Below are positions 1 through 64,000 of a stretch of DNA of 64,000 nt, piece after piece; positions within the stretch are counted from its first letter, which is position 1; every line of letters starts with the position of its first letter. Source of the stretch: a virus (Duplodnaviria > Caudoviricetes). Made by a program: the position numbers and the translations under genes. The DNA is taken from IMG/VR virus record IMGVR_UViG_3300028854_000488; one strand, given 5' to 3'. A model generated the notes under the pieces. That model made no database searches, was not told where the DNA came from, and saw only the letters and a list, made by a program, of their open reading frames with translations.

Positions 1-1701
1 TTTATAAAGAAAATAGATTTACAATCAGGTAAGATTTCAGAAGAAGAAAATCAAGAAAATAAAGAATCAAATGAAAATGAAAATGAAGTTTCTTTTGAAT
101 CTATTAAAAAAGATATAGGGGAAGATTTATTTAATAAAATGATGAATGGTTCAGAAGGAGAGGATGTTGAAGAATTGATAAAAAAATCAGGAATAAAAAC
201 AGATAATGATATACCAATAATAAAAAGTATTAACGATGTAAAAGAAGTTATTGACAAGGAAGAATATGATAAAATGAAAACTGAAACATATGAGTTTTTG
301 AAAAAAAATATTCAATTTTTTGATGATATTAAGAAAAGTGCAGATGAAGGTGATGAAGAATCAAAAAAGAAGCTTGATATGATAAAGGCAATTTATGTTA
401 ATTATGAAATAGTTAAAAAATTAAAAGAAAAAGAAACTAAAAATGAAAAAGCACCAGATGAAGCATCAGTAACAAATGAAGCATTAGCTAAACTTAGAAC
501 AGATTCTAGTGCTGGTAAAATAGGAATAGATTCAAATAAACCAACGATTAGTCCAGCGGCTAATCCGAAATCAATAATTAAAAGTTTTGTTAGTGTAAAA
601 AGTATTATAACTAAAAGAGATCAAGATAAATATAAAGAACGTGAAGCTGATTTTTCTTTGCCAATATCTTCTATAAATTTAGCAGAAATAGAAAAAACAA
701 TTGCTAGAAATGATGCTGCAATGAAGGAAGTATCATCAAATGTAAATTCTGAAAGTTTAAAAGTAATTCAACTTACAGCAAAAGATTTATTTGTTACAAA
801 AGAACAAAATGTTGAAACAGAAAAATTGAAATTGAGATGGGATAAAGAATTATCTAAAGTTTATGCAAGTTTTTCATTATTAATGGATATACCGAGTGTT
901 GATATTAGAGAAGGTTCATATGGCTCAGGATTAAATTTATCTGGAACTACAATAAAAGCAAATAAAGAAATAAAAAAGTTTGAAAATGATTCTGAATCAT
1001 TGAAAATTGGAGATAATTTAGGAGATTCATTAAATCAATCTGAAACTAAGATAGGAGGATTAGAAGGCAATTGGCAATATTGTATATTTGAGTATCAAGG
1101 AATTAATTATAATGCTACAATAGCTCCGATTAGTTCTGCTCCTTCAAATGGATTCTATATGTTTATGATTACTCAAACAATAAAGAAAATAGAAAATAAT
1201 ATTGTCACTTCAAATTTTAAAGAATTTGAAAAATTATTTTCATCCACTAATTTTGCAAATGTTAATTTAAAAAAAGATGATGTAATTAATATATATTTTA
1301 TGTTAAAGAAAGGAGCAAGTTTACCATCAGGAACAAGTGCTAATACTAATGGGCAAAGTAATAGTTTTTTGGTTTTTAATAATTATATTAGTTCTGACAA
1401 CCAAACAAACAAATTGTTTTTATGTGAGCCATCAGGTGAAAAATTTATAGCTGATTTGGAATTAAGTAATCCTAGTAATACTTTTGATGGTGTAATAGCC
1501 AGCAATTATCAAAAAGATAAAATTAATATTAAGAGTTGCCGTAAATTTGATAGAGTTAAATTTTGGTGGAAAGCATTAAATTTTATAACTGATTCTAATG
1601 ATAAGAAATTCTGTGCTTTTAAAGATGAAGAAAGTTCACCTAAATTTTGGGATAATAAAGTAGTATTAGATAATTTGAAAAAAATTGCATCTAAATTTTA
1701 A
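1..1701 (+). CDS. Large hypothetical (probably virion) protein, 5'-truncated by the window edge
   Basis: Frame 1 is open from base 1 to TAA at 1699-1701, so the true start lies upstream of the window (track start 139 is internal). Confidence 0.7.
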   Translation, partial: FIKKIDLQSGKISEEENQENKESNENENEVSFESIKKDIGEDLFNKMMNGSEGEDVEELIKKSGIKTDNDIPIIKSINDVKEVIDKEEYDKMKTETYEFLKKNIQFFDDIKKSADEGDEESKKKLDMIKAIYVNYEIVKKLKEKETKNEKAPDEASVTNEALAKLRTDSSAGKIGIDSNKPTISPAANPKSIIKSFVSVKSIITKRDQDKYKEREADFSLPISSINLAEIEKTIARNDAAMKEVSSNVNSESLKVIQLTAKDLFVTKEQNVETEKLKLRWDKELSKVYASFSLLMDIPSVDIREGSYGSGLNLSGTTIKANKEIKKFENDSESLKIGDNLGDSLNQSETKIGGLEGNWQYCIFEYQGINYNATIAPISSAPSNGFYMFMITQTIKKIENNIVTSNFKEFEKLFSSTNFANVNLKKDDVINIYFMLKKGASLPSGTSANTNGQSNSFLVFNNYISSDNQTNKLFLCEPSGEKFIADLELSNPSNTFDGVIASNYQKDKINIKSCRKFDRVKFWWKALNFITDSNDKKFCAFKDEESSPKFWDNKVVLDNLKKIASKF

Positions 1702-1720
1702 ATAAAATATAAAATATAAA

Positions 1721-2869
1721 ATGAAAAAAAAATATTCAGATTTCATGTTAAATGAACAAGATACATCAACAGCGGTAGCTCCTATTACAACAAAAAAAGA
1801 TGATGTAGTTAATGATTCAACATCAATCAATTCAGTCAATCCTGATGTATCAGGTGATAAAAAAATAACAACTGAACAAGATTCAGGTGAAGAAAAAAAA
1901 GAAGAAGATGATGTACAACCTGAAAATTCAATTTCTAATTTTGATAAATTAAAAGGAGAAGAAATTATTAAAAAAATTAGTGATTTTTGGATAAATAAGG
2001 TAATAACAGAAAATCAATTGAATTTTTCTGGTAATACTTTAAAAACTCTTTATAAAAAAGAAAAAAATCCAAAATATTCTAAATATAAACAAACAATCAA
2101 TGAAGTTATCGCTGATAAAACAGCAGATTGTACAAAAAAATTTATAGATTCTGATGCAGGAGATATGTTTTTTTATAAAAAATATCCAGTTAAATTAGTT
2201 AAAAAAGGATTAGAAGGTAATCCTAGTATTATATCATTTTTTAAAAGTAATGATGATAATGATTATAATTCAAAATTAAAAGAAATTATAAATAGTAAAG
2301 AATATGTAGATAGTTCAAATTTAGAAGAATATCAAAAGAAATTAAAATTAGAAGAATTTGAACTTATGACTGATATTGACGAAGAACATATTTATATGTA
2401 TAAAGAACAGCCAGTTGAATTTAAAATTGAGAATGGTGAAATAAAAAGTATGATTGATGCAGATACAAATAAAAATATTAGTTTATATGATGAAAATAAT
2501 AAACCTATATTTGATATAACAAAATTAAAAAAATATAATAAATCGGATAAATCAAATACATCAACAAGTACAACAACTAATCAATCATCAAGAACAGAAG
2601 TAGTAACAACATCAGGAACAACAGTTGCACCAATAACAGAGGTAGTACCAATATCAGGAACAACAGTAACAACAGTTGCAACAGGAACAACAGTAGTAAC
2701 AACATCAGGAACAACAGTTGCACCAGGATCAATCACACAAAAATCAAATGTAGGTACTCAAAAAAATACAAATATAATAAAAAATTTAAATGATTTTAAT
2801 AAGAATAGAGGATATAATTCAACTAAAAAGAATACATTAGATAAAAATAAAAATAAAAATACATTTTAA
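1721..2869 (+). CDS. Hypothetical protein with CTS-like N-terminus and Thr-rich repeats
   Basis: MKKKYSDFMLNE start; VVTTSGTTVAP-type repeats near the C-terminus. Confidence 0.7.
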   Translation: MKKKYSDFMLNEQDTSTAVAPITTKKDDVVNDSTSINSVNPDVSGDKKITTEQDSGEEKKEEDDVQPENSISNFDKLKGEEIIKKISDFWINKVITENQLNFSGNTLKTLYKKEKNPKYSKYKQTINEVIADKTADCTKKFIDSDAGDMFFYKKYPVKLVKKGLEGNPSIISFFKSNDDNDYNSKLKEIINSKEYVDSSNLEEYQKKLKLEEFELMTDIDEEHIYMYKEQPVEFKIENGEIKSMIDADTNKNISLYDENNKPIFDITKLKKYNKSDKSNTSTSTTTNQSSRTEVVTTSGTTVAPITEVVPISGTTVTTVATGTTVVTTSGTTVAPGSITQKSNVGTQKNTNIIKNLNDFNKNRGYNSTKKNTLDKNKNKNTF

Positions 2870-2870
2870 T

Positions 2871-3296
2871 ATGAAACATATAAATAATTATGAAATTTTT
2901 TTAGAAGATAATAATAATCCTAATACTTCACAAGGTTATATAAATTCATTATCTAATAAAGCAAAAATAAAGTCAGTTCAAAATAATAATCAGCCTAATA
3001 ATCATAAACCAACAGATGATGTAGATAATATATTACAAAACACTGAACAACAAAAACAAAATATTGTAGCAAAGAAAGATGTTATTGAAAAAGGATTATT
3101 ACAAAATATTCAAGATTTAGAGCCAGAAAATCAAAAAGAAGTTAAAACTCAGGTTCAAGATTATAAAACTCAGGTTCAAGAATTTGATAAGACAGTTCAA
3201 CAAATAGATAAATTAAATCAAACTCTTAAAAAATCTAATGTTAGACAAAAAAATAACCCTGATATGAAAACTGTAAGAACTCAAAATAAATTTTAA
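2871..3296 (+). CDS. Gln/Asn-rich coiled-coil protein with CTS-like N-terminus
   Basis: MKHINNYEIFLE start; tightly packed in the operon. Confidence 0.7.
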   Translation: MKHINNYEIFLEDNNNPNTSQGYINSLSNKAKIKSVQNNNQPNNHKPTDDVDNILQNTEQQKQNIVAKKDVIEKGLLQNIQDLEPENQKEVKTQVQDYKTQVQEFDKTVQQIDKLNQTLKKSNVRQKNNPDMKTVRTQNKF

Positions 3297-3302
3297 TTAT
3301 AA

Positions 3303-6290
3303 ATGTCTAAAATAGATGAAAAATATATAGAATCATTAGGTACATTCACCCATGCATTAGAGGAAATAGTAGAATTATTGAAAGAGCAGCAAAAAACTGG
3401 TAAGTCAGATGTAGTCAATGATTTTTTAAAAACTCCTATGGATAATTTGAGCCATGTTGTTAAAGATTTACAGAAAATTACTGAGCAAGGATTCAAAAAT
3501 GTTAGAGATGATAATCAAAAAATATTACAAAAAATAGATGGTATAAAGAAGCAAAAAGAATCTGGAATGTTTGAACATATAGAAGATCCTAAAAACAAAA
3601 ACAAAATTGTTGATGGTATCAAAGTTGTTGTTTTAATTGCAGCAGGTGTTTTAGCATTAGGATTAGCATTTAAAATAATAGGGAAAGTAGATTTTCTTTC
3701 TGTTATTGCATTATCCGCAGCGATGGTTGGTATGTCTATTGCTTATAATAAGATTGCTGATATAAAAAATTTAAAATATACTAACGTACTTTTAATATCT
3801 GCTATTATGCCATTAATGGCGATTGGATTAGCGTTATCTGGATATATATTAAAAAGTATGCCTGAATTTTCAATAATGCAATCAATATCTATTATGCTTA
3901 TTAGTACTGCAATGGGATTAGCAACTTATTTTATAATGAAATCAATTTCTAAGATTAGTATATCATCAATAAAAATGATACCATTACTTCCTTTGATTTT
4001 ACCAATGATAGCTTGGGGTATTGTAAAATCTTCACAAATTTTAAAGAATGTAGAGAAGATGTCATTTGCTCAAGTATTATCAGTAGGTATGATAGGATTG
4101 GCTTTGGGCGTAGCAACATTTGGTATTTCAATTGCATTGAAAGGATTAAAAAATGTAACATATAAAGAAATGTTGGCATTGCCATTTATGATACCATTAA
4201 TTGCTGGAGGTATTGTTTTGGCTAGTGAAATATTTAAAGGTTTTATTCCAATCAGTAATCCATTGGATTTATTAATTGGTAGTGCTGTTATTGGATTATC
4301 ATTATTGTTTTTTACTCCTGCAATTTATTTTTTAGGTAAAATGAAATTCGCTGATGTTCTTACTGGAGTCCTTATGATTTTACCTATGGCTTTTGCAATT
4401 ACACAATCTAGTATAATTTTTAGTAAATTTATACCTCTTAAAGATCCATTAAATATAGTTTTAAGTACATTAGCAATGGGATTGTCTATATTGATTTTTA
4501 CTCCTGCAATTTATGTTTTAGGTAAAATGTCTATCGAAGATTTACTTATTGGTATAGGTGGAAGTATATTAACTTCTATCGCAATTGTTGTTATAGCTAA
4601 TATATTTTCATCATTACCTACTAAAATGATTACTCCAGATTTTATGTGGACCTTATCTGCTGGATTAGCAGTGGGTGGATTCGCACTTATTGCTACTGTG
4701 GTTGGATTATTTGCTGGAACTGATCCATTTTTTTGGATTGGTCTTGCTGCAATTTTAGCTGTTGCAGGTACAATTGTAATAGTTTCTTATATGTTACAAG
4801 CAGGAAATTATACTAAATATCCGCCGTTAGATTGGGCATTAGGTGTTGGAGGATCATTAATAGCATTTAGTTCAGCTATGGTTATTGCATCAGTTGGAGG
4901 TATTGCTAGTGCAATATCAAAAGTATTTACAGGTGATGAAGATCCTTTAATTAAAATTGCTAATACTATGGTTGCAGTATCTTGGCTTTTACAAAACGGA
5001 AAATGGGAAAGTGGATATCCGAAATTAGAGTGGGCATTAGGAGTAGGTACTGCTTTTACAATGTTTGCTGCTGCATATGTTGCAATTACAGGATTACAAG
5101 GAATTAATAGAGTATTTTCATTTTTAACCCTACATAAATCTCAAAGTTTTAATGACTTTGTAATATCAGCGGCAAATGCTATGAAAACAGCAAATGCAGA
5201 ATTGTCAGGAGTTAATTGGGGAGCAGCAGGTAGTTATCCATCTAAGGATTATGCTGATGGAGTTGGTGGACTATTAAAATCATTTGCAGAAACATATGCA
5301 GTAGTATCTTTGGTAGGATCAAGTATATTTAGTATAAATCCTGAAAGTTTTGAAGTATTTGTTAAAAATGCTGCAAATTCTATGCTTGTAGCAAAAACAA
5401 TATTAGATTCTACAAATTGGACTAATGCTGGACATCCTACTAAAGAATATTCAGATGGAATTGGTAGCTTTCTTATATCAATGGCAACAGCATATTCTAA
5501 AGTTAATGACATTGGAATTATGCGTATTCTTGCTTCATTACTTGATGTTGGAGGTAAAATGTCAATTACAGATTTTGTAAGAGAATCTTCAACTGCTATT
5601 GTTTCTGCGTCTAATATATTATCAAAAGGAAATTTTACTAATATTCCAGATGCTACATATTTAACTAATTTTAATAATTTTTTAGTTTCAATGGCAAAAA
5701 ATATTAATGATTTTAATGTAAATATTAATGATTTAATGAATTTTACTAATAATTTAGGTATGTTATCTCCATCATTAATGTTATTATCAAATGCAACACA
5801 AAATCCTTTATCAGATCTTTATATACAAGGTTTTGATAAATTGGTTAAAATATTAAATAATATGCCAGACAAAAGTATTCAAATACATAAATTGGCAGAT
5901 TCTTTTGTCGATCTTTCTAATTCATTGAAAGATATCACAACTTTTGATAATTTATCAAAAGTATCCGCTAGCGTTGTTTTATTGAGTGCAGTTGATGATG
6001 CAAAATTACAAGTAATTCTAGATAAATTGAAAGATAATCAAGATACAATAAAAACAATTTATGGTAATTCATCAGCAACTCCAAATTTAGTTCAAACTAT
6101 TGGTAAAGCTTTTACTTCATTATTCGGAGACGATAAAATAGAAGCTAATAAAAAAGCAAATGAGCCAATTGTTGTTACAACTACAATTGAGCCTCAATTT
6201 TATACTGGTATAACAGAAATGATAAGTTTATTAAAAGGAATTAAAAATTCATTAGATAAACCAACACCAGCACCAAGTTTTCATAGATAA
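3303..6290 (+). CDS. Tape-measure-like protein with many hydrophobic segments
   Basis: 995 aa; long Ala/Gly/Ile/Leu-rich hydrophobic repeats (PL..L..S..G..L..FTPA.Y.LGKM) flanked by coiled-coil ends. Confidence 0.55.
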   Translation: MSKIDEKYIESLGTFTHALEEIVELLKEQQKTGKSDVVNDFLKTPMDNLSHVVKDLQKITEQGFKNVRDDNQKILQKIDGIKKQKESGMFEHIEDPKNKNKIVDGIKVVVLIAAGVLALGLAFKIIGKVDFLSVIALSAAMVGMSIAYNKIADIKNLKYTNVLLISAIMPLMAIGLALSGYILKSMPEFSIMQSISIMLISTAMGLATYFIMKSISKISISSIKMIPLLPLILPMIAWGIVKSSQILKNVEKMSFAQVLSVGMIGLALGVATFGISIALKGLKNVTYKEMLALPFMIPLIAGGIVLASEIFKGFIPISNPLDLLIGSAVIGLSLLFFTPAIYFLGKMKFADVLTGVLMILPMAFAITQSSIIFSKFIPLKDPLNIVLSTLAMGLSILIFTPAIYVLGKMSIEDLLIGIGGSILTSIAIVVIANIFSSLPTKMITPDFMWTLSAGLAVGGFALIATVVGLFAGTDPFFWIGLAAILAVAGTIVIVSYMLQAGNYTKYPPLDWALGVGGSLIAFSSAMVIASVGGIASAISKVFTGDEDPLIKIANTMVAVSWLLQNGKWESGYPKLEWALGVGTAFTMFAAAYVAITGLQGINRVFSFLTLHKSQSFNDFVISAANAMKTANAELSGVNWGAAGSYPSKDYADGVGGLLKSFAETYAVVSLVGSSIFSINPESFEVFVKNAANSMLVAKTILDSTNWTNAGHPTKEYSDGIGSFLISMATAYSKVNDIGIMRILASLLDVGGKMSITDFVRESSTAIVSASNILSKGNFTNIPDATYLTNFNNFLVSMAKNINDFNVNINDLMNFTNNLGMLSPSLMLLSNATQNPLSDLYIQGFDKLVKILNNMPDKSIQIHKLADSFVDLSNSLKDITTFDNLSKVSASVVLLSAVDDAKLQVILDKLKDNQDTIKTIYGNSSATPNLVQTIGKAFTSLFGDDKIEANKKANEPIVVTTTIEPQFYTGITEMISLLKGIKNSLDKPTPAPSFHR

Positions 6291-6424
6291 TTTTAATAAT
6301 ATTTTTATCTTATAATTAAACTTTAATTTAATTCTAACCTATAAGTAATTGAAATAAATATTTTGATATAGTATTTATTTCAATTGAACCAATATCAATA
6401 AATATATAAATAAAAAAAGAAGAT

Positions 6425-6850
6425 ATGAAAAGATTTTTATATTTGATAAGATATTTTAAACTTCTTAAGAAGAATAAAAAATTTTTAGCAGATTCAAGGA
6501 TTAATAAAAATATTAATCCTTATGGAATACAATATGATTGGATAGGTAGATTATATACAGTATTAAATTTACCTTTAGATGATAAAGAAAATATGGACAA
6601 ATATGGATATTATTATATTGATAATATGGTTCGAAATCATGTTGTTGAAATTAATAATTTTTTATTTGAATTAGGAATTTTAGAATATGTAGAACTAGAT
6701 ACAGATAATATTCAACAAATAGATGATTTGAATGTAAGAATAGTATTGAAATTTAAATATCTTAATCTTAAATTTTTTGCAAGATTTTTTGTAGGAACTA
6801 TAATATTATTAATATTATTAGGATTTATATCTTTATTATTTTTTTTATAA
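6425..6850 (+). CDS. Hypothetical membrane protein
   Basis: C-terminal hydrophobic helix; TATATAAATA upstream. Confidence 0.65.
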   Translation: MKRFLYLIRYFKLLKKNKKFLADSRINKNINPYGIQYDWIGRLYTVLNLPLDDKENMDKYGYYYIDNMVRNHVVEINNFLFELGILEYVELDTDNIQQIDDLNVRIVLKFKYLNLKFFARFFVGTIILLILLGFISLLFFL

Positions 6851-6892
6851 ACTTTATTGAACATTTATAATATATTTAAAAAACAAAAAATT

Positions 6893-7330
6893 ATGGCAAA
6901 AGAACAATATCACGAATTAGCAGATTATATTATAGACTATTTTAAAGTCTTAGAAAAAAAATTGTGCATTCCAATAAATTTAAAATTTGTATTTCAAGCA
7001 GATGATAAACAAAAAACATTAGTAAAAATAGCTAAAATTAATGATAGATATGTAAGTCTATTAAACGCTGAATTATTGGTTAGTTTTAATGAAAATTTCT
7101 TTGATGCATTTGATGATGAAATAAAAAATATTTTAATTGATCAAGAATTAGCATTAATTGAAGCTGATCTTGAAAAAGGAACTATCAAATTAGGTAAAGC
7201 AGATTTAATAACATCATATGGTATTATTAATAGATATGGAGTTGAAGCAGTAGAACGAGCAAATAAATGTAGAGATTTATATAATAGTCAGCAAGCAGAG
7301 AAAGAAAAAGAAGCAAAATCAAATAAATAA
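6893..7330 (+). CDS. Phage metallopeptidase-like protein, probably inactive
   Basis: ILIDQELALI aligns by eye with the L(I/V)DHELxH motif of phage metallopeptidases with both His lost; ATG at 6893 preferred over TTG 6857. Confidence 0.4.
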   Translation: MAKEQYHELADYIIDYFKVLEKKLCIPINLKFVFQADDKQKTLVKIAKINDRYVSLLNAELLVSFNENFFDAFDDEIKNILIDQELALIEADLEKGTIKLGKADLITSYGIINRYGVEAVERANKCRDLYNSQQAEKEKEAKSNK

Positions 7331-7353
7331 ATAACAAAAATAAATAAATAACA

Positions 7354-8121
7354 ATGGAAGAAAAAAAATTTTTTAATTTTAAGAGTGACGAAACATTCAA
7401 TTTAAACGAAGAGTATACAAAATTATTTGTAGATGGAGATGATAAAAAAATTAGTTCAAATGATACTAAAATTAAAGATGCAGAAAAAATTATAGAAGAA
7501 ACTGGATCGAAATATATTGAAAGTACATCACTTCAAAAATATGAATATTTGTTTACAAATTTAGATGTATTTTTGAATAGATTTCAAACTGATTCAGATG
7601 AAGTTAAAAATATGACTAAAGATGATAGGGATAAATTATTTGGATATGGAAGAGAATTATTTTCAACATATCAAACTCAATATAGTTCATTGAATTTTAA
7701 TTTTGAACTTTCTATGAAGGAATGGAATTATATGGATAATATTTTAACTAAAAAATTATCATATAATGGAAATGAACTTTTCAATTTTTGGGAACTTTTT
7801 ACTAAATTTATTGATCCAACTAGAAATTATATTAAAGCATTGCCTAAGGCCGCTGAATCATTTGTTCCAGTTTGTTCAATTCAAAGCTTAGTATTAGTGA
7901 GTCATCTATTGATGAAGCATGAAGAAAAAGGATCAACTGATCATTTCTTTTATTTTAAAAATATATTAACTGAGGTAGGATTGATGACTAGATTATTTAA
8001 TGCGTATGGCGTTGTATTAGAAAGATATACTAATATGTTTAATAATTGGGTAGATGCATTAAATGCAATGGATGGATATAATAATATAGATAGAACAGAT
8101 GATACAAGAACAGAATCATAA
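7354..8121 (+). CDS. Hypothetical protein
   Basis: 255-aa ORF, A-rich leader. Confidence 0.7.
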   Translation: MEEKKFFNFKSDETFNLNEEYTKLFVDGDDKKISSNDTKIKDAEKIIEETGSKYIESTSLQKYEYLFTNLDVFLNRFQTDSDEVKNMTKDDRDKLFGYGRELFSTYQTQYSSLNFNFELSMKEWNYMDNILTKKLSYNGNELFNFWELFTKFIDPTRNYIKALPKAAESFVPVCSIQSLVLVSHLLMKHEEKGSTDHFFYFKNILTEVGLMTRLFNAYGVVLERYTNMFNNWVDALNAMDGYNNIDRTDDTRTES

Positions 8122-8461
8122 TCACAGCAATAAAAAAGAAATTTTTTCTGAAATTAGAGACTTAATATATAAAAATACCGAAACTGATATTAATATAAGT
8201 GAAGTTAAGATTTCATTATTGAAAAATCCTAATATTGTTAATGAGATAAAAAATCTCAAGATTATTGAATTAGATAATCTTGAAGATTTTTTATCCTATG
8301 TGAATTATGATCACTATCTTATATTTAAATTTAATAATTTTTATTATTTCTGTGATACAGAACTTACTTCATATTTAGAAAAACTTAGTTTGATTAAAAT
8401 GATTGATTTTTCAAAGTATCTCAGAAAAGATAAAATAAATAACATAGAAAAATTTAATTAG
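8099..8461 (+). CDS. Hypothetical protein with RKxKLxxL C-terminal tag
   Basis: Ends YLRKDKINNIEKFN. Confidence 0.65.
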   Translation: MIQEQNHNHSNKKEIFSEIRDLIYKNTETDINISEVKISLLKNPNIVNEIKNLKIIELDNLEDFLSYVNYDHYLIFKFNNFYYFCDTELTSYLEKLSLIKMIDFSKYLRKDKINNIEKFN

Positions 8462-8486
8462 TAAATAATAAAATAAAAAATATAAT

Positions 8487-8795
8487 ATGCCAAAATCAAA
8501 AAATAATAAAACTCATAAAGCTAGATTAGCATCTTACAACGCTAATAAGAAAAAACAGCAAGAAATTTTAAAAAAGAAAATGATGGATGAATATCTTAGA
8601 CTTCAACAAGATAAGATGAAAGAACAAGCTCATACATCAACAGAAGACGTAACTGGTCCAGAAATTAATATTGATGAATTGAATAATTATGATGAAAGTC
8701 CAGATATAGACTTCAATAATATATCTGTCGAATCAGAAATTGATTTAGAGCCTGAAAGTAATACAAATGAAGAATTATTAAAATCAGATAATTAA
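8487..8795 (+). CDS. Hypothetical protein (basic N-terminus, acidic C-terminus)
   Basis: ORF in the + strand operon. Confidence 0.65.
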   Translation: MPKSKNNKTHKARLASYNANKKKQQEILKKKMMDEYLRLQQDKMKEQAHTSTEDVTGPEINIDELNNYDESPDIDFNNISVESEIDLEPESNTNEELLKSDN

Positions 8796-8804
8796 TTTAA
8801 TCAT

Positions 8805-9854
8805 ATGATAACCATAACAAATAATAATATATATTATAGTGAAGAATCAATTTCATATTTATCATCAATAGATGAAGCTGATATTGTAAATCCAAATGAT
8901 ATAATACTTTTCCTATCTGATACAGTAGAATTAGGCGAAAATTTAATATTTAAAAGATTATTCGATATTGTATCATATAATGTTAATGATTTTAATGATA
9001 TTTTTTACTCATCACTAGGAGGATATTATATCGATCCTTTTCTTCAAGAAATTGAGAATAATATAACAGATAAAATCGACATGGATTATCTTGAAGTTAA
9101 TTGGAATTGTAATAAATATGATAATGAATTAACCGCTACTCCAACTATTCAAGGTGTATCAAACGATTATACTAAATTTTATGCAATAGATTTTATATCT
9201 CTTAATAATATTAAAAATTTAAATATTTCAATTAATAATAATTTTACTGTATATGATTATAATAAATTAATAGATGGACAAATAGAAGAAGATTCAATAA
9301 CGAATTTGGGGGAAAAATCATTTACTGTTTTTGATTTATATAATGCAATATTTAGTGAAATAACATTTCATGGAGGTCCTCTTGATAAAAAAGAGAGATT
9401 TGAAAATTTAGAAAAATGTATTGACGAAGATGATGATGATGATTTTAATATTGATGATTATAAAGAGTTGAAAAAATCTACAATAGATGAACTAATTGAT
9501 AAATATGAAAAAGAAGATATTTATTTGGTTAAATATAAAGATTTTAGATGTAGAGTCGATGAAAATAGAATTAAAAATAAAGAAAATTTATCTAAATTAA
9601 AAAAATGCGTAAAAGATAAATTGATTATTTATGAAGATATTTTTAAACCTAATAAAAGTTATAAAAAATATTATAAAAAATTAACAAATATTGAATTTAA
9701 TATGCAGACATTGTACGGGGAAGATGAAGATATTATGTATCATAAATTTTGGGAAACTCCTATGTGCACATGTCCAAAAATTAATAATATAGAAATATAT
9801 CCTTCCAAAAAATATTTTGTTGATGATAATTGTCCAATACATGGTAAAAAATAA
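8805..9854 (+). CDS. Hypothetical protein with C-terminal Cys/His motif
   Basis: 349 aa; CTCP...CPIHG possible metal site. Confidence 0.7.
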   Translation: MITITNNNIYYSEESISYLSSIDEADIVNPNDIILFLSDTVELGENLIFKRLFDIVSYNVNDFNDIFYSSLGGYYIDPFLQEIENNITDKIDMDYLEVNWNCNKYDNELTATPTIQGVSNDYTKFYAIDFISLNNIKNLNISINNNFTVYDYNKLIDGQIEEDSITNLGEKSFTVFDLYNAIFSEITFHGGPLDKKERFENLEKCIDEDDDDDFNIDDYKELKKSTIDELIDKYEKEDIYLVKYKDFRCRVDENRIKNKENLSKLKKCVKDKLIIYEDIFKPNKSYKKYYKKLTNIEFNMQTLYGEDEDIMYHKFWETPMCTCPKINNIEIYPSKKYFVDDNCPIHGKK

Positions 9855-9857
9855 ATT

Positions 9858-9891
9858 AAAAAAGCTTCAGATTAAATCTGAAGCTTTTTTA
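9858..9891. terminator. Bidirectional intrinsic terminator
   Basis: AAAAAAGCTTCAG-ATTAAAT-CTGAAGCTTTTTT between convergent genes. Confidence 0.8.
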
Positions 9892-10141
9892 ATTTTTCTT
9901 TTCTTATATGCTTAATAGAATATTCTAAACATTCTTCCGATATACCTTCATATGTTATATGATTTATAGTTTTATTTGTTATAAAAACTGGATTTCCAGA
10001 ATCCCAATAATCTGTAAAATAACTAAATCTATCAATTGCTATAATTATCATTGAATTTTTATGATACCAAGGATATTCAATAATATCACTACAACATTCA
10101 TTACAAATAACTATATCTCCTATTTTAAACTTGTTCGTCAT
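9872..10141 (-). CDS. Small KOW/SH3-like protein with RKxKLxxL tag
   Basis: FKIGDIVIC start; ends IRKEKLKKLQI. Confidence 0.65.
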   Translation of the reverse strand: MTNKFKIGDIVICNECCSDIIEYPWYHKNSMIIIAIDRFSYFTDYWDSGNPVFITNKTINHITYEGISEECLEYSIKHIRKEKLKKLQI

Positions 10142-11289
10142 TGTTTGTTTTTATAACCATTATTTTTATGATCTTTAAATAAAAAATTCATTTTTTCTCT
10201 TGATGAATCGTATGCTTTAGAGTTATTTATTTTAAATTCATTTCTTGTTTGGTATTTATTTGCTTCTTCTTGTAATTTTTCAATAGTCCAATAACCAGTT
10301 CTTACTTGTTTTTCAGAATATCCTTCATTTAAATGATTTTCAAATAATTTATCTAATATTTTTTTATACCATGCAGCTTTATATGCTAATATATTATAAT
10401 TTCTAAAATCTTGTCTTGTTTTATATTTATTAGCCTCAGATTGTAATACATCAAATGTCCAATAATCATCTATAAAACCTTTATTTATATGATTTTCAAA
10501 TAATTCATCTAACATTCGTTTTTGTTGAGCAGTCCAATATGCACCATAATTTTTACTAAATTCTTTTCTAGTTTTACATGAATTCGCTAATTTTTGCAAT
10601 GATTTTTTATTCCATTTTATAGAAGCACATCCTAATGAGCCAGTTTTTGCAATATTAAACATATTCCAATTGTTATTTATATAATATTCTAACCAATATT
10701 TTTCTTGTGCTTGAGCATCTGTTGATTTTAATTCGTCTTCTAATATTTTATACTTTGGTAGAGGAATATTATTTTCTTTGCAGAATTTATTTAAAGATTC
10801 ATCAATAGAAAAAATGTGTTCGTTATCTCTTCTTTTTATATTATTTGTTAATCCAACATAAGCTCTATTAAATTCTGGTAATTCGTATACATATATAACA
10901 TAAATATTTTCTTTCCATTCAGGCTTATCTAAATATCCATTATTTTGATGATTTTCAAATAACTTATTTAATATTTTTTTACTACACGCCGTATAATATG
11001 CTGGTGAATTATTTTTTCTGAACTCCTTTCTGTTTTTATATTTATCTGCTTCTGTTTGTAATATTTCAAGTGACCATTTACTTTTATTTCCTATTTTTAT
11101 TTTACCTTCATTTTGGTGATTTTTAAATAATAATTTAAGTAAATTATTTTTAATAGAATATTTATATTCGCGTAAGTTGTTATTTCTAAAATCTTGTTGA
11201 GTTTCATATTTATTAACTAATAATTGTAATTCTTCTAATGTATAATATATTTTAGATTTTTTATTTTTTACGATTAATTTATTTTTCAA
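10138..11289 (-). CDS. GIY-YIG homing-endonuclease-like protein with tandem WT.E.LQ.EA.KY repeats
   Basis: IYVIYVYEL..FNRAYVGLTNNIKRRDNEH core; five flanking repeats. Confidence 0.75.
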   Translation of the reverse strand: MKNKLIVKNKKSKIYYTLEELQLLVNKYETQQDFRNNNLREYKYSIKNNLLKLLFKNHQNEGKIKIGNKSKWSLEILQTEADKYKNRKEFRKNNSPAYYTACSKKILNKLFENHQNNGYLDKPEWKENIYVIYVYELPEFNRAYVGLTNNIKRRDNEHIFSIDESLNKFCKENNIPLPKYKILEDELKSTDAQAQEKYWLEYYINNNWNMFNIAKTGSLGCASIKWNKKSLQKLANSCKTRKEFSKNYGAYWTAQQKRMLDELFENHINKGFIDDYWTFDVLQSEANKYKTRQDFRNYNILAYKAAWYKKILDKLFENHLNEGYSEKQVRTGYWTIEKLQEEANKYQTRNEFKINNSKAYDSSREKMNFLFKDHKNNGYKNKQ

Positions 11290-11580
11290 TTATATTTTTT
11301 TATTTTTTAAATATTGCTCTTCAATTTTTGCCCATTTCATTATTGGACACGTGCCACCAGTGTCTTTATATGTGTGATTTGTGAATATCTTTGCTCTCAA
11401 AGCGCATCCACATAGATTACATCTTGTAAATATATCAAATTCTCCTACCGCAACTGTTTCTTTATGCTCACATTCGTTACAAATTTGTATTCTTTCTGAT
11501 GCAAGTTCTGATTGTTCTAAAGTTGGATCAAAGGAAATTTTCCATGCAGTAAAAATTTCTTTTATTTTATTTATATCCAT
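11290..11580 (-). CDS. Small Cys-rich zinc-binding protein
   Basis: RIQICNECEH...RCNLCGC...CPIMKW. Confidence 0.65.
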   Translation of the reverse strand: MDINKIKEIFTAWKISFDPTLEQSELASERIQICNECEHKETVAVGEFDIFTRCNLCGCALRAKIFTNHTYKDTGGTCPIMKWAKIEEQYLKNKKI

Positions 11581-11623
11581 ATTTTTTTTATTTTATATAT
11601 AAAAACAATATGGCTATAATATA

Positions 11624-11654
11624 AAAAAAGTATATAATATTTTATATACTTTTT
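11624..11654. terminator. Intrinsic terminator-like hairpin
   Basis: AAAAAAGTATATAA-TATT-TTATATACTTTTT. Confidence 0.55.
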
Positions 11655-11655
11655 A

Positions 11656-11826
11656 TTATTCAATAATGCTCATGCCTATTTTAAATTTATAACCATCTAT
11701 ATCTATTTCATTTATTGATTCACAATCATCAATATTATCAACAAAAGATATTTCAACACTTTGAGTATTATCACAAATATAATCTTTATATTCTAATATC
11801 GCTTCTACTAATCTTTTATCATCCAT
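11656..11826 (-). CDS. 56-aa ORF resembling the extreme C-terminal domain of type-2 IleRS
   Basis: Manual translation MDDKRLVEAILEYKDYICDNTQSVEISFVDNIDDCESINEIDIDGYKFKIGMSIIE; below track length cutoff. Confidence 0.4.
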   Translation of the reverse strand: MDDKRLVEAILEYKDYICDNTQSVEISFVDNIDDCESINEIDIDGYKFKIGMSIIE

Positions 11827-11879
11827 ATTTTTATTTAAATTTTTATTTATATATTAACTTTTTATAGAATAATATATCG

Positions 11880-11959
11880 AACCTACGATGGGATTCAAAC
11901 CCACATTTACAACTTCAATTACAGTTACTTGATTCGTAGTCAAGACTGGTTACATAGGC
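11880..11959 (-). tRNA. tRNA-Arg(ACG)-like gene lacking a D-arm, long variable arm
   Basis: Acceptor GCCTATG/CGTAGGT, anticodon arm CTTGA-CTACGAA-TCAAG, T-arm GTGGG-TTTGAAT-CCCAT; only ACCAGT where the D-arm should be. Confidence 0.6.
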
Positions 11960-12582
11960 ATGTTATCGTATTTATCATTTTTTTCAATTAATTTTTGAAT
12001 TTCATTTTTAAAACAATCTCTTGCTTTTTCATTTTCATTTTTATACATATTTATAAGCCTGATATATTCTGGTATAAAATAAATGTCAACTTGCCCATAT
12101 CCTAATCCACCACAAGTTAATTCTCCAATACAGTGTTTAAAGAATATACCTTTAGTCATATATGAAGATCCAAAAATTTCTATATTAAATTTATTATCAT
12201 CATAATCATTAAATTCTTGCTCACAATCATATTCACATTTTAATAATAACATTTTATCATAGTTATTATTGTAAGGTTTTCTTGTTTTATCTGGATTTTT
12301 TAAATAAATAAATTTTTTATTATTTAAAAATGCTAATTTTAATTTTCTTTTTAACTTTATTTTTTTATTTTCTGGGAGCCAACGATATTCGACCAAATCT
12401 GTACATTTAAAATCAATTGTTAATTTAATTCCAAATATAAATTTAGATAATATTGAAAATTCAGAATAATTTTGTGGTTTAGGAATATCTAATTCAAAAT
12501 TACAATGATCACATTTTAGTATAGTTTTTATAAATTCAGAATGTATTCCTATATTATTATATCTAGCCATTATTTTACTCAA
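11950..12582 (-). CDS. Hypothetical protein
   Basis: 210-aa ORF; last codons overlap the 5' end of the tRNA-Arg-like gene. Confidence 0.65.
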   Translation of the reverse strand: MSKIMARYNNIGIHSEFIKTILKCDHCNFELDIPKPQNYSEFSILSKFIFGIKLTIDFKCTDLVEYRWLPENKKIKLKRKLKLAFLNNKKFIYLKNPDKTRKPYNNNYDKMLLLKCEYDCEQEFNDYDDNKFNIEIFGSSYMTKGIFFKHCIGELTCGGLGYGQVDIYFIPEYIRLINMYKNENEKARDCFKNEIQKLIEKNDKYDNMPM

Positions 12583-13054
12583 TAATATTGTTAATATTTA
12601 TTAATTTTTCTTTCATAGAACATCTATATTTATATTTTTTAACTCCTTCTATTTTATCATCTAAACACTGATCAATTAAATATTCAGATTGACGAATAAC
12701 ATATTCCTTATTACAATTTTCTTTATTATCTCCATAATGACTAGTATCAAAACCTATCATCCAATAATTATTGAATTTTTCATAATTATCTAATGTTACA
12801 TCTCCATCAATTGATAATCCGTCAATCCATTTTAAAAATGAATCTGAATTAAAAAGTTGTCCGTATGTTAATCCACCATGAACTCTTATATCATTTATAT
12901 CATCATATGGTTTTTTATATAATGGATGATTAGTAGGTAATAATATATAACCATTTCCCCATCCAAATTCTAACATAGAAGGATATAAACTAAATAATGA
13001 TAAATGTTTAACTAAATAATTTTCAATTACTAATGTGTAAATTCCGTATTTCAT
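12575..13054 (-). CDS. Conserved phage hypothetical protein (VHGGLTY...WxxGFDxxH type)
   Basis: GWGNGY, VHGGLTY and WMIGFDTSH motifs; ATG 13054 follows the promoter at 13073-13104. Confidence 0.65.
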   Translation of the reverse strand: MKYGIYTLVIENYLVKHLSLFSLYPSMLEFGWGNGYILLPTNHPLYKKPYDDINDIRVHGGLTYGQLFNSDSFLKWIDGLSIDGDVTLDNYEKFNNYWMIGFDTSHYGDNKENCNKEYVIRQSEYLIDQCLDDKIEGVKKYKYRCSMKEKLININNIIE

Positions 13055-13072
13055 TTTATATTTTATTAAAAA

Positions 13073-13104
13073 CAAAGATACTATTTTTTTATTAATTAAC
13101 CAAA
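13073..13104 (-). promoter_or_regulatory. Bacteroidota-type housekeeping sigma promoter
   Basis: TTTG-N20-TATCTTTG on the minus strand. Confidence 0.75.
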
Positions 13105-13123
13105 TAAATAATTAAAATATTTT

Positions 13124-13747
13124 TTAACTTTTTCCTGATATATTATCAACATTTTCTTGAATTTTATCAACATTTTCTTGTATATCATCAGTGCGAGTTT
13201 TTACGAAATTATCATTCTCTTTTACATTCTCTGTTATGTTATTAACATTTTTTTGTATATTATCAATATCAGTTTGAATATTTTTATCATTTTTGTCAAC
13301 ATTTTCCTGAATATCATCAACATTTTCCTGAATATCATCAACATTCTTTTTTATTTTATTATCTGTTTTTTCAACATCAATTTTTATATCATCAACATCT
13401 TTTTCGATATAGTCAACATCTTTTTCAATATCATCAACTTCAGTTTTAATATTTTCTGTCATTCCTTCTATTTTTTCAGATAATTCTTCAATTTTTTTAA
13501 TTATACTATCAGTCCTTTCTCCACTTATTTTAGCAATATAACCCAAAACTGGTAACGCTACACCTTGAAAAAATACGGAAACTATATATTGCATCCATGC
13601 AACTGGTCCTGAAGGCTGACTGAAAAATAATGGTATTATAACTAATAATGTTATTATCCAAAACATAGCCATACTAGATAATGAATTTGATAATATAACT
13701 GCTAAACCTTCTTGTAATGATTCAAATTTTTGTAACAATTTCTTCAT
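13124..13747 (-). CDS. Two-TM membrane protein with heptad coiled-coil repeats
   Basis: Two hydrophobic helices then (N)VDDIQEN repeats. Confidence 0.7.
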   Translation of the reverse strand: MKKLLQKFESLQEGLAVILSNSLSSMAMFWIITLLVIIPLFFSQPSGPVAWMQYIVSVFFQGVALPVLGYIAKISGERTDSIIKKIEELSEKIEGMTENIKTEVDDIEKDVDYIEKDVDDIKIDVEKTDNKIKKNVDDIQENVDDIQENVDKNDKNIQTDIDNIQKNVNNITENVKENDNFVKTRTDDIQENVDKIQENVDNISGKS

Positions 13748-13802
13748 ACTACTTTTTATCTTTATATATAAAAAATGTATAATAAATTATTTGTAAAATT
13801 AG

Positions 13803-13885
13803 TGGACTGAGAGGGATTCGAACCCACAAGCTCCGAAGAGAACGCATTTACAGTGCGGCGAGCCAACCAACTGCTCAATCAATCC
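13803..13885 (-). tRNA. tRNA-Tyr(GTA)
   Basis: Cloverleaf; loop CT-GTA-AA; long variable arm; GGTTCGAATCC. Confidence 0.92.
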
Positions 13886-13890
13886 ATTTG

Positions 13891-13963
13891 TACTCCCAGT
13901 AGGCATTGAACCTACATGACGTGCTTATAAGGCGCGCATACTTACCAATTATATGATAGGAGC
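13891..13963 (-). tRNA. tRNA-Ile(TAT)
   Basis: Acceptor GCTCCTA/TGGGAGT; loop CT-TAT-AA; GGTTCAATGCC. Confidence 0.85.
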
Positions 13964-13972
13964 ATTATTTAG

Positions 13973-14046
13973 TAGTCTCGGTGAGACTTGAACTCACGAT
14001 TTATTGCTTATCAGGCAATTGCTCTAACCAACTGAACTACAAGACT
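13973..14046 (-). tRNA. tRNA-Ile(GAT)
   Basis: ATTGC-CTGATAA-GCAAT; GAGTTCAAGTCTC. Confidence 0.92.
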
Positions 14047-14113
14047 ATATAAGTTTATTTTTATTAATCATAACATACTATTAGTATGATAATAGTCACA
14101 ATTATAAACTATG

Positions 14114-14183
14114 TACCGAATATGATGTTCGAAATCATTTGGATTTCCTTATGAGAGAAATCTCTTTTCCACTAAGCTTCGGC
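14114..14183 (-). tRNA. tRNA-Met(CAT), degenerate
   Basis: TTTCT-CTCATAA-GGAAA; T-arm ATGAT-TTCGAAC-ATCAT; weak D-arm and acceptor mismatch. Confidence 0.55.
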
Positions 14184-14196
14184 ATTATGTTTATTG

Positions 14197-14270
14197 AGGC
14201 CAAGGTGGGACTCGAACCCACACAATATAGTTTTGCAGACTATCCCCTTATTCCATTCGGGCACTCGGTC
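14197..14270 (-). tRNA. tRNA-Cys(GCA)
   Basis: ATAGT-CTGCAAA-ACTAT; GTGGGTTCGAGTCCCAC; U discriminator. Confidence 0.92.
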
Positions 14271-14278
14271 ATTTTTTG

Positions 14279-14350
14279 CGGGAGTGAGGAATCACGATAT
14301 CCTAACCTACTGGTTAACAGCCAGTTGCTCTGCCTTTGAGCTACATTCCC
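14279..14350 (-). tRNA. tRNA-Asn(GTT), atypical T-arm
   Basis: ACTGG-CTGTTAA-CCAGT; T region AGGATATCGTGATTCCT lacks TTC. Confidence 0.8.
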
Positions 14351-14361
14351 ATATATTTTTG

Positions 14362-14436
14362 CTGGAATAGTTGGATTCGAACCAATAACCCTCACTTTAA
14401 CAAAGTGCCGCTCTAACCGTTAAGAGCTACATTCCA
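14362..14436 (-). tRNA. tRNA-Asn(GTT), second copy
   Basis: CACT-TTGTTAA-AGTG; TTGGTTCGAATCCAA. Confidence 0.85.
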
Positions 14437-14444
14437 ATAATAAG

Positions 14445-14519
14445 CGGACTATAACGGTTACGGTCCGTTAATTTTACTTGAGTGACGGTCAAGTTCTCCA
14501 CCAAGGAGCCTAATAATCC
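14445..14519 (-). tRNA. tRNA-Asp(GTC), atypical
   Basis: CTTGA-CCGTCAC-TCAAG (C at position 33); T-arm AACGG-ACCGTAA-CCGTT. Confidence 0.65.
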
Positions 14520-14525
14520 ATTTTT

Positions 14526-14600
14526 TGGTACTGATTAAGAGAGTTGAACTCTTCTTGGCAGGTTGAAAACCTGTAGTCCTAACCGATAGACGAAACCAGC
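14526..14600 (-). tRNA. tRNA-Glu(TTC), CCA encoded
   Basis: CAGG-TTTTCAA-CCTG; GAGTTCAACTC; ends ACCA. Confidence 0.9.
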
Positions 14601-14614
14601 ATTAATTTATTTTG

Positions 14615-14760
14615 TGAGATGGAGGGGATTCGAACCAATTGTAATAACTTCTGTGCTTTTCATGTACACTTATTACACATATCTTAATACGTTTATTTAC
14701 CTCATTCCTTAGACACCTGGGTCCATCCCAGGCTGGCTTCACCACAACCATAGCCACCTC
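14615..14760 (-). ncRNA. 146-nt tRNA-like RNA with a large insertion
   Basis: Acceptor GAGGTGG/CCATCTC-A, hairpin CCTGG-GATGGAC-CCAGG, about 75 nt insert containing a TGTAATAA/TTATTACA stem, GGTTCGAATCC. Confidence 0.5.
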
Positions 14761-14785
14761 ATATTTATTTATTCATTATCCAGTA

Positions 14786-14797
14786 TTTCAAAGAGCA
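14786..14797 (-). promoter_or_regulatory. boxA-like antitermination site
   Basis: TGCTCTTTGAAA, similar to rrn boxA TGCTCTTTAACA, directly 5' of the tRNA run. Confidence 0.55.
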
Positions 14798-14800
14798 TTT

Positions 14801-14847
14801 AAAAACAAAAAACTCAGTTCTTATTTTTAAGAACTGAGTTTTTTTAT
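14801..14847 (-). terminator. Attenuator terminator 1 ahead of the tRNA array
   Basis: AACTCAGTTCTT-AAAAAT-AAGAACTGAGTT followed by TTTTGTTTTT. Confidence 0.85.
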
Positions 14848-14871
14848 TATTCACATAATAATTTTTTTAAC

Positions 14872-15003
14872 TTATCCAGTTCTTCGTACAATATTTTCAT
14901 CATCATTAATATAATCATTATTCATATTAATACATATCTCTTCCATATTGTAATTAATGTTACAATTGCGATAAATGCGATATATGTTATTCATGTTATT
15001 CAT
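14872..15003 (-). CDS. Putative 43-aa attenuator leader peptide
   Basis: MNNMNNIYRIYRNCNINYNMEEICINMNNDYINDDENIVRRTG; A-rich initiation region; last codons complementary to the 5' arm of the terminator. Confidence 0.7.
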   Translation of the reverse strand: MNNMNNIYRIYRNCNINYNMEEICINMNNDYINDDENIVRRTG

Positions 15004-15035
15004 AATGTTTACTTTTTTAATTTATTGTTTTTTGT

Positions 15036-15725
15036 TTATTTAAAATTCTTTATTATTCCTGATATTGTGGATTTTGAACAATCTAATAACTTAGAAATGT
15101 CTATTTGTCTTACTCCATCAATATATAATTTTTTAACAACTTCTTTATCTATTTTACTAGACATTTTTTTAAATTTTAATGATTTGTTTTTTATTAGTTC
15201 ATAATTATTATTAAAAAAATCAACATCAGAATGTTCAATTGTATGACAATTTGCACATAATATTTGACATTTATTTAATTCTTCTATTATTTCTATTCTT
15301 ATCTCTTCTATGGAAGAAATATTTTCTTTGACAAATCTAAATTCAAAATTTTTATCTTTTAAATGATGAAAATGTAATGCACTTGTTGTATTATTATATC
15401 CACATTTTTCACATCCTTTTACATTTTTATATTCTAAGAATATTTTTTTATCATTTGTTCTATATGTCTTAGGTTTATCATGAAACTCATAATGACAATT
15501 TTGACATAATAACTCACATTTTTCAACTTCTTTGAATATATTTTTCCAATTTTTACCCCACATACGAGATAATCTATATTCTTTATCTTCAGAATTCGTA
15601 TGATGAAAACATAATTTAAAAAAATTAGTTTCTCCACATTTTTTACATTTACCTCCTAAAAAATTTATTGCTTTTAATTTTTTAGCAAATCTTAAAATTT
15701 TAGTACTATACATTTTATCTGTCAT
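15036..15725 (-). CDS. Double HNH endonuclease with C-terminal HTH, inside the tRNA array
   Basis: Two CxxCG...FHH...C.LLC.NCH units; GVRQIDISKLLDCSKSTISG HTH. Confidence 0.8.
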   Translation of the reverse strand: MTDKMYSTKILRFAKKLKAINFLGGKCKKCGETNFFKLCFHHTNSEDKEYRLSRMWGKNWKNIFKEVEKCELLCQNCHYEFHDKPKTYRTNDKKIFLEYKNVKGCEKCGYNNTTSALHFHHLKDKNFEFRFVKENISSIEEIRIEIIEELNKCQILCANCHTIEHSDVDFFNNNYELIKNKSLKFKKMSSKIDKEVVKKLYIDGVRQIDISKLLDCSKSTISGIIKNFK

Positions 15726-15801
15726 AGTTCAACTTTTTATTTTATATATAAATATAAAATAATGAACTTTTTATAAAATGTATAATTTTTTATTTATTTG
15801 T

Positions 15802-15870
15802 TGCGTGGAGGTAGATTCGAACTCCTACTTCAGCTTATGAGACTGATATGTTACCATTACAATATCCCGC
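15802..15870 (-). tRNA. tRNA-Met(CAT), imperfect acceptor stem
   Basis: TCAGT-CTCATAA-GCTGA; GTTCGAATC. Confidence 0.65.
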
Positions 15871-15884
15871 ATTTTTTATTATTG

Positions 15885-15955
15885 TTGCGATCGTAGGATT
15901 CGGACCTCGTTTCAGGGTTATGAGCCCTATATGCTGCCATTGCATCACCATCGCG
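15885..15955 (-). tRNA. Initiator-type tRNA-fMet(CAT)
   Basis: TAGGG-CTCATAA-CCCTG with three consecutive G-C pairs; C1-A72 mismatch. Confidence 0.7.
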
Positions 15956-15962
15956 ATATATT

Positions 15963-16352
15963 TTAATTTTTTTCTTTATCAATTTTTTTATAGAGTTTTT
16001 TAGCAATTTCTTTTGCTTTTGAACTCATACCTTTTTCTGTTTTAGGAACTTCTTTATCGTCAATTTTGATTTTATCAGCAAACATTATAAATTTTTCAGT
16101 TCTATCAGATTTTCTTTTCAGTTCATCGTAATTTTCTTGAATTTTATTTACTACTTTTACTGACTCATCAATTTTTTTTTCTTTACTTTTAATTTCGTTA
16201 TAATAATTTTGAATATTTATTATTTCTTCTTTAACGCTTTGATGTCTTTCAACATTTTTTTCTTTTTTACGTTTTTTTTCTTCTTTTATATTTTGAAGTT
16301 TACTATTTTCTATTTTTTTATCTTCTAATAATTTCTTAACAAATTTATTCAT
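15963..16352 (-). CDS. Lys/Glu-rich coiled-coil hypothetical protein
   Basis: ATG 16352 (MNKFVKK) lies just after terminator 2; the track start at 16367 is inside the hairpin. Confidence 0.6.
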   Translation of the reverse strand: MNKFVKKLLEDKKIENSKLQNIKEEKKRKKEKNVERHQSVKEEIINIQNYYNEIKSKEKKIDESVKVVNKIQENYDELKRKSDRTEKFIMFADKIKIDDKEVPKTEKGMSSKAKEIAKKLYKKIDKEKN

Positions 16353-16385
16353 AAAAAAACCAGTCATTTTTTAATGACTGGTTTT
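16353..16385 (-). terminator. Attenuator terminator 2
   Basis: AAAACCAGTCATT-AAAA-AATGACTGGTTTTTTT. Confidence 0.8.
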
Positions 16386-16414
16386 GTATAATTTTAGGCA
16401 TATAAGCCTGAATT

Positions 16415-16492
16415 TTAAATTCCAGTCAATTGTGATGTATCATCATTAATGATATTTTCGTTACACATTTCTATATATAAATTTTGATACAT
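16415..16492 (-). CDS. Putative 25-aa attenuator leader peptide 2
   Basis: MYQNLYIEMCNENIINDDTSQLTGI; TGACTGG near its end is complementary to terminator arm CCAGTCA. Confidence 0.55.
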   Translation of the reverse strand: MYQNLYIEMCNENIINDDTSQLTGI

Positions 16493-16576
16493 TTTGTTTT
16501 CTTTTTTATTTTTTTTTTAGTCTTTCTTATATATAATAGAAAAAAAGTCATTTTTTTCTATTTTTAATTTGTAGTA

Positions 16577-16608
16577 CAAAAGTAATACAAAGTTTTTAAT
16601 CTACCAAA
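16577..16608 (-). promoter_or_regulatory. Bacteroidota-type promoter driving leader 2 and the tRNA region
   Basis: TTTG-N20-TACTTTTG. Confidence 0.75.
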
Positions 16609-16686
16609 TGTTTTTAAACTTATTTAAAAAATAACCTTTCTTTTCAGTGAAGAAAAAAAAGGTTTAGTTTTTATACTTTTTAATTT

Positions 16687-16866
16687 TTACAACGAAACTT
16701 CTTCTTTTTTCATTGTATAAAATGTAAGTCCACCTTTTTCTTTTCCAACACCAGGTACAGTCATAAAATTATTAAAATTTACACTTTTTTTTACTGAATG
16801 ATATTCATTTTTAGTCAAAAAGAAAACTTTTGCTGATTTAGATGAATTTTCTGAATTTGTTGTCAT
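16687..16866 (-). CDS. 59-aa hypothetical protein
   Basis: Manual translation MTTNSENSSKSAKVFFLTKNEY...KKEEVSL; follows the promoter at 16915-16946. Confidence 0.5.
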   Translation of the reverse strand: MTTNSENSSKSAKVFFLTKNEYHSVKKSVNFNNFMTVPGVGKEKGGLTFYTMKKEEVSL

Positions 16867-16914
16867 AATAGTTGAATTTAAATTGTTTAAATGTTTGTTG
16901 TTTTAATTACACTA

Positions 16915-16946
16915 CAAATGTACTTCGAATACTTTTATGTACCAAA
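16915..16946 (-). promoter_or_regulatory. Bacteroidota-type promoter
   Basis: TTTG-N20-TACATTTG. Confidence 0.75.
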
Positions 16947-17073
16947 TATTTAATTTGTTTTTATTATTCTTTATAATAATTTGTATATATTTCACATTTA
17001 GAATATAATTAAACTATAAAAATACTAATAATTAAAAAAATATAATAATATATACTCAAAAATAATATAGATT

Positions 17074-17316
17074 ATGAAAAAAATAAAGAATTTTTTAGAT
17101 TATAATTCTATGAATGAAAAATGGGAAGAAGATGTTAAAGTTAAGCATACTGGTGAACATGCAGGTAAAACTATTGAAGAATTAAATAATGAATTATCAT
17201 CACTTAAAAAAAGAAGTAAGAAATATCAAGATGAAGGTAAAGATGTGCCTAAGAGTATTATTGATCAAGAGCAAGAAATAAATTTTGCAATTAGAGCAAA
17301 ACGAAATTGGAAATAA
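17074..17316 (+). CDS. Small protein with CTS-like N-terminus
   Basis: MKKIKNFLDYNSMNE; AATATATA upstream. Confidence 0.65.
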   Translation: MKKIKNFLDYNSMNEKWEEDVKVKHTGEHAGKTIEELNNELSSLKKRSKKYQDEGKDVPKSIIDQEQEINFAIRAKRNWK

Positions 17317-17345
17317 AAAAAGCTTCTAAAAAGAAGCTTTTTTTT
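17315..17345. terminator. Bidirectional terminator
   Basis: AAAAAAAGCTTC-TAAAAA-GAAGCTTTTTTT. Confidence 0.8.
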
Positions 17346-17346
17346 A

Positions 17347-17868
17347 TTAGTGTTGACTAACTGTTATATTCTTTAAATTATTAAATAATCCATCGTGTTC
17401 AAGTGCGCTATAATAGTTTCCGTCATTATCTGAATAGCTGAAGCAATACATTACTGATCCAGTTACTTCTTTTCCATCAATTATTTGAAGTTTTAACTTT
17501 CTTATATTAAAGAAATCTTTAAGTATTTTTGCTGAATATTTATTTGTAGCATTGTTATATGCTGTCCATCTATCAGATGAATCCTCTATATATTTAAAAT
17601 CATCATATTCAGGCGCTCCATCTCCATAATATCCGCTACTTAAAATTTCAATAGCTTTTTCAGTATTATTTTTAGTTTGATCACATATGTCAGACCATAC
17701 AGTCATTGCAACTTGTTCAACTGAATAAGTATTATCAAAATCATAATATGATTGATTTTTAGTGAATAACATATTTTTTACATCATTTACACATTTAGGT
17801 TCCATTGGAAAAATAACGATAAAACTACTTGATGATGAGTTACTAACAAAACCATTTCTTATTTTCAT
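17347..17868 (-). CDS. MKIRxGFVSNSSSSSF family protein 1
   Basis: MKIRNGFVSNSSSSSFIV. Confidence 0.8.
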   Translation of the reverse strand: MKIRNGFVSNSSSSSFIVIFPMEPKCVNDVKNMLFTKNQSYYDFDNTYSVEQVAMTVWSDICDQTKNNTEKAIEILSSGYYGDGAPEYDDFKYIEDSSDRWTAYNNATNKYSAKILKDFFNIRKLKLQIIDGKEVTGSVMYCFSYSDNDGNYYSALEHDGLFNNLKNITVSQH

Positions 17869-18035
17869 ATTATTTTATTTTTATCTTTTTTATTAGTTAA
17901 ATCTATTTTGATGTCTGGTTTTTTGAAAATTGCTTCAAAAATTCCTACAATAAAACTTCCTATAATAGAAATTATTAAAAAACATCCAATAAATGTCCAA
18001 AAATCTGAAGTTACATATTTTAAAATTTCTATCAT
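17865..18035 (-). CDS. 56-aa single-TM protein
   Basis: Manual translation MIEILKYVTSDFWTFIGCFLIISIIGSFIVGIFEAIF...; ATGA overlap with the next gene. Confidence 0.5.
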   Translation of the reverse strand: MIEILKYVTSDFWTFIGCFLIISIIGSFIVGIFEAIFKKPDIKIDLTNKKDKNKII

Positions 18036-18670
18036 ATATTTTTATTTATTTCGTCTAATTTATCTTTTCTTTTATATATTGGATTACACACTAAACATAT
18101 AAGTCCATGTTTTTTTGTGTTCCACATATCATAATAATCGCCATTTTTCTTACATTTTGGACAATATGTTGAACTTTCTTTACCAACTATTTTAAAATCT
18201 AAAGAATAATAATCATTATCAAAAGCATCAAAATCATTTTCATATTTAGTTAAATATTCTATAGTATTCCAGTCATCACTATTAACTTTATAATTTTGTT
18301 GTATTATTCTTAATTCTGATATCGCATCATCTGATAATTTTGTATTATATTCATACAACTCCCAATCTTCGTTATTGCATGTAGAAACTAAATAGCGATC
18401 AGCTACTTTTTTTATATATGTATCATAGTTACAACTTTGAAAGGTTATAGCTTGATTTTCATCTATATTTTTTAATATATTAATATATGAATTATATTCA
18501 GTTATACTATATGCATCATATTCTTTATTTTTCATATCATTATCAATATATTGTTCATATTTTACATTAATCATATATGTAGCAAGATCACGTACACTCT
18601 TAAAACTTTTATCAGAAATTATAAAACTACTAGATGACGAATTACTTACAAATCCACTTCTTATTTTCAT
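18032..18670 (-). CDS. MKIRxGFVSNSSSSSF family protein 2 with C-terminal Zn ribbon
   Basis: MKIRSGFVSNSSSSSF; CPKC...CLVC; ends KRKDKLDEI. Confidence 0.8.
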   Translation of the reverse strand: MKIRSGFVSNSSSSSFIISDKSFKSVRDLATYMINVKYEQYIDNDMKNKEYDAYSITEYNSYINILKNIDENQAITFQSCNYDTYIKKVADRYLVSTCNNEDWELYEYNTKLSDDAISELRIIQQNYKVNSDDWNTIEYLTKYENDFDAFDNDYYSLDFKIVGKESSTYCPKCKKNGDYYDMWNTKKHGLICLVCNPIYKRKDKLDEINKNI

Positions 18671-18684
18671 TTTTATTATTTATA

Positions 18685-18987
18685 TTAACAATATCTAGTT
18701 CCAGTTATTAATTCAACTTCACTGATATCAACATTTAATGTTTCAGATACCAATTTAGATTTTTCTATTATATCATCTATTGATGTTATACTACTATATA
18801 ATTCTTCTCCATTTGAAATTATATAACCAATAATATAATTATAGTTAGTCATATCCACATAAAGTGTTTCTATTCCATTATCAAACCCTTGTTCAATTTC
18901 TTCTTCTGTACAATCTAATCTTTTGACTCCAATTATTACAAAACTACTTGAACTTGAATTACTTACAAATCCTGTTCTTATTTTCAT
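18685..18987 (-). CDS. MKIRxGFVSNSSSSSF family protein 3
   Basis: MKIRTGFVSNSSSSSF. Confidence 0.8.
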   Translation of the reverse strand: MKIRTGFVSNSSSSSFVIIGVKRLDCTEEEIEQGFDNGIETLYVDMTNYNYIIGYIISNGEELYSSITSIDDIIEKSKLVSETLNVDISEVELITGTRYC

Positions 18988-19007
18988 TTTTTATTTATCT
19001 TTTATTT

Positions 19008-20042
19008 TTATAATAAATGTGGTTTTGCTTCAGCAATTCCAGCATTTGTTACTTGAACCCATTTTGGATTATATTCAGATAGATTGTTAGCTCCACCATA
19101 AGATAATGCTGAACGAACTCCATCTATTAATCCTTCTATTACAAATTTGACACCACCTTTAAATGGTATTGTTGTTGACTCACCTTCCACGTTTCTTTCT
19201 GCTTGATTGTGAACAGTTTTTGTTTCTAATGAAGCAGAGCCTCTATAACGTTTATATAAGCCATTAGAACTCTCTATAATCTTTCCTGGTGACTCTTCTG
19301 TTCCAGCTAATAGAGAACCTAACATAACACTAGATGATCCTAATGCAAGAGCCTTAGAAATATCACCGCTATTTCTAATTCCTCCATCTGCCATAACAGG
19401 AACTTTAGCAACAGATATAATATCAATTAAACTTGTTACACTTGGTATTCCAAATCCTGTTTTTAACCTTGTTGTACATAACGCCCCATTTCCAATTCCG
19501 CATCTTAATCCATCAGCACCCCAATTCTGTAAATCAATTGCTGCTTCTGCTGTTGCAATGTTACCTGCAATTACATCAATATTTAAATTTAAGCCTTTAA
19601 TTGCTTCAATTGCTTTTTTGACATTTATATGATGTCCATGAGCAACATCAATAAGAATGACATTTACTCCAGATTTAATTAATTCTTTTGCTCTTTCTAA
19701 AAAATCTCCAGTTGATCCTACTGCAGCCATTATTGGAATTTTACGTCCAATAAAAGGATTATGAGAACTATTATTAATATAATTAGTTAATTTTTTAATT
19801 TCAACAATTTGATCTTCTATAGTCATAAATCTATGAATACATCCAATGCCTCCTAATTGAAACATTTTACATGCCATTTCATATTCACAAACTGTATCCA
19901 TTGGTGATGCAACTAATGGTATAATTAATTCATAATTTTTTGATAACTTTGTTATTAAACTAATTTCACTTCTATGTTCTACTTCAGAATATGATGGTAT
20001 GTTTTGAATATCGTCATATGTTAATGCTATATTATTTATCAT
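19008..20042 (-). CDS. guaB: IMP dehydrogenase / GMP reductase family protein, no CBS domain
   Basis: ASPMDTV, IDVAHGH, GNIAT, GIGNGALCTTR, ADGGIR, YRGSAS, EG motifs; GuaB vs GuaC not resolved. Confidence 0.85.
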   Translation of the reverse strand: MINNIALTYDDIQNIPSYSEVEHRSEISLITKLSKNYELIIPLVASPMDTVCEYEMACKMFQLGGIGCIHRFMTIEDQIVEIKKLTNYINNSSHNPFIGRKIPIMAAVGSTGDFLERAKELIKSGVNVILIDVAHGHHINVKKAIEAIKGLNLNIDVIAGNIATAEAAIDLQNWGADGLRCGIGNGALCTTRLKTGFGIPSVTSLIDIISVAKVPVMADGGIRNSGDISKALALGSSSVMLGSLLAGTEESPGKIIESSNGLYKRYRGSASLETKTVHNQAERNVEGESTTIPFKGGVKFVIEGLIDGVRSALSYGGANNLSEYNPKWVQVTNAGIAEAKPHLL

Positions 20043-20087
20043 TTTTTATTTTATATTTTATATTATTTAATTTTTATTTAATTTTCA

Positions 20088-20531
20088 TTAAAATGATATT
20101 AATTTTAAATATCTACTATCAAAATTAATACTATTATTTATATGAGATCGTAATATTGGATGCAATTTAAAACTTAAATCTGAATCAGATATTATATCAA
20201 TATTTCCAATATATTTTTCGAAATTTTTAATTACATTTTTAGTATTATTAATATTAGAATTTAATATAAAATTAATAATATTTAATAATTCAAAATCTTG
20301 CTTATTAATTTTCCATATTTCACAATATTTAGACCAAAAATTCATATCATAATCTATCTCTTGTTTCTTATAATTATTTTCAATATCACATATAAAAATA
20401 TTTTTACCTAATTTATTAAAAAAAGTCATTGATTTTTCTATTAAATAATCAGGTGATGTATATATGATTTTATTATCATTTAACATAATACCAAGGTAAT
20501 AAAATATATTATGAATTTGATTTTTTGTCAT
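20088..20531 (-). CDS. Hypothetical protein
   Basis: ORF in the minus-strand operon. Confidence 0.6.
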   Translation of the reverse strand: MTKNQIHNIFYYLGIMLNDNKIIYTSPDYLIEKSMTFFNKLGKNIFICDIENNYKKQEIDYDMNFWSKYCEIWKINKQDFELLNIINFILNSNINNTKNVIKNFEKYIGNIDIISDSDLSFKLHPILRSHINNSINFDSRYLKLISF

Positions 20532-20556
20532 AATTTTTTTAATTATAAATAATTAT

Positions 20557-20949
20557 TTAATAATTGTCATTACTTACCATTTGAATATACGTGCAAATTA
20601 CTCCTGAAATTCCATATTTTTCAAATTTTTGACGTAATGCATCATCTTCTTCTGGTGTACGATCTTTAAATTCTGTTACTTCACCATCTTCTAATCCACC
20701 GAGTGAATCACCTACAATAAGAGTATTATAATCTTTTTCTCCAAAATAATTACCATTTACTTCAATTCTGAAATCATCATCAATTTTATTTGATATAAAT
20801 TCATATTTATCATATTCATCTTCAATATTATCAAATTCTTCAATAGGAATATTTAATACTTTAACTAATTCTTCTACTGTAATTTTAATTCCTCTTATCA
20901 CAAAAGATGAACTACTTGAATTACTTACAAAACCATTTCTTATTTTCAT
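20557..20949 (-). CDS. MKIRxGFVSNSSSSSF family protein 4
   Basis: MKIRNGFVSNSSSSSF. Confidence 0.8.
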   Translation of the reverse strand: MKIRNGFVSNSSSSSFVIRGIKITVEELVKVLNIPIEEFDNIEDEYDKYEFISNKIDDDFRIEVNGNYFGEKDYNTLIVGDSLGGLEDGEVTEFKDRTPEEDDALRQKFEKYGISGVICTYIQMVSNDNY

Positions 20950-20968
20950 TTAATTTTTTTTTTTAATT

Positions 20969-21412
20969 TTAATAACTTCCTCCACTTTGAATACGAATGT
21001 TATCATTATCAACATTTATTCCTTTATCACATAGATAAGATTCTAGTCCATCACCAGAATCATCAGATGCTGAACATTCATAATAACGATATTCTTTATT
21101 CTTTATTTTTTCTAACTCTTCTCTTGAAATATCAGGACAACTATCATTTATAATTATATTTATCATATCTTCTTCTGATAAATTTTTATCTTCTGAATAA
21201 CAATAATTATTAAATATATCTTTAATAGTCATTTCTTTTAGATTTTCTAACATCCAATTAGATAATTCAGAAGCAAATCCACATAGAATAGAGTTTTCTT
21301 TTAAATCAAATAATTTCATAAGCATATTATTTGATATTTTTTGATCATTTTTAATAAGAACTATAAAAGAACTACTACTACTGTTGCTTACAAATCCATT
21401 TCGTATTTTCAT
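20969..21412 (-). CDS. MKIRxGFVSNSSSSSF family protein 5
   Basis: MKIRNGFVSNSSSSSF. Confidence 0.8.
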   Translation of the reverse strand: MKIRNGFVSNSSSSSFIVLIKNDQKISNNMLMKLFDLKENSILCGFASELSNWMLENLKEMTIKDIFNNYCYSEDKNLSEEDMINIIINDSCPDISREELEKIKNKEYRYYECSASDDSGDGLESYLCDKGINVDNDNIRIQSGGSY

Positions 21413-21413
21413 A

Positions 21414-21767
21414 TTATTTATTATTTAAAATTTCATTAATTTTATTTTTATTTGCAATAATAATTTTGCCTTCATCTGGTCCACCTTCAACTTCTGCAAT
21501 TACATATGGCTTAACTAATTTATCTAAATGATCAGGAAAATCGAAATCTTCAAATTCATCTGTATTACAATACTCATATATGGAATCATACCATAATTCT
21601 TCATTGTCGATGAGCATTTTTAATAAGTCTTTAAATCCATCTAATGGAAAATCTTCATATTTATTAGTAATCTTATCATAATCAATAACATCAAGAAAAT
21701 TCTCAGGTAACAGAATTACAAAAGACGAACTACTTGAGTTGCTCACAAATCCACTTCTTATTTTCAT
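21414..21767 (-). CDS. MKIRxGFVSNSSSSSF family protein 6
   Basis: MKIRSGFVSNSSSSSF. Confidence 0.8.
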   Translation of the reverse strand: MKIRSGFVSNSSSSSFVILLPENFLDVIDYDKITNKYEDFPLDGFKDLLKMLIDNEELWYDSIYEYCNTDEFEDFDFPDHLDKLVKPYVIAEVEGGPDEGKIIIANKNKINEILNNK

Positions 21768-21792
21768 ATTATTTATATTTAAATTTTATTAT

Positions 21793-22306
21793 TTAGTTTA
21801 TTAATCTATCAATTCCTATTGCAAATCCAACTCCTCCATCATATTCTCCCCCACCACAAATTTGTTTTGATGAACCTAATTTTTCACAAGTGATTTCAAA
21901 TCCTTTACCGTCTTTATAATAATCAAGTCCTCGTTTAACATCATTATTAATGATATAATTATCAATATTGACAGTGAAATTATTTGTTAATAATTTCATT
22001 GCTAAATGTTGTAAATTTGCTCCTTCAGATAGATAATCATGAGTAGGATTTAATATTTCAACTCCAAATTGTGTAAATTCTCGGAATCTTGCATATTGTG
22101 GTTTTTCACCACGGAAACATCATGTTGTTATTCTCTTCACCAACTTTATTTTTGAATAATTCTTGAAGTTGAATAATAGGTATTTGAATTTCTTGAAAAT
22201 GATATTCATCAATTAATATTGTAATCATAGAATTAATCAAGTTTCTCTTTTCATTACCAACTAAAATTCTGGTTCCTTTATAACAAGTTTCTTTTATTAT
22301 TTTCAT
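21793..22306 (-). pseudogene. hisS: Histidyl-tRNA-synthetase-like catalytic core, frameshifted by an internal deletion
   Basis: Frame A: YKGTR...FQEIQIPII...KVGEENNNMMF. Shifted frame from 22119: CFRGEKPQYARFREFTQFGVE (motif 2)...GGGEYDGGVGFAIGIDRL (motif 3). No anticodon-binding domain. Confidence 0.75.
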
Positions 22307-22749
22307 TTACGATAATTTCTTTTATTATTATATTGTTTTATTTTTTGAGTATCCATTTTTGATTTATTTTTATTGTTGAATACTTTTATTTCTCTTTGAT
22401 ATTGGTTATTAATCTCATCAATTATTTTACAATCATCATATGTATACCAATACATTGTACTATAATTAGATATAGATTTATTATTATCAATTCTTGAATT
22501 TTGAATAAAATCTAAAATTAAATATTCAGAACTATAATATTCTATTTTGTTATCTAAATTTAATATTTTTAATTTCCTTATTAATTGTGTATCAACACTG
22601 AAATTTATAATACCAGTACACACATTATCAATATGTAATCCAAAATATTCTAATTTACTAAATTTAATAATTCTTTTTTTATAACATTTGATAGCATCAT
22701 CATTACATTTTGAGACATCAAAAGTAAAGTATGTAATATTATCTATCAT
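22303..22749 (-). CDS. Hypothetical protein
   Basis: ATGA-coupled ORF; internal IRKLKILNL. Confidence 0.6.
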   Translation of the reverse strand: MIDNITYFTFDVSKCNDDAIKCYKKRIIKFSKLEYFGLHIDNVCTGIINFSVDTQLIRKLKILNLDNKIEYYSSEYLILDFIQNSRIDNNKSISNYSTMYWYTYDDCKIIDEINNQYQREIKVFNNKNKSKMDTQKIKQYNNKRNYRK

Positions 22750-23048
22750 TTTTCTAACTCTTTTTTAGTAATATATTCAATAACTTCTTTTGATTTTTTA
22801 ATTTCAGACATTACAAATAAGTATAATGTATCTTTAATGATAATTTTTTCTCCATTTGAAGAATTATCTAATATTTTTAATAAATTATTAATAGGACCTA
22901 TTTTATTTCTAATATCAGCAAGTTCTTCAAATTGTATTTTTTCAATTTCTTTAAGAAGATCTTGTTTATCATTCCAACTTGATGTTGGTTGTTGATCAGA
23001 ATCAAATTTCCAAAAACTATTTATTAATTTTGATATTTTTTTTATCAT
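22746..23048 (-). CDS. Hypothetical protein
   Basis: ATGA-coupled ORF. Confidence 0.6.
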   Translation of the reverse strand: MIKKISKLINSFWKFDSDQQPTSSWNDKQDLLKEIEKIQFEELADIRNKIGPINNLLKILDNSSNGEKIIIKDTLYLFVMSEIKKSKEVIEYITKKELEK

Positions 23049-23302
23049 ATTGTTTTATTTAATTCTTTTAATTTATTTAACCTTAATAATTTAGTTTTAT
23101 GATATTTAATCTTATTTAAGAATAAATGTTTATCTGAGAATTCTCCTAAATAAATGTCAAAACCTCCATAATATAACTTGAAACTATCATTAACATTTAA
23201 ATATTCAATTTCCATTGCACGATAAGAAGATTTAGTATCATACCAAATATCATCTTCAATATCATATTTAAAATTATTTAATATTAGATCAGTATATTTC
23301 AT
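23045..23302 (-). CDS. Hypothetical protein with RKxKL-like tag
   Basis: Ends LRLNKLKELNKTI. Confidence 0.6.
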   Translation of the reverse strand: MKYTDLILNNFKYDIEDDIWYDTKSSYRAMEIEYLNVNDSFKLYYGGFDIYLGEFSDKHLFLNKIKYHKTKLLRLNKLKELNKTI

Positions 23303-23351
23303 ATAATAAAGTTACTATTTATTTTTGAAATTGCCAAATTATTTTTGAATT

Positions 23352-23825
23352 TTATTCTATTATTTTATATTTATTATTATCTAAGCATATAACTTCCTTA
23401 TAATCATCTTTATATTTTAATCCAGGTAAATACGTATCAATATCACATGATATATAATCAATATAATATGAAGTTTGCTCATATTTTCTATATGATCCAT
23501 ACCAAATTAAAGTATAATTATCATTTATATTTACTTTATTTTCTCTCCAAATATAGCCTTGTTTACCTAAAACGCTAATTAAATCGTTATTATATTTTCT
23601 ACAATACCCGCATATCGGTAAATCAACATGTTTTCTAACTATTTCATATCCAATTTTATTCAATTCTTCGAATATGTCTTTCACCATCTGTTCAGCTTCT
23701 TCTACTTGAAGTACTGCATACACGCCTTCTTTATTTTCTGTATATCTTGATATATAAATTGCTTCATAAAGAGCAAATTCAATTAACTCTATCTCTTTTT
23801 TTATTGATAAATCTTCTGTTGTCAT
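23352..23825 (-). CDS. Hypothetical protein
   Basis: 157-aa ORF. Confidence 0.6.
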   Translation of the reverse strand: MTTEDLSIKKEIELIEFALYEAIYISRYTENKEGVYAVLQVEEAEQMVKDIFEELNKIGYEIVRKHVDLPICGYCRKYNNDLISVLGKQGYIWRENKVNINDNYTLIWYGSYRKYEQTSYYIDYISCDIDTYLPGLKYKDDYKEVICLDNNKYKIIE

Positions 23826-23844
23826 AATTTAATATATTTAATGA

Positions 23845-24761
<917 letters not shown>

Positions 24762-24798
24762 ATGCTTAATTATTTAGTGTAATATATTATTTAGTTTG

Positions 24799-24830
24799 CA
24801 AATATACAAATAAAAATTGAATAAACCAAA
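24799..24830 (-). promoter_or_regulatory. Bacteroidota-type promoter
   Basis: TTTG-N20-TATATTTG. Confidence 0.75.
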
Positions 24831-25028
24831 CTTAATATATACAATTAAAAATGAAATGATATATATTAACGAATTTGAATACTTTTTATTTGAAAGACAA
24901 CATGTTGATGGTGTTATTGATAGAGTAGAACAAGATAAAAATGATTCAATAGAGAACGAAGGTTATTTTGAACAAGATATAAATTATGATGAATATAAAA
25001 AATCCTGAAAATAAGGACTTTTTATTTT

Positions 25029-25868
25029 TTATAAATCAGTAATAACTTCATCAATAACTTTATTCAATTTTAAAATATGTTTTTTTAATTTATATTTGAA
25101 TCTCTTATTCCAATTATTAAAATATTCAATTATTTCATTTTCATTGCTAACATTAGTTATAAATGAAAAATTTATAAAATTATTTTTTAATTCATTATTA
25201 AAATCATTAATTAATATGCAAGTCAAATTAACACCAAGTATTTCTATTAAATCACTTGTGTATGATTTTGGATTAAAATTATCAATCTCTTTATATTTTT
25301 TCCAAATATGAGTAGTTTTTAATATATTAAATAATTGTATTTTATCTTTGATATTTTTAAATTTTAATAATTGATATGTTTGAGAAACTCTAGCATTTAA
25401 TTCATTATCTAATGTTAAATAAACTATATTTCTAAAATATGAGAATATATCAAAATTGTCTTGCTTAATCGTTTGTATTAAAGATTTTTTAATATTATTA
25501 TAAAGTGGTAATTTTTTATTATTTTTAACAATATTATAAAACTCATACAAATGTGTTAGCTCATGTGTAACAATTTCAATTAAATAATAATGATCAACAT
25601 CTTCTATAAATGGTAAATCAAATTTTATTGATAAATTATTCAAAATATCATCATCAGTATTTTTTTTAACAAAAAATGCTGAATTATAATCTCTAGTTAT
25701 ATTATTAACTTCTATTGAAATTTTATTAATTAATTTTAATTCTGATATATCTATTTCTATATCAAAAACTTTAATGTCTTTGAAAATATTACCAACTATT
25801 ATGGTAGATAATTTTTTTATAAAGTTAGATATACCCTTACCTTCATTTAAATAATCATAATATGTCAA
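25029..25868 (-). CDS. HExxH zincin-like protein, paralog A
   Basis: IVTHELTHLYE...YLTLDNELNAR; N-terminus YLNEGKG. Confidence 0.6.
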   Translation of the reverse strand: MTYYDYLNEGKGISNFIKKLSTIIVGNIFKDIKVFDIEIDISELKLINKISIEVNNITRDYNSAFFVKKNTDDDILNNLSIKFDLPFIEDVDHYYLIEIVTHELTHLYEFYNIVKNNKKLPLYNNIKKSLIQTIKQDNFDIFSYFRNIVYLTLDNELNARVSQTYQLLKFKNIKDKIQLFNILKTTHIWKKYKEIDNFNPKSYTSDLIEILGVNLTCILINDFNNELKNNFINFSFITNVSNENEIIEYFNNWNKRFKYKLKKHILKLNKVIDEVITDL

Positions 25869-26009
25869 TTCAATTATTTATTTTTATAATAGTATATATT
25901 AAATTATATTGATTCAAACAGGTTTCTTTTTTATCATATTTTCAATATAATTATTTTTTGAATTTTTATATTATTTTACTCTATTTTTATTATATACCAA
26001 TAATAATAT

Positions 26010-26204
26010 TTATTGCTTCTTTGAGTAAGGAGTGACATTATAACCTTTAGATTCAAAATCTTTACGTATAAGATGCTCAATATATTTTGACCTATTCACA
26101 TTATTTTCTTTTAAATAATCTTCCATAATATCATCTAATTTATTATCAATTGTTATTGAAATACCAGGTTTTTTATTCTCATCAGATAATTTTTTTCTAG
26201 ACAT
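26010..26204 (-). CDS. Ribbon-helix-helix-like protein
   Basis: ISITIDNKL...NRSKYIEHLI. Confidence 0.6.
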   Translation of the reverse strand: MSRKKLSDENKKPGISITIDNKLDDIMEDYLKENNVNRSKYIEHLIRKDFESKGYNVTPYSKKQ

Positions 26205-26350
26205 AATTCTTTTTTATTTCATATATAATAATTTTTATAAATAGTTTTGAAAATATGTTATATAACATATAAAAAATATAATAAAAACATGAAAATAACA
26301 TTTTTTGACTTTTAAATATTTATATATAGTAATAAATAAAATAAGTTATT

Positions 26351-26515
26351 ATGAATAATATAAAAACAAAAATCGCAAGAAGAGTTTCAATAGATAGAAA
26401 ACTTGATAATCTAATGAATGAAAAAATATCAAATAAGTCAAAGTATATTGAGTATCTAATATATCAGGACTTGAGTAAATTGAATGACGAAAGAATTAAA
26501 AAAATAATATTGTAA
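26351..26515 (+). CDS. Ribbon-helix-helix-like protein (54 aa, not in track)
   Basis: MNNIKTKIARRVSIDRKLDNLMNEKISNKSKYIEYLIYQDL...KKIIL. Confidence 0.6.
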   Translation: MNNIKTKIARRVSIDRKLDNLMNEKISNKSKYIEYLIYQDLSKLNDERIKKIIL

Positions 26516-26517
26516 AA

Positions 26518-27558
26518 ATGGAAGAATGTAAAATATGTAATAAAAAGTTTAAAAGTTGGGGAGGGTTAATTAAACACGTAATTTCATCTCACAATGTTTC
26601 TAAAAAATACTATTATGACTCTTTCTATAAAAAAGAGAATGAAGGAATATGTCCTGTTTGTGGCGAAGAAGCAAGTTTTAATAAAAGAGCATTTGGCTAT
26701 TTTATACATTGTTCAAATAAATGTGTAAATAAAAATCCAAAAACAAGGGAGAAAATAATAGAAACAAATATGATAAGATATGGAGTATCAAATAATACTC
26801 AATTAGATTACTATAAAAATTTAAATCGTGAAATTTGGAAAAATAAATCAAAAGAAGATCTTGACAGTATTGTACAAAAAACAAAAAATACATGTTTAGA
26901 AAAATATGGTGAAGATAATCCTGCAAAATTAGATGATGTTAAACAAAAAATGAAAGATTCTTGTTTAGAAAAATTTGGAACAGAATACGCATTACAAAAT
27001 AAAGATGTGATAGAAAAAAGAAAAATGACAAATTTAGAAAAATATGGTGTTGAAAATGTATTTCAAATTCCAGATATTATTAAAAAATTACGTCAAAACA
27101 TGATTGATAAAGGATATAGAGTAGATGAAAACGATTATACAAAATTTGAAAATTATTATAAAAAATGTCAAAGTTTAACAAAAATAAACATTAGAGCTAC
27201 CAATTTTAAAGAAAATTGGAATGGTTATGATTATTATGATAATGAATATATAAAAGATAATTATGTATTATATGAACAAAATAATGAAAATTATCCAAAT
27301 ATTGATCATAAAATAAGTATAATTTATGGATTTTTAAACGATATAAATTATGAAGATATTTGTGCTATTGAAAATCTATGTTTCACTAAAAGAAGACATA
27401 ATGCATCAAAACACACAAAAAATGAAGATGATTATAAAAAAGTGACAATTTTTAATTGTCACTTTTTATTAAATTTTATATATCGGACAATCTCTACCGC
27501 AAGACAACAAATTATTTTTAAAATTTTTAGTTTTTTCGTTATTCCAAATATCAGTTAA
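26518..27558 (+). CDS. Zn-finger/repeat HNH-type endonuclease
   Basis: C2H2 and CPVC...CSNKC fingers; T.LEKYG repeats; NIDHKISI...NL...N core. Confidence 0.65.
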   Translation: MEECKICNKKFKSWGGLIKHVISSHNVSKKYYYDSFYKKENEGICPVCGEEASFNKRAFGYFIHCSNKCVNKNPKTREKIIETNMIRYGVSNNTQLDYYKNLNREIWKNKSKEDLDSIVQKTKNTCLEKYGEDNPAKLDDVKQKMKDSCLEKFGTEYALQNKDVIEKRKMTNLEKYGVENVFQIPDIIKKLRQNMIDKGYRVDENDYTKFENYYKKCQSLTKINIRATNFKENWNGYDYYDNEYIKDNYVLYEQNNENYPNIDHKISIIYGFLNDINYEDICAIENLCFTKRRHNASKHTKNEDDYKKVTIFNCHFLLNFIYRTISTARQQIIFKIFSFFVIPNIS

Positions 27559-28551
27559 GAAATCATTACAATTCAATACACTTAATCCGTTTTTCCATTC
27601 ATCATTAACACCTTCACAGAAACTACATGGAAAATAATTTCCATCTACATTTACATAAGAAGAGTAAACTGAACTCTCACAAGGCTCAATACATTGATCC
27701 ATTTGATCTTTAAATTCTGTAGTTAAAGATTCATCTGATTCCAAATAAGTGAAGAATTTGCGACTGCTGCATGAGTCAAATCCGAACCTAATTTTTTTTG
27801 ATATTGAATATTTGCACAATTCATTAAATTTTTCTTGTGATAATTGAGAAAAACCAGTTTTTGCATTTCCTTTCTGCTTGAGTGACAAAAAAATAATAGC
27901 GTTCATTTTACTAAGTCTTGGATCATTTTGCATATCATTTATAACTTCATATGCTGTATCAATAGTATTTTCCGAAATCATAAAATGTATATTTATTTGA
28001 TCCATTCCACGGTTTGTCAATTCAGATATTGCGTTATAAGTCAACTCTTTATCATATACGCTAATTGCTACTGCTCCGCAATATTTTGCAAGATTATCAA
28101 AATACTCTGATGCCATTCTTGCTCCATTAATTGTAACGTTAGGAATTACAGAATTTTCTCTACAATATTCAAAAATTTTCCACATATCAGGATTACTATC
28201 AATATCTCCAATTCCTGCTGCTAATTGAGTTATTGATGGAGGTAGTTTAGAAAATACTTTTTTGAAAGTTTCAAAATTCATATACTTGCCCTTAGAATTA
28301 TTAGATTTATAACAAAATTTACAAGGTGTTCCAACTCCATGACATGTTGTACTAATCTCCATGTCTATGATCTCTGGTAATGATAAATCAATATCTCCAT
28401 CATCTTCTTCTGTTTTACCCCATCTTGCGAAGTAACCGTTTTTCTTATTGAAGAAGAAATTATAGTTTTCTGATTTTAATATTTTAGCATCATTAGTATC
28501 TACAATTAGTGCGTCTTCTCCGTTAGAGAGTTTTAATTTAGTTTGTTTCAT
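27469..28551 (-). CDS. Radical SAM protein with SPASM/twitch-like C-terminus
   Basis: CHGVGTPCKFC (CX6CX2C); CES...VNVDGNYFPCSFC...CGRDC. Confidence 0.8.
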   Translation of the reverse strand: MKQTKLKLSNGEDALIVDTNDAKILKSENYNFFFNKKNGYFARWGKTEEDDGDIDLSLPEIIDMEISTTCHGVGTPCKFCYKSNNSKGKYMNFETFKKVFSKLPPSITQLAAGIGDIDSNPDMWKIFEYCRENSVIPNVTINGARMASEYFDNLAKYCGAVAISVYDKELTYNAISELTNRGMDQINIHFMISENTIDTAYEVINDMQNDPRLSKMNAIIFLSLKQKGNAKTGFSQLSQEKFNELCKYSISKKIRFGFDSCSSRKFFTYLESDESLTTEFKDQMDQCIEPCESSVYSSYVNVDGNYFPCSFCEGVNDEWKNGLSVLNCNDFLTDIWNNEKTKNFKNNLLSCGRDCPIYKI

Positions 28552-28822
28552 ATTTTTTTAAATTGTTTAATTTTTGTTTTCTTTCAAATTTCAATGATGT
28601 TTCAAATAATCCTATATAATATATTTGATATGGTTCTTCTTTTAATCCAACACGTATAATTGAATTGTCTACTATTGAATTGACTAATTGATCTACAGTA
28701 TAAATTTCATTAAAATTTAATGTTTTTGGTACACCCATTTCTTCAAATATATTTGTAGGTTGTTTAAGTACAATTTTATCACCAATTTTCAAAGATGTTA
28801 TCATTATTATATCATTTAGCAT
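28538..28822 (-). CDS. KOW-like protein with RKxKL tag
   Basis: LKIGDKIV; ends ERKQKLNNL. Confidence 0.6.
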   Translation of the reverse strand: MLNDIIMITSLKIGDKIVLKQPTNIFEEMGVPKTLNFNEIYTVDQLVNSIVDNSIIRVGLKEEPYQIYYIGLFETSLKFERKQKLNNLKKYETN

Positions 28823-29070
28823 TCAAATTTTTCTTTTTCATCTATTTCATTTACATCACAAAAATGAGTTTTTAATACATATAATGCTTTATTAAAATTA
28901 TTTTCAGTAGTATCTATAACATCTTTATATTCTGATGAACTATCAGCAAATAAAATTGTCCAACCATTTTCACCTGCTTGAATTGTTACTGTTAATTGTC
29001 CAACACCAACTTTAAAGCTTTTACTTTTTTTTACCTCACTTGAAGGCATCATTCCAAAAAATCTATTCAT
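28816..29070 (-). CDS. Hypothetical protein
   Basis: ORF in operon. Confidence 0.6.
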   Translation of the reverse strand: MNRFFGMMPSSEVKKSKSFKVGVGQLTVTIQAGENGWTILFADSSSEYKDVIDTTENNFNKALYVLKTHFCDVNEIDEKEKFEC

Positions 29071-29087
29071 ATTATTTATTTTTAAAA

Positions 29088-29507
29088 TTAGTCCATCTCT
29101 GAAATTTCATCTTCTGAAATTTCAATACAATCAATATCTTTTCTACAATCTTCAAGAAAAATATGAATAAATGTTTCATTTTTTCTTGGCATAATACCTC
29201 TTACTATAGTATGTCCATTTTTATTATAATGTTTCCAAATAGGAACATTAAATTTATCAAATTTCCAATCTGATTTTTCATATGATTCAAAAATTATTGG
29301 TTTTAAATCATTTTGTTTTCCTACTCTATTAAATCCATTAGGAAGTCCTAATAATATATGCCCTATTCCAAATATCATAGTTCCTATTACATGTTTTCCA
29401 CATCCAACTCCTGCTATTGTATTAGGTTCAAAACATTTAATGTTTGATCCACATACGCAACCAGGACATTGATATTCTTGAATTGCTAATTTAAATTTTT
29501 TTTCCAT
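29088..29507 (-). CDS. Cys-containing hypothetical protein
   Basis: CPGCVCG...C...GC. Confidence 0.6.
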   Translation of the reverse strand: MEKKFKLAIQEYQCPGCVCGSNIKCFEPNTIAGVGCGKHVIGTMIFGIGHILLGLPNGFNRVGKQNDLKPIIFESYEKSDWKFDKFNVPIWKHYNKNGHTIVRGIMPRKNETFIHIFLEDCRKDIDCIEISEDEISEMD

Positions 29508-29770
29508 TATTTATTTTAATAAATTTTTAATTTTTTCAGGTATTTTGTTATTATTTATTTTTTTTAAATTTTTTATATAATGATCATATGATATTTTTTC
29601 ATCAATACATCTCTTAATTTGATTATAAAATGTATCAATTATTTCATCTGGTATTAGTTCTAAGTAATTATAAATCATAATTTTTAATTATTATCATTGG
29701 GTATAATATTATATATTTCATCTAATAATTTATATAAATCTTTTTCAGTTTTCAATAATTTTTTTTCATA

Positions 29771-30085
29771 TTATTTTTTCACAGCTAAAATTGAACTACC
29801 ACAAGAATTATAAACTTCAATACCAACAAATACTGTATCTTCATATAGAGTAAAATAATCATTACTGCAACCTACTGTATAAATACCGTTAATACCAGTT
29901 TTATAGTAATTAGTTTTATCTATAATAGATGTTTCTTTCCAACTATTATCATGACATTCTTCAACACAATCTGTCATTCCATCAAATGAACTAATATTTT
30001 TTACAAATAGTTTATCACTATTCCTTTTTGCAAAACTTTTTAATGTAGCAAGTGTAATTTTTTTTGTGCCTATTAACTGTTTCAT
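29771..30085 (-). CDS. Hypothetical protein
   Basis: Preceded by TATCTTTG (30109-30116). Confidence 0.6.
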   Translation of the reverse strand: MKQLIGTKKITLATLKSFAKRNSDKLFVKNISSFDGMTDCVEECHDNSWKETSIIDKTNYYKTGINGIYTVGCSNDYFTLYEDTVFVGIEVYNSCGSSILAVKK

Positions 30086-30139
30086 ATTGGTTATGTTTTA
30101 ATTAGATACAAAGATACTAATTATTTATCAGATTAATAG

Positions 30140-30541
30140 TTATTTGACAAAATCTTTAATGATTTTTAATCTTTCTTCATCTGACATAGATTTTTTTATA
30201 TCATAAGAATATTTTTCTGATATTAATCTTAATCTTTCACTTTCAGAATAGTTATATAGATTATCAATATTAGAGCAATCTGTTATAATATTATCATTTT
30301 CATCATAAATGATATAATTATCTTTATTTTTTATTAATATATCATCTATACTATCATATATAAAATCATTTATAATATCATAAAATGTTTCACCATAAAT
30401 AGATTTTAATAAAATATTATTGATTTTATTATAATCTTCTAAAAAATCAAATAAATCTAATCCATTATCATGAATATTATTTTCTTTTTTACCTTTTTCT
30501 ATAGATAATTCTATAAATTTTATGAATGCATTTTTTGTCAT
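30140..30541 (-). CDS. Hypothetical protein
   Basis: ATG 30541 preferred; TATATTTG at 30561-30568. Confidence 0.6.
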   Translation of the reverse strand: MTKNAFIKFIELSIEKGKKENNIHDNGLDLFDFLEDYNKINNILLKSIYGETFYDIINDFIYDSIDDILIKNKDNYIIYDENDNIITDCSNIDNLYNYSESERLRLISEKYSYDIKKSMSDEERLKIIKDFVK

Positions 30542-30607
30542 AATTATGTTATTTAGAGTACAAATATACAAAATAAATTTGGAATAAAAAAATTAATATA
30601 TAAATAT

Positions 30608-31231
30608 ATGAAAATAAAATTTGAAGAATTTATATTAGAATCAAAAAATTATAACCTTTATAAAGGAGTAGGTAATTTAAAACAAATTTTACTTGATGGT
30701 AAAATAAAATTACTAAAAGGTGAATGGGGTTATCAATGGAGTTCAGATATGAGAAGAAATTTAGGAATAAAAGATGAAGTTGGCATATCAGTAACTAGAA
30801 ATTTTTCAACTGCTGTTGGTTATGGTGATGCTGTAATAGAATTTGATACTCAAAAATTGAGTGATAAATATAAAATTATTCCAATAATAGAAAATTTAGA
30901 CTATTATTTGAATTTACCAAAAGAAAAAACTAAAAAATTATCAATATCAAAACAACTTAGATTAAAAGAATTTGGTAAAGAATATTGGAACATCAAAACA
31001 AATAAAGATGCATTCGATTTTGGTATTGCAGAAGAGATAATAGTATCAAATGAAGTTTCAATAAAATATATAAAAAAAGTATATATTATTTATAGTAATA
31101 GAGATATAACAAAAAAAATTGAATTGCTAAAATTGAATAATATTCCTTACGAAATAATATCAAAAGATGATAAATATTTATCTAACGTTAAATATAGAAA
31201 AAATAAGATTAATACTTATTCACAGATGTGA
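30608..31231 (+). CDS. Putative ADP-ribosyltransferase-fold protein with CTS-like N-terminus
   Basis: MKIKFEEFILE; LYKG...ISVTRN...AEEII order resembles the ART catalytic strands. Confidence 0.4.
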   Translation: MKIKFEEFILESKNYNLYKGVGNLKQILLDGKIKLLKGEWGYQWSSDMRRNLGIKDEVGISVTRNFSTAVGYGDAVIEFDTQKLSDKYKIIPIIENLDYYLNLPKEKTKKLSISKQLRLKEFGKEYWNIKTNKDAFDFGIAEEIIVSNEVSIKYIKKVYIIYSNRDITKKIELLKLNNIPYEIISKDDKYLSNVKYRKNKINTYSQM

Positions 31232-31406
31232 TATTATTATCTTTAAATTCTATTTCTAAATTATTTGAGAATATTTCTACAACCTCATCATCTTTCATAT
31301 AAACATAATCTTCACTTGAAGGCAGCCAACCATTTAAAGATTCATTTAATCTACAAGATTTTTTTAATCTTAATTGTAAAATTTCGTCCAATTCTTTAAA
31401 TTTCAT
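31209..31406 (-). CDS. Hypothetical protein
   Basis: TATCTTTG at 31437-31444 upstream. Confidence 0.5.
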   Translation of the reverse strand: MKFKELDEILQLRLKKSCRLNESLNGWLPSSEDYVYMKDDEVVEIFSNNLEIEFKDNNITSVNKY

Positions 31407-31801
31407 ATCATTTATATTTATATAAGTTTATAAATACAAAGATACTACATTATTAATCATATGTCAATAATATAAAGTATATTTTCAATTATTTATATAT
31501 TTTTAACTTATTATCATAATTTGCTGATTATAAGTACATTAAAATAAAAATAAACTAATTATTTAATTTTTACTATATAACAATGAGAATAATTTAATTT
31601 TAGTAATAAAGAATTACTATATAATAACATAACTAATAATTATAAATCAAATTAGATAACCTAATTTTATAATTAATTGATGAATTAATCCGCTGATTTT
31701 CTTACTGTAAATCCTATCTTATAAGCGGAATTTATTACCATTTGGATATATTTATTTTTATCCTATTTACTGATTCATCAATAAAAAAACAATTTAAAGA
31801 C

Positions 31802-32272
31802 ATGAGAAAAATTTTACTAGGCATAATAATGCTATTCGCTTTTAGTGTATATTCAAATACTCAAAACATTACAACAAGATTTATTGATAAATATAATGCA
31901 TTAACTATATCATTAAGCAACGAATATAAAATCCCTGCTAGCGTAATTCTTTCAATTTCAATATGGGAAAGTGGTTCTGGAACAAGTAAATTGAGTAGAA
32001 CTAAACATAATTATTTTGGAGTTAAACAAGGAAAACATTATAGAAGTTATGAAAATGATTCTATATCATTTAGGCATTTTTGTGAGTTTACTTCAAAAAG
32101 AAAATATTATTCTAAATTAATAAATAATAATGTTACAGATTATAATATATGGGTACATAACATTCAAAGAGGTGGATATTCGCAAACAAAAAATTGGGGT
32201 AAACATATCGTTGACATGATTAAAATATACAATTTAAATAAAATTGATAATCAATATGTTTTTATTGATTAA
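31802..32272 (+). CDS. Glucosaminidase (GH73/FlgJ-like) muralytic enzyme with signal peptide
   Basis: MRKILLGIIMLFAFSVYS signal; IPASVILS...WESG.G.S.L....NYFGVK...GGYS. Confidence 0.75.
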   Translation: MRKILLGIIMLFAFSVYSNTQNITTRFIDKYNALTISLSNEYKIPASVILSISIWESGSGTSKLSRTKHNYFGVKQGKHYRSYENDSISFRHFCEFTSKRKYYSKLINNNVTDYNIWVHNIQRGGYSQTKNWGKHIVDMIKIYNLNKIDNQYVFID

Positions 32273-32409
32273 TTTGAAAATTATTTAATTTATTGAGTTT
32301 TTCAATTCTATCATCTTTCAATTTTTTTCTTTCTGCTTCTCTATCATATTTATATGATAGTTTTGCGTTTGAAAAACTTGGATCTGCTACTAAATCATAA
32401 GTAAATAGT

Positions 32410-32721
32410 TTATTTAAAATTATTTTCAATTGATTTTAATTTCTTTTTTCTTAAATGCTTAACATATTCATTTGGAAAATTATCATAGTCTAATACAGGT
32501 TTATCAGATGCTTTTTTTATCATATCTAATTGCCATTGTATAGATTCTATTGGATCCTCACATTCACTTTCATATGAAAAAATGTTTATTGAATTTTCTG
32601 TACAAGATTCAGGTATATCACTTTCATCATTGTAATATACTTCATAAACACCAAATTCGACTTCAGAGTCAAAATCTGTTACCATTCTTTTTGCTAAAAT
32701 TCTATAATTCCAATACGACAT
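32410..32721 (-). CDS. Hypothetical protein with RKxKL tag
   Basis: WNYRI...FGVYEVYY; ends LRKKKLKSI. Confidence 0.65.
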   Translation of the reverse strand: MSYWNYRILAKRMVTDFDSEVEFGVYEVYYNDESDIPESCTENSINIFSYESECEDPIESIQWQLDMIKKASDKPVLDYDNFPNEYVKHLRKKKLKSIENNFK

Positions 32722-32757
32722 AATATATTTATATCACATGATAAAAAAAAGTTTAAT

Positions 32758-32787
32758 AAAAAAGTCAGAATAATTATTCTGACTTTT
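32758..32787. terminator. Perfect palindrome, probable terminator
   Basis: AAAAGTCAGAATAATTATTCTGACTTTT. Confidence 0.7.
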
Positions 32788-34231
32788 CTATTGTATCTAA
32801 TTTAATTAATTTGTTTGTTTTTATAGCTGATCGTATGTCAAACTTATCAGAATGACAACCATTTTGAAATGGTACTTTTTTTCTCCATAAGAATTCGTCT
32901 GATATAATATTTTCAAATGATTTTCTCAAAATATACTTCAAGTGTTTTCCTTTACCGTTATTTTCATCACGATATTTTGGAGGTATTCTTAAACAAAAAT
33001 TCACAAAATTATAATCAGCAAATGGAGTTCTTGCTTCAATTGTACCTCCATACATCATAGATTTATTTAATGTACTCAGATTTTTATGATTTACATTTTT
33101 AACTAATGATATTCTTCTGTTATGATATTTTGTTTCATCATTCCAGCACCACCTTTTAACATCATCATATGATCCAAATATTTCATCACTAACATCTCCA
33201 CCAAATACTACTTTAAATCCTCTATTTGATATTTCTTTAGCTAATAATATTTGTGCAATAGCAAATGATAATTGAATATAATTTTCACTTTCTATCGCAT
33301 AAATTGTTTCTTGCAATTTTTCTTTCATTACATCAAATGGAATATCAATAATAACTAATTTTATATTATTTTCTTCTGAGAATTTTTTTGCAAAATATAA
33401 ATCATCTTTTAATATTTTTTTTGAATTTGTGGTGCCAGATATATTTATAACAAAACTTGTAATATTTTGTATTCTTTTAGATAATAAATATGTTATTAAT
33501 GTAGAATCTATTCCACCACTTAATATTGTGCATATGGGTACATCTGATACTAATTCATTATCAATAGCGGCATTTAGTAATCTTCTTATATTCGTTGTAT
33601 AATAATTTTCACCTTTGTCAATTTTGTCATAATTAATATTATCAAATGTAAAATATTTTGACATTTTTAATTCATTAGTATCTAAAAAATATTCTAATAC
33701 TGTACCAGGCTGAACATCACAAATATTATCATTGGTATCAAAACATTTTTTTTCACTGGCAAATATCAGTTTACTATCATACTTATAATGAAATGGTAAT
33801 CTTCCAATATAATCCCTACCTAAAACCAATTTATTTTTAATTTTATCCAAGATACAAAAACAAAACATACCGTCTAATGATGACATAAATTTTATTAAAT
33901 CGTCAGAATATTCTATATAAATTAATAATAATAATTCTACATCTGATTTATAATTATTAATATTGTATTTTTTTCTCAAATATGAAAAGTTATCAATAGT
34001 TCTATTAAATAATTCACCGTTAAAAACAATAACATAATTATCATCTTTACTATGAAATGGCTGATTTGAATAATCTGACAAATCAACAATAGATAATCTA
34101 TTATGACCCATAAATATATTTTTATATTCGTATATTTCTTGATAATCTCTTCCTCTGTGCTTAATTTTATCTAATGATATCTGAATATCTTCTTTAGATC
34201 CGAAACCATTTCCACCTACAATTCCACACAT
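32774..34231 (-). CDS. asnB: Asparagine synthase (glutamine-hydrolysing) family amidotransferase
   Basis: MCGI Ntn start, KHRG, GHNRLSIVD, FNGE, LSGGIDS, GGDVSDEIFG, EARTPF. Confidence 0.85.
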   Translation of the reverse strand: MCGIVGGNGFGSKEDIQISLDKIKHRGRDYQEIYEYKNIFMGHNRLSIVDLSDYSNQPFHSKDDNYVIVFNGELFNRTIDNFSYLRKKYNINNYKSDVELLLLIYIEYSDDLIKFMSSLDGMFCFCILDKIKNKLVLGRDYIGRLPFHYKYDSKLIFASEKKCFDTNDNICDVQPGTVLEYFLDTNELKMSKYFTFDNINYDKIDKGENYYTTNIRRLLNAAIDNELVSDVPICTILSGGIDSTLITYLLSKRIQNITSFVINISGTTNSKKILKDDLYFAKKFSEENNIKLVIIDIPFDVMKEKLQETIYAIESENYIQLSFAIAQILLAKEISNRGFKVVFGGDVSDEIFGSYDDVKRWCWNDETKYHNRRISLVKNVNHKNLSTLNKSMMYGGTIEARTPFADYNFVNFCLRIPPKYRDENNGKGKHLKYILRKSFENIISDEFLWRKKVPFQNGCHSDKFDIRSAIKTNKLIKLDTIEKSE

Positions 34232-34398
34232 AAATTTAGTTTGTTTAATTTATTTCTTCTTGTAACATTCTTTATTGCTATATCAATAAGCTTGTTTGTG
34301 ATATCTTTTTTATAATATCTGAAATAATAATCTCGTTTAAGTAATTCTAATTGAGATATACTAGCTGTCATTAATTTATTAAGAATACCATCTTCCAT
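34216..34398 (-). CDS. Small protein with RKxKL-like tag
   Basis: Ends TRRNKLNKLNL. Confidence 0.55.
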   Translation of the reverse strand: MEDGILNKLMTASISQLELLKRDYYFRYYKKDITNKLIDIAIKNVTRRNKLNKLNLCVEL

Positions 34399-34521
34399 TT
34401 TTTTTATATAATAGCATTTCTCCTACTACCTGAATATCTTTATATTTTAAAGTAAGTTCAGTAATTAATTCTAATTCTTCACAAGAATTATTTAACATTT
34501 TAATTAACTCTTCCATATTTT

Positions 34522-35034
34522 CTACATTATTTTTTTACTTAATTTATTAAATATTGGAGAACAGTGTTTTAATTTGCACCATTGAACAGATTTAAATGTT
34601 TTTATGTCGTATAATCTACCTGTATCCTCACCATTATATGAAATGTCATGATAATATGCCTTACCCCAATGATAGACAAGGATCATCTCTGCTTTATAAC
34701 CAAAATATTCAGATTGAATTATGTGATGATATGGTATTTCTTTTCCAAGGATATAATTAGCAGATAAATTACCATCCTTAAATTCAAAGTTATCTAAACT
34801 CTGATATTCACTTCCTTCAAATATCCAAGTTTCTTTAATGCTATTGAAATAAATATTCATTAATCTACTAAACTCTTGAGTATTAATAATCTTAACATTA
34901 AAAAGCATAAATTCATTAAATGATAATCTTTTATCTACTTTTTTTATATCATTTCTTATAGAATATGTATCAGTATCTCTATTATATTGTATTAATTTAC
35001 CACACTCTGATTTATAATATACTTTTTTATTCAT
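34522..35034 (-). CDS. Hypothetical protein
   Basis: 170-aa ORF. Confidence 0.6.
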   Translation of the reverse strand: MNKKVYYKSECGKLIQYNRDTDTYSIRNDIKKVDKRLSFNEFMLFNVKIINTQEFSRLMNIYFNSIKETWIFEGSEYQSLDNFEFKDGNLSANYILGKEIPYHHIIQSEYFGYKAEMILVYHWGKAYYHDISYNGEDTGRLYDIKTFKSVQWCKLKHCSPIFNKLSKKIM

Positions 35035-35036
35035 GT

Positions 35037-35372
35037 TTATTTTTTAAGAGTTAGTAGATAATATTTATCTTTATTAATCATAGATTTATATGTTAATTCA
35101 GATTTACATTGATAATTTCCAGAAGGTAACATCATCAATATATCCTGTTCTTCAATAGGCAAATCAAGTTGCTCATAATCACCATCTAAGAACACTGGAA
35201 TATCAAATTTTGCTAATTCTTCTGCATCATTATCAATATAAGCTCCTACTCCTTTAGGTAAATAATTACTTAATTCTCCTAAATTTATATTATCAGTTGA
35301 TATTAATAATTCACTTTCACTTGAAGAGAACATTCCATAAGGATGAGTTGTAGTAAATCTTAATTGCTTCAT
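35037..35372 (-). CDS. Hypothetical protein
   Basis: 111-aa ORF. Confidence 0.6.
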   Translation of the reverse strand: MKQLRFTTTHPYGMFSSSESELLISTDNINLGELSNYLPKGVGAYIDNDAEELAKFDIPVFLDGDYEQLDLPIEEQDILMMLPSGNYQCKSELTYKSMINKDKYYLLTLKK

Positions 35373-35501
35373 AAATATATTATTTTTTTTATATTATTTC
35401 TAATCTATAAGCTTTTCCTTCATTATTATCTTCACATTTACTATCATATTCAAATTTATCAAAGTTTTTTATGATAAATTTCTTACATTTAGTTTTTCTC
35501 A

Positions 35502-35879
35502 TTATTCTATTTTTAAATTACCAAAAATATCTTTATTAAAATATATAATTTCTTGTAGCTGTTTTGTTCTTGATTCCATTTTAATGTTATTTAAATAAAA
35601 TTGAGCAACATTATTTAAATCTATAACAATTAAGTGTGTATATAGTAAATCAATTCTCATTTCTTCTATACTTATACTACCAACCTTATGATTTATAATA
35701 CTATCAGATAACAATTTAATAATAGCAAATTCTCCACAAATTGACTTAATTAATATAGAAAGTGCAGAATTGTACACTTTTTCTTTGTTACATCTTGTGA
35801 TTATAGCATCAGCTTTTTCTCTAAATAATTCTAATACTGATTTGAAATTACCAATTGGTTTAATATCTTCAATTTTCAT
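35502..35879 (-). CDS. Hypothetical protein
   Basis: 125-aa ORF. Confidence 0.6.
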   Translation of the reverse strand: MKIEDIKPIGNFKSVLELFREKADAIITRCNKEKVYNSALSILIKSICGEFAIIKLLSDSIINHKVGSISIEEMRIDLLYTHLIVIDLNNVAQFYLNNIKMESRTKQLQEIIYFNKDIFGNLKIE

Positions 35880-35881
35880 TA

Positions 35882-36388
35882 TTAATGATTTAATTTTGAA
35901 TCATATTCCATTCCAATTGATATTAACCAATCATTAGCAGATTCAATTGTAGTAAAATGAATTGTTTCAAATATATTCTCCTCTATACAATCCCAATATC
36001 TATTAAAATCTGAATTATTAACATTTTCAATATCATCATATGATTCATCTTCTTCTTTATAATCAATAACACAAGTAACGACATCATCTTCAATATAACA
36101 TAAAAATACAGCTTCATCAGGATTTATAGTGCTCCTATTTCTATTTTTATATTTTTTTTCAATTCTATCATTTTTTATTGACATAACTTCATTATCATTA
36201 ATATCAGTAACTAATGGAGTCCATATTTCAGTACCATTAATTACTGTCACAAATGCTTCATAACCATCTTTATTTTTGAATCTATAATGCGTAACTACGT
36301 TATTATCAGGTTGTTCTACTACAAATTCCCAATCTATAATACCAAAATCTTCTTCTATTTTTTTCTTACAACGTTCTAATATGTTCAT
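35882..36388 (-). CDS. Hypothetical protein
   Basis: 168-aa ORF. Confidence 0.6.
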   Translation of the reverse strand: MNILERCKKKIEEDFGIIDWEFVVEQPDNNVVTHYRFKNKDGYEAFVTVINGTEIWTPLVTDINDNEVMSIKNDRIEKKYKNRNRSTINPDEAVFLCYIEDDVVTCVIDYKEEDESYDDIENVNNSDFNRYWDCIEENIFETIHFTTIESANDWLISIGMEYDSKLNH

Positions 36389-36611
36389 TATTATTTATTT
36401 TTTTAGATTCGATTTCTTTTTCTTTTTTCTTTACTTCTTCAATATTTTTATTCATATTTTGAATAATAGAACGAATTTCTTCTTCTTTCTGTTCAGATCC
36501 ACTAAGATGACTATATTCATCATATCTAAAATTATATTTAGGATGATAAATTTTAGCAATACTATTCAATGCTTCATTCTTATACTGTTGTATGATTTGA
36601 TTTTTTGTCAT
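36366..36611 (-). CDS. Hypothetical protein
   Basis: 81-aa ORF. Confidence 0.55.
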   Translation of the reverse strand: MTKNQIIQQYKNEALNSIAKIYHPKYNFRYDEYSHLSGSEQKEEEIRSIIQNMNKNIEEVKKKEKEIESKKINNNEHIRTL

Positions 36612-36899
36612 GATTTTATATTTTATATTGTTTATAACTTAAGCCCAGAAATTTCAATCACAATATCTTCTTTTAATTTACCAGTACAAATTGCAAGAAC
36701 TTCACTAATTTCAAAAATTGAAATTCTATCGACATCTTCTTGATTTTTGCTTGATCTAACAAATGCTCTTGCATTGTTTATCATCATTTTATAATACGGA
36801 TTTTCCATTTGATTTAGTTTTATAATTTTGATACAAAGATATATAAAAAAATCCAGAACTAATCTGGATTTATTGTTTATTTAAAAAGATTAATATTAT

Positions 36900-37142
36900 T
36901 TAACTTATTTCATATTCACTTTTTATTTTTAATAACTTAAGTTTTCTCTGTTCTTGAAGTGTACAGAAATATTCATAGAAATTAGGATAATCTCCTACAA
37001 ATTTAGTTTTATTAAGAGAAAATATTCCAAAATTATACAAATAAACTATATAATCATCATAAAATATAATATAATAATATTCACCTTCAATATAATTATT
37101 ATATGCCTTTTTACAAATATATTTTGTATTTTTATTTAACAT
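36900..37142 (-). CDS. Small protein with RKxKL tag
   Basis: Ends QRKLKLLKIK; TATCTTTG at 37192-37199. Confidence 0.6.
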   Translation of the reverse strand: MLNKNTKYICKKAYNNYIEGEYYYIIFYDDYIVYLYNFGIFSLNKTKFVGDYPNFYEYFCTLQEQRKLKLLKIKSEYEIS

Positions 37143-37268
37143 TATTTATATTTTTAAATTGAAGCATCATTTTCATGATTTTTAATTTTTACAAAGATAA
37201 TGAAATTATTTGATATTACAAAAAAATAATAAATATTTTTATATATAGTAGAAATAAATATTTTAAAT

Positions 37269-37928
37269 ATGAGTAGAATTAATAAATTTGATGAGTTTGT
37301 AAATGAGTATAATTATAAATTTGATGATTCAGAATTTTATGATTCAGAATTTGATGACCCTGAATTCTATGACCCTGATTATGATGACTCTGTATTTGAT
37401 GACCCAACAATGGGTGGTTTAAGTATTGATACTTTACAAATTGCCGCAGATAAATATAAAACAAAAGAAGAATTTATTAAAAATGATCCAAGAGCTTATG
37501 ATATTGCTCTTAAAAGTAATTTATTAGATTACTTATTCAATAAACAATCTAAACAAGTGCCAAAAGGATATTGGACAGAAGAAAACCTTCAAAAAGAAGC
37601 TGATAAATATGAATTACGAAATGATTTCAAAGATAATAATGCTTCAGCATATAATATTGCTTGTGATAAAGACATATTAGATAAATTGTTTAACGATCAT
37701 GAGAATCAAGGATATGCGGAAAAACATAATCCTAATAAAGTTTTTACGAAAAAACAATTACAAAATATAGTAAATAAATATAAAACACGAAGAGAATTTC
37801 AAAAAAATGATTCAGAAGCATATTCTAATGCTGTTAGAAATAGTTTACTAGATGAATTGTTCAAAGATAAACCAAACCAAGGATATAAAGGAAATCAAAG
37901 ACAAAATAATAAAAATGACATCAGATGA
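37269..37928 (+). CDS. Nuclease-less WT.E.LQ.EA.KY repeat protein with CTS-like N-terminus
   Basis: MSRINKFDEFVNE; acidic DDPEFY repeats; three repeats as in the GIY-YIG proteins; no GIY-YIG core. Confidence 0.65.
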   Translation: MSRINKFDEFVNEYNYKFDDSEFYDSEFDDPEFYDPDYDDSVFDDPTMGGLSIDTLQIAADKYKTKEEFIKNDPRAYDIALKSNLLDYLFNKQSKQVPKGYWTEENLQKEADKYELRNDFKDNNASAYNIACDKDILDKLFNDHENQGYAEKHNPNKVFTKKQLQNIVNKYKTRREFQKNDSEAYSNAVRNSLLDELFKDKPNQGYKGNQRQNNKNDIR

Positions 37929-38062
37929 TGTCATTTTTATTTTTAGTAATTTAAATTTTATTTCTTCTATTCTACTGTAAAAATAATCCGTAATTCTACT
38001 ATCACAAGTTAATATAGAAATATTATAGAAACATTTAGATTTCAATGTATCTATATATTTTT

Positions 38063-38995
38063 TTATTCATATTTTTGTTTAAAAATGAATTTTTTATGAA
38101 TATAAAGAAGTAAATCTTTTATATTAATTGTATCTGATTTGTTATTTTTAAATTCATTTATAGATAAAATATCATCCAAAACTTTATATCCTTCTATTAT
38201 ATATTCATCAGATTTAGTAATAAAATATTTTTTCCAATTTTCAAAAAATATAAATATATCATTTTTATCTGCACATAAATTACCACCAAAATAATTTATA
38301 AAAATATTTACTTTATCTATAATATCTTGCTCATTAATTAATTTATTATAATCAAATGATTTTAAAATATTAAAAGATTTATACATGTAAGAATCATGAT
38401 ATAACCTATATAATTCTTCTTTAGAACACTTACAATTTATAAACATCTCCCATATCATAGTATTTCTAGCTATTAATTCGTGTTCTAATGATAAATAAAT
38501 TAATTGTAAAAAATCTATAAAATATTTATTGCTTTCATTTTTAAGTAACTCAGTATAAAATAAAGAATTTGTGAATGATTTCATATCACTTTCTTCATTT
38601 ATAGTGTAAACATCATAGATATGTCTTATTTCATGACTTATAACTGAACATAATTTATCTACATTTAAATTTATATCATCAATTATAATTGGTATTATTG
38701 TTCTATCTTTTCCTGTTACTAAATCATTTATATTTACATTTGAATAGTAAATAATATCTTTATCCTCATATCTTATTTCAGAATTCAATTTGTTAAATTT
38801 AACATCTAATTCTATGATCAAATTACAAAATTCTAATGAATTTAAATCTATATTTTTTTTAAATGATTTCGTTTGATTGCCTATAATTTGCCTTATTTCA
38901 TTAAATAACTTTTTTAATTCATCTGGAATTTCTTTATTGAATGATTCATATGTTTTTATGTATTTATTCCATAAATTTTTATTTAATATTTTCAT
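38063..38995 (-). CDS. HExxH zincin-like protein, paralog B
   Basis: VISHEIRHIYD...YLSLEHELIAR. Confidence 0.6.
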   Translation of the reverse strand: MKILNKNLWNKYIKTYESFNKEIPDELKKLFNEIRQIIGNQTKSFKKNIDLNSLEFCNLIIELDVKFNKLNSEIRYEDKDIIYYSNVNINDLVTGKDRTIIPIIIDDINLNVDKLCSVISHEIRHIYDVYTINEESDMKSFTNSLFYTELLKNESNKYFIDFLQLIYLSLEHELIARNTMIWEMFINCKCSKEELYRLYHDSYMYKSFNILKSFDYNKLINEQDIIDKVNIFINYFGGNLCADKNDIFIFFENWKKYFITKSDEYIIEGYKVLDDILSINEFKNNKSDTINIKDLLLYIHKKFIFKQKYE

Positions 38996-39077
38996 ATAAA
39001 GTTTTTATTTATATATAAAAAGATAATAAATCTAATATTAATTTTTAATATATAAACGAAATAAAATTTTTAAAATT

Positions 39078-39992
39078 ATGAAATATGTAAAAACATTTGA
39101 ATTATATCGTGACTATGATATAGATTCTGTTGGTAATCTTGCTGTTGGTAATCTTGGTGGCTATCCTAATAATAAAAAACAATTATTAGCTTATATAGAA
39201 GCTGGCGGCGATATTGATGTTATAGATAAAAATGGAAACACTCCTTTAATTAGATCTGTTACAAATAGCAAGAGTGAACTGACAAATATTTTAATTAAAA
39301 GTGGAGCAGATTTAAATATTCAAAATAATAATGGAGAAACAGCATTAATGAAAGCAACAAAAAATAGAGATGTCATGAGATACATTAGTTTATTGATAGA
39401 TGCTGGTGCAGATTGGAATATAGAAAAATATGACAAATTTTTATCATCTGTAGAAAATCCTATCTCTTATAGAGACAAATTATTAGCTAATATTGATTTT
39501 TTTGAGATGTTAACACCAAAATATCAAGAATTAACAAAAGAAAAATATCCAGAAAAATATAACTATTATTTAAGTAAAAAAGAAAGTTCAAATTCAAATT
39601 CAAATTCAAATTCACAGAATAATAAAGGAGATACAGCATTAATTTATGCAGTGAAAGATAGAAACATTAAACGTGTAGAATCTTTAATAAAATCTGGTGC
39701 AAATTTGAATATACAGAATAATAAAGGTGAAACAGCATTAATTATTGCTGCTCGTTATCTAAATATGAATATAATTTATAAATTGATAGAAGCTGGATCA
39801 GATTGGAATATAACTAAATATAAAGATAATACTATTCTTTCATTTAATTCTATTAATGGTGGTAAACCTTATACGCCGAGAGGTAAATTTTATGAAGAAA
39901 AAGATTTTTTTGAAATATTATCACCAAAATATCAAGAAATATTAAAAGAGAAATATCCAGAAAAATATGCTAAATATTTGGCAAAAAAATAA
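39078..39992 (+). CDS. Ankyrin-repeat protein with internal duplication
   Basis: GNTPLI/GETALM/GDTALI/GETALI repeats; two ends DFFE.L.PKYQE..KEKYPEKY. Confidence 0.85.
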   Translation: MKYVKTFELYRDYDIDSVGNLAVGNLGGYPNNKKQLLAYIEAGGDIDVIDKNGNTPLIRSVTNSKSELTNILIKSGADLNIQNNNGETALMKATKNRDVMRYISLLIDAGADWNIEKYDKFLSSVENPISYRDKLLANIDFFEMLTPKYQELTKEKYPEKYNYYLSKKESSNSNSNSNSQNNKGDTALIYAVKDRNIKRVESLIKSGANLNIQNNKGETALIIAARYLNMNIIYKLIEAGSDWNITKYKDNTILSFNSINGGKPYTPRGKFYEEKDFFEILSPKYQEILKEKYPEKYAKYLAKK

Positions 39993-40070
39993 TATTCAAA
40001 TTGAAAAATAAAAAAAGCCAGAACTAATCTGACTTTTTTATTTAAAAAGATTAATATCATTTAATATCAT

Positions 40071-40634
40071 TCAATTTAAAATATTAAATAATATATATTC
40101 ATTTGACATTATCAACTTAAATGAATAATTTCCATAATCTAAATTTTCAAGTTCAATTAAATATGAACTATCGCCGTATTTTGTAGCTTTATATTCAATT
40201 GTGTTTGGATTTTTTGATTCACCTCCACCAAAAACACTACCAGTTGCTATTACAATAGATAGATATTTTTCACCTTCTGGTTCTAATTTTATAATCTTTA
40301 TAATAGTAGTAGGATCAATTGTATTATTAAAACATTTAATGATAAATTTATTGTTTTTATTTTTGAATGTGTATGAACCATTATCATGTGATAAAAATCT
40401 CAATCTTATTGTAGCTTTACCAGCAAATAACCCAACATATGGTATATAAGATGCAGCATTTGCATTATTTTTATATGTTGGTATTTGTTTTTTTAATAAT
40501 ATACCGTCGCCAATTGTGTCATTGACATATACAACATTATTTAAAAATTCAGGTTCTTTTATTTTTATTGTTTGTGTGAAAGAATTAATGCTAAAAATAA
40601 TTAACATTATTAAAAATAATATATTTTTTTTCAT
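40071..40634 (-). CDS. Secreted or membrane-anchored hypothetical protein
   Basis: Signal-like MKKNILFLIMLIIFSINSFT; follows the promoter at 40693-40724. Confidence 0.6.
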   Translation of the reverse strand: MKKNILFLIMLIIFSINSFTQTIKIKEPEFLNNVVYVNDTIGDGILLKKQIPTYKNNANAASYIPYVGLFAGKATIRLRFLSHDNGSYTFKNKNNKFIIKCFNNTIDPTTIIKIIKLEPEGEKYLSIVIATGSVFGGGESKNPNTIEYKATKYGDSSYLIELENLDYGNYSFKLIMSNEYILFNILN

Positions 40635-40692
40635 ATTTGTTAGACGATAACCTATACATCGTGAGGTTTTGGATTTTAAGATTTTTGAAAAA

Positions 40693-40724
40693 CAAATATA
40701 CAAAAAAAGTTTGGATTAACCAAA
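40693..40724 (-). promoter_or_regulatory. Bacteroidota-type promoter
   Basis: TTTG-N20-TATATTTG. Confidence 0.75.
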
Positions 40725-40813
40725 CTTTTTTAAATATTTTTAATAAATTACTATACTAAAAATTATAAATATTACAATCCATATACTATTATCTTCTCAA
40801 TATTTTTAAAATT

Positions 40814-41656
40814 TTATTTTTTAAAATTATTAAAATCAGATATATATTTATTATAATCAATAACTTTTGATTTATTATATGTATTTGAAACATAAGTCTC
40901 AAAAATTTCCCAGTCTTTTTCTATTTCATTCAAAATTCTTTCAGAATTTTTTAAAAAAACATCTGATTTTAATTTAAATATTTTAAACCAGAAATTTAGC
41001 CAAGTTTCAATACTATTTGAAGTTATTGTTTTAACATCGTTTTTAATAAGTATATCATTAAAATCATCAACTTCTTTTTGTTTTAATTGTGAAACAAGAA
41101 TACTCATTTTTATATTTTTTATATTATCATATAATTTATATGTTTCCCAATCTTTTAATCTTAATATAGCATCATCTTTTGAACATCTACCTTCACTTTT
41201 AATATAAATATAAGTTTGAGCAACATTAGCATTAACTTCATTGTCCAATGTTTTATAAAAAATATCAGTAATAAATTCCATTGCATTAGACATAGAATAA
41301 TTTTTAAATTTTAATAAAGATGTTTTTATTTTATTATATTTTGGATAGTCCTTATCTCCAATACCTAAAATTTCTATAACATGAGTTAGCTCATGCGATA
41401 TATTTTCCTTAACTCTATTTTCATTACCATTTGTTGGTATTCCAATATTAACTATAATATTATTAGGTTTAATAATTTTAATGTTTGAGTAATAACTATT
41501 TATATTGTTAAAAATTATTGTAATATCTCTATATCCAATATCATCACGTCCAAATTTTAATATGTGAGATGAATATGAATTATTAATAAATAATTTCCAT
41601 ATATTGTTTACTTCGTTCTTTATTATATCTGATATACCTTTACCCTCATTTAACAT
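40814..41656 (-). CDS. HExxH zincin-like protein, paralog C
   Basis: NISHELTHVIE...YKTLDNEVNAN; MLNEGKG. Confidence 0.6.
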   Translation of the reverse strand: MLNEGKGISDIIKNEVNNIWKLFINNSYSSHILKFGRDDIGYRDITIIFNNINSYYSNIKIIKPNNIIVNIGIPTNGNENRVKENISHELTHVIEILGIGDKDYPKYNKIKTSLLKFKNYSMSNAMEFITDIFYKTLDNEVNANVAQTYIYIKSEGRCSKDDAILRLKDWETYKLYDNIKNIKMSILVSQLKQKEVDDFNDILIKNDVKTITSNSIETWLNFWFKIFKLKSDVFLKNSERILNEIEKDWEIFETYVSNTYNKSKVIDYNKYISDFNNFKK

Positions 41657-41776
41657 ATACTTATTCTATTTTTATTATATATTAAAGAATATATGTTATA
41701 TTATTAAAAAATCAGAATAATTACTATTGATTTTTAATTTTACTAATTATTCTCAATACTAATATCTTCACAATAT

Positions 41777-42040
41777 TTATATCATTTCATATGTTTTTTG
41801 ATACATATGTTCAATTTTATTAAGTTCTAATATATCATAAATATCATCAGTTTCCATAGATATAAATGAAGTATCATCTTCATTTAATAATGATAATAAT
41901 TTTTCAAATTTTATTTTGAAAAAATCACGAGTTTTTTCATTAACATCTAAGACATCCCAATAAAAATCCCAAGTATCATTAGTTTTAACTAATGCAGAAC
42001 AACAAAATTCAAATTCTTTTTTTAATTCTTTTTTATTCAT
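41777..42040 (-). CDS. Hypothetical protein
   Basis: 87-aa ORF. Confidence 0.55.
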   Translation of the reverse strand: MNKKELKKEFEFCCSALVKTNDTWDFYWDVLDVNEKTRDFFKIKFEKLLSLLNEDDTSFISMETDDIYDILELNKIEHMYQKTYEMI

Positions 42041-42498
42041 ATTTTTGTTTTTAATTCTATTATATTTTTTACATCAATAGTTTTTTGACCTGGTAATATT
42101 GTTATTATATTAATATTCAAATTATTAGAAATATTAACAATTATAGTAAAATTATATTCTGAAAACCATAATGAGTATTTTCCATTATTCTTAATATAAT
42201 CATAATTATTAATAAATAATTCATCTAATCCTTTACTAATTAATGTATTTAATTCTGTTATATTTTTTAACGAAGTTCTTTCTTTAAATCTTTTTATTAA
42301 ATCATGCTTAATTGTGTGATTCCAATTTATATTCAACCTAATCTTTTTATTATCTATTCTTTTAGAGATAGTTTTATTTTTTATAAAATTATCTGTATTA
42401 ATAATTTCTTGATCACTAAAAGTGACTCCAGTACCTTTAATTATAGATATATCTGATAATCTTGCTTCATTAAATAATTTAAAATTTAATATCCTCAA
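42037..42498 (-). CDS. Hypothetical protein with CTS-like N-terminus
   Basis: MRILNFKLFNE (TTG start). Confidence 0.6.
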   Translation of the reverse strand: MRILNFKLFNEARLSDISIIKGTGVTFSDQEIINTDNFIKNKTISKRIDNKKIRLNINWNHTIKHDLIKRFKERTSLKNITELNTLISKGLDELFINNYDYIKNNGKYSLWFSEYNFTIIVNISNNLNINIITILPGQKTIDVKNIIELKTKI

Positions 42499-42519
42499 AG
42501 TACGATTTTTAAGTATATA

Positions 42520-42678
42520 TTATTTTTTTATTTTACTAATTATTATTTTCTCAATATATTCAGAATAATTCTCAATCCCATTATCCTCACAATATTTTTG
42601 CCAAAGTTCATACACTTCAGGATCAATAGATACTGATAACTTTTTTCTTTTCTTATCTTCTGGCACAGTCTTTCTCAT
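42520..42678 (-). CDS. Ribbon-helix-helix-like protein (52 aa, not in track)
   Basis: MRKTVPEDKKRKKLSVSIDPEVYELWQKYCEDNGIENYSEYIEKII. Confidence 0.6.
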   Translation of the reverse strand: MRKTVPEDKKRKKLSVSIDPEVYELWQKYCEDNGIENYSEYIEKIIISKIKK

Positions 42679-42809
42679 GACATATATAATAAAATTATTT
42701 TAAAATGTTTTATTTTTATTAAACTTTTTCTTAATAATTAACTACAATTATTATAAAATTGTCAAAAAATGATTTTTGTATATTAATATATACAATAAAA
42801 ATAATAATT

Positions 42810-42992
42810 ATGAGAAGAAAAATAGAAAAAAAGAAAATGACATTTTCAATATCATTTGATCCAGATATATTAAATACTGTAAATAATACAATAGCAAATA
42901 GATCAAAATATATACAAAATATTATGATAGATGAAATGTGCAAAAATTATGAAATAAAAGAAGAACTAAAAAATAAACATATTATATTATGA
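42810..42992 (+). CDS. Ribbon-helix-helix-like protein
   Basis: FSISFDPDIL...NRSKYIQ...KHIIL; ATG at 42810. Confidence 0.6.
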   Translation: MRRKIEKKKMTFSISFDPDILNTVNNTIANRSKYIQNIMIDEMCKNYEIKEELKNKHIIL

Positions 42993-44287
42993 AGTGGACT
43001 AAGGAAATGTTGCAGGAAGAAGCAAACAAATATACAAATAGAATGGAATTTAGAGAAAATAGCAAAGCGGCTTACAGATATTCATATAGAAATCATATAA
43101 TGAATGAATTATTCGAAAAACATATAAATAAAGGATATATTATAACATGGACTAAAAAAAAATTAAAATATACCAACAAGCAGTTACAAGAAGAGGCTAA
43201 TAAGTATTTTACTCGTGGAGAATTTATTAAAAATAATAAACCTGCGTATCAATATTCATGTAGCAAAAATATGATAGATGATTTGTTTAAAAATCATAAA
43301 AATAATGGATATTATATAAAATGGACTGATGAAAAATTACAAGAAGAGTCTAATAAATATTGTACTAGATGTGAATTTCAACAAAAATCGAATGGTGCAT
43401 ATTTATCTGCAGTTAGAAGAAATCTGATGGATGATTTATTTAAAAATCATAATAATAATGGATATTCAGATAAATACTCTAAAAATTATATTTATTTTGT
43501 TTATGTTTATGAATTGATAGATTATAATAAAGCTTATATTGGATTGACTATTAATATTGATAGAAGAGACAAAGAGCACGTATTTGATCAAAATGAAAAA
43601 TTAAATAAATTTTGTAAAGAATCTAATATTTCATATCCAAAATATAAAATATTAGATTCTAATTTAAATTCAATAGATGCTAAAGAAGCTGAAATATTTT
43701 GGATTGATTATTATAAACAAAATAATTGGAAATTATTTAATATTGCGAAAGGAGGTTCTTTAGGTGGCAAACCTTTTAAATGGACCGAAAATAAATTAAT
43801 AAAATACGTTAAAAAATATAAAACTAGAGGAGATTTTTGTAATGATAACGAATCTGCATATAATTCTGCAAATAGATTAAAAATAATGGACAAATTATTC
43901 GAAAATCATATAAATAGTGGTTATACTAATAGACAAGTTAAAGAAGGATATTGGACGAAAGAAAAAATACAAGAAGAAGCTAACAAATATAATACTATAA
44001 TGCAATTTAGAAAAGAATGTAGTAAAGCATATCATGCGGCAAGTAATTTAAAAATAATTGATGAATTATTTAAAAATCATATTAATCAAGGCAGGACAGC
44101 AAAGCATAAATATTATTGGACAACAGAAAGATTACAAGAAGAAGCTAACAAATATAAAACAAGAAATGATTTTAGAAAAAATGATATAAACTCTTATAGT
44201 TATTCTAAAACTAAAAAAATATTAAATGAATTATTTAAAAATCATATAAATCAAGGATATATTCAAAAACAAAAAAAGTCAGAATAA
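42989..44287 (+). CDS. GIY-YIG endonuclease with six WT.E.LQEEANKY repeats
   Basis: IYFVYVYEL..YNKAYIGLTINIDRRDKEH core. Confidence 0.75.
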   Translation: MKWTKEMLQEEANKYTNRMEFRENSKAAYRYSYRNHIMNELFEKHINKGYIITWTKKKLKYTNKQLQEEANKYFTRGEFIKNNKPAYQYSCSKNMIDDLFKNHKNNGYYIKWTDEKLQEESNKYCTRCEFQQKSNGAYLSAVRRNLMDDLFKNHNNNGYSDKYSKNYIYFVYVYELIDYNKAYIGLTINIDRRDKEHVFDQNEKLNKFCKESNISYPKYKILDSNLNSIDAKEAEIFWIDYYKQNNWKLFNIAKGGSLGGKPFKWTENKLIKYVKKYKTRGDFCNDNESAYNSANRLKIMDKLFENHINSGYTNRQVKEGYWTKEKIQEEANKYNTIMQFRKECSKAYHAASNLKIIDELFKNHINQGRTAKHKYYWTTERLQEEANKYKTRNDFRKNDINSYSYSKTKKILNELFKNHINQGYIQKQKKSE

Positions 44288-44302
44288 TTATTCTGACTTT
44301 TT
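44271..44302. terminator. Perfect palindrome identical to 32760-32787
   Basis: AAAAGTCAGAATAATTATTCTGACTTTT between convergent genes. Confidence 0.75.
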
Positions 44303-44323
44303 GTTTTTGAATTATTTTAAAAA

Positions 44324-46195
44324 TTAGTGAACTTCTTCGAAATCCACGTCATTTATGTTTTCAGATTCATCTTTATTAGTTGATGTACTTTCATTAGTTG
44401 ATTGATTATTATTCTCTTCGTAAAGCTTAGAACTTATATTTTGCCAAGTATCATTCAATTCTTTACTATATTTATCAATATCATCCAGATTTTGAGTTTT
44501 GTGAGCTTCTTTAAGATTATCAAGCTTAGAATTCAATTCAGTTTTATTTGATTCATTCAATTTATCGCCATATTCTTCAATTTGTTTTTCAGTTTGAAAA
44601 ATCATAGCATCTGCTTGATTAAGTTTATCAATCTTTTCTTTTTCTTTTTTATCTGATTCCGCATTTTGCTCAGCTTCCATCTTCATTTTTTCAATTTCTT
44701 CTTTTGTTAAAGATGATTTACCTTCTATTCTAATATCATTAGATTTACCAGTTGCTTTATCAACTGCTTTAACTGTCAAAATTGAATTGCTATCTAAACT
44801 GAATGTAATTTCAATCTGTGGTGTGCCTCTACGAGCAGGTGGAACATCAAGTGAAAATGTGCCTAAATGTTTATTGTTTTTGTATAGAGGTCTATCTCCA
44901 GTACAAACATTTACCTGTACGCTTGGTTGTGAATCTGATGCTGTACTAAATACTTGACTCTTAGATGTCGGGATCGTAGTATTTGCGGGAATCATGATAG
45001 TAGCAATTTCACCCATTGTCTCAATAGAAAAGTTCAACGCTGTTACATCAAGTAATAATATATCTGTATTATCTCCATTTAATACAGAACCTTGAATAGC
45101 GGCTCCAGATGCAATTGCAGTATCAGCATTTAGAGATTTATTTGCTTTTTTACCAAAGTATTTTTCAATACTTTCTACCAAATAAGGTATCCTGGTGCTA
45201 CCCCCCACTAAAATTATATCATCAAATTGTGAAATTTGTTTGTTACTTTTCTTAAGTGATGACATAATTAATTTCATTGTTTTATCAACATAAAATTGAA
45301 TTAATTGCTCAAATTTAGCACGAGTAATAATTTTATTTAAATGTCGTGGTTGTCCATCTACCGCCGTGATGTACGGTAAGTTGATTTCAGTTTGTGTTAC
45401 ACTAGATAATTCTATTTTTGCTTTTTCTGCGGATTCAGTAATACGTTGTAGTGCCATTGAATCTTTACGAATATCTACACCAGTTTCTTTTAAAAATTCT
45501 TCAGAAACATAATCAACAATTGCATCATCAATCAAATTTCCGCCTAAATCTAAATTACCGTCTGTTGATAGTACTTCATATAAACCATCTGATACCGTAA
45601 TTGCTGAGCTATCCGTTGTACAACCACCAGCATCTATGACCATATATAGTTTATCTGTCTTATCTTTAATATTTAATGCTGCTGCTGTTGGCTCTGAAAT
45701 AATTCTATCTACTTGAAACCCAGCTATTTCACCTGCTACCTTAGTGCAACTTCTTTCATCCGAATTGAAATAAGCTGGAGTCGTTATAATTACCGAGTCT
45801 ATTTTACAAGATAGATAATCTTCTGCTGTTTTTTTCATTTTTTGAAGAATCATTGCTGAAATTTCTTCTGGCGAATATACTCTATCACCAATTTTTACTG
45901 CTGCCTTACCATTATTATCAACTATATCATAAGGACGTTTTAGATGTTTAACTTCATCATATGTTCTACCAATAAGTCGTTTAATATTAAAAATGGTATT
46001 TTTAGGATTTAATGCTGCTTGGCGTTTAGCAGACTCTCCAACTTTAATTTCTCCTGTTTTTTGATCAAATGCTACGATAGAAGGAGTTGTTAAATTTCCT
46101 TCTGCGTTTGGTATAACAACTGCTACACCTCCCTCAATGATGCTTACTACCGAATTGTATGATCCAAGATCTACTCCAATAATTTTTTTACTCAT
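44324..46195 (-). CDS. dnaK: Hsp70 chaperone DnaK
   Basis: IIGVDLGSYNS, TPSIVAF, ITTPAYF, EPTAAA, ILVGGSTRIP, LLLDV, GTPQIEITF. Confidence 0.95.
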   Translation of the reverse strand: MSKKIIGVDLGSYNSVVSIIEGGVAVVIPNAEGNLTTPSIVAFDQKTGEIKVGESAKRQAALNPKNTIFNIKRLIGRTYDEVKHLKRPYDIVDNNGKAAVKIGDRVYSPEEISAMILQKMKKTAEDYLSCKIDSVIITTPAYFNSDERSCTKVAGEIAGFQVDRIISEPTAAALNIKDKTDKLYMVIDAGGCTTDSSAITVSDGLYEVLSTDGNLDLGGNLIDDAIVDYVSEEFLKETGVDIRKDSMALQRITESAEKAKIELSSVTQTEINLPYITAVDGQPRHLNKIITRAKFEQLIQFYVDKTMKLIMSSLKKSNKQISQFDDIILVGGSTRIPYLVESIEKYFGKKANKSLNADTAIASGAAIQGSVLNGDNTDILLLDVTALNFSIETMGEIATIMIPANTTIPTSKSQVFSTASDSQPSVQVNVCTGDRPLYKNNKHLGTFSLDVPPARRGTPQIEITFSLDSNSILTVKAVDKATGKSNDIRIEGKSSLTKEEIEKMKMEAEQNAESDKKEKEKIDKLNQADAMIFQTEKQIEEYGDKLNESNKTELNSKLDNLKEAHKTQNLDDIDKYSKELNDTWQNISSKLYEENNNQSTNESTSTNKDESENINDVDFEEVH

Positions 46196-46198
46196 AAT

Positions 46199-46546
46199 TT
46201 ACTTTAATTTTTTTTTTGAATTATTAATTTTTTTTAATTTTAATTTTCTATATTCTTTTAGTGATATGAATCTTTTAACATCTAATGAAAATGAACTATT
46301 ACCAAATTCTTCAAATGATAAATTTATATATATGTAATCTAAATTACCAAAAGTTTTATAATAATCTGTTGTAAAATAATCATTATCTGATGAATACCAC
46401 ACTCTTCTGACTGTTAATATATCATATTTTTTAATATTAATATTATCTTTTTCAAATAATTTATTATTTTTTAAAAGTTTCAAATAATCATCAAATGAAA
46501 ATATATTATAATCTACAATTACTACTTTATCTCCTGATTTAAACAC
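46199..46546 (-). CDS. KOW-like protein with RKxKL tag
   Basis: MFKSGDKVV; RFISLKEYRKLKLKKI. Confidence 0.65.
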   Translation of the reverse strand: MFKSGDKVVIVDYNIFSFDDYLKLLKNNKLFEKDNINIKKYDILTVRRVWYSSDNDYFTTDYYKTFGNLDYIYINLSFEEFGNSSFSLDVKRFISLKEYRKLKLKKINNSKKKLK

Positions 46547-46770
46547 AACTTTTCAAGTTTTAATTTTCTATATTCTTTTAGTGATATGAATCTGTCTGCT
46601 CTGAAATTTCCTCCTATATTAATTAATTTTATATATTGATTAAGCATATAATAATGACCATAACTTTCTATTTTATACGTAGAATATTTTTTCAAATTCT
46701 TATATGGTTCAAATGTTTTAGTATCATTACTATCATCAATACAAACTATTATATTTCCTTCTTTAAACAT
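46522..46770 (-). CDS. KOW-like protein with RKxKL tag
   Basis: MFKEGNIIVC; RFISLKEYRKLKLEKL. Confidence 0.65.
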   Translation of the reverse strand: MFKEGNIIVCIDDSNDTKTFEPYKNLKKYSTYKIESYGHYYMLNQYIKLINIGGNFRADRFISLKEYRKLKLEKLCLNQEIK

Positions 46771-46867
46771 AATTAATATATTAATTACTTTTTATTATTA
46801 TTCAAATGTTATGCCAAACCAAAAATAATGTCAATTTGTCATATAATATGACACAATGACATCATAA

Positions 46868-47050
46868 TTAATAATACCAGCAATTTAAGCATTCATCAAT
46901 ACTATCATCAATATGAATCAATGATTGTATATCTTGTTTTCCTTCTGGAAAATATACATTATTAGAAATTTTTTCTCTTAAATCATCAATATGTTTTAAA
47001 ATATCTTCTCTAATTGTATGCTCATAAATTTTTATTTCTTCGTTTTCCAT
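46868..47050 (-). CDS. Hypothetical protein
   Basis: ATG 47050 follows the promoter at 47069-47100. Confidence 0.55.
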   Translation of the reverse strand: MENEEIKIYEHTIREDILKHIDDLREKISNNVYFPEGKQDIQSLIHIDDSIDECLNCWYY

Positions 47051-47068
47051 ATTTTTATAATTTTGATG

Positions 47069-47100
47069 CAAAGATAATACATTTTTAGATATTTACCAAA
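47069..47100 (-). promoter_or_regulatory. Bacteroidota-type promoter
   Basis: TTTG-N20-TATCTTTG. Confidence 0.75.
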
Positions 47101-47110
47101 TTTTATAATG

Positions 47111-47147
47111 AAAAAAGGATGAAAAATAATTATTTTTCATCCTTTTT
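47111..47147. terminator. Palindromic terminator after rtcB
   Basis: AAAAAGGATGAAAAATAATTATTTTTCATCCTTTTT. Confidence 0.75.
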
Positions 47148-47151
47148 GTTA

Positions 47152-48546
47152 TTAAAACTTTTTCATTTTTTGATAAGAAATAGCATTTCTTTCATTGCTA
47201 CGTTGTTTATCTTTCTTTTTTTGTTCTTTTCTATCTTTCCATGAAGTACCTTCAGATTTATCTTTGATGTTTAAGATTGGTTTAATTTTATCAAGAATTA
47301 ATGCAGTAGGTTCAATAGCTTTTTCAATCATTTCTGAGTTTTTGTAAGCAAATGGAGATTCATCAATTGTACTTTTACATACAGATGTTGAATAAACATT
47401 TTTCATTACTCTCTGAAAATCTTTTAAATCAATTGACTCTTTTGCTTTTGATCTTGACATCAATCTACCACTACCATGCGGAGCTGAATTATTCCAGTCT
47501 TCATTCGATTTCCCTTCACATATAAGTATTCCATCTCTCATATTGAATGGTATAATCATTTTTTCTCCAAGATAAGATGATATTGCTCCTTTTCTTATGA
47601 TAAAGTCTTTAAAGTCGACATAGTTATGTATTGAATTTATTTCTTCATCAAATTTTTTGATATTTAATGCTTTTTTTATCAAAGATAACATAGTTTTTCT
47701 ATTCCATAGAGCATATTGTTGTGCAAAAATCATATCAAATAGATATCCAATAAGATTTTCACCGTCTAAATATTCTTTATTAATATTAAGACTATATCTT
47801 GTTCTTAAATCTTTTATTTTTTTATCAATATCAGATTTTGGATAAGTGTTCATAACAATATCATCTAATTCCATATTATATTCTTTGGTAGCAACAAATA
47901 CTTTACCTCTTGCTACATTAGTCCAATATTCAGCAATTTTCAAACCAAAATTTCTTGAGCCAGAGTGAACTGTTATCCAATAATCATTAGTTTTATCTGA
48001 TTTGCCAAGTTCAATAAAGTGATTGCCTCCTCCTAATGTACCAATTGATTGAAAAAATTTACCTTCATCCATATTAATATCTTTCAATTTAGCTGTTAAC
48101 CATTTTTCATTATATGTTGGTGACTCATAAGAAGTTCCAAATTTCTCATTAAATTTTGCAGCAAATTTATCAGCAATTACTTGTACATCATCAAAAGGAA
48201 TATTTTTGAATACTATATCTTCATGCATATCAAATCCCATAGGAACATTTTCACGTATCAGATTATCAATTTTCTCTAAATCTAATGAAGTTTTACCTGA
48301 AAATCTTGCAGACAACATGCCACATCCGATATCTGTTCCGATCGTACTTGGTTTGATGTATTTTCCTAATTCCATGGAAAATCCAATGCAGATATCCGAT
48401 CCAACATGTGCATCTGGCATTATTCTAATTTTCAATCCATTAGATGTTTCTGAGTTTATAACATTGTATATTTGAGTAAATACTCCTTCTTCAACTTCAT
48501 CTATAAATATTTTAGCATCTGTATATTTACCTTTTAATTCTATCAT
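47152..48546 (-). CDS. rtcB: RtcB family RNA ligase
   Basis: IMPDAHVG, IGTDIGCG, GTLGGGNHFIE, VHSGSR, HNY, RKGA, SAPHGSGR, DESPFAYK. Confidence 0.95.
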   Translation of the reverse strand: MIELKGKYTDAKIFIDEVEEGVFTQIYNVINSETSNGLKIRIMPDAHVGSDICIGFSMELGKYIKPSTIGTDIGCGMLSARFSGKTSLDLEKIDNLIRENVPMGFDMHEDIVFKNIPFDDVQVIADKFAAKFNEKFGTSYESPTYNEKWLTAKLKDINMDEGKFFQSIGTLGGGNHFIELGKSDKTNDYWITVHSGSRNFGLKIAEYWTNVARGKVFVATKEYNMELDDIVMNTYPKSDIDKKIKDLRTRYSLNINKEYLDGENLIGYLFDMIFAQQYALWNRKTMLSLIKKALNIKKFDEEINSIHNYVDFKDFIIRKGAISSYLGEKMIIPFNMRDGILICEGKSNEDWNNSAPHGSGRLMSRSKAKESIDLKDFQRVMKNVYSTSVCKSTIDESPFAYKNSEMIEKAIEPTALILDKIKPILNIKDKSEGTSWKDRKEQKKKDKQRSNERNAISYQKMKKF

Positions 48547-48602
48547 AATTTTACTTTTTTATTTATATTTAATTTGCAAATGTACAACAATTATTTTAAT
48601 TA

Positions 48603-50960
48603 TTAAAATGTTTCACTAATTTCTTTCAATTTATTTTTTCTTTCAATTCTTTTACTAATAAAAAATGTTTTAATAATTATATAGCAATCAACGTTAACAT
48701 CAGTCATTATTAATATAGAACTATTTTTTTCATCTTCATAAATGTTTAATATTCTATATTCTTTACCTACTGTTATTAATAAATCATTTGTATTATCATT
48801 TTTTATACAAATAGCTAATTCTCCAACTTTAAATTTGTTGTTTGATTTCATTTATTTTCATTTTTCTAAGTTTTTGTTTACTAATGAAATAAGATTCAGG
48901 TACAAAAAAATTATAATTATTATTACATATCATATACATATTACTTGAATTACAATTACTTAATTGAAGTACTTTATATTCGTTATTTATTGTCAATAAT
49001 AGTTCAGTAAAAGTATCATTTTTTATACAAATAACTAATTCACCAACTTTAAATTTGTTTTTTGATTTCATTTATTTTCATTTTTCTAAGTTCTTTTTTA
49101 CTAGCAAAACAGGATTTAGGTACAAAATAATTAATATTTATATCGCATGTTACGCATATATTATCAGTATTAAATATTCCCATTGCTGATATTTTATATT
49201 CTTTATTTATTGTCAATATATTTGAATATTCAAAGGTTTTTATACAAACAATGGTATCATTTGTTTTGAACATATTTATTTAGTTTTTCAAGTTTAAATT
49301 TTCTTAAATCTTTTAAATTCTTTTTATTTATAAAATATGAATCAGGTAACGGCATTATAAGATTATTATCGCATATTATATTTAAATATCCGCTATTTTT
49401 ATATATCCATAATATTTTATATTCTTTATCTACTGTTATTAATTGATTGCTATTTTTTATACAAATAGCATAATCATCAATTTCAAATTTATTATTTTTA
49501 ACTAATTTCATTTAGTTTATTTAATTTTAATTTTCTATATCCTTTTACACTTATAAATCTCGTCATATCATAAACTGAATATCCATATTTATTTTCAATT
49601 TCATCTAATATATATGAAGTGCTTTCATATCGACTACTAGTATCATCAAGTGATTCATAACAATTTCCATCATCTCCCCAATATGATAGAATTTTTTTAA
49701 TTGTGTAAGTTTTATTTATTTCTAATGGATTTATTTTATGAAATTCTAACATATATGATACGAAATCATAAAAAACATAATCTTGTTTAGGTTCATTATC
49801 TATACAAACAACTACATCACCTATTTTGTACATATTTATTTAGTTTTTTTAATTTTAATTTTCTGATTGATTTAATATCAGTAAAAAAACTTATTGGTAC
49901 AAATTGGCTGAATTTTTTAGTGTCACTTTTTACTACAATTTTATTTTGAAAATACCAATCAATATATTCAATTTTATATTTTTTACCTATTGTTAAATGT
50001 TGATCCCAATAATCATTATCATCAATTTTTACACAAGTGACAATTTGGCCAATTTTAAAATCATAATTTGTCAATTCATTTTCTTTCATTTAGTTTATTT
50101 AGTTTAACTTTTCTTAAAATTAAAATTAATTGATTTTCGGGTAAAGATAATAATCTAAATCTCATATTTGTATTCACTATATGATTATAATGAATAGTTA
50201 CAACATAATTATCATTATTACAATCATATCTTATTTCACGTATATAAAAATCACTGTCTGGTATTTGTTCATCATAATATTTTTTCAGTTCTCTTAATAA
50301 CAATAAATATGATTTGGTATCTAAGTTTGAAACTATATTGGTTGGCATAATTTATTTAGTTTATTTAGTTTATTTATTCTGGATATATTATTTAATTTGC
50401 ATTCAGATAAATAATGATGTTCAGTAGTATAAAAATATCCTGATAATCTATATTTTTTTCTCATTTTAACAGAAATAACATACTCAGAATTATTATGATA
50501 ACTTTTTCTAAATCCTGATATATCATATACAGTATATTTAAAATTATCATTTAGTATATTTGAATAATATATTTTTAATTCTTTGAGTAAATTTTCATAT
50601 GATTGCGTATTTTCTTTATATTTATACATTATTAATTTTTTCTAATTTTTGTTTTCTTAAAAAAATATTATGTTCTTTATCATCATTAAATTGATATAAT
50701 ATATCATTAACTACTTCATATTTAGAGTATGTAATAACAAATGGCAAATAATCATCAAATTTAATATAGAAAGAATATTCACTTGACATAAAAATTGAAA
50801 AACTTAAATTAAATTTCTCAGTCATTGCAATTATTGCGCCAGATCTAATTAATTCATTTTTTTCATTCAATTGAATATATTTATCCATAGAATAACAGTT
50901 TTTAGGCATACCCCATAACCCGTTATCTTGTTTTTTAGAATTTATTTTTATTATTTGCAT
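48603..50960 (-). CDS. Tandem array of nine small ORFs (74-112 aa), mostly KOW-like, all with the RKxKLxxL tag
   Basis: ORFs 48603-48851, 48829-49071, 49049-49273, 49257-49511, 49498-49833, 49817-50089, 50076-50348, 50333-50629, 50622-50960; overlapping stop/start. Confidence 0.7.
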
Positions 50961-50968
50961 AATACTGA

Positions 50969-51472
50969 TTATAAATTGCCTAATTTACTTACTTCGTCAT
51001 TTAATTTAGTTCCAAGTGATTCTAAATTTATCATTTGCTTTTTTATTTGTTCTATACTATTATTAAATTCTTCTTTAATATCTTCTTCAGATATATCTTC
51101 GCTTGTCATTAGTTCATCAAATTTTTTAAATAATTCTTGACTTTCTATATTATTTGATACAAATTCGAATGAATCATAATCTATATTTTGATCAATTTGA
51201 TATTCATTTTCAGTTATTTTTTTATCTATGGTAAGTATATCATTTTTCCTTTTATCTGAAAATTCTTTAAAGTTAAAAACATATTCTTCATTTTTAAGAG
51301 GACACCATTCTGCAGTGTAAAAACTAACATTATCATTAAAATTAATAAAATATTCATCATTTTTTAAAAATTTTGATAGTATACATTCACTTATTGGTTC
51401 ATCTCCTGATTCATAATAATATTCAGTATTACAAAATGGACAATTTCCACAGCAATTTACGGTTTTTTTCAT
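50969..51472 (-). CDS. Cys-rich N-terminus plus coiled-coil protein
   Basis: CCGNCPFC...C...WCPL. Confidence 0.6.
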   Translation of the reverse strand: MKKTVNCCGNCPFCNTEYYYESGDEPISECILSKFLKNDEYFINFNDNVSFYTAEWCPLKNEEYVFNFKEFSDKRKNDILTIDKKITENEYQIDQNIDYDSFEFVSNNIESQELFKKFDELMTSEDISEEDIKEEFNNSIEQIKKQMINLESLGTKLNDEVSKLGNL

Positions 51473-51635
51473 TTTAAATTATTTATTTTTTCGATTTTTT
51501 CTTTTCTTTTCTTATTGAGTTCTTTTCTTTTAATTTCTCTCATAAATTCGTCATCAAATATAATATGTTTAGGATATAAGTTTGCATAATCCATATTTAC
51601 TATCTGATATTCAAATTTATAATTTTTCTTCATAA

Positions 51636-51854
51636 TTATTTATATTGTTTATTTCTATTATGCTTCCAAGTTTTATACATTCTTATTTGATACATCAATA
51701 ATTGTTTCTTTTTATATTTTTTTGTTATTCTTGAATATTCTGGATAAAAGTGTAAACCTTCGTCCCAATACGGATCTGTATCATCTTTTGTTAAGATGTT
51801 ATAAGTTTTGTTGTCAGTTACAACTTCTGATTTTTTACATTTGAATTTTTTCAT
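51636..51854 (-). CDS. Small basic hypothetical protein
   Basis: Ends YRTWKHNR-like (MYKTWKHNRNKQYK). Confidence 0.55.
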   Translation of the reverse strand: MKKFKCKKSEVVTDNKTYNILTKDDTDPYWDEGLHFYPEYSRITKKYKKKQLLMYQIRMYKTWKHNRNKQYK

Positions 51855-52079
51855 TTTTATTAGATTATTTTTTAATAATCTAATATTTATCTAATTTTTT
51901 CTTCATTTTTGATATATTATGCTAATTTATTTTTTATATATATGTTTTTTAAATAAATGTTTTTTAAAAATATAAAACTTTTTTTATTTATAATATATAA
52001 GTGATATAATTTTAAATGAACTATACTCAACTAGATTTTTACAAAGATAACAAAAATATTTAATAATACAAATTTTTAT

Positions 52080-52370
52080 ATGATAAATAATAAAGTTGAA
52101 AGACTTTTAGCTGGAGAAACTATTATTAGTAAAGAACCAGGAAACTCAATGCTTCCAATAATCAAATCAAAACAGCCTGTAACATTAGAACCTGCAACTT
52201 GGGAATCAGTTGAAGTGGGAGATATTGTATATGCTAAATATCACGGAAAATTATATACACACTTAGTAAAATCAAAAAACTCAGAACAAGGTGTTCTTAT
52301 TGGTAACAATAAAGGACATATAAATGGATGGACCAAAAATGTTTATGGTAAAGTAATAAACATTTTATAA
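52080..52370 (+). CDS. S24/S26-type peptidase-like protein
   Basis: PGNSMLPII (Ser), VGDIV, THLVK, GNN. Confidence 0.6.
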   Translation: MINNKVERLLAGETIISKEPGNSMLPIIKSKQPVTLEPATWESVEVGDIVYAKYHGKLYTHLVKSKNSEQGVLIGNNKGHINGWTKNVYGKVINIL

Positions 52371-52386
52371 AAAATAAATAAATATA

Positions 52387-52578
52387 ATGATGAGAGCAAT
52401 ATGTAAGCTAGATTACGGACAGTTTGAAAATAACAAAACCTACAATTATTCATGCACTAACGACAATAAATTCCACGTTGATGGTCAATATGGAAAAACA
52501 GAATTTAATAAAAGACAATTTAATGCATTATTTACATTAGAAAGAACAAAAAACCCAAACAAATCATTTAATTTTTAA
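52387..52578 (+). CDS. Hypothetical protein
   Basis: 63-aa ORF in operon. Confidence 0.5.
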   Translation: MMRAICKLDYGQFENNKTYNYSCTNDNKFHVDGQYGKTEFNKRQFNALFTLERTKNPNKSFNF

Positions 52579-52588
52579 TATCTAATTT

Positions 52589-52831
52589 ATGAAATTTAAT
52601 ATCGGAGATAATGTTATATTCATAAATAATTCTAAAACTATTTATGCTTGGGATCTTGTTGATTATAAAATCTATAAAATTGAGAATTTTTCAATTCGTT
52701 CGTCTGAATTTATGTATTCGGTGAGTGATAATGATAGTAATACAACTCAAAGTTGGTATTTTGAATGTGATTTTATTTCATTGCAAGAATATAGAAAAAT
52801 TAAATTAAACGAAATAAAACAATTATCATGA
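52589..52831 (+). CDS. KOW-like protein with RKxKL tag
   Basis: MKFNIGDNV; YRKIKLNEI. Confidence 0.65.
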   Translation: MKFNIGDNVIFINNSKTIYAWDLVDYKIYKIENFSIRSSEFMYSVSDNDSNTTQSWYFECDFISLQEYRKIKLNEIKQLS

Positions 52832-53139
52832 GAAGATTTAGTAAAAAATTAAAAAATATATTTAATTCTATTAATCCATATTACGAAATTAATAAAGAAT
52901 CCGATAGATTTCAAGAACTCAGAATAAAATTGAATGAAAATCGATTAGATTATATAATAAAAGAGTTTGAAAGAATAGAAAATATGAGTGATGAAGAAAG
53001 AATAGAATATAAAAAAAATTTATTGAAAGAAGAAGCAAATAATATAATTGATAAATTAGAATCAAATTCAGAATTATATAAAGAATATAATAATATTATG
53101 AGGAGAAAGAAAATTAAAAAATTAGAAAGTAATGAGTAA
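52828..53139 (+). CDS. Coiled-coil protein with RKxKL-like tag
   Basis: Ends RRKKIKKL. Confidence 0.6.
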   Translation: MRRFSKKLKNIFNSINPYYEINKESDRFQELRIKLNENRLDYIIKEFERIENMSDEERIEYKKNLLKEEANNIIDKLESNSELYKEYNNIMRRKKIKKLESNE

Positions 53140-53704
53140 TTTAGTAGAACATGCAAAAAGAGAATTTCTTAAATTAGGTTATAAACCAATTGATAAATGC
53201 GAAAATGATCCAAATAAATGGATACAAGAAAATATATTAGAATTACTTGAAATATTTTCTAAACAAGGTCATTCTGGATTTTCAGCATCATATGTACTTA
53301 GTTATTTTAATAAATTGGCTAATTTTGAACCAATTGCTCCGATTATGTGTACCGATGATGAATGGAATGATATAGCAGATGAATGTTATCAAAATAATCG
53401 TTGTTCTGCAGTATTTAAAGAAAAAATTGATAGTAATCCATATTATTTGGATGCTATTATTTTTGTTGATGAAAATAATTCATCTTTTACTGGTAGAGCA
53501 TATAATAATAGTCATGATAGTATAACAAGTAGGCAAACAATTAAATTACCATTTACACCTAAACGTTTTTATGTTGATGTAGTTTATTATAATGATGAAA
53601 ATCATATTAAAGATGAATCCCAATTAAAAGAAGTTTGGAAATATTATGAGCATCAAGAAACTAAGTCATATATTAGATTACAAAAATTAAAATCAATAGA
53701 ATGA
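53132..53704 (+). CDS. Conserved phage hypothetical protein with RKxKL-like tag
   Basis: HAKREF...QGHSGFSA...FEPIAPI; ends IRLQKLKSI. Confidence 0.65.
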   Translation: MSNLVEHAKREFLKLGYKPIDKCENDPNKWIQENILELLEIFSKQGHSGFSASYVLSYFNKLANFEPIAPIMCTDDEWNDIADECYQNNRCSAVFKEKIDSNPYYLDAIIFVDENNSSFTGRAYNNSHDSITSRQTIKLPFTPKRFYVDVVYYNDENHIKDESQLKEVWKYYEHQETKSYIRLQKLKSIE

Positions 53705-53952
53705 AAATTGGAGATGTTCAAGTTTATTTAGGAGATACTAATATGTATTATACTAAAAATAAAAAATATTATGTATATAGGATAAATTCTCATTTTATAC
53801 CTGGAACTATTTGTGGACATATAATGAATGATATAGGAGATAGTGTTTATTTTCGTGATGATGATATCGACAGGAATTGGATAGATTTAAAAAAATATAG
53901 AAAAGAAAAAATTAATAATTTAAATAATATTTATGAAAAAAACTTTGAATGA
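53701..53952 (+). CDS. KOW-like protein with RKxKL tag
   Basis: MKIGD; YRKEKINNL. Confidence 0.6.
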   Translation: MKIGDVQVYLGDTNMYYTKNKKYYVYRINSHFIPGTICGHIMNDIGDSVYFRDDDIDRNWIDLKKYRKEKINNLNNIYEKNFE

Positions 53953-54103
53953 TTTTGATTATAGTTTTAAATTTCCTGATAATGATTTTAATAATTTATC
54001 GTTAGAAATGCTACAAAAATGGAAAACATTAATCAATCAAGATAAAATAAAATTAAAAAAAGAAGAAAGAATTGCTAAATTAAATGAAATAAATTCTAAA
54101 TAA
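53933..54103 (+). CDS. 56-aa protein with RKxKL-like tag (not in track)
   Basis: MKKTLNDFDYSF...ERIAKLNEINSK. Confidence 0.5.
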   Translation: MKKTLNDFDYSFKFPDNDFNNLSLEMLQKWKTLINQDKIKLKKEERIAKLNEINSK

Positions 54104-54104
54104 A

Positions 54105-54419
54105 ATGACAATACAAAATTATAAGAAAAAATATTTAATATGTAAAGATGATTTTGGTAAAAATATTTATGTTGGAGATACTGTGGAATTATTTTGTCCA
54201 CTTGAATTTTCAACTACATGGAAATCAATTGTTTATTGGAGTATGTTATCTGGAGCGTGGGTAGATTTTCCTACTATATTTATTGATACTCCAAATCCTC
54301 AAAGAATTTTATATTCATTACTTAATCAGCAAGAATATAATATTTGTGATGTAGATAGTGATATTCCAATAAAATATAAAGGATATTGTAAAAAAATAAA
54401 ATCTTTTTATACAAAATAA
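54105..54419 (+). CDS. YopX-like hypothetical protein
   Basis: DDFGKNIYVGDTV resembles the DxxGxEIYEGDIV signature. Confidence 0.45.
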   Translation: MTIQNYKKKYLICKDDFGKNIYVGDTVELFCPLEFSTTWKSIVYWSMLSGAWVDFPTIFIDTPNPQRILYSLLNQQEYNICDVDSDIPIKYKGYCKKIKSFYTK

Positions 54420-54420
54420 T

Positions 54421-54454
54421 AAAAAAAGACTGAAATAATTATTTCAGTCTTTTT
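54421..54454. terminator. Palindromic bidirectional terminator
   Basis: AAAAAGACTGAAATAATTATTTCAGTCTTTTT. Confidence 0.75.
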
Positions 54455-54473
54455 ATTATATAATAAATGTTAT

Positions 54474-54848
54474 TTACTTTGAATCGTTTCCTATAGTATT
54501 AGTTTTTGTAGTATTCGTATCAGTAGTATTTTCTCCTGTATTATCATTAGTAATATTACTAGTATTTGTATCAGTAGTGTTAATTATTTTTTTACCTTTT
54601 TCTATATAATTAATAATATATCCAGCAACCGCAAATTCTATTCCAGCCCATATTGCGAAATCACCTGCTGATATTGTACTTAATGAGTGTAATAAAAAAT
54701 AAATCATACCCCATTGACCAATTATAAACGCAATCGAAGATTCAATCCTTTTCTTAGAAAAAAATGATGGTTGATTTGAATAAATTTTTAATATTTCCAT
54801 GACAAATCTTTTTATATTAGTCCATCCAAAAAAATATGTTTTATTCAT
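54474..54848 (-). CDS. Two-TM membrane protein (holin-like size)
   Basis: Two hydrophobic helices; Thr/Asn-rich tail. Confidence 0.55.
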   Translation of the reverse strand: MNKTYFFGWTNIKRFVMEILKIYSNQPSFFSKKRIESSIAFIIGQWGMIYFLLHSLSTISAGDFAIWAGIEFAVAGYIINYIEKGKKIINTTDTNTSNITNDNTGENTTDTNTTKTNTIGNDSK

Positions 54849-54859
54849 AAATTATATTA

Positions 54860-55381
54860 TTATTTTTTACCTTGTCTTTTTAATATGGCTTGCTGCAATG
54901 CAGTTGGTAGTTTCTTTTGGGCTGCAGAAAGACCAGTTTTTTCTTCTTTTTCATCATCGTCTTTAGAAAACTTTTTTATTGCCCCTTTTTTATCTTTACA
55001 TTCTTTTTCATCATCTTTACATTTTTTTACGACTTTACCTTTTTTCTCATATTTATCATCGTCATCATCGTCATCATCTTTGATGTTTTTGAATTCTTTA
55101 AGAATATCTTTACCTACATTTGTGCGTTTAGTTGGACCAGAACTTTTAAAAAATTCTTTATCTGTAAAATTATCAAGATCACAAAGATTATTCAATTTAC
55201 CAAATACGTGTTCTTCTTTACTTTTTGGTTTTTCTGTAATACATTTACCACCAGATTCTTCTTTATTTTCAAAAATATCTTTAGCAACTTCAGTTCTTTT
55301 AGTCACTTTTGCATTTTTGAAAATTTCTTTTTCTGTAAAATCATCAATACTAAGTAGATTATTTAATTTATTATCTTTCAT
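54860..55381 (-). CDS. Highly charged probable virion-internal protein
   Basis: Duplicated LNNL..(I/L)D.FT.KE...K.TKRT.V.KDI unit; ends AQKKLPTALQQAILKRQGKK. Confidence 0.6.
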   Translation of the reverse strand: MKDNKLNNLLSIDDFTEKEIFKNAKVTKRTEVAKDIFENKEESGGKCITEKPKSKEEHVFGKLNNLCDLDNFTDKEFFKSSGPTKRTNVGKDILKEFKNIKDDDDDDDDKYEKKGKVVKKCKDDEKECKDKKGAIKKFSKDDDEKEEKTGLSAAQKKLPTALQQAILKRQGKK

Positions 55382-55404
55382 ATTATTTTATTTTTATTTT
55401 TATA

Positions 55405-55740
55405 TTATTTTATTGTTTTGTATTCTATATATTTTTTATAAAAAATGTCGTGATATATACTATTAAAATTTTTAGCAGATTTCATGTTTTGGGTTAAATG
55501 ATTATCTGTTTCAGTTCTCAAATCATTTAACATTTTTATGCCTTGTTCATTCTTTCCATTTTTAAAATAATTATTAGCAGTTTCATCTAATAGTTTAGAT
55601 TGTATATTAAGATAATTAACTAATTCAGTTTCAGCATTTTTATCTTGTGTTATTCCGTTTTCTGAATATCCAGCATAATCATCATCATTATTTTCGTTGT
55701 TTTCATTAACGAACATATCAAAAATCTTTAAGTGATTCAT
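55405..55740 (-). CDS. Protein with CTS-like N-terminus
   Basis: MNHLKIFDMFVNE. Confidence 0.6.
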   Translation of the reverse strand: MNHLKIFDMFVNENNENNDDDYAGYSENGITQDKNAETELVNYLNIQSKLLDETANNYFKNGKNEQGIKMLNDLRTETDNHLTQNMKSAKNFNSIYHDIFYKKYIEYKTIK

Positions 55741-55771
55741 ACATTTATTTTTTTTTTATATACTATATATA

Positions 55772-56038
55772 TTATTTTTTATTTGTTTTTTCTTCACCGC
55801 AAATATCAATTTTAATTTTTTCTAAATCTTTAGTTGCACCTTTTCCTTTTGTCCAATATTTGTTTACATTATCAAAAAATTCACTTTTCTTTTCATCTGA
55901 TAATTTAGCAGGAGATTTAACATCATAACAATCAAGTATGAATTTAAAATATTCTCTATATTCTATTTGTAAATCTGATAATTTTTCATTTAATGATAAA
56001 CTTTCATTATATTGTTTGAAATTTTTAATTTTATTCAT
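55772..56038 (-). CDS. Protein with CTS-like N-terminus
   Basis: MNKIKNFKQYNE. Confidence 0.6.
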   Translation of the reverse strand: MNKIKNFKQYNESLSLNEKLSDLQIEYREYFKFILDCYDVKSPAKLSDEKKSEFFDNVNKYWTKGKGATKDLEKIKIDICGEEKTNKK

Positions 56039-56089
56039 TGATATTATTAGTTTTTTATATATATATTAAATAATAAAAATCATTTTTTA

Positions 56090-56296
56090 TTATTTTAATG
56101 TAAATTGTCTTTTAATTAAATTTCCTTTTAATTTAACAGATTTTTTAGTACCATCTTCAAAATAAATTATAATCTCAAAATTATCAAAAATTAAACCAAA
56201 GTCTTGATATTCAATCATATCATAACTACTTGATAGAATGACAACATTTTTATTATGATAAAATCCTTTTCTTCCTATATAATATTCTTTAAACAT
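56090..56296 (-). CDS. Hypothetical protein
   Basis: 68-aa ORF. Confidence 0.5.
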   Translation of the reverse strand: MFKEYYIGRKGFYHNKNVVILSSSYDMIEYQDFGLIFDNFEIIIYFEDGTKKSVKLKGNLIKRQFTLK

Positions 56297-56309
56297 TTAT
56301 AAATTTAAT

Positions 56310-56798
56310 TTATCTTGGATTAATTCTATTCGCAACTTGCATCATAGAATTATATCTTGCTTTTTCAAACATTTCTAATGATACATAATCAGTATTAGTG
56401 AAATCTACTGTTTCATTTAAACTTTGACGTTCTTGCGCTTGTTTAACTTCATTTAGTCTTTCATCATGAAGTTTTTGCATAACTTCATTTAATTTATTTT
56501 CTTTTGCTTCTTGTTTAACTTCATTAATATTAAATCCATTTACTTTTGTTTCAATGTTAAATTCATTAATGTTAAAGTCTTGTGAGTATTCTTGACGTCT
56601 TACTTCATTTATATTTTGTTGACTATAATTACTATAATTAGTATTATAATTAGTATAATCAGGAGTTTCTTTTAACATTTGTCCATTAAAAGAATTATCA
56701 TTACCTCTTAATTGCTCGTATGTGTAATCTGTTGTTTCTATTTTTTTAGCATTTACTTGTTTGAATAAATCTAAATACGATTGATCATAATATTCCAT
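56310..56798 (-). CDS. Asn/Gln-rich hypothetical protein
   Basis: 162-aa ORF with repeated (L/I)NE motifs. Confidence 0.6.
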   Translation of the reverse strand: MEYYDQSYLDLFKQVNAKKIETTDYTYEQLRGNDNSFNGQMLKETPDYTNYNTNYSNYSQQNINEVRRQEYSQDFNINEFNIETKVNGFNINEVKQEAKENKLNEVMQKLHDERLNEVKQAQERQSLNETVDFTNTDYVSLEMFEKARYNSMMQVANRINPR

Positions 56799-57074
56799 AA
56801 AAATTTATTATTTTTTGTTATATATTAATAATTAAGTATATATTAATATTTACATATTGAATTTATTTGATTTATTTTTAATTTTTTGAATTTCTATTGC
56901 TTCTTTCGTAGCTAATATTAATTCATCTTCTGCTCCAGTAAAAATTTCACCTTCCCTTTTTAATCCGTTTTTTGGTTCAGATCCCATATATCTGGTAAAC
57001 ATAATAAGATTATTAGGTACATTATCATACTTAACATCATAATAGCATATAGTTTCTAATTTCGATGAAAAACA

Positions 57075-58528
57075 ATGAAATCAGTTTAAAATTAAGTTAA
57101 TAATTTTTGGGGTAACTACAAACCCCTCTATTCCGTCAATAAATATATTCGGAAATGCTTTTCTTAAAATGTTATAACTACCATTTACATCTGCGTTAAT
57201 TATCACATTTGAATTTTTTATTTTATATAAACCTCTACTTTGACGATATCCACTGAATATTTTTTCGGTTTTGTCTCCGTAAACTGGTATTAAATCTAAA
57301 TTCAAAAATGAAGATTTGCTAGTATAACTTTCTTCTTGTAATATAACTCTTATTCCTTCTTTTTCGCACTTATACGATAACATCGATATAAATCTACTAT
57401 GTGGAATCTGTATGAAATTCTGGTTGTTCTGTTTTGACATGTTGCATTCTTGTTTCCAACCATCATTTTTACCAATAACTAATTTTGATATGTTATTGAT
57501 AATTAATTCTTTAACTATTTGATTACTTGCTTTGTGTAGGTAATCATCTACTTTATTGTTTCGTTTATTTGTTAACTTCCTTATTCCTTTACTTGACTTC
57601 TTTTTATTAGTGATTTCAAGAACTGATTTCATTTCTGCTAAACGTTTATTGTAATATTGATTTGTAGATTTAAGTGGTCTACCATTAAAAATTAATGGTT
57701 GAAATCCTTTAATACTGGTCGTTAATGTCGCTAAATTATTTACACCTAAATCAATTGAAGCGTATCGTTTGTTGTCTCTGACTTGTTTCTTTTCATTATA
57801 GGTATAACACACTTCAATCACGTATTGATCAAGCCTTGGTATTATCCGAACGCAATCTATTGAATTAATATCAGTTAACTTGGTATAGAATTCTATTTTA
57901 GTACCTGATAACTTGATTTTGTTTGTTTTCTTGAATACTTTTCTTGATATCGCTTGATAATTATATGAAATAATAAATCTTCCTTTAATCTTATGAAGAA
58001 ATCCTGGTTGCTCTGGATAACTTTTATACTTTGATTTATTTTTACCATAATCTTTACATGAATTAAAGAAACTTTTGTAATTTCGTTGAACCTGAATGAT
58101 AGTTCCAGTCGCAACTTTCATTGGTAATCTCTGAAAGCACTCTTCAGACTTCATTACTTGATATAACTTATTTAAAGGATTATAATCAGTTGTTTCTAAA
58201 CCTTGTCTGATTAAATAAACTGATCGATTATAGATGTTCTTTGATTTAAAACATAATTCATCACACTCTTTATAATTTGAATGTGATTTAGTAATTATAT
58301 GTCTTTCCGTCAATTTCATGTATTAATACCTAATTTTAATGTATATATTAATAAAAATATATTATTTATTTATATTTTATAGAAATTAAATCATTAAAAG
58401 TTTAAATTAATTTATTATTTTTATTTAACTATTTATTTTAATTTATATGATAAATATTTACTATCTTAGTTTATTAAATCATTTGATGAAATAATTTCAT
58501 TGAAATTCATTATTTTTCATTCATTTAT
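57075..58528 (-). mobile_element. Non-autonomous IS200/IS605 (IS1341-like) element
   Basis: tnpB only, no tnpA; TTCAT at both junctions. Confidence 0.7.
57081..58319 (-). CDS. tnpB: TnpB RNA-guided endonuclease
   Basis: RuvC motifs SIDLGVNNLA, QEESYTSK, NADVNGSYNI. Confidence 0.9.
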   Translation of the reverse strand: MKLTERHIITKSHSNYKECDELCFKSKNIYNRSVYLIRQGLETTDYNPLNKLYQVMKSEECFQRLPMKVATGTIIQVQRNYKSFFNSCKDYGKNKSKYKSYPEQPGFLHKIKGRFIISYNYQAISRKVFKKTNKIKLSGTKIEFYTKLTDINSIDCVRIIPRLDQYVIEVCYTYNEKKQVRDNKRYASIDLGVNNLATLTTSIKGFQPLIFNGRPLKSTNQYYNKRLAEMKSVLEITNKKKSSKGIRKLTNKRNNKVDDYLHKASNQIVKELIINNISKLVIGKNDGWKQECNMSKQNNQNFIQIPHSRFISMLSYKCEKEGIRVILQEESYTSKSSFLNLDLIPVYGDKTEKIFSGYRQSRGLYKIKNSNVIINADVNGSYNILRKAFPNIFIDGIEGFVVTPKIINLILN

Positions 58529-58752
58529 ATGAAGATTTTGAATACCTTTATCATATTCAAAGTCAGCAATGATACCTACATTATTATCTAAAAAATCAAC
58601 AATAGATTCATATTTATTTTGTCTATCTTTGATGTCAATTATAACATAATCACCAATTTTAAATTTAGTATTTATATTTTCAAAAAATCTAATATATTTC
58701 ATTTATAACTTATATTTATTTATATATATTAAAAAAATAAAGTTATTTTTGT

Positions 58753-59379
58753 ATGTCAAAAAGTGAAACACCAACAGCAAAAGATTATAAAGAATCTTTT
58801 CAAGATAATATAGATAAATTAAAAAGTGAAATTGAAGATGCCCAAGAAGAATTAGATTTTGATCCAACAGAATTTTTTCCAGTAAATAATAATATTGATC
58901 TAAATTTCAAAATTGAAATGCATGATTATGAAAAAGATTTGGAAGTAATTAGAGAAGAGTCAAAAGAAACTCTTGAATGTATAGCAAATTTGTATTTATC
59001 TGAGGATATTATGTTAAATAAAAACATAAATAATATAATTAAAAATGATGCACTTGCAATTTCGGATTTAAAATTTTCAATATCATGTTCAAAAAGAGGA
59101 TTGATTAATTTAATGAAGCAAATAGATAATGGTAGCTCTGATGCAGATTTGTTTCAAGCAGTATCAATGTTTCAAAGAGAGATGAAAGATTGTATTGAAA
59201 CTTTATATAAATTACAAAAGAGTATGAAAGAGTTCTTTAAAGATCTTAAAGAAGAATTAAAAGAAATAAATATCGGAGATGCTGATTTAGAAATACATGA
59301 TAAATATAAAGATATGAGAATTTCGGATAGAGATATAAATAAATCAATTGATGCTGCATTAGCAAATAAGAAAAAATAA
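58753..59379 (+). CDS. Coiled-coil hypothetical protein
   Basis: 208-aa ORF followed by a terminator. Confidence 0.65.
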   Translation: MSKSETPTAKDYKESFQDNIDKLKSEIEDAQEELDFDPTEFFPVNNNIDLNFKIEMHDYEKDLEVIREESKETLECIANLYLSEDIMLNKNINNIIKNDALAISDLKFSISCSKRGLINLMKQIDNGSSDADLFQAVSMFQREMKDCIETLYKLQKSMKEFFKDLKEELKEINIGDADLEIHDKYKDMRISDRDINKSIDAALANKKK

Positions 59380-59411
59380 AAAAATTCAGTAGATTTATAC
59401 TGAATTTTTTT
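59378..59411. terminator. Intrinsic terminator
   Basis: AAAAAAATTCAGTA-GATT-TATACTGAATTTTTTT. Confidence 0.7.
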
Positions 59412-59690
59412 AAATGTTTCTGATTTAACTTTGTATATTGCTGCTATAATAATATTAACATATTGAGTTTTTTTATTATCCAACAAATTATACATTTTCT
59501 TTGTACTATCAGACAATCCTTTTAATTTATTATATTCTTATTCTGTTAAATAAACAATTTTAGAATTTTTGTTTCTAACTTCAAATTCCTGAGTTTTAGT
59601 TAATTCTCCATTTTCAGATAACTCATATATATTTCTAATTTTAGACGTATCAAATTATTCATTAATTTTTTCTATTTTCATTTAATTTTT

Positions 59691-60416
59691 TTAATTTTTT
59701 TTATATTTATTTAATATAGATAATATTTGTTTATTATATTTATTAGAATAAAAATAATCATTTTTATTTACAATATCAAATACATTAAGTCCATCATCAT
59801 TAGGTTCTGGTTTAAAATTATAGTCTTTAGCATATAAATTTGCACCTTTCTGTAAAAGTTCATCAATAATTTTCAATCTCATATCAACATTATGATTTTC
59901 ACCAGAAAGTATATGATCTTTTCTTTTTAAATTTTCGACTGCTAGTATTAATGGAGTAGATCCATCTCTACTTATAGAATTAATATCAATATTAGGCTGT
60001 TCTAATAATAGTTCAAATACCTTAAATCCTTCTTCATTTAAACGTTTCTCATACACAATACTAGATAGTGGGCTAAAATTTGCATGTCCTTTTAAATTAA
60101 TATCAGCTCCTTTATCAATTAAATACTTACATACATCATAATTCTGATATGAACTTGATAAATTAAGTATATTATCACCAGCCAATTCAACATTTATTAT
60201 TTCAGGATGCGCATCAATAAGACTTATAACATTATTTGTTTCTTTATTCATAAGATATGTTCTACACTCATAATAATAACTATGAATATTTTTTTCTAAA
60301 TCTTTTTTCTGTTTTCTGCCGTCACTGTATTTCGTGAATGTTGATGTATAATCATCACCATAAAAATGTTCATCATTTGTAAATCCTTCAAATGATTTTA
60401 AATGTTTATTTTTCAT
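59691..60416 (-). CDS. Ankyrin-repeat protein with CTS-like N-terminus
   Basis: MKNKHLKSFEGF; KGADINLKG..SPL, DGSTPLILAV, LLQKGANL. Confidence 0.75.
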   Translation of the reverse strand: MKNKHLKSFEGFTNDEHFYGDDYTSTFTKYSDGRKQKKDLEKNIHSYYYECRTYLMNKETNNVISLIDAHPEIINVELAGDNILNLSSSYQNYDVCKYLIDKGADINLKGHANFSPLSSIVYEKRLNEEGFKVFELLLEQPNIDINSISRDGSTPLILAVENLKRKDHILSGENHNVDMRLKIIDELLQKGANLYAKDYNFKPEPNDDGLNVFDIVNKNDYFYSNKYNKQILSILNKYKKN

Positions 60417-60518
60417 AATATCTATTTTTTTTTATAAATTAAATTTATCTGTTGTTCTATTAAATTCAGAATCATCTTTAACTCTTAAATATTCTTCAAA
60501 TTTATTTACTTTCATATA

Positions 60519-60827
60519 TCAATTTTTATTTTTAATATATTTATCATAAATAACTTCTGCAGTATATTCTTTTCTTTTATCTTTAAGATTATTAATTTCT
60601 TTTATTATTTCTGGATTATTATCAAAAATATTTCTAATAAATAATACAGCGTCATCTGATTGCTTAAATGATTTTTCACTTATATTGTGTTCATTACAAT
60701 ATATGTAGTCAATATGATCAAATACATCATCAACATAATTTCTTATAGGTACTTTCCATCCAAATGAATTTATTTCATGATCTGGATTTTTATTGTACAT
60801 CTCTGTTATTAATTTTATGTGATTCAT
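60519..60827 (-). CDS. Protein with CTS-like N-terminus
   Basis: MNHIKLITE; TTTTTATATATA upstream. Confidence 0.55.
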   Translation of the reverse strand: MNHIKLITEMYNKNPDHEINSFGWKVPIRNYVDDVFDHIDYIYCNEHNISEKSFKQSDDAVLFIRNIFDNNPEIIKEINNLKDKRKEYTAEVIYDKYIKNKN

Positions 60828-60900
60828 TGAAATAATTTTTTTATTATATATAAAAAATTAAATAATTTAATTTTTTTATTATATATAAAAAATTAAATAA

Positions 60901-62748
60901 TTATTTTATAAATTTTTCAACCTTTTTATTAGTATCTTCTTTTAAGTATATTTTATTCATTATATTAAATATATATTTAAAAAATTTTTTAAGTTCTTTT
61001 CGTTGAAATTTTCTTGAATCAATAAGAATATCACTATGTATATTATTTAATTCAAATTTAGTATATATTGCTTTAAATAATATACTATTTTCTATAACAC
61101 TATTATTTTTGAAATATATTCTTTCTAAATCATTACATTTTATTGTTCTATTTTTTATTTCATTAAATTCAGTCTCAATATAAATTTCATAAATTTTTCT
61201 TATTGTATTATTTTTAAATTTTGAAATAATATCTTTATCTATAATATTATTAATCACAAGATAATTTAATATTTCTCTTTCATCATTTTCAATTAAAATA
61301 TCATTTTCACTACTAATATTATTGATATCAAGTAGTTTTTTATTAACTTCATCAGGTGCAAATACTTTACCTTTTTCATCTGATTCATTCCATAGCATAG
61401 TTATTCCCCATTTAACTCCTGATATATCATTAATGATTTTATTTCTAAATAAATCTAAAAACTTAATATCTTTATATGATTCTAATTTACATTTATTGAA
61501 TATATTAGAGCAAGAACCTATACCATCATGCCCCCCTGCAACAGTTCTATCATCATTATATCCCATATGAGTTTGAAAATTTTTTAATAAACCATCCATA
61601 TATTTACCTAAATTATTAATCGGTAATCCTAATTTATCTTTTGGTAAATCTTCTTCTAACATATCTGACATTTTAGTTGTTAAATTTGCAAGTTGAAGAG
61701 TATTACCATATTGTAATAATACAAAATTTATTTTAGTATCATTAGGTATGATGCCAGATTTTACATCTTGTGCAAAAATTGCTTTTGCTCTTAGAGCATT
61801 AGACCATGTACCAGATGGAACATACATAAGATTTACAATAATTTGATATACAACTGGTTTAACTTGTAATTTTACTACATCTGAATTTATAATATTACCA
61901 TCATTGTCATAATCTATATATGAAATATTTTGTGCGAATTTTTTCCAAAATTGTTCTTGTGAAGTGAATATAATTTTTTTACCATCTTCTGAGAATCCTT
62001 GATATTTTTCTCCAATACCTTTTGTTTTTATTTTCATTTGTGCTAATCTTAAATATGCATCAGATACAAAATCAGGTTCATCACCATTTTTGAAATTAGG
62101 ATTGTTTTTAGGATAGAATATTTTAAATAACCTGAATATATTATAAATTGATGGCTCTTGAGATGCATTTATAACTTCAATAAATGTTTTATGATCAGAA
62201 CGTTTTAACATTTGATTAAATGATGCTGCAAAATTTAATTTTGCATTAGGCCCGCTAGCAATTTTTTTTAAATCAAAATCTAATATTCCTTTGATATCAA
62301 CGTTATATTCTTCATATTTAGCAGAATCAACCATATCAATCCAATCTTTAGTATCATTTGAAAACGGTATTCCTAATTGTAACGCTAAACCTTCAGCAGC
62401 AGAACCTGTATCAGTTTTTATGCTACCTTTCTTTTGAGCTATTATTTTATCTTCTTCTGAAAAAACACCGTGATGATCAACGTAATAATTAAATATTTCG
62501 TCATCTGATGCAAAATCTAAAGTTATATTAATCAACGAGTCATCAAGTTTAAATGCTGAAACACCTTCTTGATAATCAATCAATCCATATTTGATAATTT
62601 TAAAATCATGATTAATTAAATAATTTTTCATTATTATTGCGGAAACAATTCCGTCTAAATCGTTGTGTGTAATTAAACATACATTTTTTCCAGATTTTCC
62701 TTTTTTAATCCAATAATTTATATTATTTGGAAGTCTTGGCGCTGCCAT
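60901..62748 (-). CDS. DHH-family phosphoesterase-like protein
   Basis: THNDLDG, LDF, VDHH, AGGH motifs; TATCTTTG at 62776-62783 upstream. Confidence 0.7.
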   Translation of the reverse strand: MAAPRLPNNINYWIKKGKSGKNVCLITHNDLDGIVSAIIMKNYLINHDFKIIKYGLIDYQEGVSAFKLDDSLINITLDFASDDEIFNYYVDHHGVFSEEDKIIAQKKGSIKTDTGSAAEGLALQLGIPFSNDTKDWIDMVDSAKYEEYNVDIKGILDFDLKKIASGPNAKLNFAASFNQMLKRSDHKTFIEVINASQEPSIYNIFRLFKIFYPKNNPNFKNGDEPDFVSDAYLRLAQMKIKTKGIGEKYQGFSEDGKKIIFTSQEQFWKKFAQNISYIDYDNDGNIINSDVVKLQVKPVVYQIIVNLMYVPSGTWSNALRAKAIFAQDVKSGIIPNDTKINFVLLQYGNTLQLANLTTKMSDMLEEDLPKDKLGLPINNLGKYMDGLLKNFQTHMGYNDDRTVAGGHDGIGSCSNIFNKCKLESYKDIKFLDLFRNKIINDISGVKWGITMLWNESDEKGKVFAPDEVNKKLLDINNISSENDILIENDEREILNYLVINNIIDKDIISKFKNNTIRKIYEIYIETEFNEIKNRTIKCNDLERIYFKNNSVIENSILFKAIYTKFELNNIHSDILIDSRKFQRKELKKFFKYIFNIMNKIYLKEDTNKKVEKFIK

Positions 62749-62816
62749 ATTTTTATATCTTTAATAATTAGATTACAAAGATACAAAATATTTTTTATAT
62801 ACAACTATTTAAGTGA

Positions 62817-63314
62817 TTATTTTTTCTTTGATAGTAAAGATGTTATATCATTAATAAATTTCTCAGAATTTTTTGGATTCATATTTTCAATTATAGTAAA
62901 ATTTTGATTCCCTTTAATTTTTATTCCTTCTGTAATTTTTCTTAATTCAGGTTTTGTTGAATAATATTTTAATAAAGTATTGACGAATTCATTAATATTC
63001 ATTTTTAATTTTTCATTATATTTAACAATATGTAATTGATTATCTTTTTTTCTAATAAAGTAATCAGTATCTGAATATTTATTTTTTATAGTTTCTAATA
63101 TATCAGTTATATGTCCGCTATTAAATTTTATAATTTTTTCCTCTAATATTTCAATACTCAACATAGAGTCATCTTTAGGAGCTAGTAAAACTTCTTCTTT
63201 TATAGGTTTAATAACCTTTTCAATAGTTTCATCTACTGCATTATTTGATGAAATATTATCAGATTCTATTTTTGTATCAATTATATTAAAATCTGTATAT
63301 TTTTTAATAGGCAT
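62817..63314 (-). CDS. Hypothetical late protein
   Basis: MPIKKYTDF; TTAATATATA upstream. Confidence 0.6.
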   Translation of the reverse strand: MPIKKYTDFNIIDTKIESDNISSNNAVDETIEKVIKPIKEEVLLAPKDDSMLSIEILEEKIIKFNSGHITDILETIKNKYSDTDYFIRKKDNQLHIVKYNEKLKMNINEFVNTLLKYYSTKPELRKITEGIKIKGNQNFTIIENMNPKNSEKFINDITSLLSKKK

Positions 63315-63391
63315 ATTATATTGTTATTTTTTATTATATATTAATAAATTAAAGTCATTTTTATTTTTTATTGAATAAAAGTTAATTATAT

Positions 63392-63429
63392 AAAAAAAGA
63401 TTATTACTTTATAGTAATAATCTTTTTTT
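63392..63429. terminator. Intrinsic terminator
   Basis: AAAAAAAGATTATTAC-TTTATA-GTAATAATCTTTTTTT. Confidence 0.75.
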
Positions 63430-63444
63430 GTGTTAAATAATTAA

Positions 63445-63954
63445 TTAAATTTCTTGTGCTGGTACTTGAGATGCAGCAGATTGAGCACTTGGTTGAATAG
63501 TTGCTTGAACTTGTCCTTGTGCTGAGCCTGCAGGTTGAGCTTGTGCAGTTCTTGGTTGAACTTGTGCTTGTGCACCTTGTGCCTGTGGTTGAGCTTGTGA
63601 ATCATCATTAAATTCATCTTGTGCACCTTGAGCTTGTGGTTGAGCCTGAACTGGTCCTTTATCTGAACCTGTTACTATTTCAACAGGAAGATTTTCTATG
63701 TTCAAATAATTTTCATTTGCCCATTGTACTAATCTTTCAGCTAATCTTTTTTCACCCATTTCTGCTCTTAAATCTTTACCAGAGCTTTCTTTTACTTTTT
63801 TGATGAATGATCCAACTAAAGATTTAGGAAGATCAACATCAACACTAACTCTATAAAAATCATCAATAGCATCTACCATTTCATTTATTGCTGAATCTTG
63901 TGTAATAGATTTCTTACCTTTGAAATCGTTTAAACTTAAAATATTTTTTGTCAT
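63445..63954 (-). CDS. Hypothetical late protein with Gln/Ala/Pro-rich tail
   Basis: QAQPQAQGAQ repeats; TTAATATATAAATA upstream. Confidence 0.65.
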   Translation of the reverse strand: MTKNILSLNDFKGKKSITQDSAINEMVDAIDDFYRVSVDVDLPKSLVGSFIKKVKESSGKDLRAEMGEKRLAERLVQWANENYLNIENLPVEIVTGSDKGPVQAQPQAQGAQDEFNDDSQAQPQAQGAQAQVQPRTAQAQPAGSAQGQVQATIQPSAQSAASQVPAQEI

Positions 63955-64000
63955 TTTGTTGATATTATTTTTTTTTATTTATATATTAATTTTATTTATA

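Follow-up and report, generated by a model that had tools for sequence, protein, structure and literature searches.

A putative leader-peptide attenuator in front of a tRNA gene array in a huge phage of a probable Bacteroidota host

How phages control the transcription of their tRNA genes has, to our knowledge, hardly been addressed, and the reason why they carry such genes has itself been debated for decades. Proposals include codon compensation, the replacement of degraded host tRNAs and the evasion of tRNA-targeting defences (PMC10264068, PMC11555353). The question of control is raised by a locus within a 64-kb stretch of DNA (the window), which belongs to a huge peat-soil phage with a probable Bacteroidota host. 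Here, a short open reading frame (ORF), leader 1, and a terminator precede an array of tRNA genes (Table 1). The original prediction was that leader 1 is the leader peptide of an attenuator whose codons mirror the tRNAs behind it. Composition, conservation of the module, a paralogous module and a Gln counterpart in a relative all support this reading, and to judge by the sequence, module 1 is probably a ribosome-dependent attenuator through which decoding speed would be fed back onto the transcription of phage tRNAs.

Table 1 Features of the two modules and their surroundings (all on the minus strand)
Feature	Position	Strand	Description
Promoter motif of Bacteroidota sigma-A type, TTTG-N20-TACTTTTG	16577-16608	-	Putative start of the transcription unit
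A/U-rich 5'-UTR hairpin	16536-16561	-	11-bp stem, loop TGAC; kept in 9 variants
Leader 2	16415-16492	-	25-codon ORF with Ile-Asn-Asp-Asp at codons 15-18; paralogous to leader 1
Antiterminator strand 2 (TGACTGG), putative	16422-16428	-	Complement of CCAGTCA, which lies in the terminator 2 stem (5' arm)
Intervening hairpin 2 (AGGC/GCCT)	16396-16409	-	Pairing kept in 9/9 variants; a single C-G to U-G change
Terminator 2	16353-16385	-	13-bp stem; T tract touches the ATG of the next gene
129-aa protein gene	15963-16352	-	First gene behind terminator 2; no Pfam family
Two tRNA-Met(CAU) genes	15802-15955	-	Upstream of leader 1; Rfam 41.3 and 35 bits; relaxed ARAGORN
HNH-like gene with C-terminal HTH	15036-15725	-	Separates the tRNA-Met pair from leader 1; Pfam HTH_23 4.9e-5 and HNH 0.002, both below the curated cut-offs
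Leader 1	14872-15003	-	43 codons, ATG to TAA
Ile-Asn-Asp-Asp, codons 32-35 of leader 1	14899-14910	-	Putative control codons
Antiterminator strand 1 (AAGAACTGG), putative	14876-14884	-	Within codons 40-43 of leader 1
Intervening GNRA hairpin 1	14845-14861	-	7-bp stem, loop GTGA; GTAA in L018
Terminator 1	14801-14844	-	17-bp stem (14844-14807), 4-nt loop, T tract to 14801
Promoter-like TTTAAA-N17-GATAAT (sigma-70-like)	14803-14775	-	Directly past terminator 1; kept in most variants
BoxA-like word TGCTCTTTGAAA	14786-14797	-	Just 3' of terminator 1; overlaps the TTTAAA-N17-GATAAT match
tRNA array behind terminator 1	13802-14760	-	147-nt tRNA-like RNA, Glu, Asp, Asn, Asn, Cys, CAU (weak), Ile(GAU), Ile(UAU), Tyr

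The leader 1 ORF is real, is predicted repeatedly by gene callers and has the residue content ascribed to it, including its Arg codons (CGC, CGC, CGA and AGA) and the ATA codons at Ile7 and Ile23. It comprises 13 Asn, seven Ile, four each of Met, Tyr and Arg, three each of Glu and Asp, and two Cys, followed by V, T and G, and residues 1-38 are exclusively N, M, I, Y, R, C, E and D. A composition scan covered 21,942 stop-free 38-codon windows in all six frames of the 64-kb window. For this set of eight amino acids leader 1 reached 38/38, compared with 31/38 in the runner-up region, and for the set defined by the tRNAs (E, D, N, C, M, I and Y) it reached 36/38 against a mean of 15.4 (SD 4.3). 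Residues 1-38 contain no K, L, S or F, although these account for 11%, 7.7%, 7.5% and 5.3%, respectively, of the long ORFs in the window. The composition is beyond chance, and leader 1 is the extreme outlier of the whole window. The ORF also contains the palindrome ATTGTAA(T)-N4-6-(A)TTACAAT.

The original claim that tRNAs match all eight amino acids of residues 1-38 is overstated; for seven of them (E, D, N, C, M, I and Y) the match is firm. The first RNA gene behind terminator 1 begins at 14760. The tRNAs for Glu, Asn (two genes), Cys, Ile(GAU), Ile(UAU) and Tyr were found by ARAGORN at default settings and by Rfam, and tRNA-Asp(GUC) at 14519-14444 by relaxed ARAGORN only. The CAU tRNA at 14183-14114 is a weak Rfam match of 22.5 bits (cut-off 29), with a loop, CTCATAA, that was read by eye. 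The match for Arg is doubtful. ARAGORN, at all sensible thresholds, and Rfam both failed to call a tRNA-Arg(ACG), and a BLAST search with the canonical tRNA-Arg of L003, a relative, likewise yielded none. The only candidate, with the loop CT-ACG-AA, is non-canonical in that it has no D arm and lies at 11959-11880, 1.85 kb beyond tRNA-Tyr and past three protein genes and a promoter motif. The codons of leader 1 are cognate to the products it would regulate at 36 of the first 38 residues, all in the seven tRNA-matched amino acids.

Terminator 1, located between leader 1 and the tRNA array, is by its sequence a strong intrinsic terminator. Both this terminator and the predicted complementarity between the leader end and its 5' arm are real, the latter spanning 8-9 nt: AAGAACTGG can form eight Watson-Crick pairs and one G-U with TCAGTTCTT of the 5' arm. 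Chance alone would place a complement of at least 8 nt to the 5' arm in a particular 30-nt zone about 0.005 times per module. The fold of the region is better than that of shuffled sequences (z = -4.3). For nascent RNA without the 3' arm of the terminator, the predicted minimum-energy fold is the antiterminator, at -10.6 kcal/mol. In the same predictions, the antiterminator fold is abolished by a ribosome footprint at the stop codon of leader 1 and intact with a footprint at codon 35. The completed terminator, at about -24 kcal/mol, is far more stable than the antiterminator, and the switch, like that of trp, would therefore have to be a kinetic one. As the more likely control codons we favour the Ile-Asn-Asp-Asp(-Glu-Asn-Ile) block of leader 1, a role that we infer for it. 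The Ile-Asn-Asp-Asp block precedes antiterminator strand 1 by 4-5 codons, and the spacing of the putative control block is equal for this block, for its counterpart in leader 2 and for five Gln codons in the leader of a relative.

The proposed mechanism would involve translation of leader 1, kinetic competition between the two folds and slow decoding as the sensed signal. Leader 1 and terminator 1 would constitute the second of two attenuators in series within a tRNA operon, such that transcription starting from the promoter motif at 16608-16577 would meet terminator 2, gated by leader 2, then terminator 1 and finally the tRNA array. During synthesis of the 5' arm of terminator 1 by the polymerase, the leader end (AAGAACUG plus AGUU) would pair with this arm across the small GNRA hairpin and block the terminator, AAGAACTG being the leader word opposite the 5' arm in the proposed switch. 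A ribosome reaching the UAA would cover the antiterminator strand, the terminator would form and transcription would stop. In turn, a ribosome stalled at Asn, Ile, Asp, Glu, Tyr, Cys or Met codons, most likely within the Ile-Asn-Asp-Asp block, would leave the strand free and permit read-through. The net effect would be negative feedback, in which slow decoding of the cognate codons causes phage tRNAs to be made and an adequate supply turns their synthesis off.

The sigma-A promoter motif, based on a published Bacteroidota consensus (PMC7366714), occurs 15 times in the window compared with 3.7 expected. The match heading the proposed transcription unit is kept in relatives, and the minus strand has no further match between 16577 and 13104. 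The array might also be transcribed independently, from the TTTAAA-N17-GATAAT match behind terminator 1. In the relatives L018 and L022, the first tRNA follows the T tract by about 10-15 nt, leaving no space for a promoter. The boxA-like word TGCTCTTTGAAA is the single match in the window to the boxA consensus, and its resemblance to the E. coli rrn boxA is a lead only. A related word, GYTCTTTRAAA, is found in 9/11 variants extending past terminator 1 and is absent in 2/11. As with boxA and Nus antitermination in rrn operons, the word heads a stable-RNA operon, a likeness of sequence alone, and by analogy it may load Nus factors onto read-through transcripts.

Module 1, i.e., the ORF, the GNRA hairpin and terminator 1, recurs in 13 DNA variants (10 peptide variants) among metagenomes of peat, lake sediment and other sources, and in each it immediately precedes a Tyr/Glu/Asp/Asn... 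array. Its upstream neighbour varies and may be tRNA-Met, an HNH gene or genes of 92, 129, 188 or 223 aa, and in several relatives the leader 1 ORF begins 4-12 nt after a protein gene or overlaps it. The HNH-like gene is absent from L001-L007, where leader 1 lies about 35 nt past tRNA-Met; it looks like a mobile insertion outside the switch. Conservation of the leader ORF is borne out by its variants of 35, 38, 43 and 44 codons, in which all indels are in frame and no stops occur, and by an excess of synonymous changes (minimal changes, 11 synonymous and 18 non-synonymous; neutral expectation, 16% synonymous). Deletion variants lose 5-9 residues, and the NDD block and its spacing are kept in all. 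Residues 10-25 are conserved as sequence, and a peptide with such a core could have a function of its own. Towards the N-terminus, the leaders of relatives include K, S or T, residues with no cognate tRNA, so the composition rule is not strict, and substitutions in the leader 1 family are not visibly confined to the tRNA-matched set.

The predicted complementarity is likewise conserved. The antiterminator pairing of module 1 is invariant, its one variable base switching G-U to A-U, and the terminator 1 stem is invariant in every relative, with variation in the loop alone; consequently, the pairing of this module is not provable by covariation. In GNRA hairpin 1, one pair is changed on both sides, being A-U in five variants and G-C in three. 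Degenerate peptide patterns of leader 1 matched only six metagenome and seven viral contigs, so the sampled family is narrow, and a search with the upstream 134-aa protein recovered only the same close relatives. No relative of leader 1 was found in the phage GenBank collection, in which the only matches were to the HNH gene and to single tRNAs, in huge phages (LR7565xx, Lak) and others. A search for transcript data listed no RNA run containing the locus; the only two RNA data sets listed share 4% of its sequence words and come from bovine gut.

A paralogous module consisting of promoter, leader, hairpin and terminator is found at 16608-16353, 1.4 kb upstream of leader 1, and precedes a gene for a 129-aa protein without known family and the two tRNA-Met genes. 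Leader 2 aligns to residues 10-43 of leader 1, and its nine variants show in-frame indels and nine synonymous to nine non-synonymous minimal changes (neutral, 18% synonymous). The module pairs its leader end with a terminator sequence that differs from that of module 1, and in relatives this pairing comprises eight invariant pairs and one pair changed on both sides. At this position, bases of the leader, the 5' arm and the 3' arm change jointly, from G/C/G to A/T/A, in 4/9 variants; the position is mismatched (A-C) in 3/9, and the antiterminator helix overall does not beat shuffles. Two stem pairs of terminator 2 covary, with a score reached by 0/500 shuffles. In a control scan, a third upstream complement (7 nt, terminator at 32792-32755) was rejected as a chance match at the ordinary end of a 485-aa gene.

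A Gln counterpart is encoded by G001, a related 330-kb phage contig that also has module 1 at 92.6% identity. Here, a 17-codon leader contains five consecutive Gln codons, and four tRNA-Gln genes lie 12 nt beyond the cassette. Its alternative pairings, a textbook terminator/antiterminator set, are 0:1, 1:2, 2:3(+U7), 3:4 and 4:5(+U6). Six more contigs keep the cassette, and its second terminator shows a compensatory change among them. Leader composition thus tracks tRNA content in the five-Gln leader in front of tRNA-Gln genes, a rule that is not strict given the unmatched K, S and T in the leaders of relatives. Of the three outcomes that would have spoken against the original prediction, namely loss of the leader ORF, loss of the complementarity and a composition unrelated to the tRNAs, none was observed. 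The other tRNA clusters of relatives (L044, L052, L053 and L055, with long type-II-like tRNAs) contain no convincing leader/terminator cassette.

The same observations can be read in other ways. Leader 1 may simply encode a small protein and terminator 1 close an operon in the ordinary way, with the array transcribed from its own promoter at 14803-14775 and the composition a by-product of AT-rich, Asn/Ile-rich coding. The conserved peptide core and the synonymous excess would fit such a gene, as would the promoter-like box in most variants and the relatives in which the ORF, adjacent to or overlapping a protein gene, resembles a last cistron. However, the box is unlike the promoter motif enriched in the window, does not occur in L018 or L022, whose first tRNA lies so close to the T tract, and also reads as the boxA-like word. 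An ordinary gene also leaves unexplained why 38 residues lack K, L, F and S, which make up 31% of the proteome, why the ORF end is complementary to the terminator in two paralogous modules and why a Gln leader precedes Gln tRNAs, and this explanation appears unlikely.

In another reading, leader 1 controls the same terminator, but the shortage of cognate tRNA is replaced by ribosome arrest through the nascent peptide in response to a ligand or state, as in TnaC or SecM. Both the conservation of residues 10-25 and the pattern YRN..EExC.N..I.DD..T(G/E) common to leaders 1 and 2 point in this direction, as the sequence is conserved beyond the needs of codon sensing alone. Yet the sampled sequences are close relatives whose conservation may be mere descent, the deletion variants retain the NDD block and its spacing despite the residues lost, the sister cassette has a plain five-Gln run, and no known arrest motif was recognised in the leader, making arrest quite improbable. 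The ORF could even be untranslated and its frame incidental, with the region serving as a structured RNA (in tRNA-precursor processing, stability or factor binding) or as a DNA-level site. While the folding of the region relative to shuffles, the compensatory change in the GNRA hairpin and the palindrome within the ORF would suit such a role, the frame is open in 13/13 variants despite AT-rich DNA, indels are all multiples of three with a synonymous excess in both paralogous ORFs, gene callers recover the ORF repeatedly and no Rfam family matches, so that the probability of this explanation is very small.

Read as an attenuator, module 1 resembles trpL, hisL, pheL and leuL in having a short ORF, putative control codons, an intrinsic terminator and pairing that would depend on ribosome position, with the supply of charged tRNA as the signal. 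The Gln cassette of G001 has the full multi-segment logic of these classical attenuators, including control codons that pair with the next segment when untranslated. Module 1, however, has no anti-antiterminator, and an untranslated leader should thus read through, whereas trp terminates. Multivalent attenuators are known from the ilvGMEDA leader, with Ile, Leu and Val codons, and the thr leader, with Thr and Ile codons, where shortage of any of these amino acids relieves termination. Leader 1 likewise mixes codons of several amino acids, but up to seven, corresponding to seven tRNA kinds, and spreads them over 38 positions rather than a short run. The pheM leader of pheST provides leader-peptide attenuation of an aminoacyl-tRNA synthetase operon, and the gene controlled there belongs to the translation apparatus for the sensed codon, as proposed for module 1. 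The target of pheM is a chromosomal gene of the bacterium, while that of module 1 would be phage tRNA genes; neither biosynthetic enzymes, which classical attenuators serve, nor synthetases are encoded behind terminators 1 and 2. T-boxes also couple tRNA status to terminator read-through, but bind uncharged tRNA without translation, whereas the sensor of module 1 would be an ORF. In an Rfam search of 12500-16500 at E up to 1, no T-box, His, Thr, Leu or Trp leader or other cis-regulatory family was found, the matches being tRNA and two at chance level. In Flavobacterium, attenuation by upstream leader peptides has been reported as likely for amino-acid operons (PMC9723704). A full-text literature search, with most subscription journals outside its coverage, turned up leader-peptide attenuation for amino-acid genes and no account of it for tRNA genes.

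It could be speculated that the switch of leader 1 is linked to anticodon nucleases. In a wider and rather doubtful scenario, the tandem leaders would sense tRNA damage during infection and would switch on replacement tRNAs once anticodon nucleases and other defences that cut or deplete tRNAs slow the decoding of Asn, Asp, Ile, Glu, Tyr, Cys or Met codons, tandem gating and the boxA-like element would sharpen the response, and the tRNA arrays of huge phages would in general be codon-matched, self-tuning cassettes. If the attenuator reading of module 1 is true, the phage gauges the decoding speed of the very codons served by its tRNAs and tunes their transcription accordingly, which would be direct evidence that phage tRNAs relieve decoding limits. 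Leader-peptide attenuation would then extend from genes for making and charging amino acids to tRNA genes, to viruses and to Bacteroidota-type hosts, and the module would represent a compact, programmable sensor of codon speed.

The restricted composition of leader 1 described in the original prediction was borne out by recounting: residues 1-38 are only N, M, I, Y, R, C, E and D, the Arg codons are CGC, CGC, CGA and AGA, and ATA occurs twice among the Ile codons. Across 21,942 stop-free 38-codon windows in six frames, leader 1 reaches 38/38 for this amino-acid set and the next best region 31/38. When only the amino acids of the tRNAs count (E, D, N, C, M, I, Y), the score is 36/38 vs a mean of 15.4 (SD 4.3); K, L, S and F make up 31% of residues in the window's long ORFs. 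The complementarity behind the proposed antiterminator likewise holds: AAGAACTGG (14884-14876, codons 40-43), in the last codons of the leader, can pair with TCAGTTCTT of the terminator 1 5' arm. The chance expectation for an upstream complement of at least 8 nt to a terminator 5' arm is ~0.005 per 30-nt zone. Terminator 1 is among 7 terminator-like sites in 12500-17000, vs 0.9 in shuffles. As a control, all 29 terminator-like hairpins of the window were scanned for a complement of at least 7 nt within 100 nt, pure A/T excluded, and five were positive, including terminator 1 and terminator 2, which belongs to a second leader upstream. Two other positives, at 16664-16633 and 54423, are low-complexity A/T-rich words, and the fifth (32792-32755) was rejected as an ordinary gene end.

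Features of the two leader modules and their surroundings
Feature	Position	Strand	Description
Two tRNA-Met genes	15955-15802	-	Upstream of leader 1
HNH-like gene with C-terminal HTH	15725-15036	-	Sub-threshold Pfam matches to both; separates the tRNA-Met pair from leader 1
Leader 1 ORF	15003-14872	-	ATG to TAA, 43 codons
Terminator 1 hairpin	14844-14807	-	17-bp stem, 4-nt loop, then T tract
Module 1 nascent helix			AAGAACUG : CAGUUCUU
Module 1 nascent helix			AGUU : AACU
Module 1 nascent helix			7-bp hairpin, GUGA loop
CAU tRNA	14183-14114	-	Weak Rfam match, 22.5 bits; anticodon loop read from sequence
Promoter motif	16608-16577	-	TTTG-N20-TACTTTTG; Bacteroidetes sigma-A consensus
5'-UTR hairpin	16561-16536	-	Conserved; 11-bp A/U stem, loop TGAC, between promoter motif and leader 2
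Leader 2 ORF	16492-16415	-	25 codons
Putative antiterminator strand 2	16428-16422	-	TGACTGG; leader 2 end, complementary to terminator 2 5' arm
Small hairpin		-	AGGC/GCCT; between leader 2 and terminator 2
Terminator 2	16385-16356	-	13-bp; T tract abuts next gene's ATG

Downstream of leader 1, default ARAGORN and Rfam identified tRNA genes for Glu, Asn, Asn, Cys, Ile(GAU), Ile(UAU) and Tyr, and relaxed ARAGORN added Asp(GUC). The Arg(ACG) gene also claimed there stood only in part: neither ARAGORN nor Rfam called it, yet a D-armless candidate with the correct CT-ACG-AA loop lies at 11959-11880 (-), 1.85 kb beyond tRNA-Tyr with three protein genes between, and the match is doubtful. This candidate has a 23-nt variable region and overlaps the stop of ORF 11950-12582; at the corresponding place, a relative (L003:4278-4350) carries a canonical tRNA-Arg(ACG). 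The array is headed by a 147-nt tRNA-like RNA (14760-14614, -) that received no call from default ARAGORN or Rfam. Its parts are an acceptor stem of 7 bp (GAGGTGG/CCATCTC), a T loop reading GGTTCGAATCC, a ~75-nt insert and a CCTGGG/CCCAGG hairpin whose loop is non-canonical. This RNA is also found at the relative loci L025 and L033, where the loop is different. By ARAGORN, several array tRNAs in L002, L004, L005 and other relatives are unusually long (Asn 88-89, Glu 86, Met 88 and Cys 82 nt), lengths suggestive of phage tRNA genes that contain insertions or introns.

Seven IMG/VR contigs, the longest of 330 kb, contain the exact terminator 1 sequence, and a protein search with leader 1 returned 10 peptide variants of 35, 38, 43 or 44 residues. 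Combining the contigs of these variants with pattern scans yielded module 1 (leader 1, a GNRA hairpin and terminator 1) in 13 different DNA versions, from peat, bog, lake sediment and similar habitats. The leader ORF, which the original prediction expected to be conserved, is open in 13/13 versions, with indels that are all multiples of three and an unchanged stop position. Module 1 always lies directly 5' of an array starting Tyr/Glu/Asp/Asn. What lies upstream varies from version to version: tRNA-Met at a distance of ~35 nt, an HNH gene (whole or as a remnant), or one of several unrelated genes (92-94 aa, 129 aa, DUF6036 of 188 aa, 223 aa) whose ends overlap the leader ATG or fall 4-12 nt short of it. 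The HNH-like insertion is absent in L001-L007. Given this variation, it is module 1 that is conserved as a unit, with insertions accumulating in the slot ahead of it; the slot between tRNA-Met and leader 1 looks like an insertion hot spot. Of the minimal changes in leader 1, 11 are synonymous and 18 non-synonymous; under neutrality, 16% would be expected to be synonymous. Residues 10-25 show four synonymous changes and one non-synonymous. The composition rule is not absolute, as K, S and T occur near the N-terminus of some variants. In all deletion variants, NDD is kept at constant spacing from the antiterminator strand.

When the nascent RNA is folded without the terminator 3' arm, the minimum-energy structure consists of three nested helices (-10.6 kcal/mol). 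In the GUGA-loop hairpin, one pair is changed on both sides (A-U in five variants, G-C in three) and the loop remains GNRA (GUGA or GUAA). The antiterminator and terminator stem are invariant among relatives and thus uninformative on pairing, for or against; the only variable base of the leader strand turns a G-U pair into A-U. The predicted folds agree with the proposed masking by the ribosome: a footprint at the stop codon abolishes the predicted antiterminator, which stays intact when the ribosome is placed with its A site on codon 35. The completed terminator 1 is far more stable than the antiterminator, so the choice must be kinetic; the finished terminator of the trp attenuator is likewise far more stable than its alternative pairing.

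A paralogous unit, module 2, lies upstream, where 16720-16300 (-) holds, in order, the preceding gene's terminator, a promoter motif, a 5'-UTR hairpin, an ORF, a small hairpin and a terminator. Leader 2 can be aligned to leader 1 residues 10-43, sharing YRN, EExC.N, I(N)DD and T(G/E) near the stop, and in both leaders the Ile-Asn-Asp-Asp block sits 4-5 codons 5' of the antiterminator strand. Terminator 2 differs in sequence from terminator 1, and the nascent-RNA fold of module 2 gives an antiterminator too. Across relatives, module 2 has diverged further (75-83% identity); in nine variants, terminator 2 covaries at two pairs, a score attained in 0/500 shuffles, and the antiterminator has eight invariant pairs. 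One further position of this antiterminator reads G/C/G (leader/5' arm/3' arm) in two variants, A/T/A in four and an A-C mismatch in three. Leader 2 shows nine synonymous and nine non-synonymous changes, with synonymous sites frozen within AATTGACTG and adjacent Thr and Ser codons varying synonymously.

That leader composition follows tRNA content is seen again in G001, a related contig of 330 kb (CheckV completeness estimate 46%) with module 1 at 92.6% identity. Its 16 tRNA matches include a separate cluster of four tRNA-Gln genes, directly preceded by an ORF of 17 codons, five of them a consecutive run of Gln. The alternative pairings (Gln codons:segment 1; 1:2; 2:3 then U7; 3:4; 4:5 then U6) provide the complete logic of classical attenuators, and the last T tract lies ~12 nt from the first tRNA. 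Termination would follow if the leader were untranslated or fully translated, and a ribosome stalled on the Gln codons would permit read-through. The cassette occurs in six further contigs, always before tRNA-Gln genes wherever sequence reaches that far, and its second terminator shows one compensatory change. Elsewhere, at L054:960-1090 (contig G004, ~31.3 kb), a terminator has the end of a protein ORF as its 5' arm and the TAA stop in its loop, and 12 nt past it lies a tRNA whose anticodon is CTA (amber suppressor type). Such an arrangement may represent a differently built gate that depends on translation, and the tRNA could hint at TAG recoding in this clade. At four other loci (L044, L052, L053, L055), pairs of 85-100-nt tRNA-like genes stand behind two small conserved genes (65-73 aa), with no obvious leader cassette.

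The most economical reading of these sequences is that the tRNA operon is probably gated by two leader-peptide attenuators in series. It is unlikely that leader 1 and terminator 1 are merely an ordinary small gene and its ordinary terminator, with the array served by a separate promoter. The Bacteroidetes sigma-A motif, taken from the published consensus (PMC7366714), has 15 matches in the window vs 3.7 expected (0/100 shuffles as high), and none on the minus strand between 16577 and 13104. The motif, TTTG-N19-21-TAnnTTTG and often TTTGGTA/T, is fourfold enriched, which supports Bacteroidota as the putative hosts and the host RNA polymerase as the transcribing enzyme. An arrest-peptide switch seems quite improbable, and an untranslated RNA element very improbable indeed; the Gln cassette and the two-module design are not jointly explained by any of these three alternatives. 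The word TGCTCTTTGAAA, the sole boxA-like match in the window and taken to resemble boxA of the E. coli rrn type, is a candidate element on the read-through transcript just 5' of the first RNA gene.

With two attenuators in series, slow decoding of leader codons would open the gates and adequate tRNA supply would keep them closed; the phage would thereby regulate its tRNA output by feedback. Any connection with anticodon-nuclease defence is speculative. Attenuation by leader peptides has been judged likely in Flavobacterium (PMC9723704), and the full-text literature searched gave no account of it for tRNA genes, phage or cellular. While the mechanism is of a known kind, its target (tRNA genes), its carrier (a virus) and its breadth (~seven amino acids) are new.

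Follow-up and report, generated by a model that had tools for sequence, protein, structure and literature searches.

A probable leader-peptide attenuator ahead of the tRNA genes of a phage with Bacteroidota-type promoters

In the general scheme of leader-peptide attenuation (PMC1183508), a leader ORF carrying regulatory codons is followed by a terminator, and an alternative helix forms or fails to form depending on the position of the ribosome. In amino-acid biosynthetic operons, the trpL, hisL, pheL, leuL, thrL, and ilvL leaders all place a short ORF between promoter and gene, with regulatory codons, a terminator, and a helix that uses the 5′ arm of that terminator. In pyrBI, a closely following ribosome prevents the terminator from forming, and the signal is UTP-dependent pausing of the polymerase. 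T-box leaders, which stand before genes for aminoacyl-tRNA synthetases and amino-acid genes, report on a specific tRNA pool through a terminator/antiterminator switch.

Here we describe a module, leader 2, that shares elements with each of these systems and lies before tRNA genes in a 64,000-nt stretch of phage DNA (the window; IMG/VR record IMGVR_UViG_3300028854_000488, Duplodnaviria; Caudoviricetes). All coordinates count from the first letter of the window. The module has the same components as the amino-acid-operon attenuators, and like ilvL (ilvGMEDA) it mixes several kinds of regulatory codon. It differs from them in that it would gate tRNA genes and a small protein ORF, so that decoding capacity would be sensed rather than an amino acid. 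In addition, it shows two alternative structures and no 1:2 hairpin, and its regulatory codons are scattered, without the runs of 5–7 seen in the tRNA-Gln modules of other phages described below. With pyrBI it shares a two-state design in which a trailing ribosome decides the fate of a single terminator, although a ribosome at the stop codon of the phage leader would cover the antiterminator strand and so let the terminator form. The resemblance to T-box leaders lies in a switch that would report on particular tRNAs; however, the phage leader has no specifier loop, T-box sequence, or Rfam match, and its reader would be the translating ribosome.

The literature searched did not yield an account of phage tRNA genes under leader-peptide control, though such absence is no proof. 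No word in the full text of the paper on huge phages in which LR756501 was released begins with ‘attenuat’, ‘leader’, or ‘terminator’. Leader-peptide attenuation is itself classical. As far as we have found, what is new is phage tRNA genes as its target, the matching of codons to each tRNA cluster, and the arrangement of such gates in series.

The window has a G+C content of 22 per cent. Because its proteins include Hsp70, RtcB, asparagine synthase (AsnS), and a weak A5L-like match, we considered a giant eukaryotic virus (mimivirus-like, with the hairpins as 3′-end signals) as the source. We rejected this origin since the mimivirus early motif AAAATTGA is not enriched in the window, several window proteins match PHROG families, Bacteroidota-type promoters are enriched, and the homologues of a 995-aa protein found in the phage collection are confined to the huge phages LR756501-3 and LR745206 (635–735 kb). 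The source is probably a huge phage with a Bacteroidota-like host. In such a host, coupling of transcription and translation, which the attenuator model assumes, is at least possible.

Around the module, the minus strand carries all ORFs of at least 150 aa at 10138–15725, and the shorter ORFs and tRNA genes as far as position 16866 lie on it too. The features of the locus are the following.

16608–16577, minus strand: promoter of the Bacteroidota sigma-A type (-33 TTTG at 16608–16605, 20-nt spacer, -7 TACTTTTG at 16584–16577)
16562–16535, minus strand: 5′ hairpin AAUAGAAAAAAA-UGAC-UUUUUUUCUAUU, then ATATATAA (RNA fold; 12 bp, A/U-rich)
16492–16415, minus strand: leader ORF of leader 2, MYQNLYIEMCNENIINDDTSQLTGI, 25 codons plus stop (ATG at 16492, TAA ending at 16415; from the ORF list)
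16431–16422, minus strand: putative antiterminator 5′ strand AAUUGACUGG, in the last four leader codons, with core UGACUGG at 16428–16422
16409–16396, minus strand: small hairpin AGGC-UUAUAU-GCCU, past the stop codon, ahead of the terminator, and inside the antiterminator loop
16385–16356, minus strand: intrinsic terminator AAAACCAGTCATT-AAAA-AATGACTGGTTTT (equivalently AAAACCAGUCAUU-AAAA-AAUGACUGGUUUU), 13-bp stem, T's to 16353; 5′ arm 16385–16373, loop 16372–16369, 3′ arm 16368–16356
16352–15963, minus strand: Lys/Glu-rich ORF of 129 aa, predicted first gated gene, with its ATG adjoining the T-run
15954–15886, minus strand: tRNA(CAU) gene 1 (Rfam tRNA, 41.3 bits; no call by ARAGORN)
15870–15802, minus strand: tRNA(CAU) gene 2, a weak match (Rfam tRNA, 35 bits; no call by ARAGORN)
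15003–14807, minus strand: second-tier module (leader 1 at 15003–14872, terminator at 14844–14807), before a Glu/Asn/Cys/Ile/Tyr tRNA array

The initial annotation had placed the promoter, the ORF, the TGACTGG element, and the terminator here, and all four read on the minus strand as it gave them. The module is probably a ribosome-dependent (leader-peptide) transcription attenuator that forms the promoter-proximal gate of the phage tRNA operon.

The promoter is a perfect match to the -33/-7 pattern TTTG / about 19–21 nt / TAnnTTTG, which is the consensus of Bacteroides promoters (the host here being presumed to belong to the Bacteroidota). Across the window, TTTG-N18-22-TAnnTTTG occurs at 19 sites, compared to 5.9 ± 2.7 in shuffled sequences; a sigma-70 promoter scan of the window gave no enrichment (117 versus 112). 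The promoter site is kept in relatives of the module, some of which have a tandem duplicate, and the 5′ hairpin is invariant among them. A promoter-proximal cassette of the same kind, GAAAAAAnnGACnTTTTT..ATATATA, has seven copies in LR756501, four before tRNA leaders and three elsewhere, and none in the reversed control. We considered the hairpin cassette as an attenuator-specific part and rejected it in that role. As the same cassette is also found before protein genes, it belongs to a class of promoters and not to the attenuator.

The leader ORF starts 85 nt past the -7 box, after an A-rich stretch free of any Shine–Dalgarno sequence, as is the case for other genes here. Thirteen of the fifteen codons at positions 2–16 specify Asn, Ile, Tyr, Glu, Cys, or Met, compared to one of the last nine codons, a split that was picked post hoc. 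These six amino acids are exactly those of the tRNAs downstream of leader 2. Over the whole leader, 14/24 codons fall in the set against a proteome background of 0.346 (P = 0.015), a modest excess (z = 2.5), and 3.9 per cent of 231 random window sORFs of 20–45 aa attain the same fraction. The match is stronger in the relatives' leader, where 18/28 codons belong to the same downstream-tRNA set (P = 0.0013). Leader 2 has a single internal Met codon, despite the tRNA(CAU) genes that follow immediately. Its codon spectrum resembles that of leader 1, and leader 2 could be a decaying duplicate.

Terminator-like hairpins are enriched in the window (nine versus 1.3 expected). To ask how well upstream sequence can pair with such hairpins, we took the fourteen strong A-tract/T-tract hairpins in both orientations (twenty-eight in all), paired the 100 nt upstream with the 5′ arm, and used 1000 random window segments as the null. 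For leader 2, UGACUGG at the end of the leader and CCAGUCA in the terminator 5′ arm form a duplex of -11.5 kcal/mol (P = 0.007), with TGACTGG as the exact repeat, which bears out the pairing that had been proposed for this element. The terminator of leader 1 gives -11.2 kcal/mol (P = 0.009; repeat AAGAACTG), and these are the only two of the twenty-eight orientations with P < 0.01. UGACUGG engages the 5′ arm in its loop-proximal half, where the hairpin must nucleate.

Folds of the leader RNA are consistent with two competing states. When the RNA was folded only as far as the terminator loop, leaving off the 3′ arm, the minimum free energy structure joined the end of the ORF to the 5′ arm for all three sequences: the window (-15.0 kcal/mol), the close relatives (-19.2 kcal/mol), and leader 1 (-10.6 kcal/mol). 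With the 3′ arm included, the window sequence favours the terminator (-23.4 kcal/mol), while the relatives favour the antiterminator; the window terminator, at about -17 to -23 kcal/mol, far exceeds the 7-bp antiterminator in stability. The small hairpin at 16409–16396 might serve for pausing or as a spacer, and in the relatives its stem is retained while its loop is shorter by 2 nt. We also looked for a hairpin of the 1:2 type (an anti-antiterminator or pause hairpin). The folds show only local hairpins in the ORF, none of which conservedly sequesters UGACUGG; a CUGGA/UUCAG pairing is present in the window and lost from the relatives.

The setting of these two terminators also differs from that of most others in the window, which separate convergent genes or have a promoter after them. 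The leader 1 and leader 2 terminators have a promoter before them and co-directional genes after them, with no consensus promoter following. In leader 2, the T-run adjoins the ATG at 16352 and leaves no room for a promoter between. No plus-strand gene needs the terminator, as the genes around it are all on the minus strand. A -7-like TAAATTTG occurs past the terminator at 16347–16340. There is no -33 TTTG ahead of it and the relatives do not have it, but it might allow the tRNAs to be transcribed independently of the terminator.

Chance might account for these parts, as an ORF in AT-rich intergenic sequence that by coincidence stands before a terminator and has 7 nt in common with it. The 231 ORFs of 20–45 aa in the window show how frequent short ORFs are, and the 7-mer match was chosen post hoc. 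Against this stand a frame kept through indels, compensatory changes, and the recurrence of the architecture in fourteen other modules from three lineages, and we regard coincidence as highly improbable.

The module is carried by nine IMG/VR contigs and three metagenome contigs, the close relatives having about 85–90 per cent DNA identity. A metagenome scan with an alignment of the 129-aa ORF returned the same close relatives only, with no orthologues of the module at intermediate distance, and an exact-pattern search of IMG/VR for the leader gave no match. Promoter, 5′ hairpin, and terminator are almost invariant in the close relatives. Their leader, MYRNLYINEEMCNNEIINNIDDTSQLTEK, is 29 aa long, and its frame is maintained across two 6-nt indels; the inserted codons (Asn, Glu, Asn, Ile) are all in the tRNA set (4/4). 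The MY.NLYI string at the N-terminus and EMCN are well preserved. The peptide is otherwise poorly conserved, with Gln replaced by Arg and Gly-Ile by Glu-Lys. Between window and relatives, the terminator stem shows one compensatory change, from A-U to U-A. The relatives also have an extra A in the 5′ arm that bulges the terminator and extends the antiterminator to 9 bp (AAUUGACUG:CAGUCAAUU).

These comparisons changed our view of two motifs in the initial annotation. INDD and ENI, which it reported as common to both leaders, are shared within the window; the relatives break both strings, which is why we consider them to be probably regulatory Ile, Asn, Asp, and Glu codons and not a peptide motif. 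Similarly, the ACT-GGA codons named as the antiterminator core are not conserved as such: only ACUG is kept, the relatives having ACT-GAG.

The pattern of change also bears on whether the ORF is an ordinary small gene, with a 25–29-aa product and a constitutively leaky terminator that gives a fixed level of read-through without any sensing by ribosomes. The conserved ORF and frame and the well-kept MY.NLYI and EMCN strings would suit such a gene, terminators after genes are common in this phage, and the codon match of leader 2 is modest. However, the peptide changes fast between close relatives, through substitutions and two indels, while it retains its composition and can still pair with the terminator. 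Complementarity of the leader type is rare among the other terminators of the window. Moreover, fifteen analogous ORFs track the identity of the tRNAs downstream of them, behaviour not to be expected of an unrelated small protein. We therefore consider an ordinary gene unlikely.

The switch might instead be set by something other than a ribosome, such as a phage protein (PyrR/TRAP-like) or an uncharged tRNA (T-box-like). Alternative pairings exist, and the conserved 5′ hairpin offers a possible binding site. An Rfam scan of the module found no T-box or other cis-regulatory family, whether at the gathering score or with E values of up to 1; at a permissive threshold, it gave only sub-threshold chance matches (e.g. 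STnc240 at 30 bits, for a gathering score of 55). In addition, the final codons of a tRNA-matching ORF invariably contain the antiterminator strand (in the tRNA-Gln module, it comes directly after the stop), an arrangement that favours the ribosome as reader. A protein or tRNA in that role seems decidedly improbable.

Downstream of the leader 2 terminator come, in order, the 129-aa ORF, both tRNA(CAU) genes, an HNH endonuclease, leader 1 with its terminator, and an array of Glu/Asn/Asn/Cys/Ile/Ile/Tyr tRNAs. The module had been described as lying upstream of fMet/Met tRNAs. Two tRNA(CAU) genes do follow it, but the 129-aa ORF intervenes and would be gated as well. This ORF has no Pfam match; its C-terminal part is found in nine IMG/VR contigs with 77–93 per cent identity in the best tblastn segment and 84–88 per cent in the alignment. 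tRNA(CAU) gene 1 has three G:C pairs beside the anticodon loop, yet a G1:C72 end, and could be an initiator or an elongator.

Leader 1 and leader 2 share a layout of stop codon, small hairpin, and terminator, and their peptides align collinearly as (M/I)YRN..IN..EE(M/I)C..NN..IN..DD......TG. This similarity exceeds that expected from composition, with P = 0.002–0.03 in composition-preserving shuffles, and it makes paralogy of the two leaders plausible. The proposal of a duplicated module thus agrees with the peptides, but when the DNA sequences are compared, alignment is confined to the terminators (P = 0.035). As had also been claimed, the two terminator stems differ in sequence while each is complementary to its own leader; the duplex tests above and the covariation across modules described below both agree with this.

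We then compared the locus to the tRNA regions of other phage genomes. Thirteen modules were identified before most of the tRNA sub-clusters examined in LR756501, LR756502, and a 330-kb relative. The sORFs in these genomes were picked by eye as ORFs ending just before a terminator, which carries some selection bias. In LR756501, MNFRIINMIQEQMQQIQNLIGGTISY precedes Met/Gln/Gln...Met/Ile/Glu tRNAs, MKNMVRKYNDYCINDKLKMLIG precedes Ile/Cys/Asp/Asn/Tyr tRNAs, and MNNILHINLLNSLCLLGIKLIG precedes five tRNA-Leu genes. Two further leaders of this genome, ...HSKHFSSSSKWF... and ...TPAPAVAFRRGTGTGTGTCVPAG..., stand before Trp/His/Phe/Lys/Ser and Arg/Thr/Val/Ala/Gly/Pro tRNAs, respectively. LR756502 has seven further leaders, including MTTSFQQQQQQQINRTD before four tRNA-Gln genes. 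In the contig of the 330-kb relative, MNNNISNMIQQQQQTYV, alternative hairpins, and two terminators stand directly before four tRNA-Gln genes, in a multi-segment design. For the tRNA cluster at 320.7 kb of the same contig (L014), we saw no convincing leader by eye.

The LR756501 and LR756502 modules have the same order of parts as leader 2, from a 5′ hairpin (GAAAAAAnnGACnTTTTT..ATATATA) through an A-rich spacer, the sORF, and the terminator to the tRNAs, and the last codons of the sORF copy the 3′ arm of the terminator. They differ from it in their arm sequences and in their codon sets, each of which fits its own tRNAs. Summed over fifteen modules, the match between each leader and its own tRNA set gives z = 60.1, a value that none of 200,000 random assignments reached (best, 41.3). 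Eleven of the fifteen leaders rank their own tRNA set first.

Each module that we looked at has, at the 3′ end of its ORF, bases that can pair with the 5′ arm of that module's terminator; for tRNA-Gln, these bases sit right past the stop codon. The arm sequences vary between modules (UGAUUGGG, UUCGGGGUU, GGGUGUGGGU, UGACUGG, AAGAACUG, and others). Duplexes between a leader and its own arm average -12.5 kcal/mol, compared to -6.4 kcal/mol for cross-family pairs (Mann–Whitney P = 1.4e-4), and the true assignment of leaders to arms ranks first among 120 permutations, a result obtained in two independent sets. Leader, 5′ arm, and 3′ arm show three-way covariation across paralogues and orthologues. 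We consider this cross-genome comparison to be the decisive evidence for the attenuator reading. The two-tier attenuation suggested by the initial annotation is thereby supported, as its parts, their order, and their complementarity are conserved and recur with co-varying sequences in three phage lineages.

The component parts and how well they are conserved, the competing pairings, and the family-wide match of leaders to tRNA sets lead us to infer that the leader is translated, that transcription is coupled to this translation, and that the switch responds in the direction set out here. Transcription would begin at the host-type promoter at 16608–16577, and the 25-codon leader would be translated while RNA polymerase advances. 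A fast ribosome that has reached the stop codon would mask AAUUGACUGG, in which case the 13-bp terminator would fold and stop transcription about 215 nt from the start. A ribosome slowed on the Asn, Ile, Tyr, Glu, Cys, and Met codons at positions 2–16 would leave AAUUGACUGG free to pair with CCAGUCA in the loop-proximal 5′ arm, and the terminator would fail to nucleate. Read-through would then take in the 129-aa ORF and both tRNA(CAU) genes and reach the second gate at leader 1 and, past it, the tRNA array. The predicted result is a feedback loop in which poor decoding of the set codons yields more phage tRNAs for them. With no conserved 1:2 hairpin, a leader that is not translated at all would be read through, unlike trp.

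One extension of this scheme is that the leader 2 gate senses how often its leader is initiated (i.e. initiator-tRNA or initiation capacity) and acts in series with codon-specific elongation sensors. This suggestion comes from the lack of a translation-independent terminating structure and from the adjacent tRNA(CAU) genes, at least one of which has an initiator-like anticodon stem. We consider it unlikely. If true, initiation and elongation sensors together would provide genome-wide, per-codon feedback on the virus-encoded tRNA pool.

If the attenuator reading is correct, the largest known phages would gauge decoding for each codon family and top up the matching tRNAs, which would help explain why the tRNA genes of huge phages are grouped by amino acid. 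The leader would then give a readout, from sequence only, of what odd phage tRNAs decode, which could be useful for the many non-canonical tRNAs here. It would also assign a function to dozens of sORFs and terminators in published genomes of 600–735 kb, and the modules could serve as compact natural parts for transcription–translation coupling in Bacteroidota-type hosts.

We also examined RNA libraries for the locus. Three metatranscriptome runs covered small shares of it, and most of this cover was poly-A/T low-complexity matching (16255–16287 and 16492–16525). Exact pieces were found at 16029–16334 (two studies) and at 16359–16491 (one contig, depth 2). None of the RNA contigs bridges the terminator; being contigs, and sparse, they are uninformative on ends, levels, and termination.

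The contig at 16359–16491 departs from the window sequence inside the 3′ arm of the terminator, which at depth 2 is a weak observation. It would fit a transcript of about 215 nt that works mainly as a trans-acting sRNA, or as a dual-function RNA like rnTrpL, with the ORF secondary. Such a role would also suit the self-contained layout, in which a strong promoter and an invariant 5′ hairpin lead to a strong terminator, and trans-acting attenuator RNAs are known (PMC7968998). However, the RNA has no Rfam family above threshold and no known target, its 5′ cassette is a general one that also stands before protein genes, and the correspondence between codons and tRNAs would be left unexplained. We consider a mainly trans-acting RNA to be quite unlikely.

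A leader of LR756501, ...KYNDYCINDKLKMLIG, resembles leader 1 of the window, ...NNDYINDDENIVRRTG. Among the close relatives of leader 2, the genes upstream of the module vary, so the conserved unit runs from the promoter through the tRNAs. Homing endonucleases occur at varying places within this unit, including an HNH enzyme in the window and a GIY-YIG enzyme in the relative L004.

The published huge-phage genomes LR756501 and LR756502 carry, upstream of most of the tRNA sub-clusters examined, a short ORF with a high content of the amino acids that the downstream tRNAs carry (12 modules, in pieces L016-L022 of the former and L030-L033 of the latter). Examples include a Leu-rich leader followed by five tRNA-Leu genes and a Q7 leader followed by four tRNA-Gln genes. 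The 3' end of the ORF is complementary to the next terminator in all 10 of the modules checked, which are the 12 except the Arg/Ser and Gln modules of LR756502. Among the sub-clusters examined, some small or single-tRNA clusters had no evident leader upstream. Two of the features outside the window are:

L013:769-905 (~217.4 kb in the relative IMGVR_UViG_3300029983_000007), Gln leader module directly before four tRNA-Gln genes
L017:271-642 (piece of LR756501, minus-strand reading), ORF between leader/terminator and tRNAs, N-terminus MENIKEFAEKLSNLTVLECYQLAKI

The Gln leader ORF, MNNNISNMIQQQQQTYV, has 17 codons, including five Gln codons in a row. Overlapping UUGGGU/ACCCAA/UUUGGGU/CCCAAC/GUUGGG hairpins and two terminators lie between its 3' end and the tRNA-Gln genes, and the module looks like a textbook multi-segment attenuator. 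By eye, the start of the LR756501 ORF looks similar to the N-terminal end of ribosomal protein bL12. The same genome has an adjacent pair of tRNA genes with anticodon CUA (piece L023, ~690.6 kb), labelled 'Pyl' by ARAGORN, which are possible amber suppressors.

The tRNA operon of the window and that of a close relative include the following:

15802-15954 (-), two tRNA(CAU) genes, 69 nt long with weak T-arms, both missed by ARAGORN
14610-14752 (-), stretch of ~140 nt between the terminator of leader 1 and tRNA-Glu, tRNA-like ends GAGGUGG ... GGUUCGAAUCCCCUCCAUCUC
15036-15725 (-), HNH homing endonuclease gene inside the operon
L004:5360-5950 (close relative), GIY-YIG-like homing endonuclease gene inside the same operon

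Although the first tRNA(CAU) gene has an initiator-type GGG/CCC anticodon stem, it also has G1:C72 and U11:A24. The number of copies in relatives is one, or two that are identical. The stretch with tRNA-like ends received no call from ARAGORN or Rfam, and its fold was no better than that of shuffles; it is possibly a remnant, or a tRNA interrupted by a long insertion. The two homing endonuclease genes have different insertion points, and a third relative (L001) has the operon with no such gene.

One RNA-library contig (depth 2) matches window positions 16359-16491 exactly and departs inside the terminator's 3' arm (16359), with 18 unrelated letters after; the cause could be strain variation, a chimeric contig or an end produced by processing. 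Elsewhere in the window, a nearly identical terminator stem, AAAAAGTCAGAAT-AATT-ATTCTGACTTTTT, occurs at 32760-32787, 44273-44302 and 54423-54454. These shared stems, together with the CAG/CTG present in many of the window's terminator stems, suggest a family of related terminator sequences.

One conserved element lies close to the promoter:

16530-16562 (-), cassette near the promoter, made up of hairpin GAAAAAAnnGACnTTTTT and then ATATATA

The cassette is common to distant huge phages, with seven sites in LR756501. It is also found upstream of protein genes (sites L025 and L026) and therefore marks a class of promoters or an operator. In one group of relatives (L001:4600-4800), the promoter and part of the cassette are tandemly duplicated upstream of the leader.

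Follow-up and report, generated by a model that had tools for sequence, protein, structure and literature searches.

An N-terminal tag shared by unrelated small phage proteins and its probable modification by a linked radical SAM/SPASM enzyme

Why should six small acidic proteins, encoded by a huge phage from peat soil and otherwise unrelated, all begin with one common 16-residue start? To answer this we analysed the whole 64-kb stretch of DNA in which they are encoded (64,000 nt, hereafter the window). All six ORFs, first noticed from the letters alone, are present on the minus strand with lengths of 100-212 aa. The array is headed by a protein of 117 aa (21414..21767, pI 4.27), followed by proteins of 147 aa (20969..21412, pI 4.47), 130 aa (20557..20949, pI 4.28), 100 aa (18685..18987, pI 4.17) and 212 aa (18032..18670, pI 4.98), the last with two CxxC pairs near its C-terminus resembling a zinc ribbon, and it ends with a protein of 173 aa (17347..17868, pI 4.88). 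On the whole, the acidity that the sequence-only reading had ascribed to most of them holds for 6 of 6, with pI from 4.2 to 5.0. A six-frame scan of the window for MKIR[N/S/T]GFVSNSSSSSF finds these six sites and no others. Just past the last tagged gene lies a palindromic hairpin with A/T-run flanks (17315..17344), terminator-like on both strands, while a promoter consensus scan performs no better than on shuffles, and metatranscriptome runs give shares of only 0.05-0.11 of the stretch.

Beyond the tag, the six proteins diverge as had been noticed: a MAFFT alignment has almost nothing in common past residue 18, and hhalign, comparing the six family profiles with the tag left out, gives a probability below 1% in every pair. 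Judged from their sequences, they are members of six different conserved families, and the earlier label of paralogs is too strong, because no kinship among the six is detectable past the tag. Among tagged ORFs located beside homologs of the enzyme described below, the C-terminal part of the 117-aa protein falls in a family of 43 members, and the 147-aa, 130-aa, 100-aa and 212-aa proteins each have a family of their own, with 6, 5, 3 and 9 members respectively. The 173-aa protein has 273 homologs, and phrog_7397 covers it from end to end (E 1.1e-14, profile positions 1-170 on residues 1-173), unlike the other five, which match only profile positions 1-18 to 1-36. No Pfam domain is found in any of the six, and searches of Pfam, NCBIfam and PADLOC return nothing meaningful, a weak YnfU zinc-binding match being the only one for the 212-aa protein; for the three tagged proteins queried in the ESM Atlas, only unnamed phage clusters are returned. 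The AF2 monomer model of the 173-aa protein (pLDDT 85.6) has residues 1-9 as a free tail of low confidence (below 50) and residues 13-20 as a core strand of the cargo fold. Foldseek gives this model no PDB match at E<=0.001, its best row having E 1.9, and in the wide VIA-align comparison the best Z is 5.1, for a helical piece only.

The tag itself, in contrast to what follows it, is conserved as a peptide. At one and the same position a serine may be encoded by TCN in one of the six ORFs and by AGY in another, as the sequence-only reading had pointed out, and the Gly, Val, Asn and Arg codons likewise differ synonymously; within the 16 tag codons the amino acid changes at position 5 only, and pairwise nucleotide identity is 77% over the first 48 nt and only 36% over the next 48 nt. 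These figures bear out the claim that selection acts on the peptide. The consensus can be given as M-K-[I/T/V]-R-x-G-F-V-S-N-S-S-S-S-S-F, and a profile of 30 positions matches 24,153 cluster representatives, nearly always at residue 1. Among 295 distinct tagged ORFs, R4 and N10 are conserved in 100%, S11 and S12 in 99%, F7 in 98% and Gly6 in 95%, and the tag logo has no Glu at positions 1-18. Tagged proteins beside enzyme homologs have a median length of 131 aa, reach about 390 aa and belong to conserved families; their cargo domains form 107 BLAST-level groups among 285, and a Pfam search with 107 representative tagged proteins gives a single zinc-ribbon match. Several other readings of the tag were also considered. 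A signal peptide is rejected, the hydrophobic stretch being interrupted by the Ser run, and neither a PP-loop or P-loop nucleotide-binding site nor pyruvoyl or Ntn self-processing is supported by any search; the options of self-processing and of a polymorphic system, once offered for this locus, gained no support.

The candidate partner is a radical SAM/SPASM enzyme of 360 aa, P0262 (27469..28551), which is encoded on the same minus strand, 5.7 kb upstream of the array, where it had already been marked as a possible modifier. To recover more than one enzyme locus an alignment query was needed, a single-protein query giving one locus only. The resulting enzyme-anchored set has 89 loci (80 IMG/VR contigs and 9 MAG contigs) with enzyme homologs 38-68% identical. 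Tagged ORFs lie within 10 kb of the enzyme homolog in 81 of the 89 loci, and 323 of 324 such ORFs are on its strand, counts that are not fully independent events since many loci come from related large phages. The start of a tagged ORF is often found 10-100 nt past the enzyme stop codon; 34 loci have their nearest tag start no more than 150 nt from the enzyme gene and 61 no more than 1 kb from it, and the arrays have up to 13 tagged genes. Five further enzyme contigs were inspected, three of which carry tags at greater distance. The reverse search, with a degenerate DNA pattern made from just the tag, picked 50 contigs, and 33 of them encode the enzyme: all 10 at >=90% completeness and all 20 at >=60%, while every contig lacking it is at most 40% complete. 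Phages T4, RB69, RB49, CC31 and KVP40 have neither tag nor enzyme. Overall, the co-occurrence of the tag with a single radical SAM/SPASM family is near-perfect in both directions, and it is absent in controls, which is the outcome of the neighbourhood check that had been proposed.

Beside the pair no third gene family is conserved, and neither a protease nor an exporter is among its conserved neighbours. The carriers of the system are mostly phages; in spirochaete MAG contigs, the pair stands alone among cellular genes with no phage genes nearby, the neighbours at the loci examined being sugar-transport genes, a tRNA nucleotidyltransferase gene and one DNA methylase gene. In the window, a second palindromic hairpin with A/T-run flanks (27437..27467), again terminator-like on both strands, follows just past the enzyme stop codon, and 5.7 kb of other genes come before the array; both hairpins are calls of a consensus scan only. 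Klebsiella phage Matisse encodes two tagged proteins and, about 20 kb away, the enzyme (43% identical). Co-transcription is therefore not required.

What kind of enzyme is P0262? Its layout comprises an N-terminal five-strand domain, a barrel and a C-terminal Cys-rich part like SPASM. The Pfam SPASM model (PF13186) scores 22.1 bits, above its cut-off of 21.5, and matches 19 of 26 enzyme homologs; Radical_SAM (PF04055) scores 19.8 bits, below its cut-off of 29.5, and matches 13 of the 26 homologs at E<=0.01 (best 1.9e-11), which marks the family as a divergent branch of the radical SAM superfamily. Cysteines 70, 77, 80, 261, 291, 309, 351 and 355 are invariant in the 26 homologs and C328 is present in 81%, so that only 5-6 C-terminal Cys are conserved, compared with seven, for two auxiliary clusters, in the full SPASM motif. 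The canonical motif of the radical SAM [4Fe-4S] cluster is CX3CX2C. The C70-X6-C77-X2-C80 of P0262, CX6CX2C with a spacing that varies among homologs, is a non-canonical variant of it. The AF2 model (pLDDT 91.2) has the partial TIM barrel of solved radical SAM enzymes: Foldseek gives 137 PDB matches at E<=0.001, of which the best 50 are all radical SAM with probability 1.00. SkfB, SuiB and CteB (probability 1.00), then anSME and PqqE, are the top matches listed, the first three with TM 0.62-0.68 over about 416 columns, N-terminal domain included. Comparison of the enzyme profile with PDB sequences returns only spurious PPR-repeat matches and no solved radical SAM.

We then consider how the two components may fit together. 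The predicted complex places the tag in the enzyme barrel, as the sequence-only reading would expect, with ipSAE 0.89 in three runs and 0.01 for the best control (0.01 or less with either chain replaced). The mark used for ipSAE is reached by 58 of 80 solved complexes and by 2 of 110 mismatched pairs, in a calibration that, unlike this job, had no small molecules or custom alignments. The three runs have >=65% of contacts in common, with partner pLDDT >=53. The modelled interface is formed by tag residues 1-18: residues 1-5 pair with the invariant enzyme strand 39-44 in the N-terminal five-strand domain, over which SkfB and SuiB also align in Foldseek, and Phe7 is inside the barrel with contacts to enzyme residues 109, 136, 138, 158-160 and 185. 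Residues invariant across the enzyme family make up 21 of the 41 at the interface, versus 48 of the 319 others (Fisher p = 7e-7). It may be observed that tag residues 13-20 are a core strand in the monomer model, yet the complex model uses 1-18; the enzyme would thus need to act before the cargo folds, or on residues 1-12 only.

Taken together, the linkage, the complex model and the lack of a detectable shared fold favour the earlier suggestion of a modification tag with the radical SAM as its modifier, and the enzyme probably grips and chemically modifies the tag. We regard as likely a two-component system, in which the radical SAM/SPASM enzyme recognises and covalently modifies an N-terminal tag on unrelated acidic phage proteins. 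Against this reading stand the hairpin and the 5.7 kb between enzyme and array, the CX6CX2C spacing with its few C-terminal Cys, and the overlap of the modelled interface with the cargo core strand. Catalysis on the tag and its purpose are what we infer, as follows. Tag residues 1-5 would add as a beta-strand to enzyme residues 39-44, as a RiPP leader does to its recognition element; Gly6 and Phe7 would go into the barrel and the Ser run would lie along the SPASM part; the 5'-deoxyadenosyl radical would then take a hydrogen atom at or near Gly6-Ser9, leaving the tag covalently modified. By rough reckoning, a cross-link within the molecule, for instance a Phe cyclophane or an ether, would be the leading candidate for the product, short of an even chance; Ser C-beta oxidation as in formylglycine formation would be clearly less likely, epimerisation a little less again, and something else would take the remainder. 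The effect of the modification would be to mature or stabilise a set of phage proteins, probably ones with an action on the host; this host-directed role of the cargo is our guess. In its boldest form, which we hold tentatively and below even odds, the tag is a portable handle on which the enzyme installs an undescribed cross-link or reactive group in more than 100 families, as a requirement for activating host-directed effectors of large phages.

The closest competitor holds that the tag serves for docking and is itself no substrate: the tagged proteins would be interchangeable adaptor or regulatory subunits that steer or gate the activity of the enzyme towards another target, for example a nucleic acid, a small molecule or a protein of the host. 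Linkage and complex data also fit binding without turnover, the diversity of the cargo is as expected for specificity modules, and the pair has no accompanying protease or export gene. However, Phe7 and its neighbours are modelled in the barrel touching five successive strands, which is the site of radical SAM substrates, the nearest folds are enzymes that act on the bound peptide itself, and 15 consecutive near-invariant residues exceed the usual need of docking, so we consider this unlikely. Much less probable is that the tag serves another machine, for capsid targeting, degradation or localisation, and shares with the enzyme only the phage lineages. T4 IPI-III and Alt are a cluster of unrelated small phage proteins with a common short N-terminal peptide, and arrays of unrelated proteins having about 10-16 common N-terminal residues resemble that locus; moreover, the enzyme is not adjacent to the array in the window. 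The T4 capsid targeting sequence, however, ends in a Glu-containing prohead-protease site (L/I-x-E), which the Glu-free tag lacks, and T4 itself has no tag and no enzyme, the partner of the tag here being a radical SAM enzyme. The proximity and common strand of the pair, its solitary presence in spirochaete contigs and the scores of 0.01 or less in the swapped-chain controls argue further against another machine. Hardly credible at all, and largely refuted, is that the tagged proteins share one fold that has diverged very far, with the motif as its opening strand or hairpin, kept for folding with no enzyme, the outcome that the sequence-only reading had named as fatal to itself: the core strand at 13-20 and the placing of all six proteins under phrog_7397 through their N-termini speak for it, but the tag-less families are unrelated by hhalign, residues 1-9 are modelled as a free tail, a folding core would not stay invariant over 24,153 clusters with an unalignable remainder, and the enzyme linkage is left unexplained.

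Returning to modification of the tag by the enzyme, several known systems are comparable. The best structural matches, SkfB, SuiB (with SuiA) and CteB, are RiPP maturases, and the SuiB structure was solved together with its precursor. As in these, a short conserved peptide is predicted as an added strand reaching into the barrel, and one enzyme would have several substrates with a common recognition sequence. Unlike in these, the predicted substrates are not short peptides and belong to conserved families, with 100-212 aa here and up to about 390 aa elsewhere, the conserved part is at the extreme N-terminus and is itself modelled in the active site, and the enzyme has CX6CX2C, no linked protease or exporter, a mostly phage-borne distribution and no sequence match to solved radical SAM. 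A RiPP is defined by a short precursor and a modified core freed from its leader; with their median length and no protease or exporter, the tagged proteins fall outside this class. Nif11/NHLP-type leaders and prochlorosins likewise combine gene arrays, a near-invariant N-terminus and a hypervariable remainder with one enzyme. In such multi-precursor families the variable core is modified and the leader cut off, while here the invariant part is predicted in the catalytic barrel and the variable part is a folded protein. Another relative is anSME/AtsB, a SPASM radical SAM that acts on a short linear motif in several full-size proteins, with anSME among the structural matches to P0262 (4k36, 4k39). 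anSME can oxidise Ser, and the tag is Ser-rich, in likeness to this chemistry; the tag contains no (C/S)-x-(P/A)-x-R, the motif of anSME, whose substrates all have the sulfatase fold, against more than 100 unrelated cargo groups here. PFL/PflA and GrcA likewise pair a radical SAM with a Gly-aromatic motif, RVxG[YF] compared with IRxGF here, in a protein that is full-size or small and acidic, and PflA is a weaker structural match (3c8f). The tag, reading IRxGF at residues 3-7, departs from the glycyl-radical fingerprint RVxG[FWY] with an Arg-Gly spacing off by one, its Gly6 is conserved below R4, F7 and N10, it is N-terminal and not C-terminal, none of the six proteins matches Gly_radical in Pfam, and the activases have no SPASM domain.

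No account of the system was met in the literature, whether by the motif string or among phage radical SAM/SPASM systems, within a coverage that leaves most subscription journals outside, and novelty is thus unproven. Radical SAM/SPASM enzymes are known for tailoring short peptides and a few dedicated proteins, and here a single one appears to work on a full set of folded proteins, unrelated to one another, by way of their tiny N-terminal handle. Up to about 24,000 protein clusters have this handle; most are from large phages, and none has an annotated function. The handle would open a large part of phage dark matter to experiment, may reveal new post-translational chemistry and could yield a short, genetically encoded label for modifying proteins enzymatically. 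In addition, the system is found in cultivable phages of Klebsiella, Enterobacter, Cronobacter and E. coli (Slopekvirus; RB16, RB43), and the 173-aa family is present in Slopekvirus and Pseudotevenvirus. Among 50,697 records of cultured phages, 169 have this family and 172 the enzyme, and the genus counts of the two are nearly the same.

All six ORFs that the sequence-only reading described as opening with a common 16-mer are present on the minus strand of the window, at 17347-17868, 18032-18670, 18685-18987, 20557-20949, 20969-21412 and 21414-21767, each beginning with MKIR[N/S/T]GFVSNSSSSSF (the tag; the remainder of each protein is its cargo), and no further copy of the tag is found in any frame of the window. 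Pairwise nucleotide identity among the six ORFs is 77% over the first 48 nt, whereas it is 36% over the next 48 nt. Within the 16 tag codons only position 5 changes its amino acid, while serine is encoded now by TCN, now by AGY, and different synonymous codons are likewise used for Gly, Val, Asn and Arg. This shows that selection acts on the peptide, as had been proposed. The proteins, earlier described as mostly acidic, in fact all have a pI of 4.2-5.0. The array is broken up by a 147-aa ORF and by a GMP reductase/IMPDH-family gene (19008-20042, minus strand; PF00478, E 2.6e-98), and the latter adjoins tagged genes in 12 related loci too. In addition, a 56-aa ORF between two tagged genes (17865-18035, minus strand) has one strongly hydrophobic stretch and is probably a small membrane protein. 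At 21793-22306 on the same strand, two short ORFs of 68 and 66 aa resemble a small HisRS-like gene split in two, and at this place related loci have a single ORF, about 212 aa in median length.

On the whole, the cargo regions fall into many families. When tagged ORFs from related loci are clustered without their first 18 residues, 285 proteins are divided into 107 BLAST-level groups, and those from the window lie in six separate groups with 43, 27, 9, 6, 5 and 3 members. The hhalign probability among the six family alignments is below 1% for every pair. Judged by these comparisons, each window protein therefore belongs to a separate conserved family, with the tag alone in common, which bears out the earlier claim that the ORFs share only their N-terminal motif. 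In PHROG, the 173-aa protein (17347-17868) matches phrog_7397 over its full length, whereas the matches of the remaining five are confined to the first 18-36 positions of the profile. Among the 107 group representatives, Pfam domains are absent except for one zinc ribbon. The alignment of the 173-aa family has invariant D147, E157, F162 and last residue H173 at the C-terminus, together with near-invariant D149, G150, H158 and S171, and this conserved set resembles a site for metal binding or catalysis. As a guess, the cargo proteins might be host-directed effectors, which their small, acidic and phage-specific nature would fit.

The tag is widely distributed. A 30-position N-terminal profile searched against 1.84 billion cluster representatives matches 24,153 of them at E<=0.001 and 591 at E<=1e-10. 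Among the best 150 of the 24,153 matches, the tag begins at residue 1 in nearly all, and the exceptions either begin the tag with a Met that follows an upstream extension, probably mis-called, or have two tags. Such double tags are present in the database proteins P0121 (at residues 1 and 32), P0122, P0142 and P0206, suggesting tandem tag duplication or fused calls of adjacent tagged genes. The logo of 295 distinct tagged ORFs reads M1 K2 [I/T/V]3 R4 x5 G6 F7 V8 S9 N10 S11 S12 S13 S14 S15 F16 followed by two aliphatic residues, with R4 and N10 conserved at 100%, S11 and S12 at 99%, F7 at 98% and G6 at 95%. Among homologs of the 173-aa protein, the tag is unchanged even where overall identity is 35%. 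Given the specificity of methionine aminopeptidase, the initiator Met should stay with Lys at position 2.

The presence of the tag is closely related to that of the radical SAM/SPASM enzyme encoded at 27469-28551 on the minus strand, which has 1,146 homologs. With an alignment of 26 of these we collected 80 IMG/VR and 9 MAG loci with the enzyme gene at their centre, and scanned all frames with the tag profile. Overall, 81 of the 89 loci, many of them from related phages, have tagged ORFs, 324 in total, of which 323 lie on the strand of the enzyme and 263 downstream of it. From the enzyme gene to the closest tagged ORF, the distance is at most 150 nt in 34 loci and at most 1 kb in 61, and the longest run in one locus is 13 consecutive tagged genes. 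Of five contigs without a tag within 10 kb of the enzyme, three are tagged elsewhere, and the remaining two have a completeness of 13% and 27%. Conversely, among 50 contigs picked solely by a degenerate DNA pattern for the tag and searched whole, 33 have the enzyme, including 10 of 10 at least 90% complete and 20 of 20 at least 60% complete, while those missing it are all at most 40% complete. The co-occurrence of tag and radical SAM gene that the sequence-only reading had put forward for checking is thus found from both sides. In 50,697 cultured-phage records, there are 169 with the 173-aa family and 172 with the enzyme, and the genus counts are nearly equal. For example, Klebsiella phage Matisse has the enzyme at 43% identity and, about 20 kb from it, two tagged genes; neither tag nor enzyme is found in five complete relatives, T4, RB69, RB49, CC31 and KVP40. 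Clustering all ORFs of the loci gives no third conserved family beside enzyme and tag, the apparent extra families being rejected as antisense frames of the enzyme gene.

In the window, perfect palindromic hairpins with A/T runs on their flanks, readable on either strand, lie directly after the radical SAM gene (27437-27467) and after the last tagged gene (17315-17344). From their sequence, both could terminate transcription in either direction, and with one of them after the enzyme gene, the enzyme gene may be transcribed separately from the array here. In two spirochaete MAG contigs (Treponema and Spirochaetia; L012 at 9998-11481 and L016 at 9950-11997), the enzyme and one or two tagged genes have as neighbours genes for sugar transport, a LacI regulator, a CCA-adding enzyme and one DNA methylase, whereas phage genes are absent nearby. 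It may be, therefore, that the pair also occurs as a small module of cellular or mobile nature.

Structures were modelled for the enzyme, its complex with the tag and the 173-aa protein. The enzyme is modelled with pLDDT 91.2 as an N-terminal domain of five strands, a barrel and a Cys-rich C-terminal part, with invariant Cys 70, 77 and 80 (CX6CX2C) as well as 261, 291, 309, 351 and 355. Its best fold matches in the PDB are SkfB, SuiB (including a precursor-bound entry), CteB and TigE, then anSME and PqqE, while its sequence matches no solved structure and no NCBIfam model. The proposed motif-enzyme complex was predicted from the enzyme alignment and the first 40 residues of the 173-aa family, with SAM and two [4Fe-4S] clusters added, and scored 0.89-0.90 in three runs against 0.01 for the best of three controls, relative to a mark, calibrated without small molecules and with other alignments, that 58 of 80 solved complexes pass, as do 2 of 110 mismatched pairs. 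At least 65% of contacts are common to the runs, with a partner pLDDT of at least 53. In the complex model, tag residues 1-4 are paired with enzyme residues 39-44, Phe7 contacts residues 109, 136, 138, 158-160 and 185 on successive barrel strands, and tag residues 8-18 follow residues 222, 255-260, 286-289, 297 and 310. In the enzyme family, 21 of 41 interface residues are invariant, compared with 48 of 319 others (p = 7e-7), and the first 60 residues of the enzyme contain seven invariant positions, four of them at the interface. As a prediction, the complex model thus supports tag binding by the enzyme, and it bears on binding rather than on chemistry. In the monomer model of the 173-aa protein (pLDDT 85.6), residues 1-9 fall below pLDDT 50 as a free tail and residues 13-20 form a strand of the fold, for which no solved relatives were found; part of the tag is hence a core strand in at least one cargo fold.

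Taken together, the enzyme probably recognises and modifies an N-terminal tag common to many unrelated phage proteins: it would first bind the tag and then modify it, probably near Gly6-Ser9. An enzyme serving many tagged proteins would resemble RiPP maturases with multiple precursors, as well as anSME with its sulfatases. The system nevertheless lies outside the definition of RiPPs, because the putative substrates are whole proteins and genes for a release machinery are not linked to it. In the literature searched, which covered few subscription journals, no description of the tag motif or of such a phage radical SAM system was found. The window is AT-rich, with about 22% G+C, and besides the radical SAM/SPASM gene has Hsp70, asparagine synthase, RtcB and a TnpB-like gene, of the type found in very large phages; DNA near-identical to it is contained in peat metagenomes. 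The TnpB/IS605 OrfB-like gene (57081-58319, minus strand) has PF01385 and a Cas12f1-like TNB domain.

Follow-up and report, generated by a model that had tools for sequence, protein, structure and literature searches.

Encapsulation peptides of BMCs (PduP, PduD, EutC) and the cargo-loading peptides of encapsulins are short amphipathic helices or peptides at a protein terminus; they can be moved between proteins, are attached to unrelated cargo through a poorly conserved linker and are recognized by one reader. The T4 CTS peptides (IPI-III, Alt) are N-terminal, comprise approximately 10 residues, mark late head proteins and are removed by the prohead protease. Clp tethering and degron peptides, such as the XB tail of SspB and the C-terminal motif of MuA, deliver a variety of proteins to a single AAA+ machine. 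Furthermore, MinE (through its contact helix) and ParB (through N-terminal peptides) bind the MinD/ParA ATPases, and MinD and FtsA have membrane-targeting helices.

The window analysed here (the whole 64,000-nt stretch of DNA, from a huge uncultured phage of Bacteroidota) contains 119 called ORFs, 26 of which (approximately one protein in five) carry the motif R-[KLIR]-x-K-[LI]-x-x-[LIY] near the C-terminus, always 1-9 residues before the stop. No published description of an R-K-x-K-L/I-x-x-L/I tag was found in the literature. A first-pass annotation had claimed a common tag on approximately 25 proteins; all 15 peptides that it quoted between 46199 and 54103 are present in real ORFs, the tags of nine further ORFs listed by start coordinate (8099 to 36900) were confirmed, and two tagged ORFs are added here (51469-51633 and 52828-53139). 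The enrichment of the tag is evident from a control in which the 25 C-terminal residues of each ORF were shuffled, which yielded a mean of 0.15 and a maximum of 3 tagged genes in 2000 trials against the 26 observed. Within the C-terminal 20 residues, the per-position rate of the motif is 64 times that of protein interiors. Among 934 non-gene stop-to-stop frames only one ends in the motif (32262-32435), and this frame may be a small real gene. Internal copies also exceed chance, with 4 observed versus 0.44 expected and at least 4 in 0 of 500 shuffles. The carriers are mostly small (<250 aa), fast-evolving and of unrelated folds; tagged proteins share 35-69% identity with their orthologues, compared to 82-96% for untagged neighbours.

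A Bacteroidota-type promoter (TTTG-N-TAnnTTTG; 52042-52072, minus strand) heads a minus-strand tagged array running from 51854 to 48603. The array encodes a small helical orphan of 54 aa (51469-51633; tag KRKEKIEKI, 51484-51507), an orphan of 112 aa (50622-50960; LRKQKLEKI, 50634-50657), an orphan of 98 aa (50333-50629; SRINKLNKL, 50357-50380) that is a weak paralogue of the following 90-aa orphan, which is not SH3-like (50076-50348; LRKVKLNKL, 50091-50114), and a series of SH3-like proteins. These are 90 aa (49817-50089; IRKLKLKKL, 49841-49864), 111 aa (49498-49833; YRKLKLNKL, 49513-49536), 84 aa (49257-49511; LRKFKLEKL, 49281-49304), 74 aa (49049-49273; LRKMKINEI, 49064-49087), 80 aa (48829-49071, of which the 74-aa gene is a tandem duplicate; LRKMKINEI, 48844-48867) and 82 aa long (48603-48851; ERKNKLKEI, 48618-48641), the last separated from rtcB by a 56-nt gap. 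A second host-type promoter (47069-47100, minus strand) lies upstream of the genes running from 47050 to 46199 and on to dnaK, including an 82-aa SH3-like protein (46522-46770, minus; YRKLKLEKL, 46546-46569), which has a 25-nt overlap with its successor, and a 115-aa SH3/chromo-barrel-like protein with a GTG start (46199-46546, minus; YRKLKLKKI, 46226-46249). The latter gene sits 3 nt upstream of the phage dnaK. On the plus strand, an SH3-like protein of 80 aa (52589-52831; YRKIKLNEI, 52793-52816), a helical orphan of 103 aa (52828-53139; MRRKKIKKL, 53101-53124), a 190-aa homologue of Tad3-type Thoeris (ThsB) inhibitors with a variable linker (53132-53704; IRLQKLKSI, 53675-53698), an SH3-like protein of 83 aa (53701-53952; YRKEKINNL, 53899-53922) and a small orphan of 56 aa (53933-54103; ERIAKLNEI, 54068-54091) are tagged.

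Elsewhere in the window, tags occur on two plus-strand genes, encoding an orphan of 120 aa that lies 25 nt from the next gene (8099-8461; LRKDKINNI, 8423-8446) and a 207-aa protein with a weak tag, a T4-CTS-like N-terminus and a convergent neighbour (30608-31231; YRKNKINTY, 31196-31219). The remaining tagged genes are on the minus strand. An SH3-like gene of 89 aa (9872-10141; IRKEKLKKL, 9881-9904) is without a downstream gene, its neighbour being convergent, and has a terminator-like hairpin across its stop. Another SH3-like gene, of 80 aa (36900-37142; QRKLKLLKI, 36924-36947), likewise lacks an adjacent downstream gene and has a host-type promoter at 37192-37222. The others encode a 212-aa member of the MKIRSGFVSNSS-headed family (18032-18670; KRKDKLDEI, 18047-18070) and orphans of 85 aa (23045-23302; LRLNKLKEL, 23060-23083), 94 aa (28538-28822; ERKQKLNNL, 28559-28582; 14-nt overlap with a radical-SAM/SPASM gene), 103 aa (32410-32721; LRKKKLKSI, 32428-32451; no called downstream gene on the same strand) and 60 aa (34216-34398; TRRNKLNKL, 34237-34260; 16-nt overlap with an asparagine synthase gene). 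The internal copies, all on the minus strand, are KRKLKLAFL (12325-12348, residue 75 of the 206-aa ORF 11950-12570), IRKLKLQII (17479-17502, residue 123 of the 173-aa ORF 17347-17868), IRKLKILNL (22555-22578, residue 58 of the 148-aa ORF 22303-22749) and IRKLKLYKL (24361-24384, residue 39 of the 217-aa ORF 23845-24498).

As stated in the first-pass annotation, many tagged proteins (12 of 26 by alignment) begin with FKxGDxVxC. No similarity to this family is seen in the remaining 14, which comprise the Tad3-like protein, a member of the MKIRSGFVSNSS family, in which 1 of six paralogues has the C-terminal tag, and proteins that have no Pfam match. The FKxGDxVxC family itself has no Pfam match either. 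The AlphaFold2 model of its member 52589-52831 (m9556d9962657; pLDDT 92) is a small beta-barrel of five strands with a C-terminal helix (residues 65-79), in which the tag exceeds pLDDT 90; the best Foldseek matches of the barrel, the MRG15 chromo barrel and 53BP1 Tudor domains, are weak (E 0.016-0.05, TM approximately 0.6). ORF 53132-53704 is confirmed, by sequence and predicted fold, as a Tad3 homologue, a putative type I Thoeris inhibitor (Pfam PF25185, E 1.4e-35; Tad3 of PDB 9b7d, E 8.6e-24; Foldseek E 1.2e-15, TM 0.72), and its tag is modelled as helix 178-189 with pLDDT >90. The tag is present in 85 of 120 Tad3 homologues and kept down to approximately 50% identity. Tagged homologues consist of the core, a variable linker (HQETPSY, KPESLSDK or NPIIEE) and the tag, and distant homologues without it stop at ...EVFEYY. 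Together, the chromo-barrel/SH3-like family, the Tad3-type inhibitor and the orphan proteins support the portability of the tag. The helix is of high confidence in both AlphaFold2 models; in the SH3-like family it is possibly just part of the fold.

Among related huge phages, the 634-kb LR745206 (29% GC) has the tag on 128 of 961 genes, compared to 3 of 1048 in LR756501 (32% GC; p = 7e-39), which bears a different tag, DPYGEE-W. In 40-kb samples of LR756500 (24% GC) and LR756511, 0 of 78 and 0 of 79 genes are tagged. The tag is limited to certain huge-phage lineages, and AT-richness does not account for its frequency.

Host-type promoters are abundant in the window, with 17 matches to TTTG-N-TAnnTTTG versus 5.9 expected. 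A phage-type T[AT]ATATATA box precedes only 1 of the 26 tagged genes versus 7 of 15 genes with an N-terminal T4-CTS-like head, which sits on another gene set; only the protein encoded at 30608-31231 carries both marks. These data support the placement of most tagged genes in an early class with host-type promoters, apart from the capsid class.

Selection maintains the tag as protein and not as DNA. With positions numbered from the Arg (R0), 15 orthologue pairs keep R0 in 15, K3 in 14, the aliphatic position 4 in 15 and position 7 in 14 cases, and positions 1, 2, 5 and 6 vary. The key residues are retained across TTA/CTT/CTA/CTC, AGA/CGA and Leu/Ile changes, so that the comparison of synonymous and non-synonymous conservation suggested in the first-pass annotation finds the tag conserved through synonymous and conservative changes. 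In LR745206, R0 is encoded by all six codons (AGA, AGG, CGT, CGA, CGG and CGC). Leu/Ile codons inside the tag are as diverse as genome-wide and codon usage is ordinary; the DNA pattern matches 22 times in coding frame versus once elsewhere, with none intergenic or antisense.

An alternative, also raised in the first-pass annotation, is that the A-rich tag DNA is selected as the initiation region, lacking a Shine-Dalgarno (SD) sequence, of the overlapping downstream gene or as a patch of homology that promotes duplication and shuffling of cassettes, with the peptide as by-product. The geometry fits: among same-strand genes, 18 of 22 tagged ones overlap their successor, compared to 10 of 67 untagged ones (p = 2e-8), a trend repeated in LR745206 (66/104 versus 208/585), and in 19 of 22 the end of the tag falls within -8 to +13 nt of the following ATG (negative values lying past it), in a phage whose leaders are A-rich and lack SD sequences. 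Moreover, the tag and next-start junction (19-37 nt) is the best-conserved DNA between paralogues and array copy number varies between relatives, which fits unequal crossing-over and falls short of proof. However, the motif is lost when the same residues are shuffled, its variation tracks amino-acid classes rather than nucleotides, LR745206 tags are Asp/Glu-rich and hence less A-rich, and the retention in 85 Tad3 homologues likewise speaks against a nucleic acid signal, as do the four internal tags and seven tagged genes without an adjacent downstream start (four face a convergent gene and three have gaps of 25-56 nt). We thus regard selection for a DNA or RNA function as improbable; since conservation follows the genetic code, a leader role would be at most a by-product or bonus. 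If the tag were a docking helix and nothing else, its abutment on the next start codon in 19 of 22 genes would not be expected. The residues after the tag are arbitrary and set by the frame in which the following gene is read; as the helix codons are A-rich and nothing after the helix is constrained, the start of the next gene could have moved up against the tag, whose DNA would then double as an SD-less leader, a secondary consequence and not the selected function. Another explanation dispenses with a common reader: the tag would be the C-terminal capping helix of a chromo-barrel-like fold, spread to neighbours by junction recombination and kept for small-protein stability, end protection or self-association. 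In the SH3-like family the helix may indeed be a fold element as in the chromo barrel, judging from the model, and its conservation could be intramolecular. The share of this one family (12 of the 26 tagged proteins), modelled like a chromo-barrel/Tudor domain with a C-terminal helix, the high pLDDT of both modelled helices and the restriction of small SH3-plus-tag genes to tagged genomes agree with this explanation. Conversely, conservation of these residues extends to unrelated folds and to tags that follow variable linkers, SH3-like barrels occur without the helix, including as repeats in the large proteins P0132 and P0141, and the placing of the invariant Arg and Lys within the hydrophobic face would, from the helical wheel, disfavour self-packing or homo-oligomers. 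We therefore consider it unlikely.

More probably, the tag is a portable helix acting at the protein level, as a handle through which diverse early proteins dock to one and the same partner. The proposed core is [hydrophobic]-R-x-x-K-[L/I]-x-x-[L/I], with R-K-x-K-L-x-K-L-N in the window's clade, which would be appended to the C-termini and sometimes interiors of many unrelated proteins of <250 aa. The cargo would be fast-evolving accessory proteins, including the Tad3-type anti-Thoeris inhibitor and the many members of the chromo-barrel/SH3-like family. Drawn as a helical wheel, the tag has the hydrophobic residue at -1, R0, K3, L/I 4, L/I 7 and a hydrophobic residue at 8 or 11 on one face, and the invariant Arg and Lys lie within the hydrophobic stripe. 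We infer that this face would insert into a groove, hydrophobic and with acidic residues, of a single reader, providing many early proteins with a shared address, whether for localization, for tethering or for handling at a set time by one hub. Of the amphipathic basic docking helix postulated in the first-pass annotation, portability, helicity, early expression and action as protein stand and the common partner stays a prediction; 'basic' is not a defining feature, because position 1 is Asp, Glu or Asn in 98 of 128 LR745206 tags and mostly so in those of LR756502.

Instead of an intracellular hub, the helix could bind the procapsid interior (portal, coat or scaffold), and small proteins for anti-defence and takeover would then enter the capsid and be injected along with the DNA. 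Such capsid or virion loading, for which the T4 CTS and the C-terminal helices of scaffolding proteins would be models, agrees with the confinement of tags to small proteins (among the larger proteins of LR745206, none of the 110 with 250-400 aa and a single one of the 100 with more than 400 aa is tagged), with one tagged gene in the LR745206 head module and with the unrelated DPYGEE-W tag on a prohead-protease-like paralogue in LR756501; an anti-Thoeris inhibitor would also gain from pre-delivery. Contrastingly, host-type promoters precede the tagged arrays, the phage-type box is nearly absent from them, and tags are sparse near the LR745206 terminase and prohead-protease region. A phage that loads over 100 kinds of cargo protein would, to our knowledge, also be without precedent, and capsid loading appears quite unlikely. 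An intracellular hub, possibly a Clp-type unfoldase or protease tether for early-protein turnover, is ranked higher because a separate T4-CTS-like head marks other genes with phage-type promoters, and the internal copies above chance suggest that the helix is read side-on rather than as a free C-terminal degron. Presence/absence co-occurrence tests went against every reader candidate encoded in the window, namely DnaK, the ankyrin proteins, a 2-TM protein and an S24-like peptidase. A Clp-type ATPase and two ClpPs are encoded by each of the tagged LR745206 and LR756502, and ClpP is missing from the untagged LR756501, a comparison of two related genomes with one in which the ClpPs are host-like (75-80% identical to bacterial ClpP). 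Tentatively, each lineage of the Mahaphage group might mark 4-20% of its proteins with its own C-terminal peptide, read by a co-evolving phage hub; it is conceivable that these peptides are the R-x-x-K-L-x-x-L helix in the window's phage and DPYGEE-W in LR756501, on cargo of chiefly small early counter-defence and takeover proteins. If true, the hub would concentrate, time or dispose of marked proteins, a sorting layer that is not known from bacterial viruses and is distinct from the T4-like capsid-targeting head apparently used for late proteins in the same genome.

The two lineage-specific peptides are alike in that dozens to hundreds of small accessory proteins per genome end in one of them, and differ in sequence and predicted structure, DPYGEE-W being acidic-aromatic. 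With the helices of MinE, ParB, MinD and FtsA the tag shares only a resemblance, that of a short terminal docking helix with basic beside i/i+3 aliphatic residues; unlike a generic membrane helix, it has an invariant Arg and Lys and, in relatives, an acidic position 1. Like BMC and encapsulin peptides, it combines a modelled helix, variable linkers (in Tad3 homologues) and unrelated carriers, although the motif is different and marks 13-22% of all genes rather than a few enzymes; BMC shell (PF00936) or encapsulin (PF04454) proteins were found in none of five Mahaphage genomes, two of them tagged, in a search to which control genomes responded. Clp peptides are likewise short, C-terminal and basic/hydrophobic, and the tagged relatives encode ClpP with a Clp-type ATPase, a correlation of three genomes; the tag differs in being helical, of other sequence, followed by arbitrary residues and sometimes internal, and these tails of 1-9 residues and internal copies argue against an ssrA/MuA-type degron with a free carboxylate. 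Identity with a T4-type CTS is rejected, as the tag is C-terminal (26 ORFs) or internal (4) and not N-terminal, and the promoters of the tagged genes speak against their being late head proteins of the T4 type. Like the T4 CTS, however, the tag is a phage-wide address peptide common to unrelated small proteins, some of them anti-defence.

A C-terminal motif matching R-[KLIR]-x-K-[LI]-x-x-[LIY] (the R-K tag, numbered from its arginine as position 0) was identified in 26 of the 119 ORFs of the window, where it ends one to nine residues ahead of the stop codon. These include all peptides quoted in the first-pass annotation and two additional tagged ORFs. When the final 25 residues of every ORF were shuffled, 0.15 tagged genes arose on average over 2000 trials, with a maximum of three. 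The tag rate per position near the C-terminus is 64 times the interior rate, and only one of 934 non-coding frames has a tag ending. Interior copies are also present (four versus 0.44 expected), and the extended consensus in the window reads (F-I-S)-L-K-x-[YLI]-R-K-x-K-L-[NK]-[KE]-[IL]-N. The tag is a real, strongly non-random, portable helix at the protein level, carried by accessory early proteins in a single group of huge phages infecting Bacteroidota. A 57-codon open frame with the tag-like end ...RIEKLNKLNN (32262-32435, minus strand), located directly downstream of the tagged gene 32410-32721, may represent an uncalled small tagged gene.

The window, part of a 346-kb phage contig, has a GC content of 23%, and a simple gene call assigned 86% of it to coding sequence. 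Its genes have A-rich leaders without a Shine-Dalgarno (SD) sequence, and Bacteroidota-type promoters (TTTG-N17-21-TAnnTTTG) occur 17 times versus 5.9 expected. Encoded proteins include DnaK, RtcB, a GMP-reductase-like enzyme, asparagine synthase, a radical-SAM/SPASM enzyme, TnpB, ankyrin proteins and a Tad3-type Thoeris inhibitor. The closest deposited phage records are the 634-735-kb uncultured 'Mahaphage' genomes, for which a Bacteroidetes host has been predicted (PMC7162821). Comparisons were made with two syntenic metagenomic relatives, L001 and L004, taken from contigs of 100 kb and 531 kb, respectively, and with two complete Mahaphage genomes (LR745206 and LR756501) plus 20-40-kb samples of others. 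The RtcB gene is intact in the window (47152-48546) and split by a LAGLIDADG-type ORF in L001 (L001:2727-5215). Two small minus-strand ORFs (21793-21999 and 22106-22306) are 55-67% identical to portions of a single 211-aa ORF of LR745206 and possibly constitute a split or decayed gene; their ...GGVGFAIGIDRL ending resembles motif 3 of class-II aminoacyl-tRNA synthetases/HisZ.

Several lines of evidence point to conservation of the tag as protein rather than as DNA. A degenerate DNA pattern of the tag has 22 matches in the coding frame, one in another frame and none in intergenic or antisense DNA of the window. Codons at both aliphatic positions (TTA, CTT, CTA, TTG, ATA, ATT and ATC) are mixed as they are genome-wide, and all six arginine codons are used at the invariant arginine in LR745206. 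When the window is compared with L001 and L004 (15 orthologue pairs), synonymous and Leu/Ile changes leave the four core positions intact, while positions 1, 2, 5 and 6 vary. Base composition likewise fails to account for the motif: 128 of 961 genes (13.3%) are tagged in LR745206 (29% GC) versus 3 of 1048 in LR756501 (32% GC; p = 7e-39), and none of 78 genes is tagged in a 40-kb sample of the more AT-rich LR756500 (24% GC). AT-richness is therefore not its source, and on this count the reading of the motif as a tag stands. Since the shared proteins of the window phage are closer to those of the untagged LR756501 than to those of the tagged LR745206, the tag is patchily distributed among relatives. 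The initial description of the helix as basic did not hold in general: in LR745206 and in LR756502, a second tagged Mahaphage, Asp, Glu and Asn predominate at position 1, and the tag is thus not defined by basic charge.

The 735-kb LR756501 has an unrelated tag of its own, DPYGEE[DN]W, which is found on 41-44 proteins with all synonymous codons in use. It forms C-terminal endings, for example at record 500330-503434 and 552409-556034, is also located near some N-termini, and has among its carriers a stand-alone paralogue resembling the S77 prohead protease (record 11314-11850). Five neighbouring L001 proteins (L001:13972-17257), a single protein of L004 and one or two proteins of the window (56850-57002) share another terminal signature, ...K-[FY]-N-[ILM]-stop, for which no co-occurrence with the R-K tag was seen.

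AlphaFold2 models built from deep alignments predict the tag as a helix with pLDDT >90 both in an SH3-like protein (residues 65-79) and in the Tad3-like protein (residues 178-189), in agreement with the helix first proposed. The model of the SH3-like protein shows weak similarity to chromo-barrel and Tudor domains, folds with a C-terminal helix. On a helical wheel the conserved residues fall on one face, with Arg and Lys within a hydrophobic stripe, which would suit a helix plugging into the groove of a partner but would match neither a membrane helix nor a homo-oligomer well.

The proposed portability of the tag is borne out by its carriers. ORF 53132-53704 encodes a homologue of Tad3 (PF25185, E 1.4e-35; PDB 9b7d, E 8.6e-24; Foldseek, E 1.2e-15), an experimentally demonstrated ThsB inhibitor (PMC13728456). 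Among Tad3 homologues, 85 of 120 consist of the core, a variable linker and the tag, and more distant ones end at the core without a tag. Twelve tagged window proteins belong to the SH3-like family headed by FKxGDxVxC; a profile search of public metagenomes retrieved 2134 clusters of this family at 50% identity, and the tag is present on 139 of the best 150. The same barrel without the helix occurs as tandem repeats within large proteins. The tag is found on one of six MKIRSGFVSNSS-headed paralogues, and the remaining tagged window proteins are orphans. Besides Tad3, searches of the tagged proteins against Pfam and PHROGs gave no match. A tblastn search of cultured-phage records with a tagged SH3-like protein was likewise negative, and the ESM Atlas returned only unnamed viral clusters. 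Tagging is concentrated on small proteins in LR745206 (26% of those of 60-100 aa versus 1 of 210 of at least 250 aa). Tagged proteins evolve fast, with 35-69% identity to their orthologues versus 82-96% for untagged neighbours.

It had also been suggested that the DNA encoding the tag doubles as the SD-less leader of the overlapping next gene or as a recombination junction. Overlap with the next gene is indeed much more frequent among tagged than among untagged genes, both in the window (18/22 versus 10/67, p = 2e-8) and in LR745206 (66/104 versus 208/585, p = 1e-7). For 19 of 22 genes the tag ends between -8 and +13 nt from the next ATG, and the residues following the tag correspond to the N-terminus of the next gene in another frame (e.g., ...NKYVQNR overlapping MYKIGD). 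The tag DNA hence occupies the leader, but seven tagged genes lack an adjacent downstream start, four facing a convergent gene and three being followed by gaps of 25-56 nt. Together with the four internal copies and the codon evidence, these genes lead us to read the leader role as a by-product: with no constraint after the helix and codons acceptable in an SD-less leader, tag DNA could come to serve the next gene. As regards the recombination proposal, the best-conserved DNA between paralogues is the junction of tag and next start (19-37 nt) and the copy number of the tagged arrays differs between the window and L001, both of which fit unequal crossing-over.

The function we consider most likely, and favour moderately, is that of a putative docking handle for one partner. 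Capsid loading, by analogy with the T4 capsid-targeting sequence (CTS), is less likely. A CTS-like head (MKxIKxFxxY..NE) is present on about a dozen to 15 window proteins (e.g., at 37269, 39078, 55772-56038, 62817-63314 and 17074). Using direct motif positions, as automated transcription-unit assignment was too crude, a phage-type box (T[AT]ATATATA) was located 22-33 nt before the ATG of 21 window genes; the box looks like a phage-specific, T4-late-like promoter. This box precedes 7 of 15 proteins with CTS-like heads versus 1 of 26 tagged genes, whereas tagged arrays are headed by host-type promoters. Only one protein combines both marks, and in LR745206 tags are sparse near the terminase and prohead protease genes.

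Candidates for a tag-binding partner (reader) were compared by presence and absence between tagged (LR745206, LR756502) and untagged (LR756501, LR756500, LR756511) genomes; no reader was found among those tested. The phage DnaK (44324-46195), encoded directly downstream of a tagged gene in a synteny kept in L001 and L004, occurs in tagged and untagged genomes alike. The plus-strand tagged array opens with the gene for a 96-aa stand-alone S24 (LexA/UmuD-like) peptidase domain with a GNSMLP motif (52080-52370). Its conservation is unusually high, with 61-69% identity across Mahaphages, and extends to gp89 of Bacillus phage G; it was rejected because of its presence in untagged LR756501 and phage G. 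Ankyrin proteins are absent from tagged LR745206, and multi-repeat untagged SH3 proteins (P0132) belong to an untagged phage with 38% GC that is not related. Within INPHARED, a protein with two transmembrane segments (54474-54848) is confined to both tagged genomes, but its family (>500 clusters) also adjoins holin/lysozyme genes in contigs that are tag-free over 20 kb. As a separate observation, a 173-aa Lys/Asp/Glu-rich protein (54860-55381, minus strand) has an internal repeat present twice (LNNL..D.F T[ED]KE.F...TKRT.V.KDI) and terminates in GLSAAQKKLPxxLQxAILKRQGKK, a conserved stretch shared with L001, L004 and LR745206.

ClpP provides a lead, not a finding, from a comparison of three genomes. 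Two strong copies each are encoded by LR745206.1 (record 123556-124221 and 75119-75859) and LR756502.1 (58622-59143 and 112104-112634), alongside a 700-aa Clp-type (AAA_2) ATPase; no ClpP was identified in untagged LR756501, which has the Clp-type ATPase. In LR745206, 5 nt separate one ClpP gene from a tagged gene downstream of it. These genes are host-like (75-80% identical to bacterial ClpP), and their close relatives in IMG/VR occur solely in the clade with the Asp variant of the tag. Complex prediction for the SH3-like protein with the Tad3-like tail scored 0.00, giving no verdict and evidence neither way.

Literature searches retrieved no published description of the tag and no paper on the SH3-like tagged family. 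New here are the whole-genome negative controls, the possible acidic position 1, the series of Tad3 homologues with and without the added tag, the statistics on gene junctions, the excess of internal copies over chance, the distinction from the CTS-like class behind phage-type promoters and the rejection of four reader candidates. If a hundred unrelated proteins do share one address, identifying its reader would reveal a new principle by which the largest phages organise infection, and the tag would offer a ready-made portable label for protein targeting in Bacteroidota. It would also be a one-step handle for classing hundreds of orphan early genes as a single functional cohort, of which at least one proposed member is an immune inhibitor of the Tad3 type.
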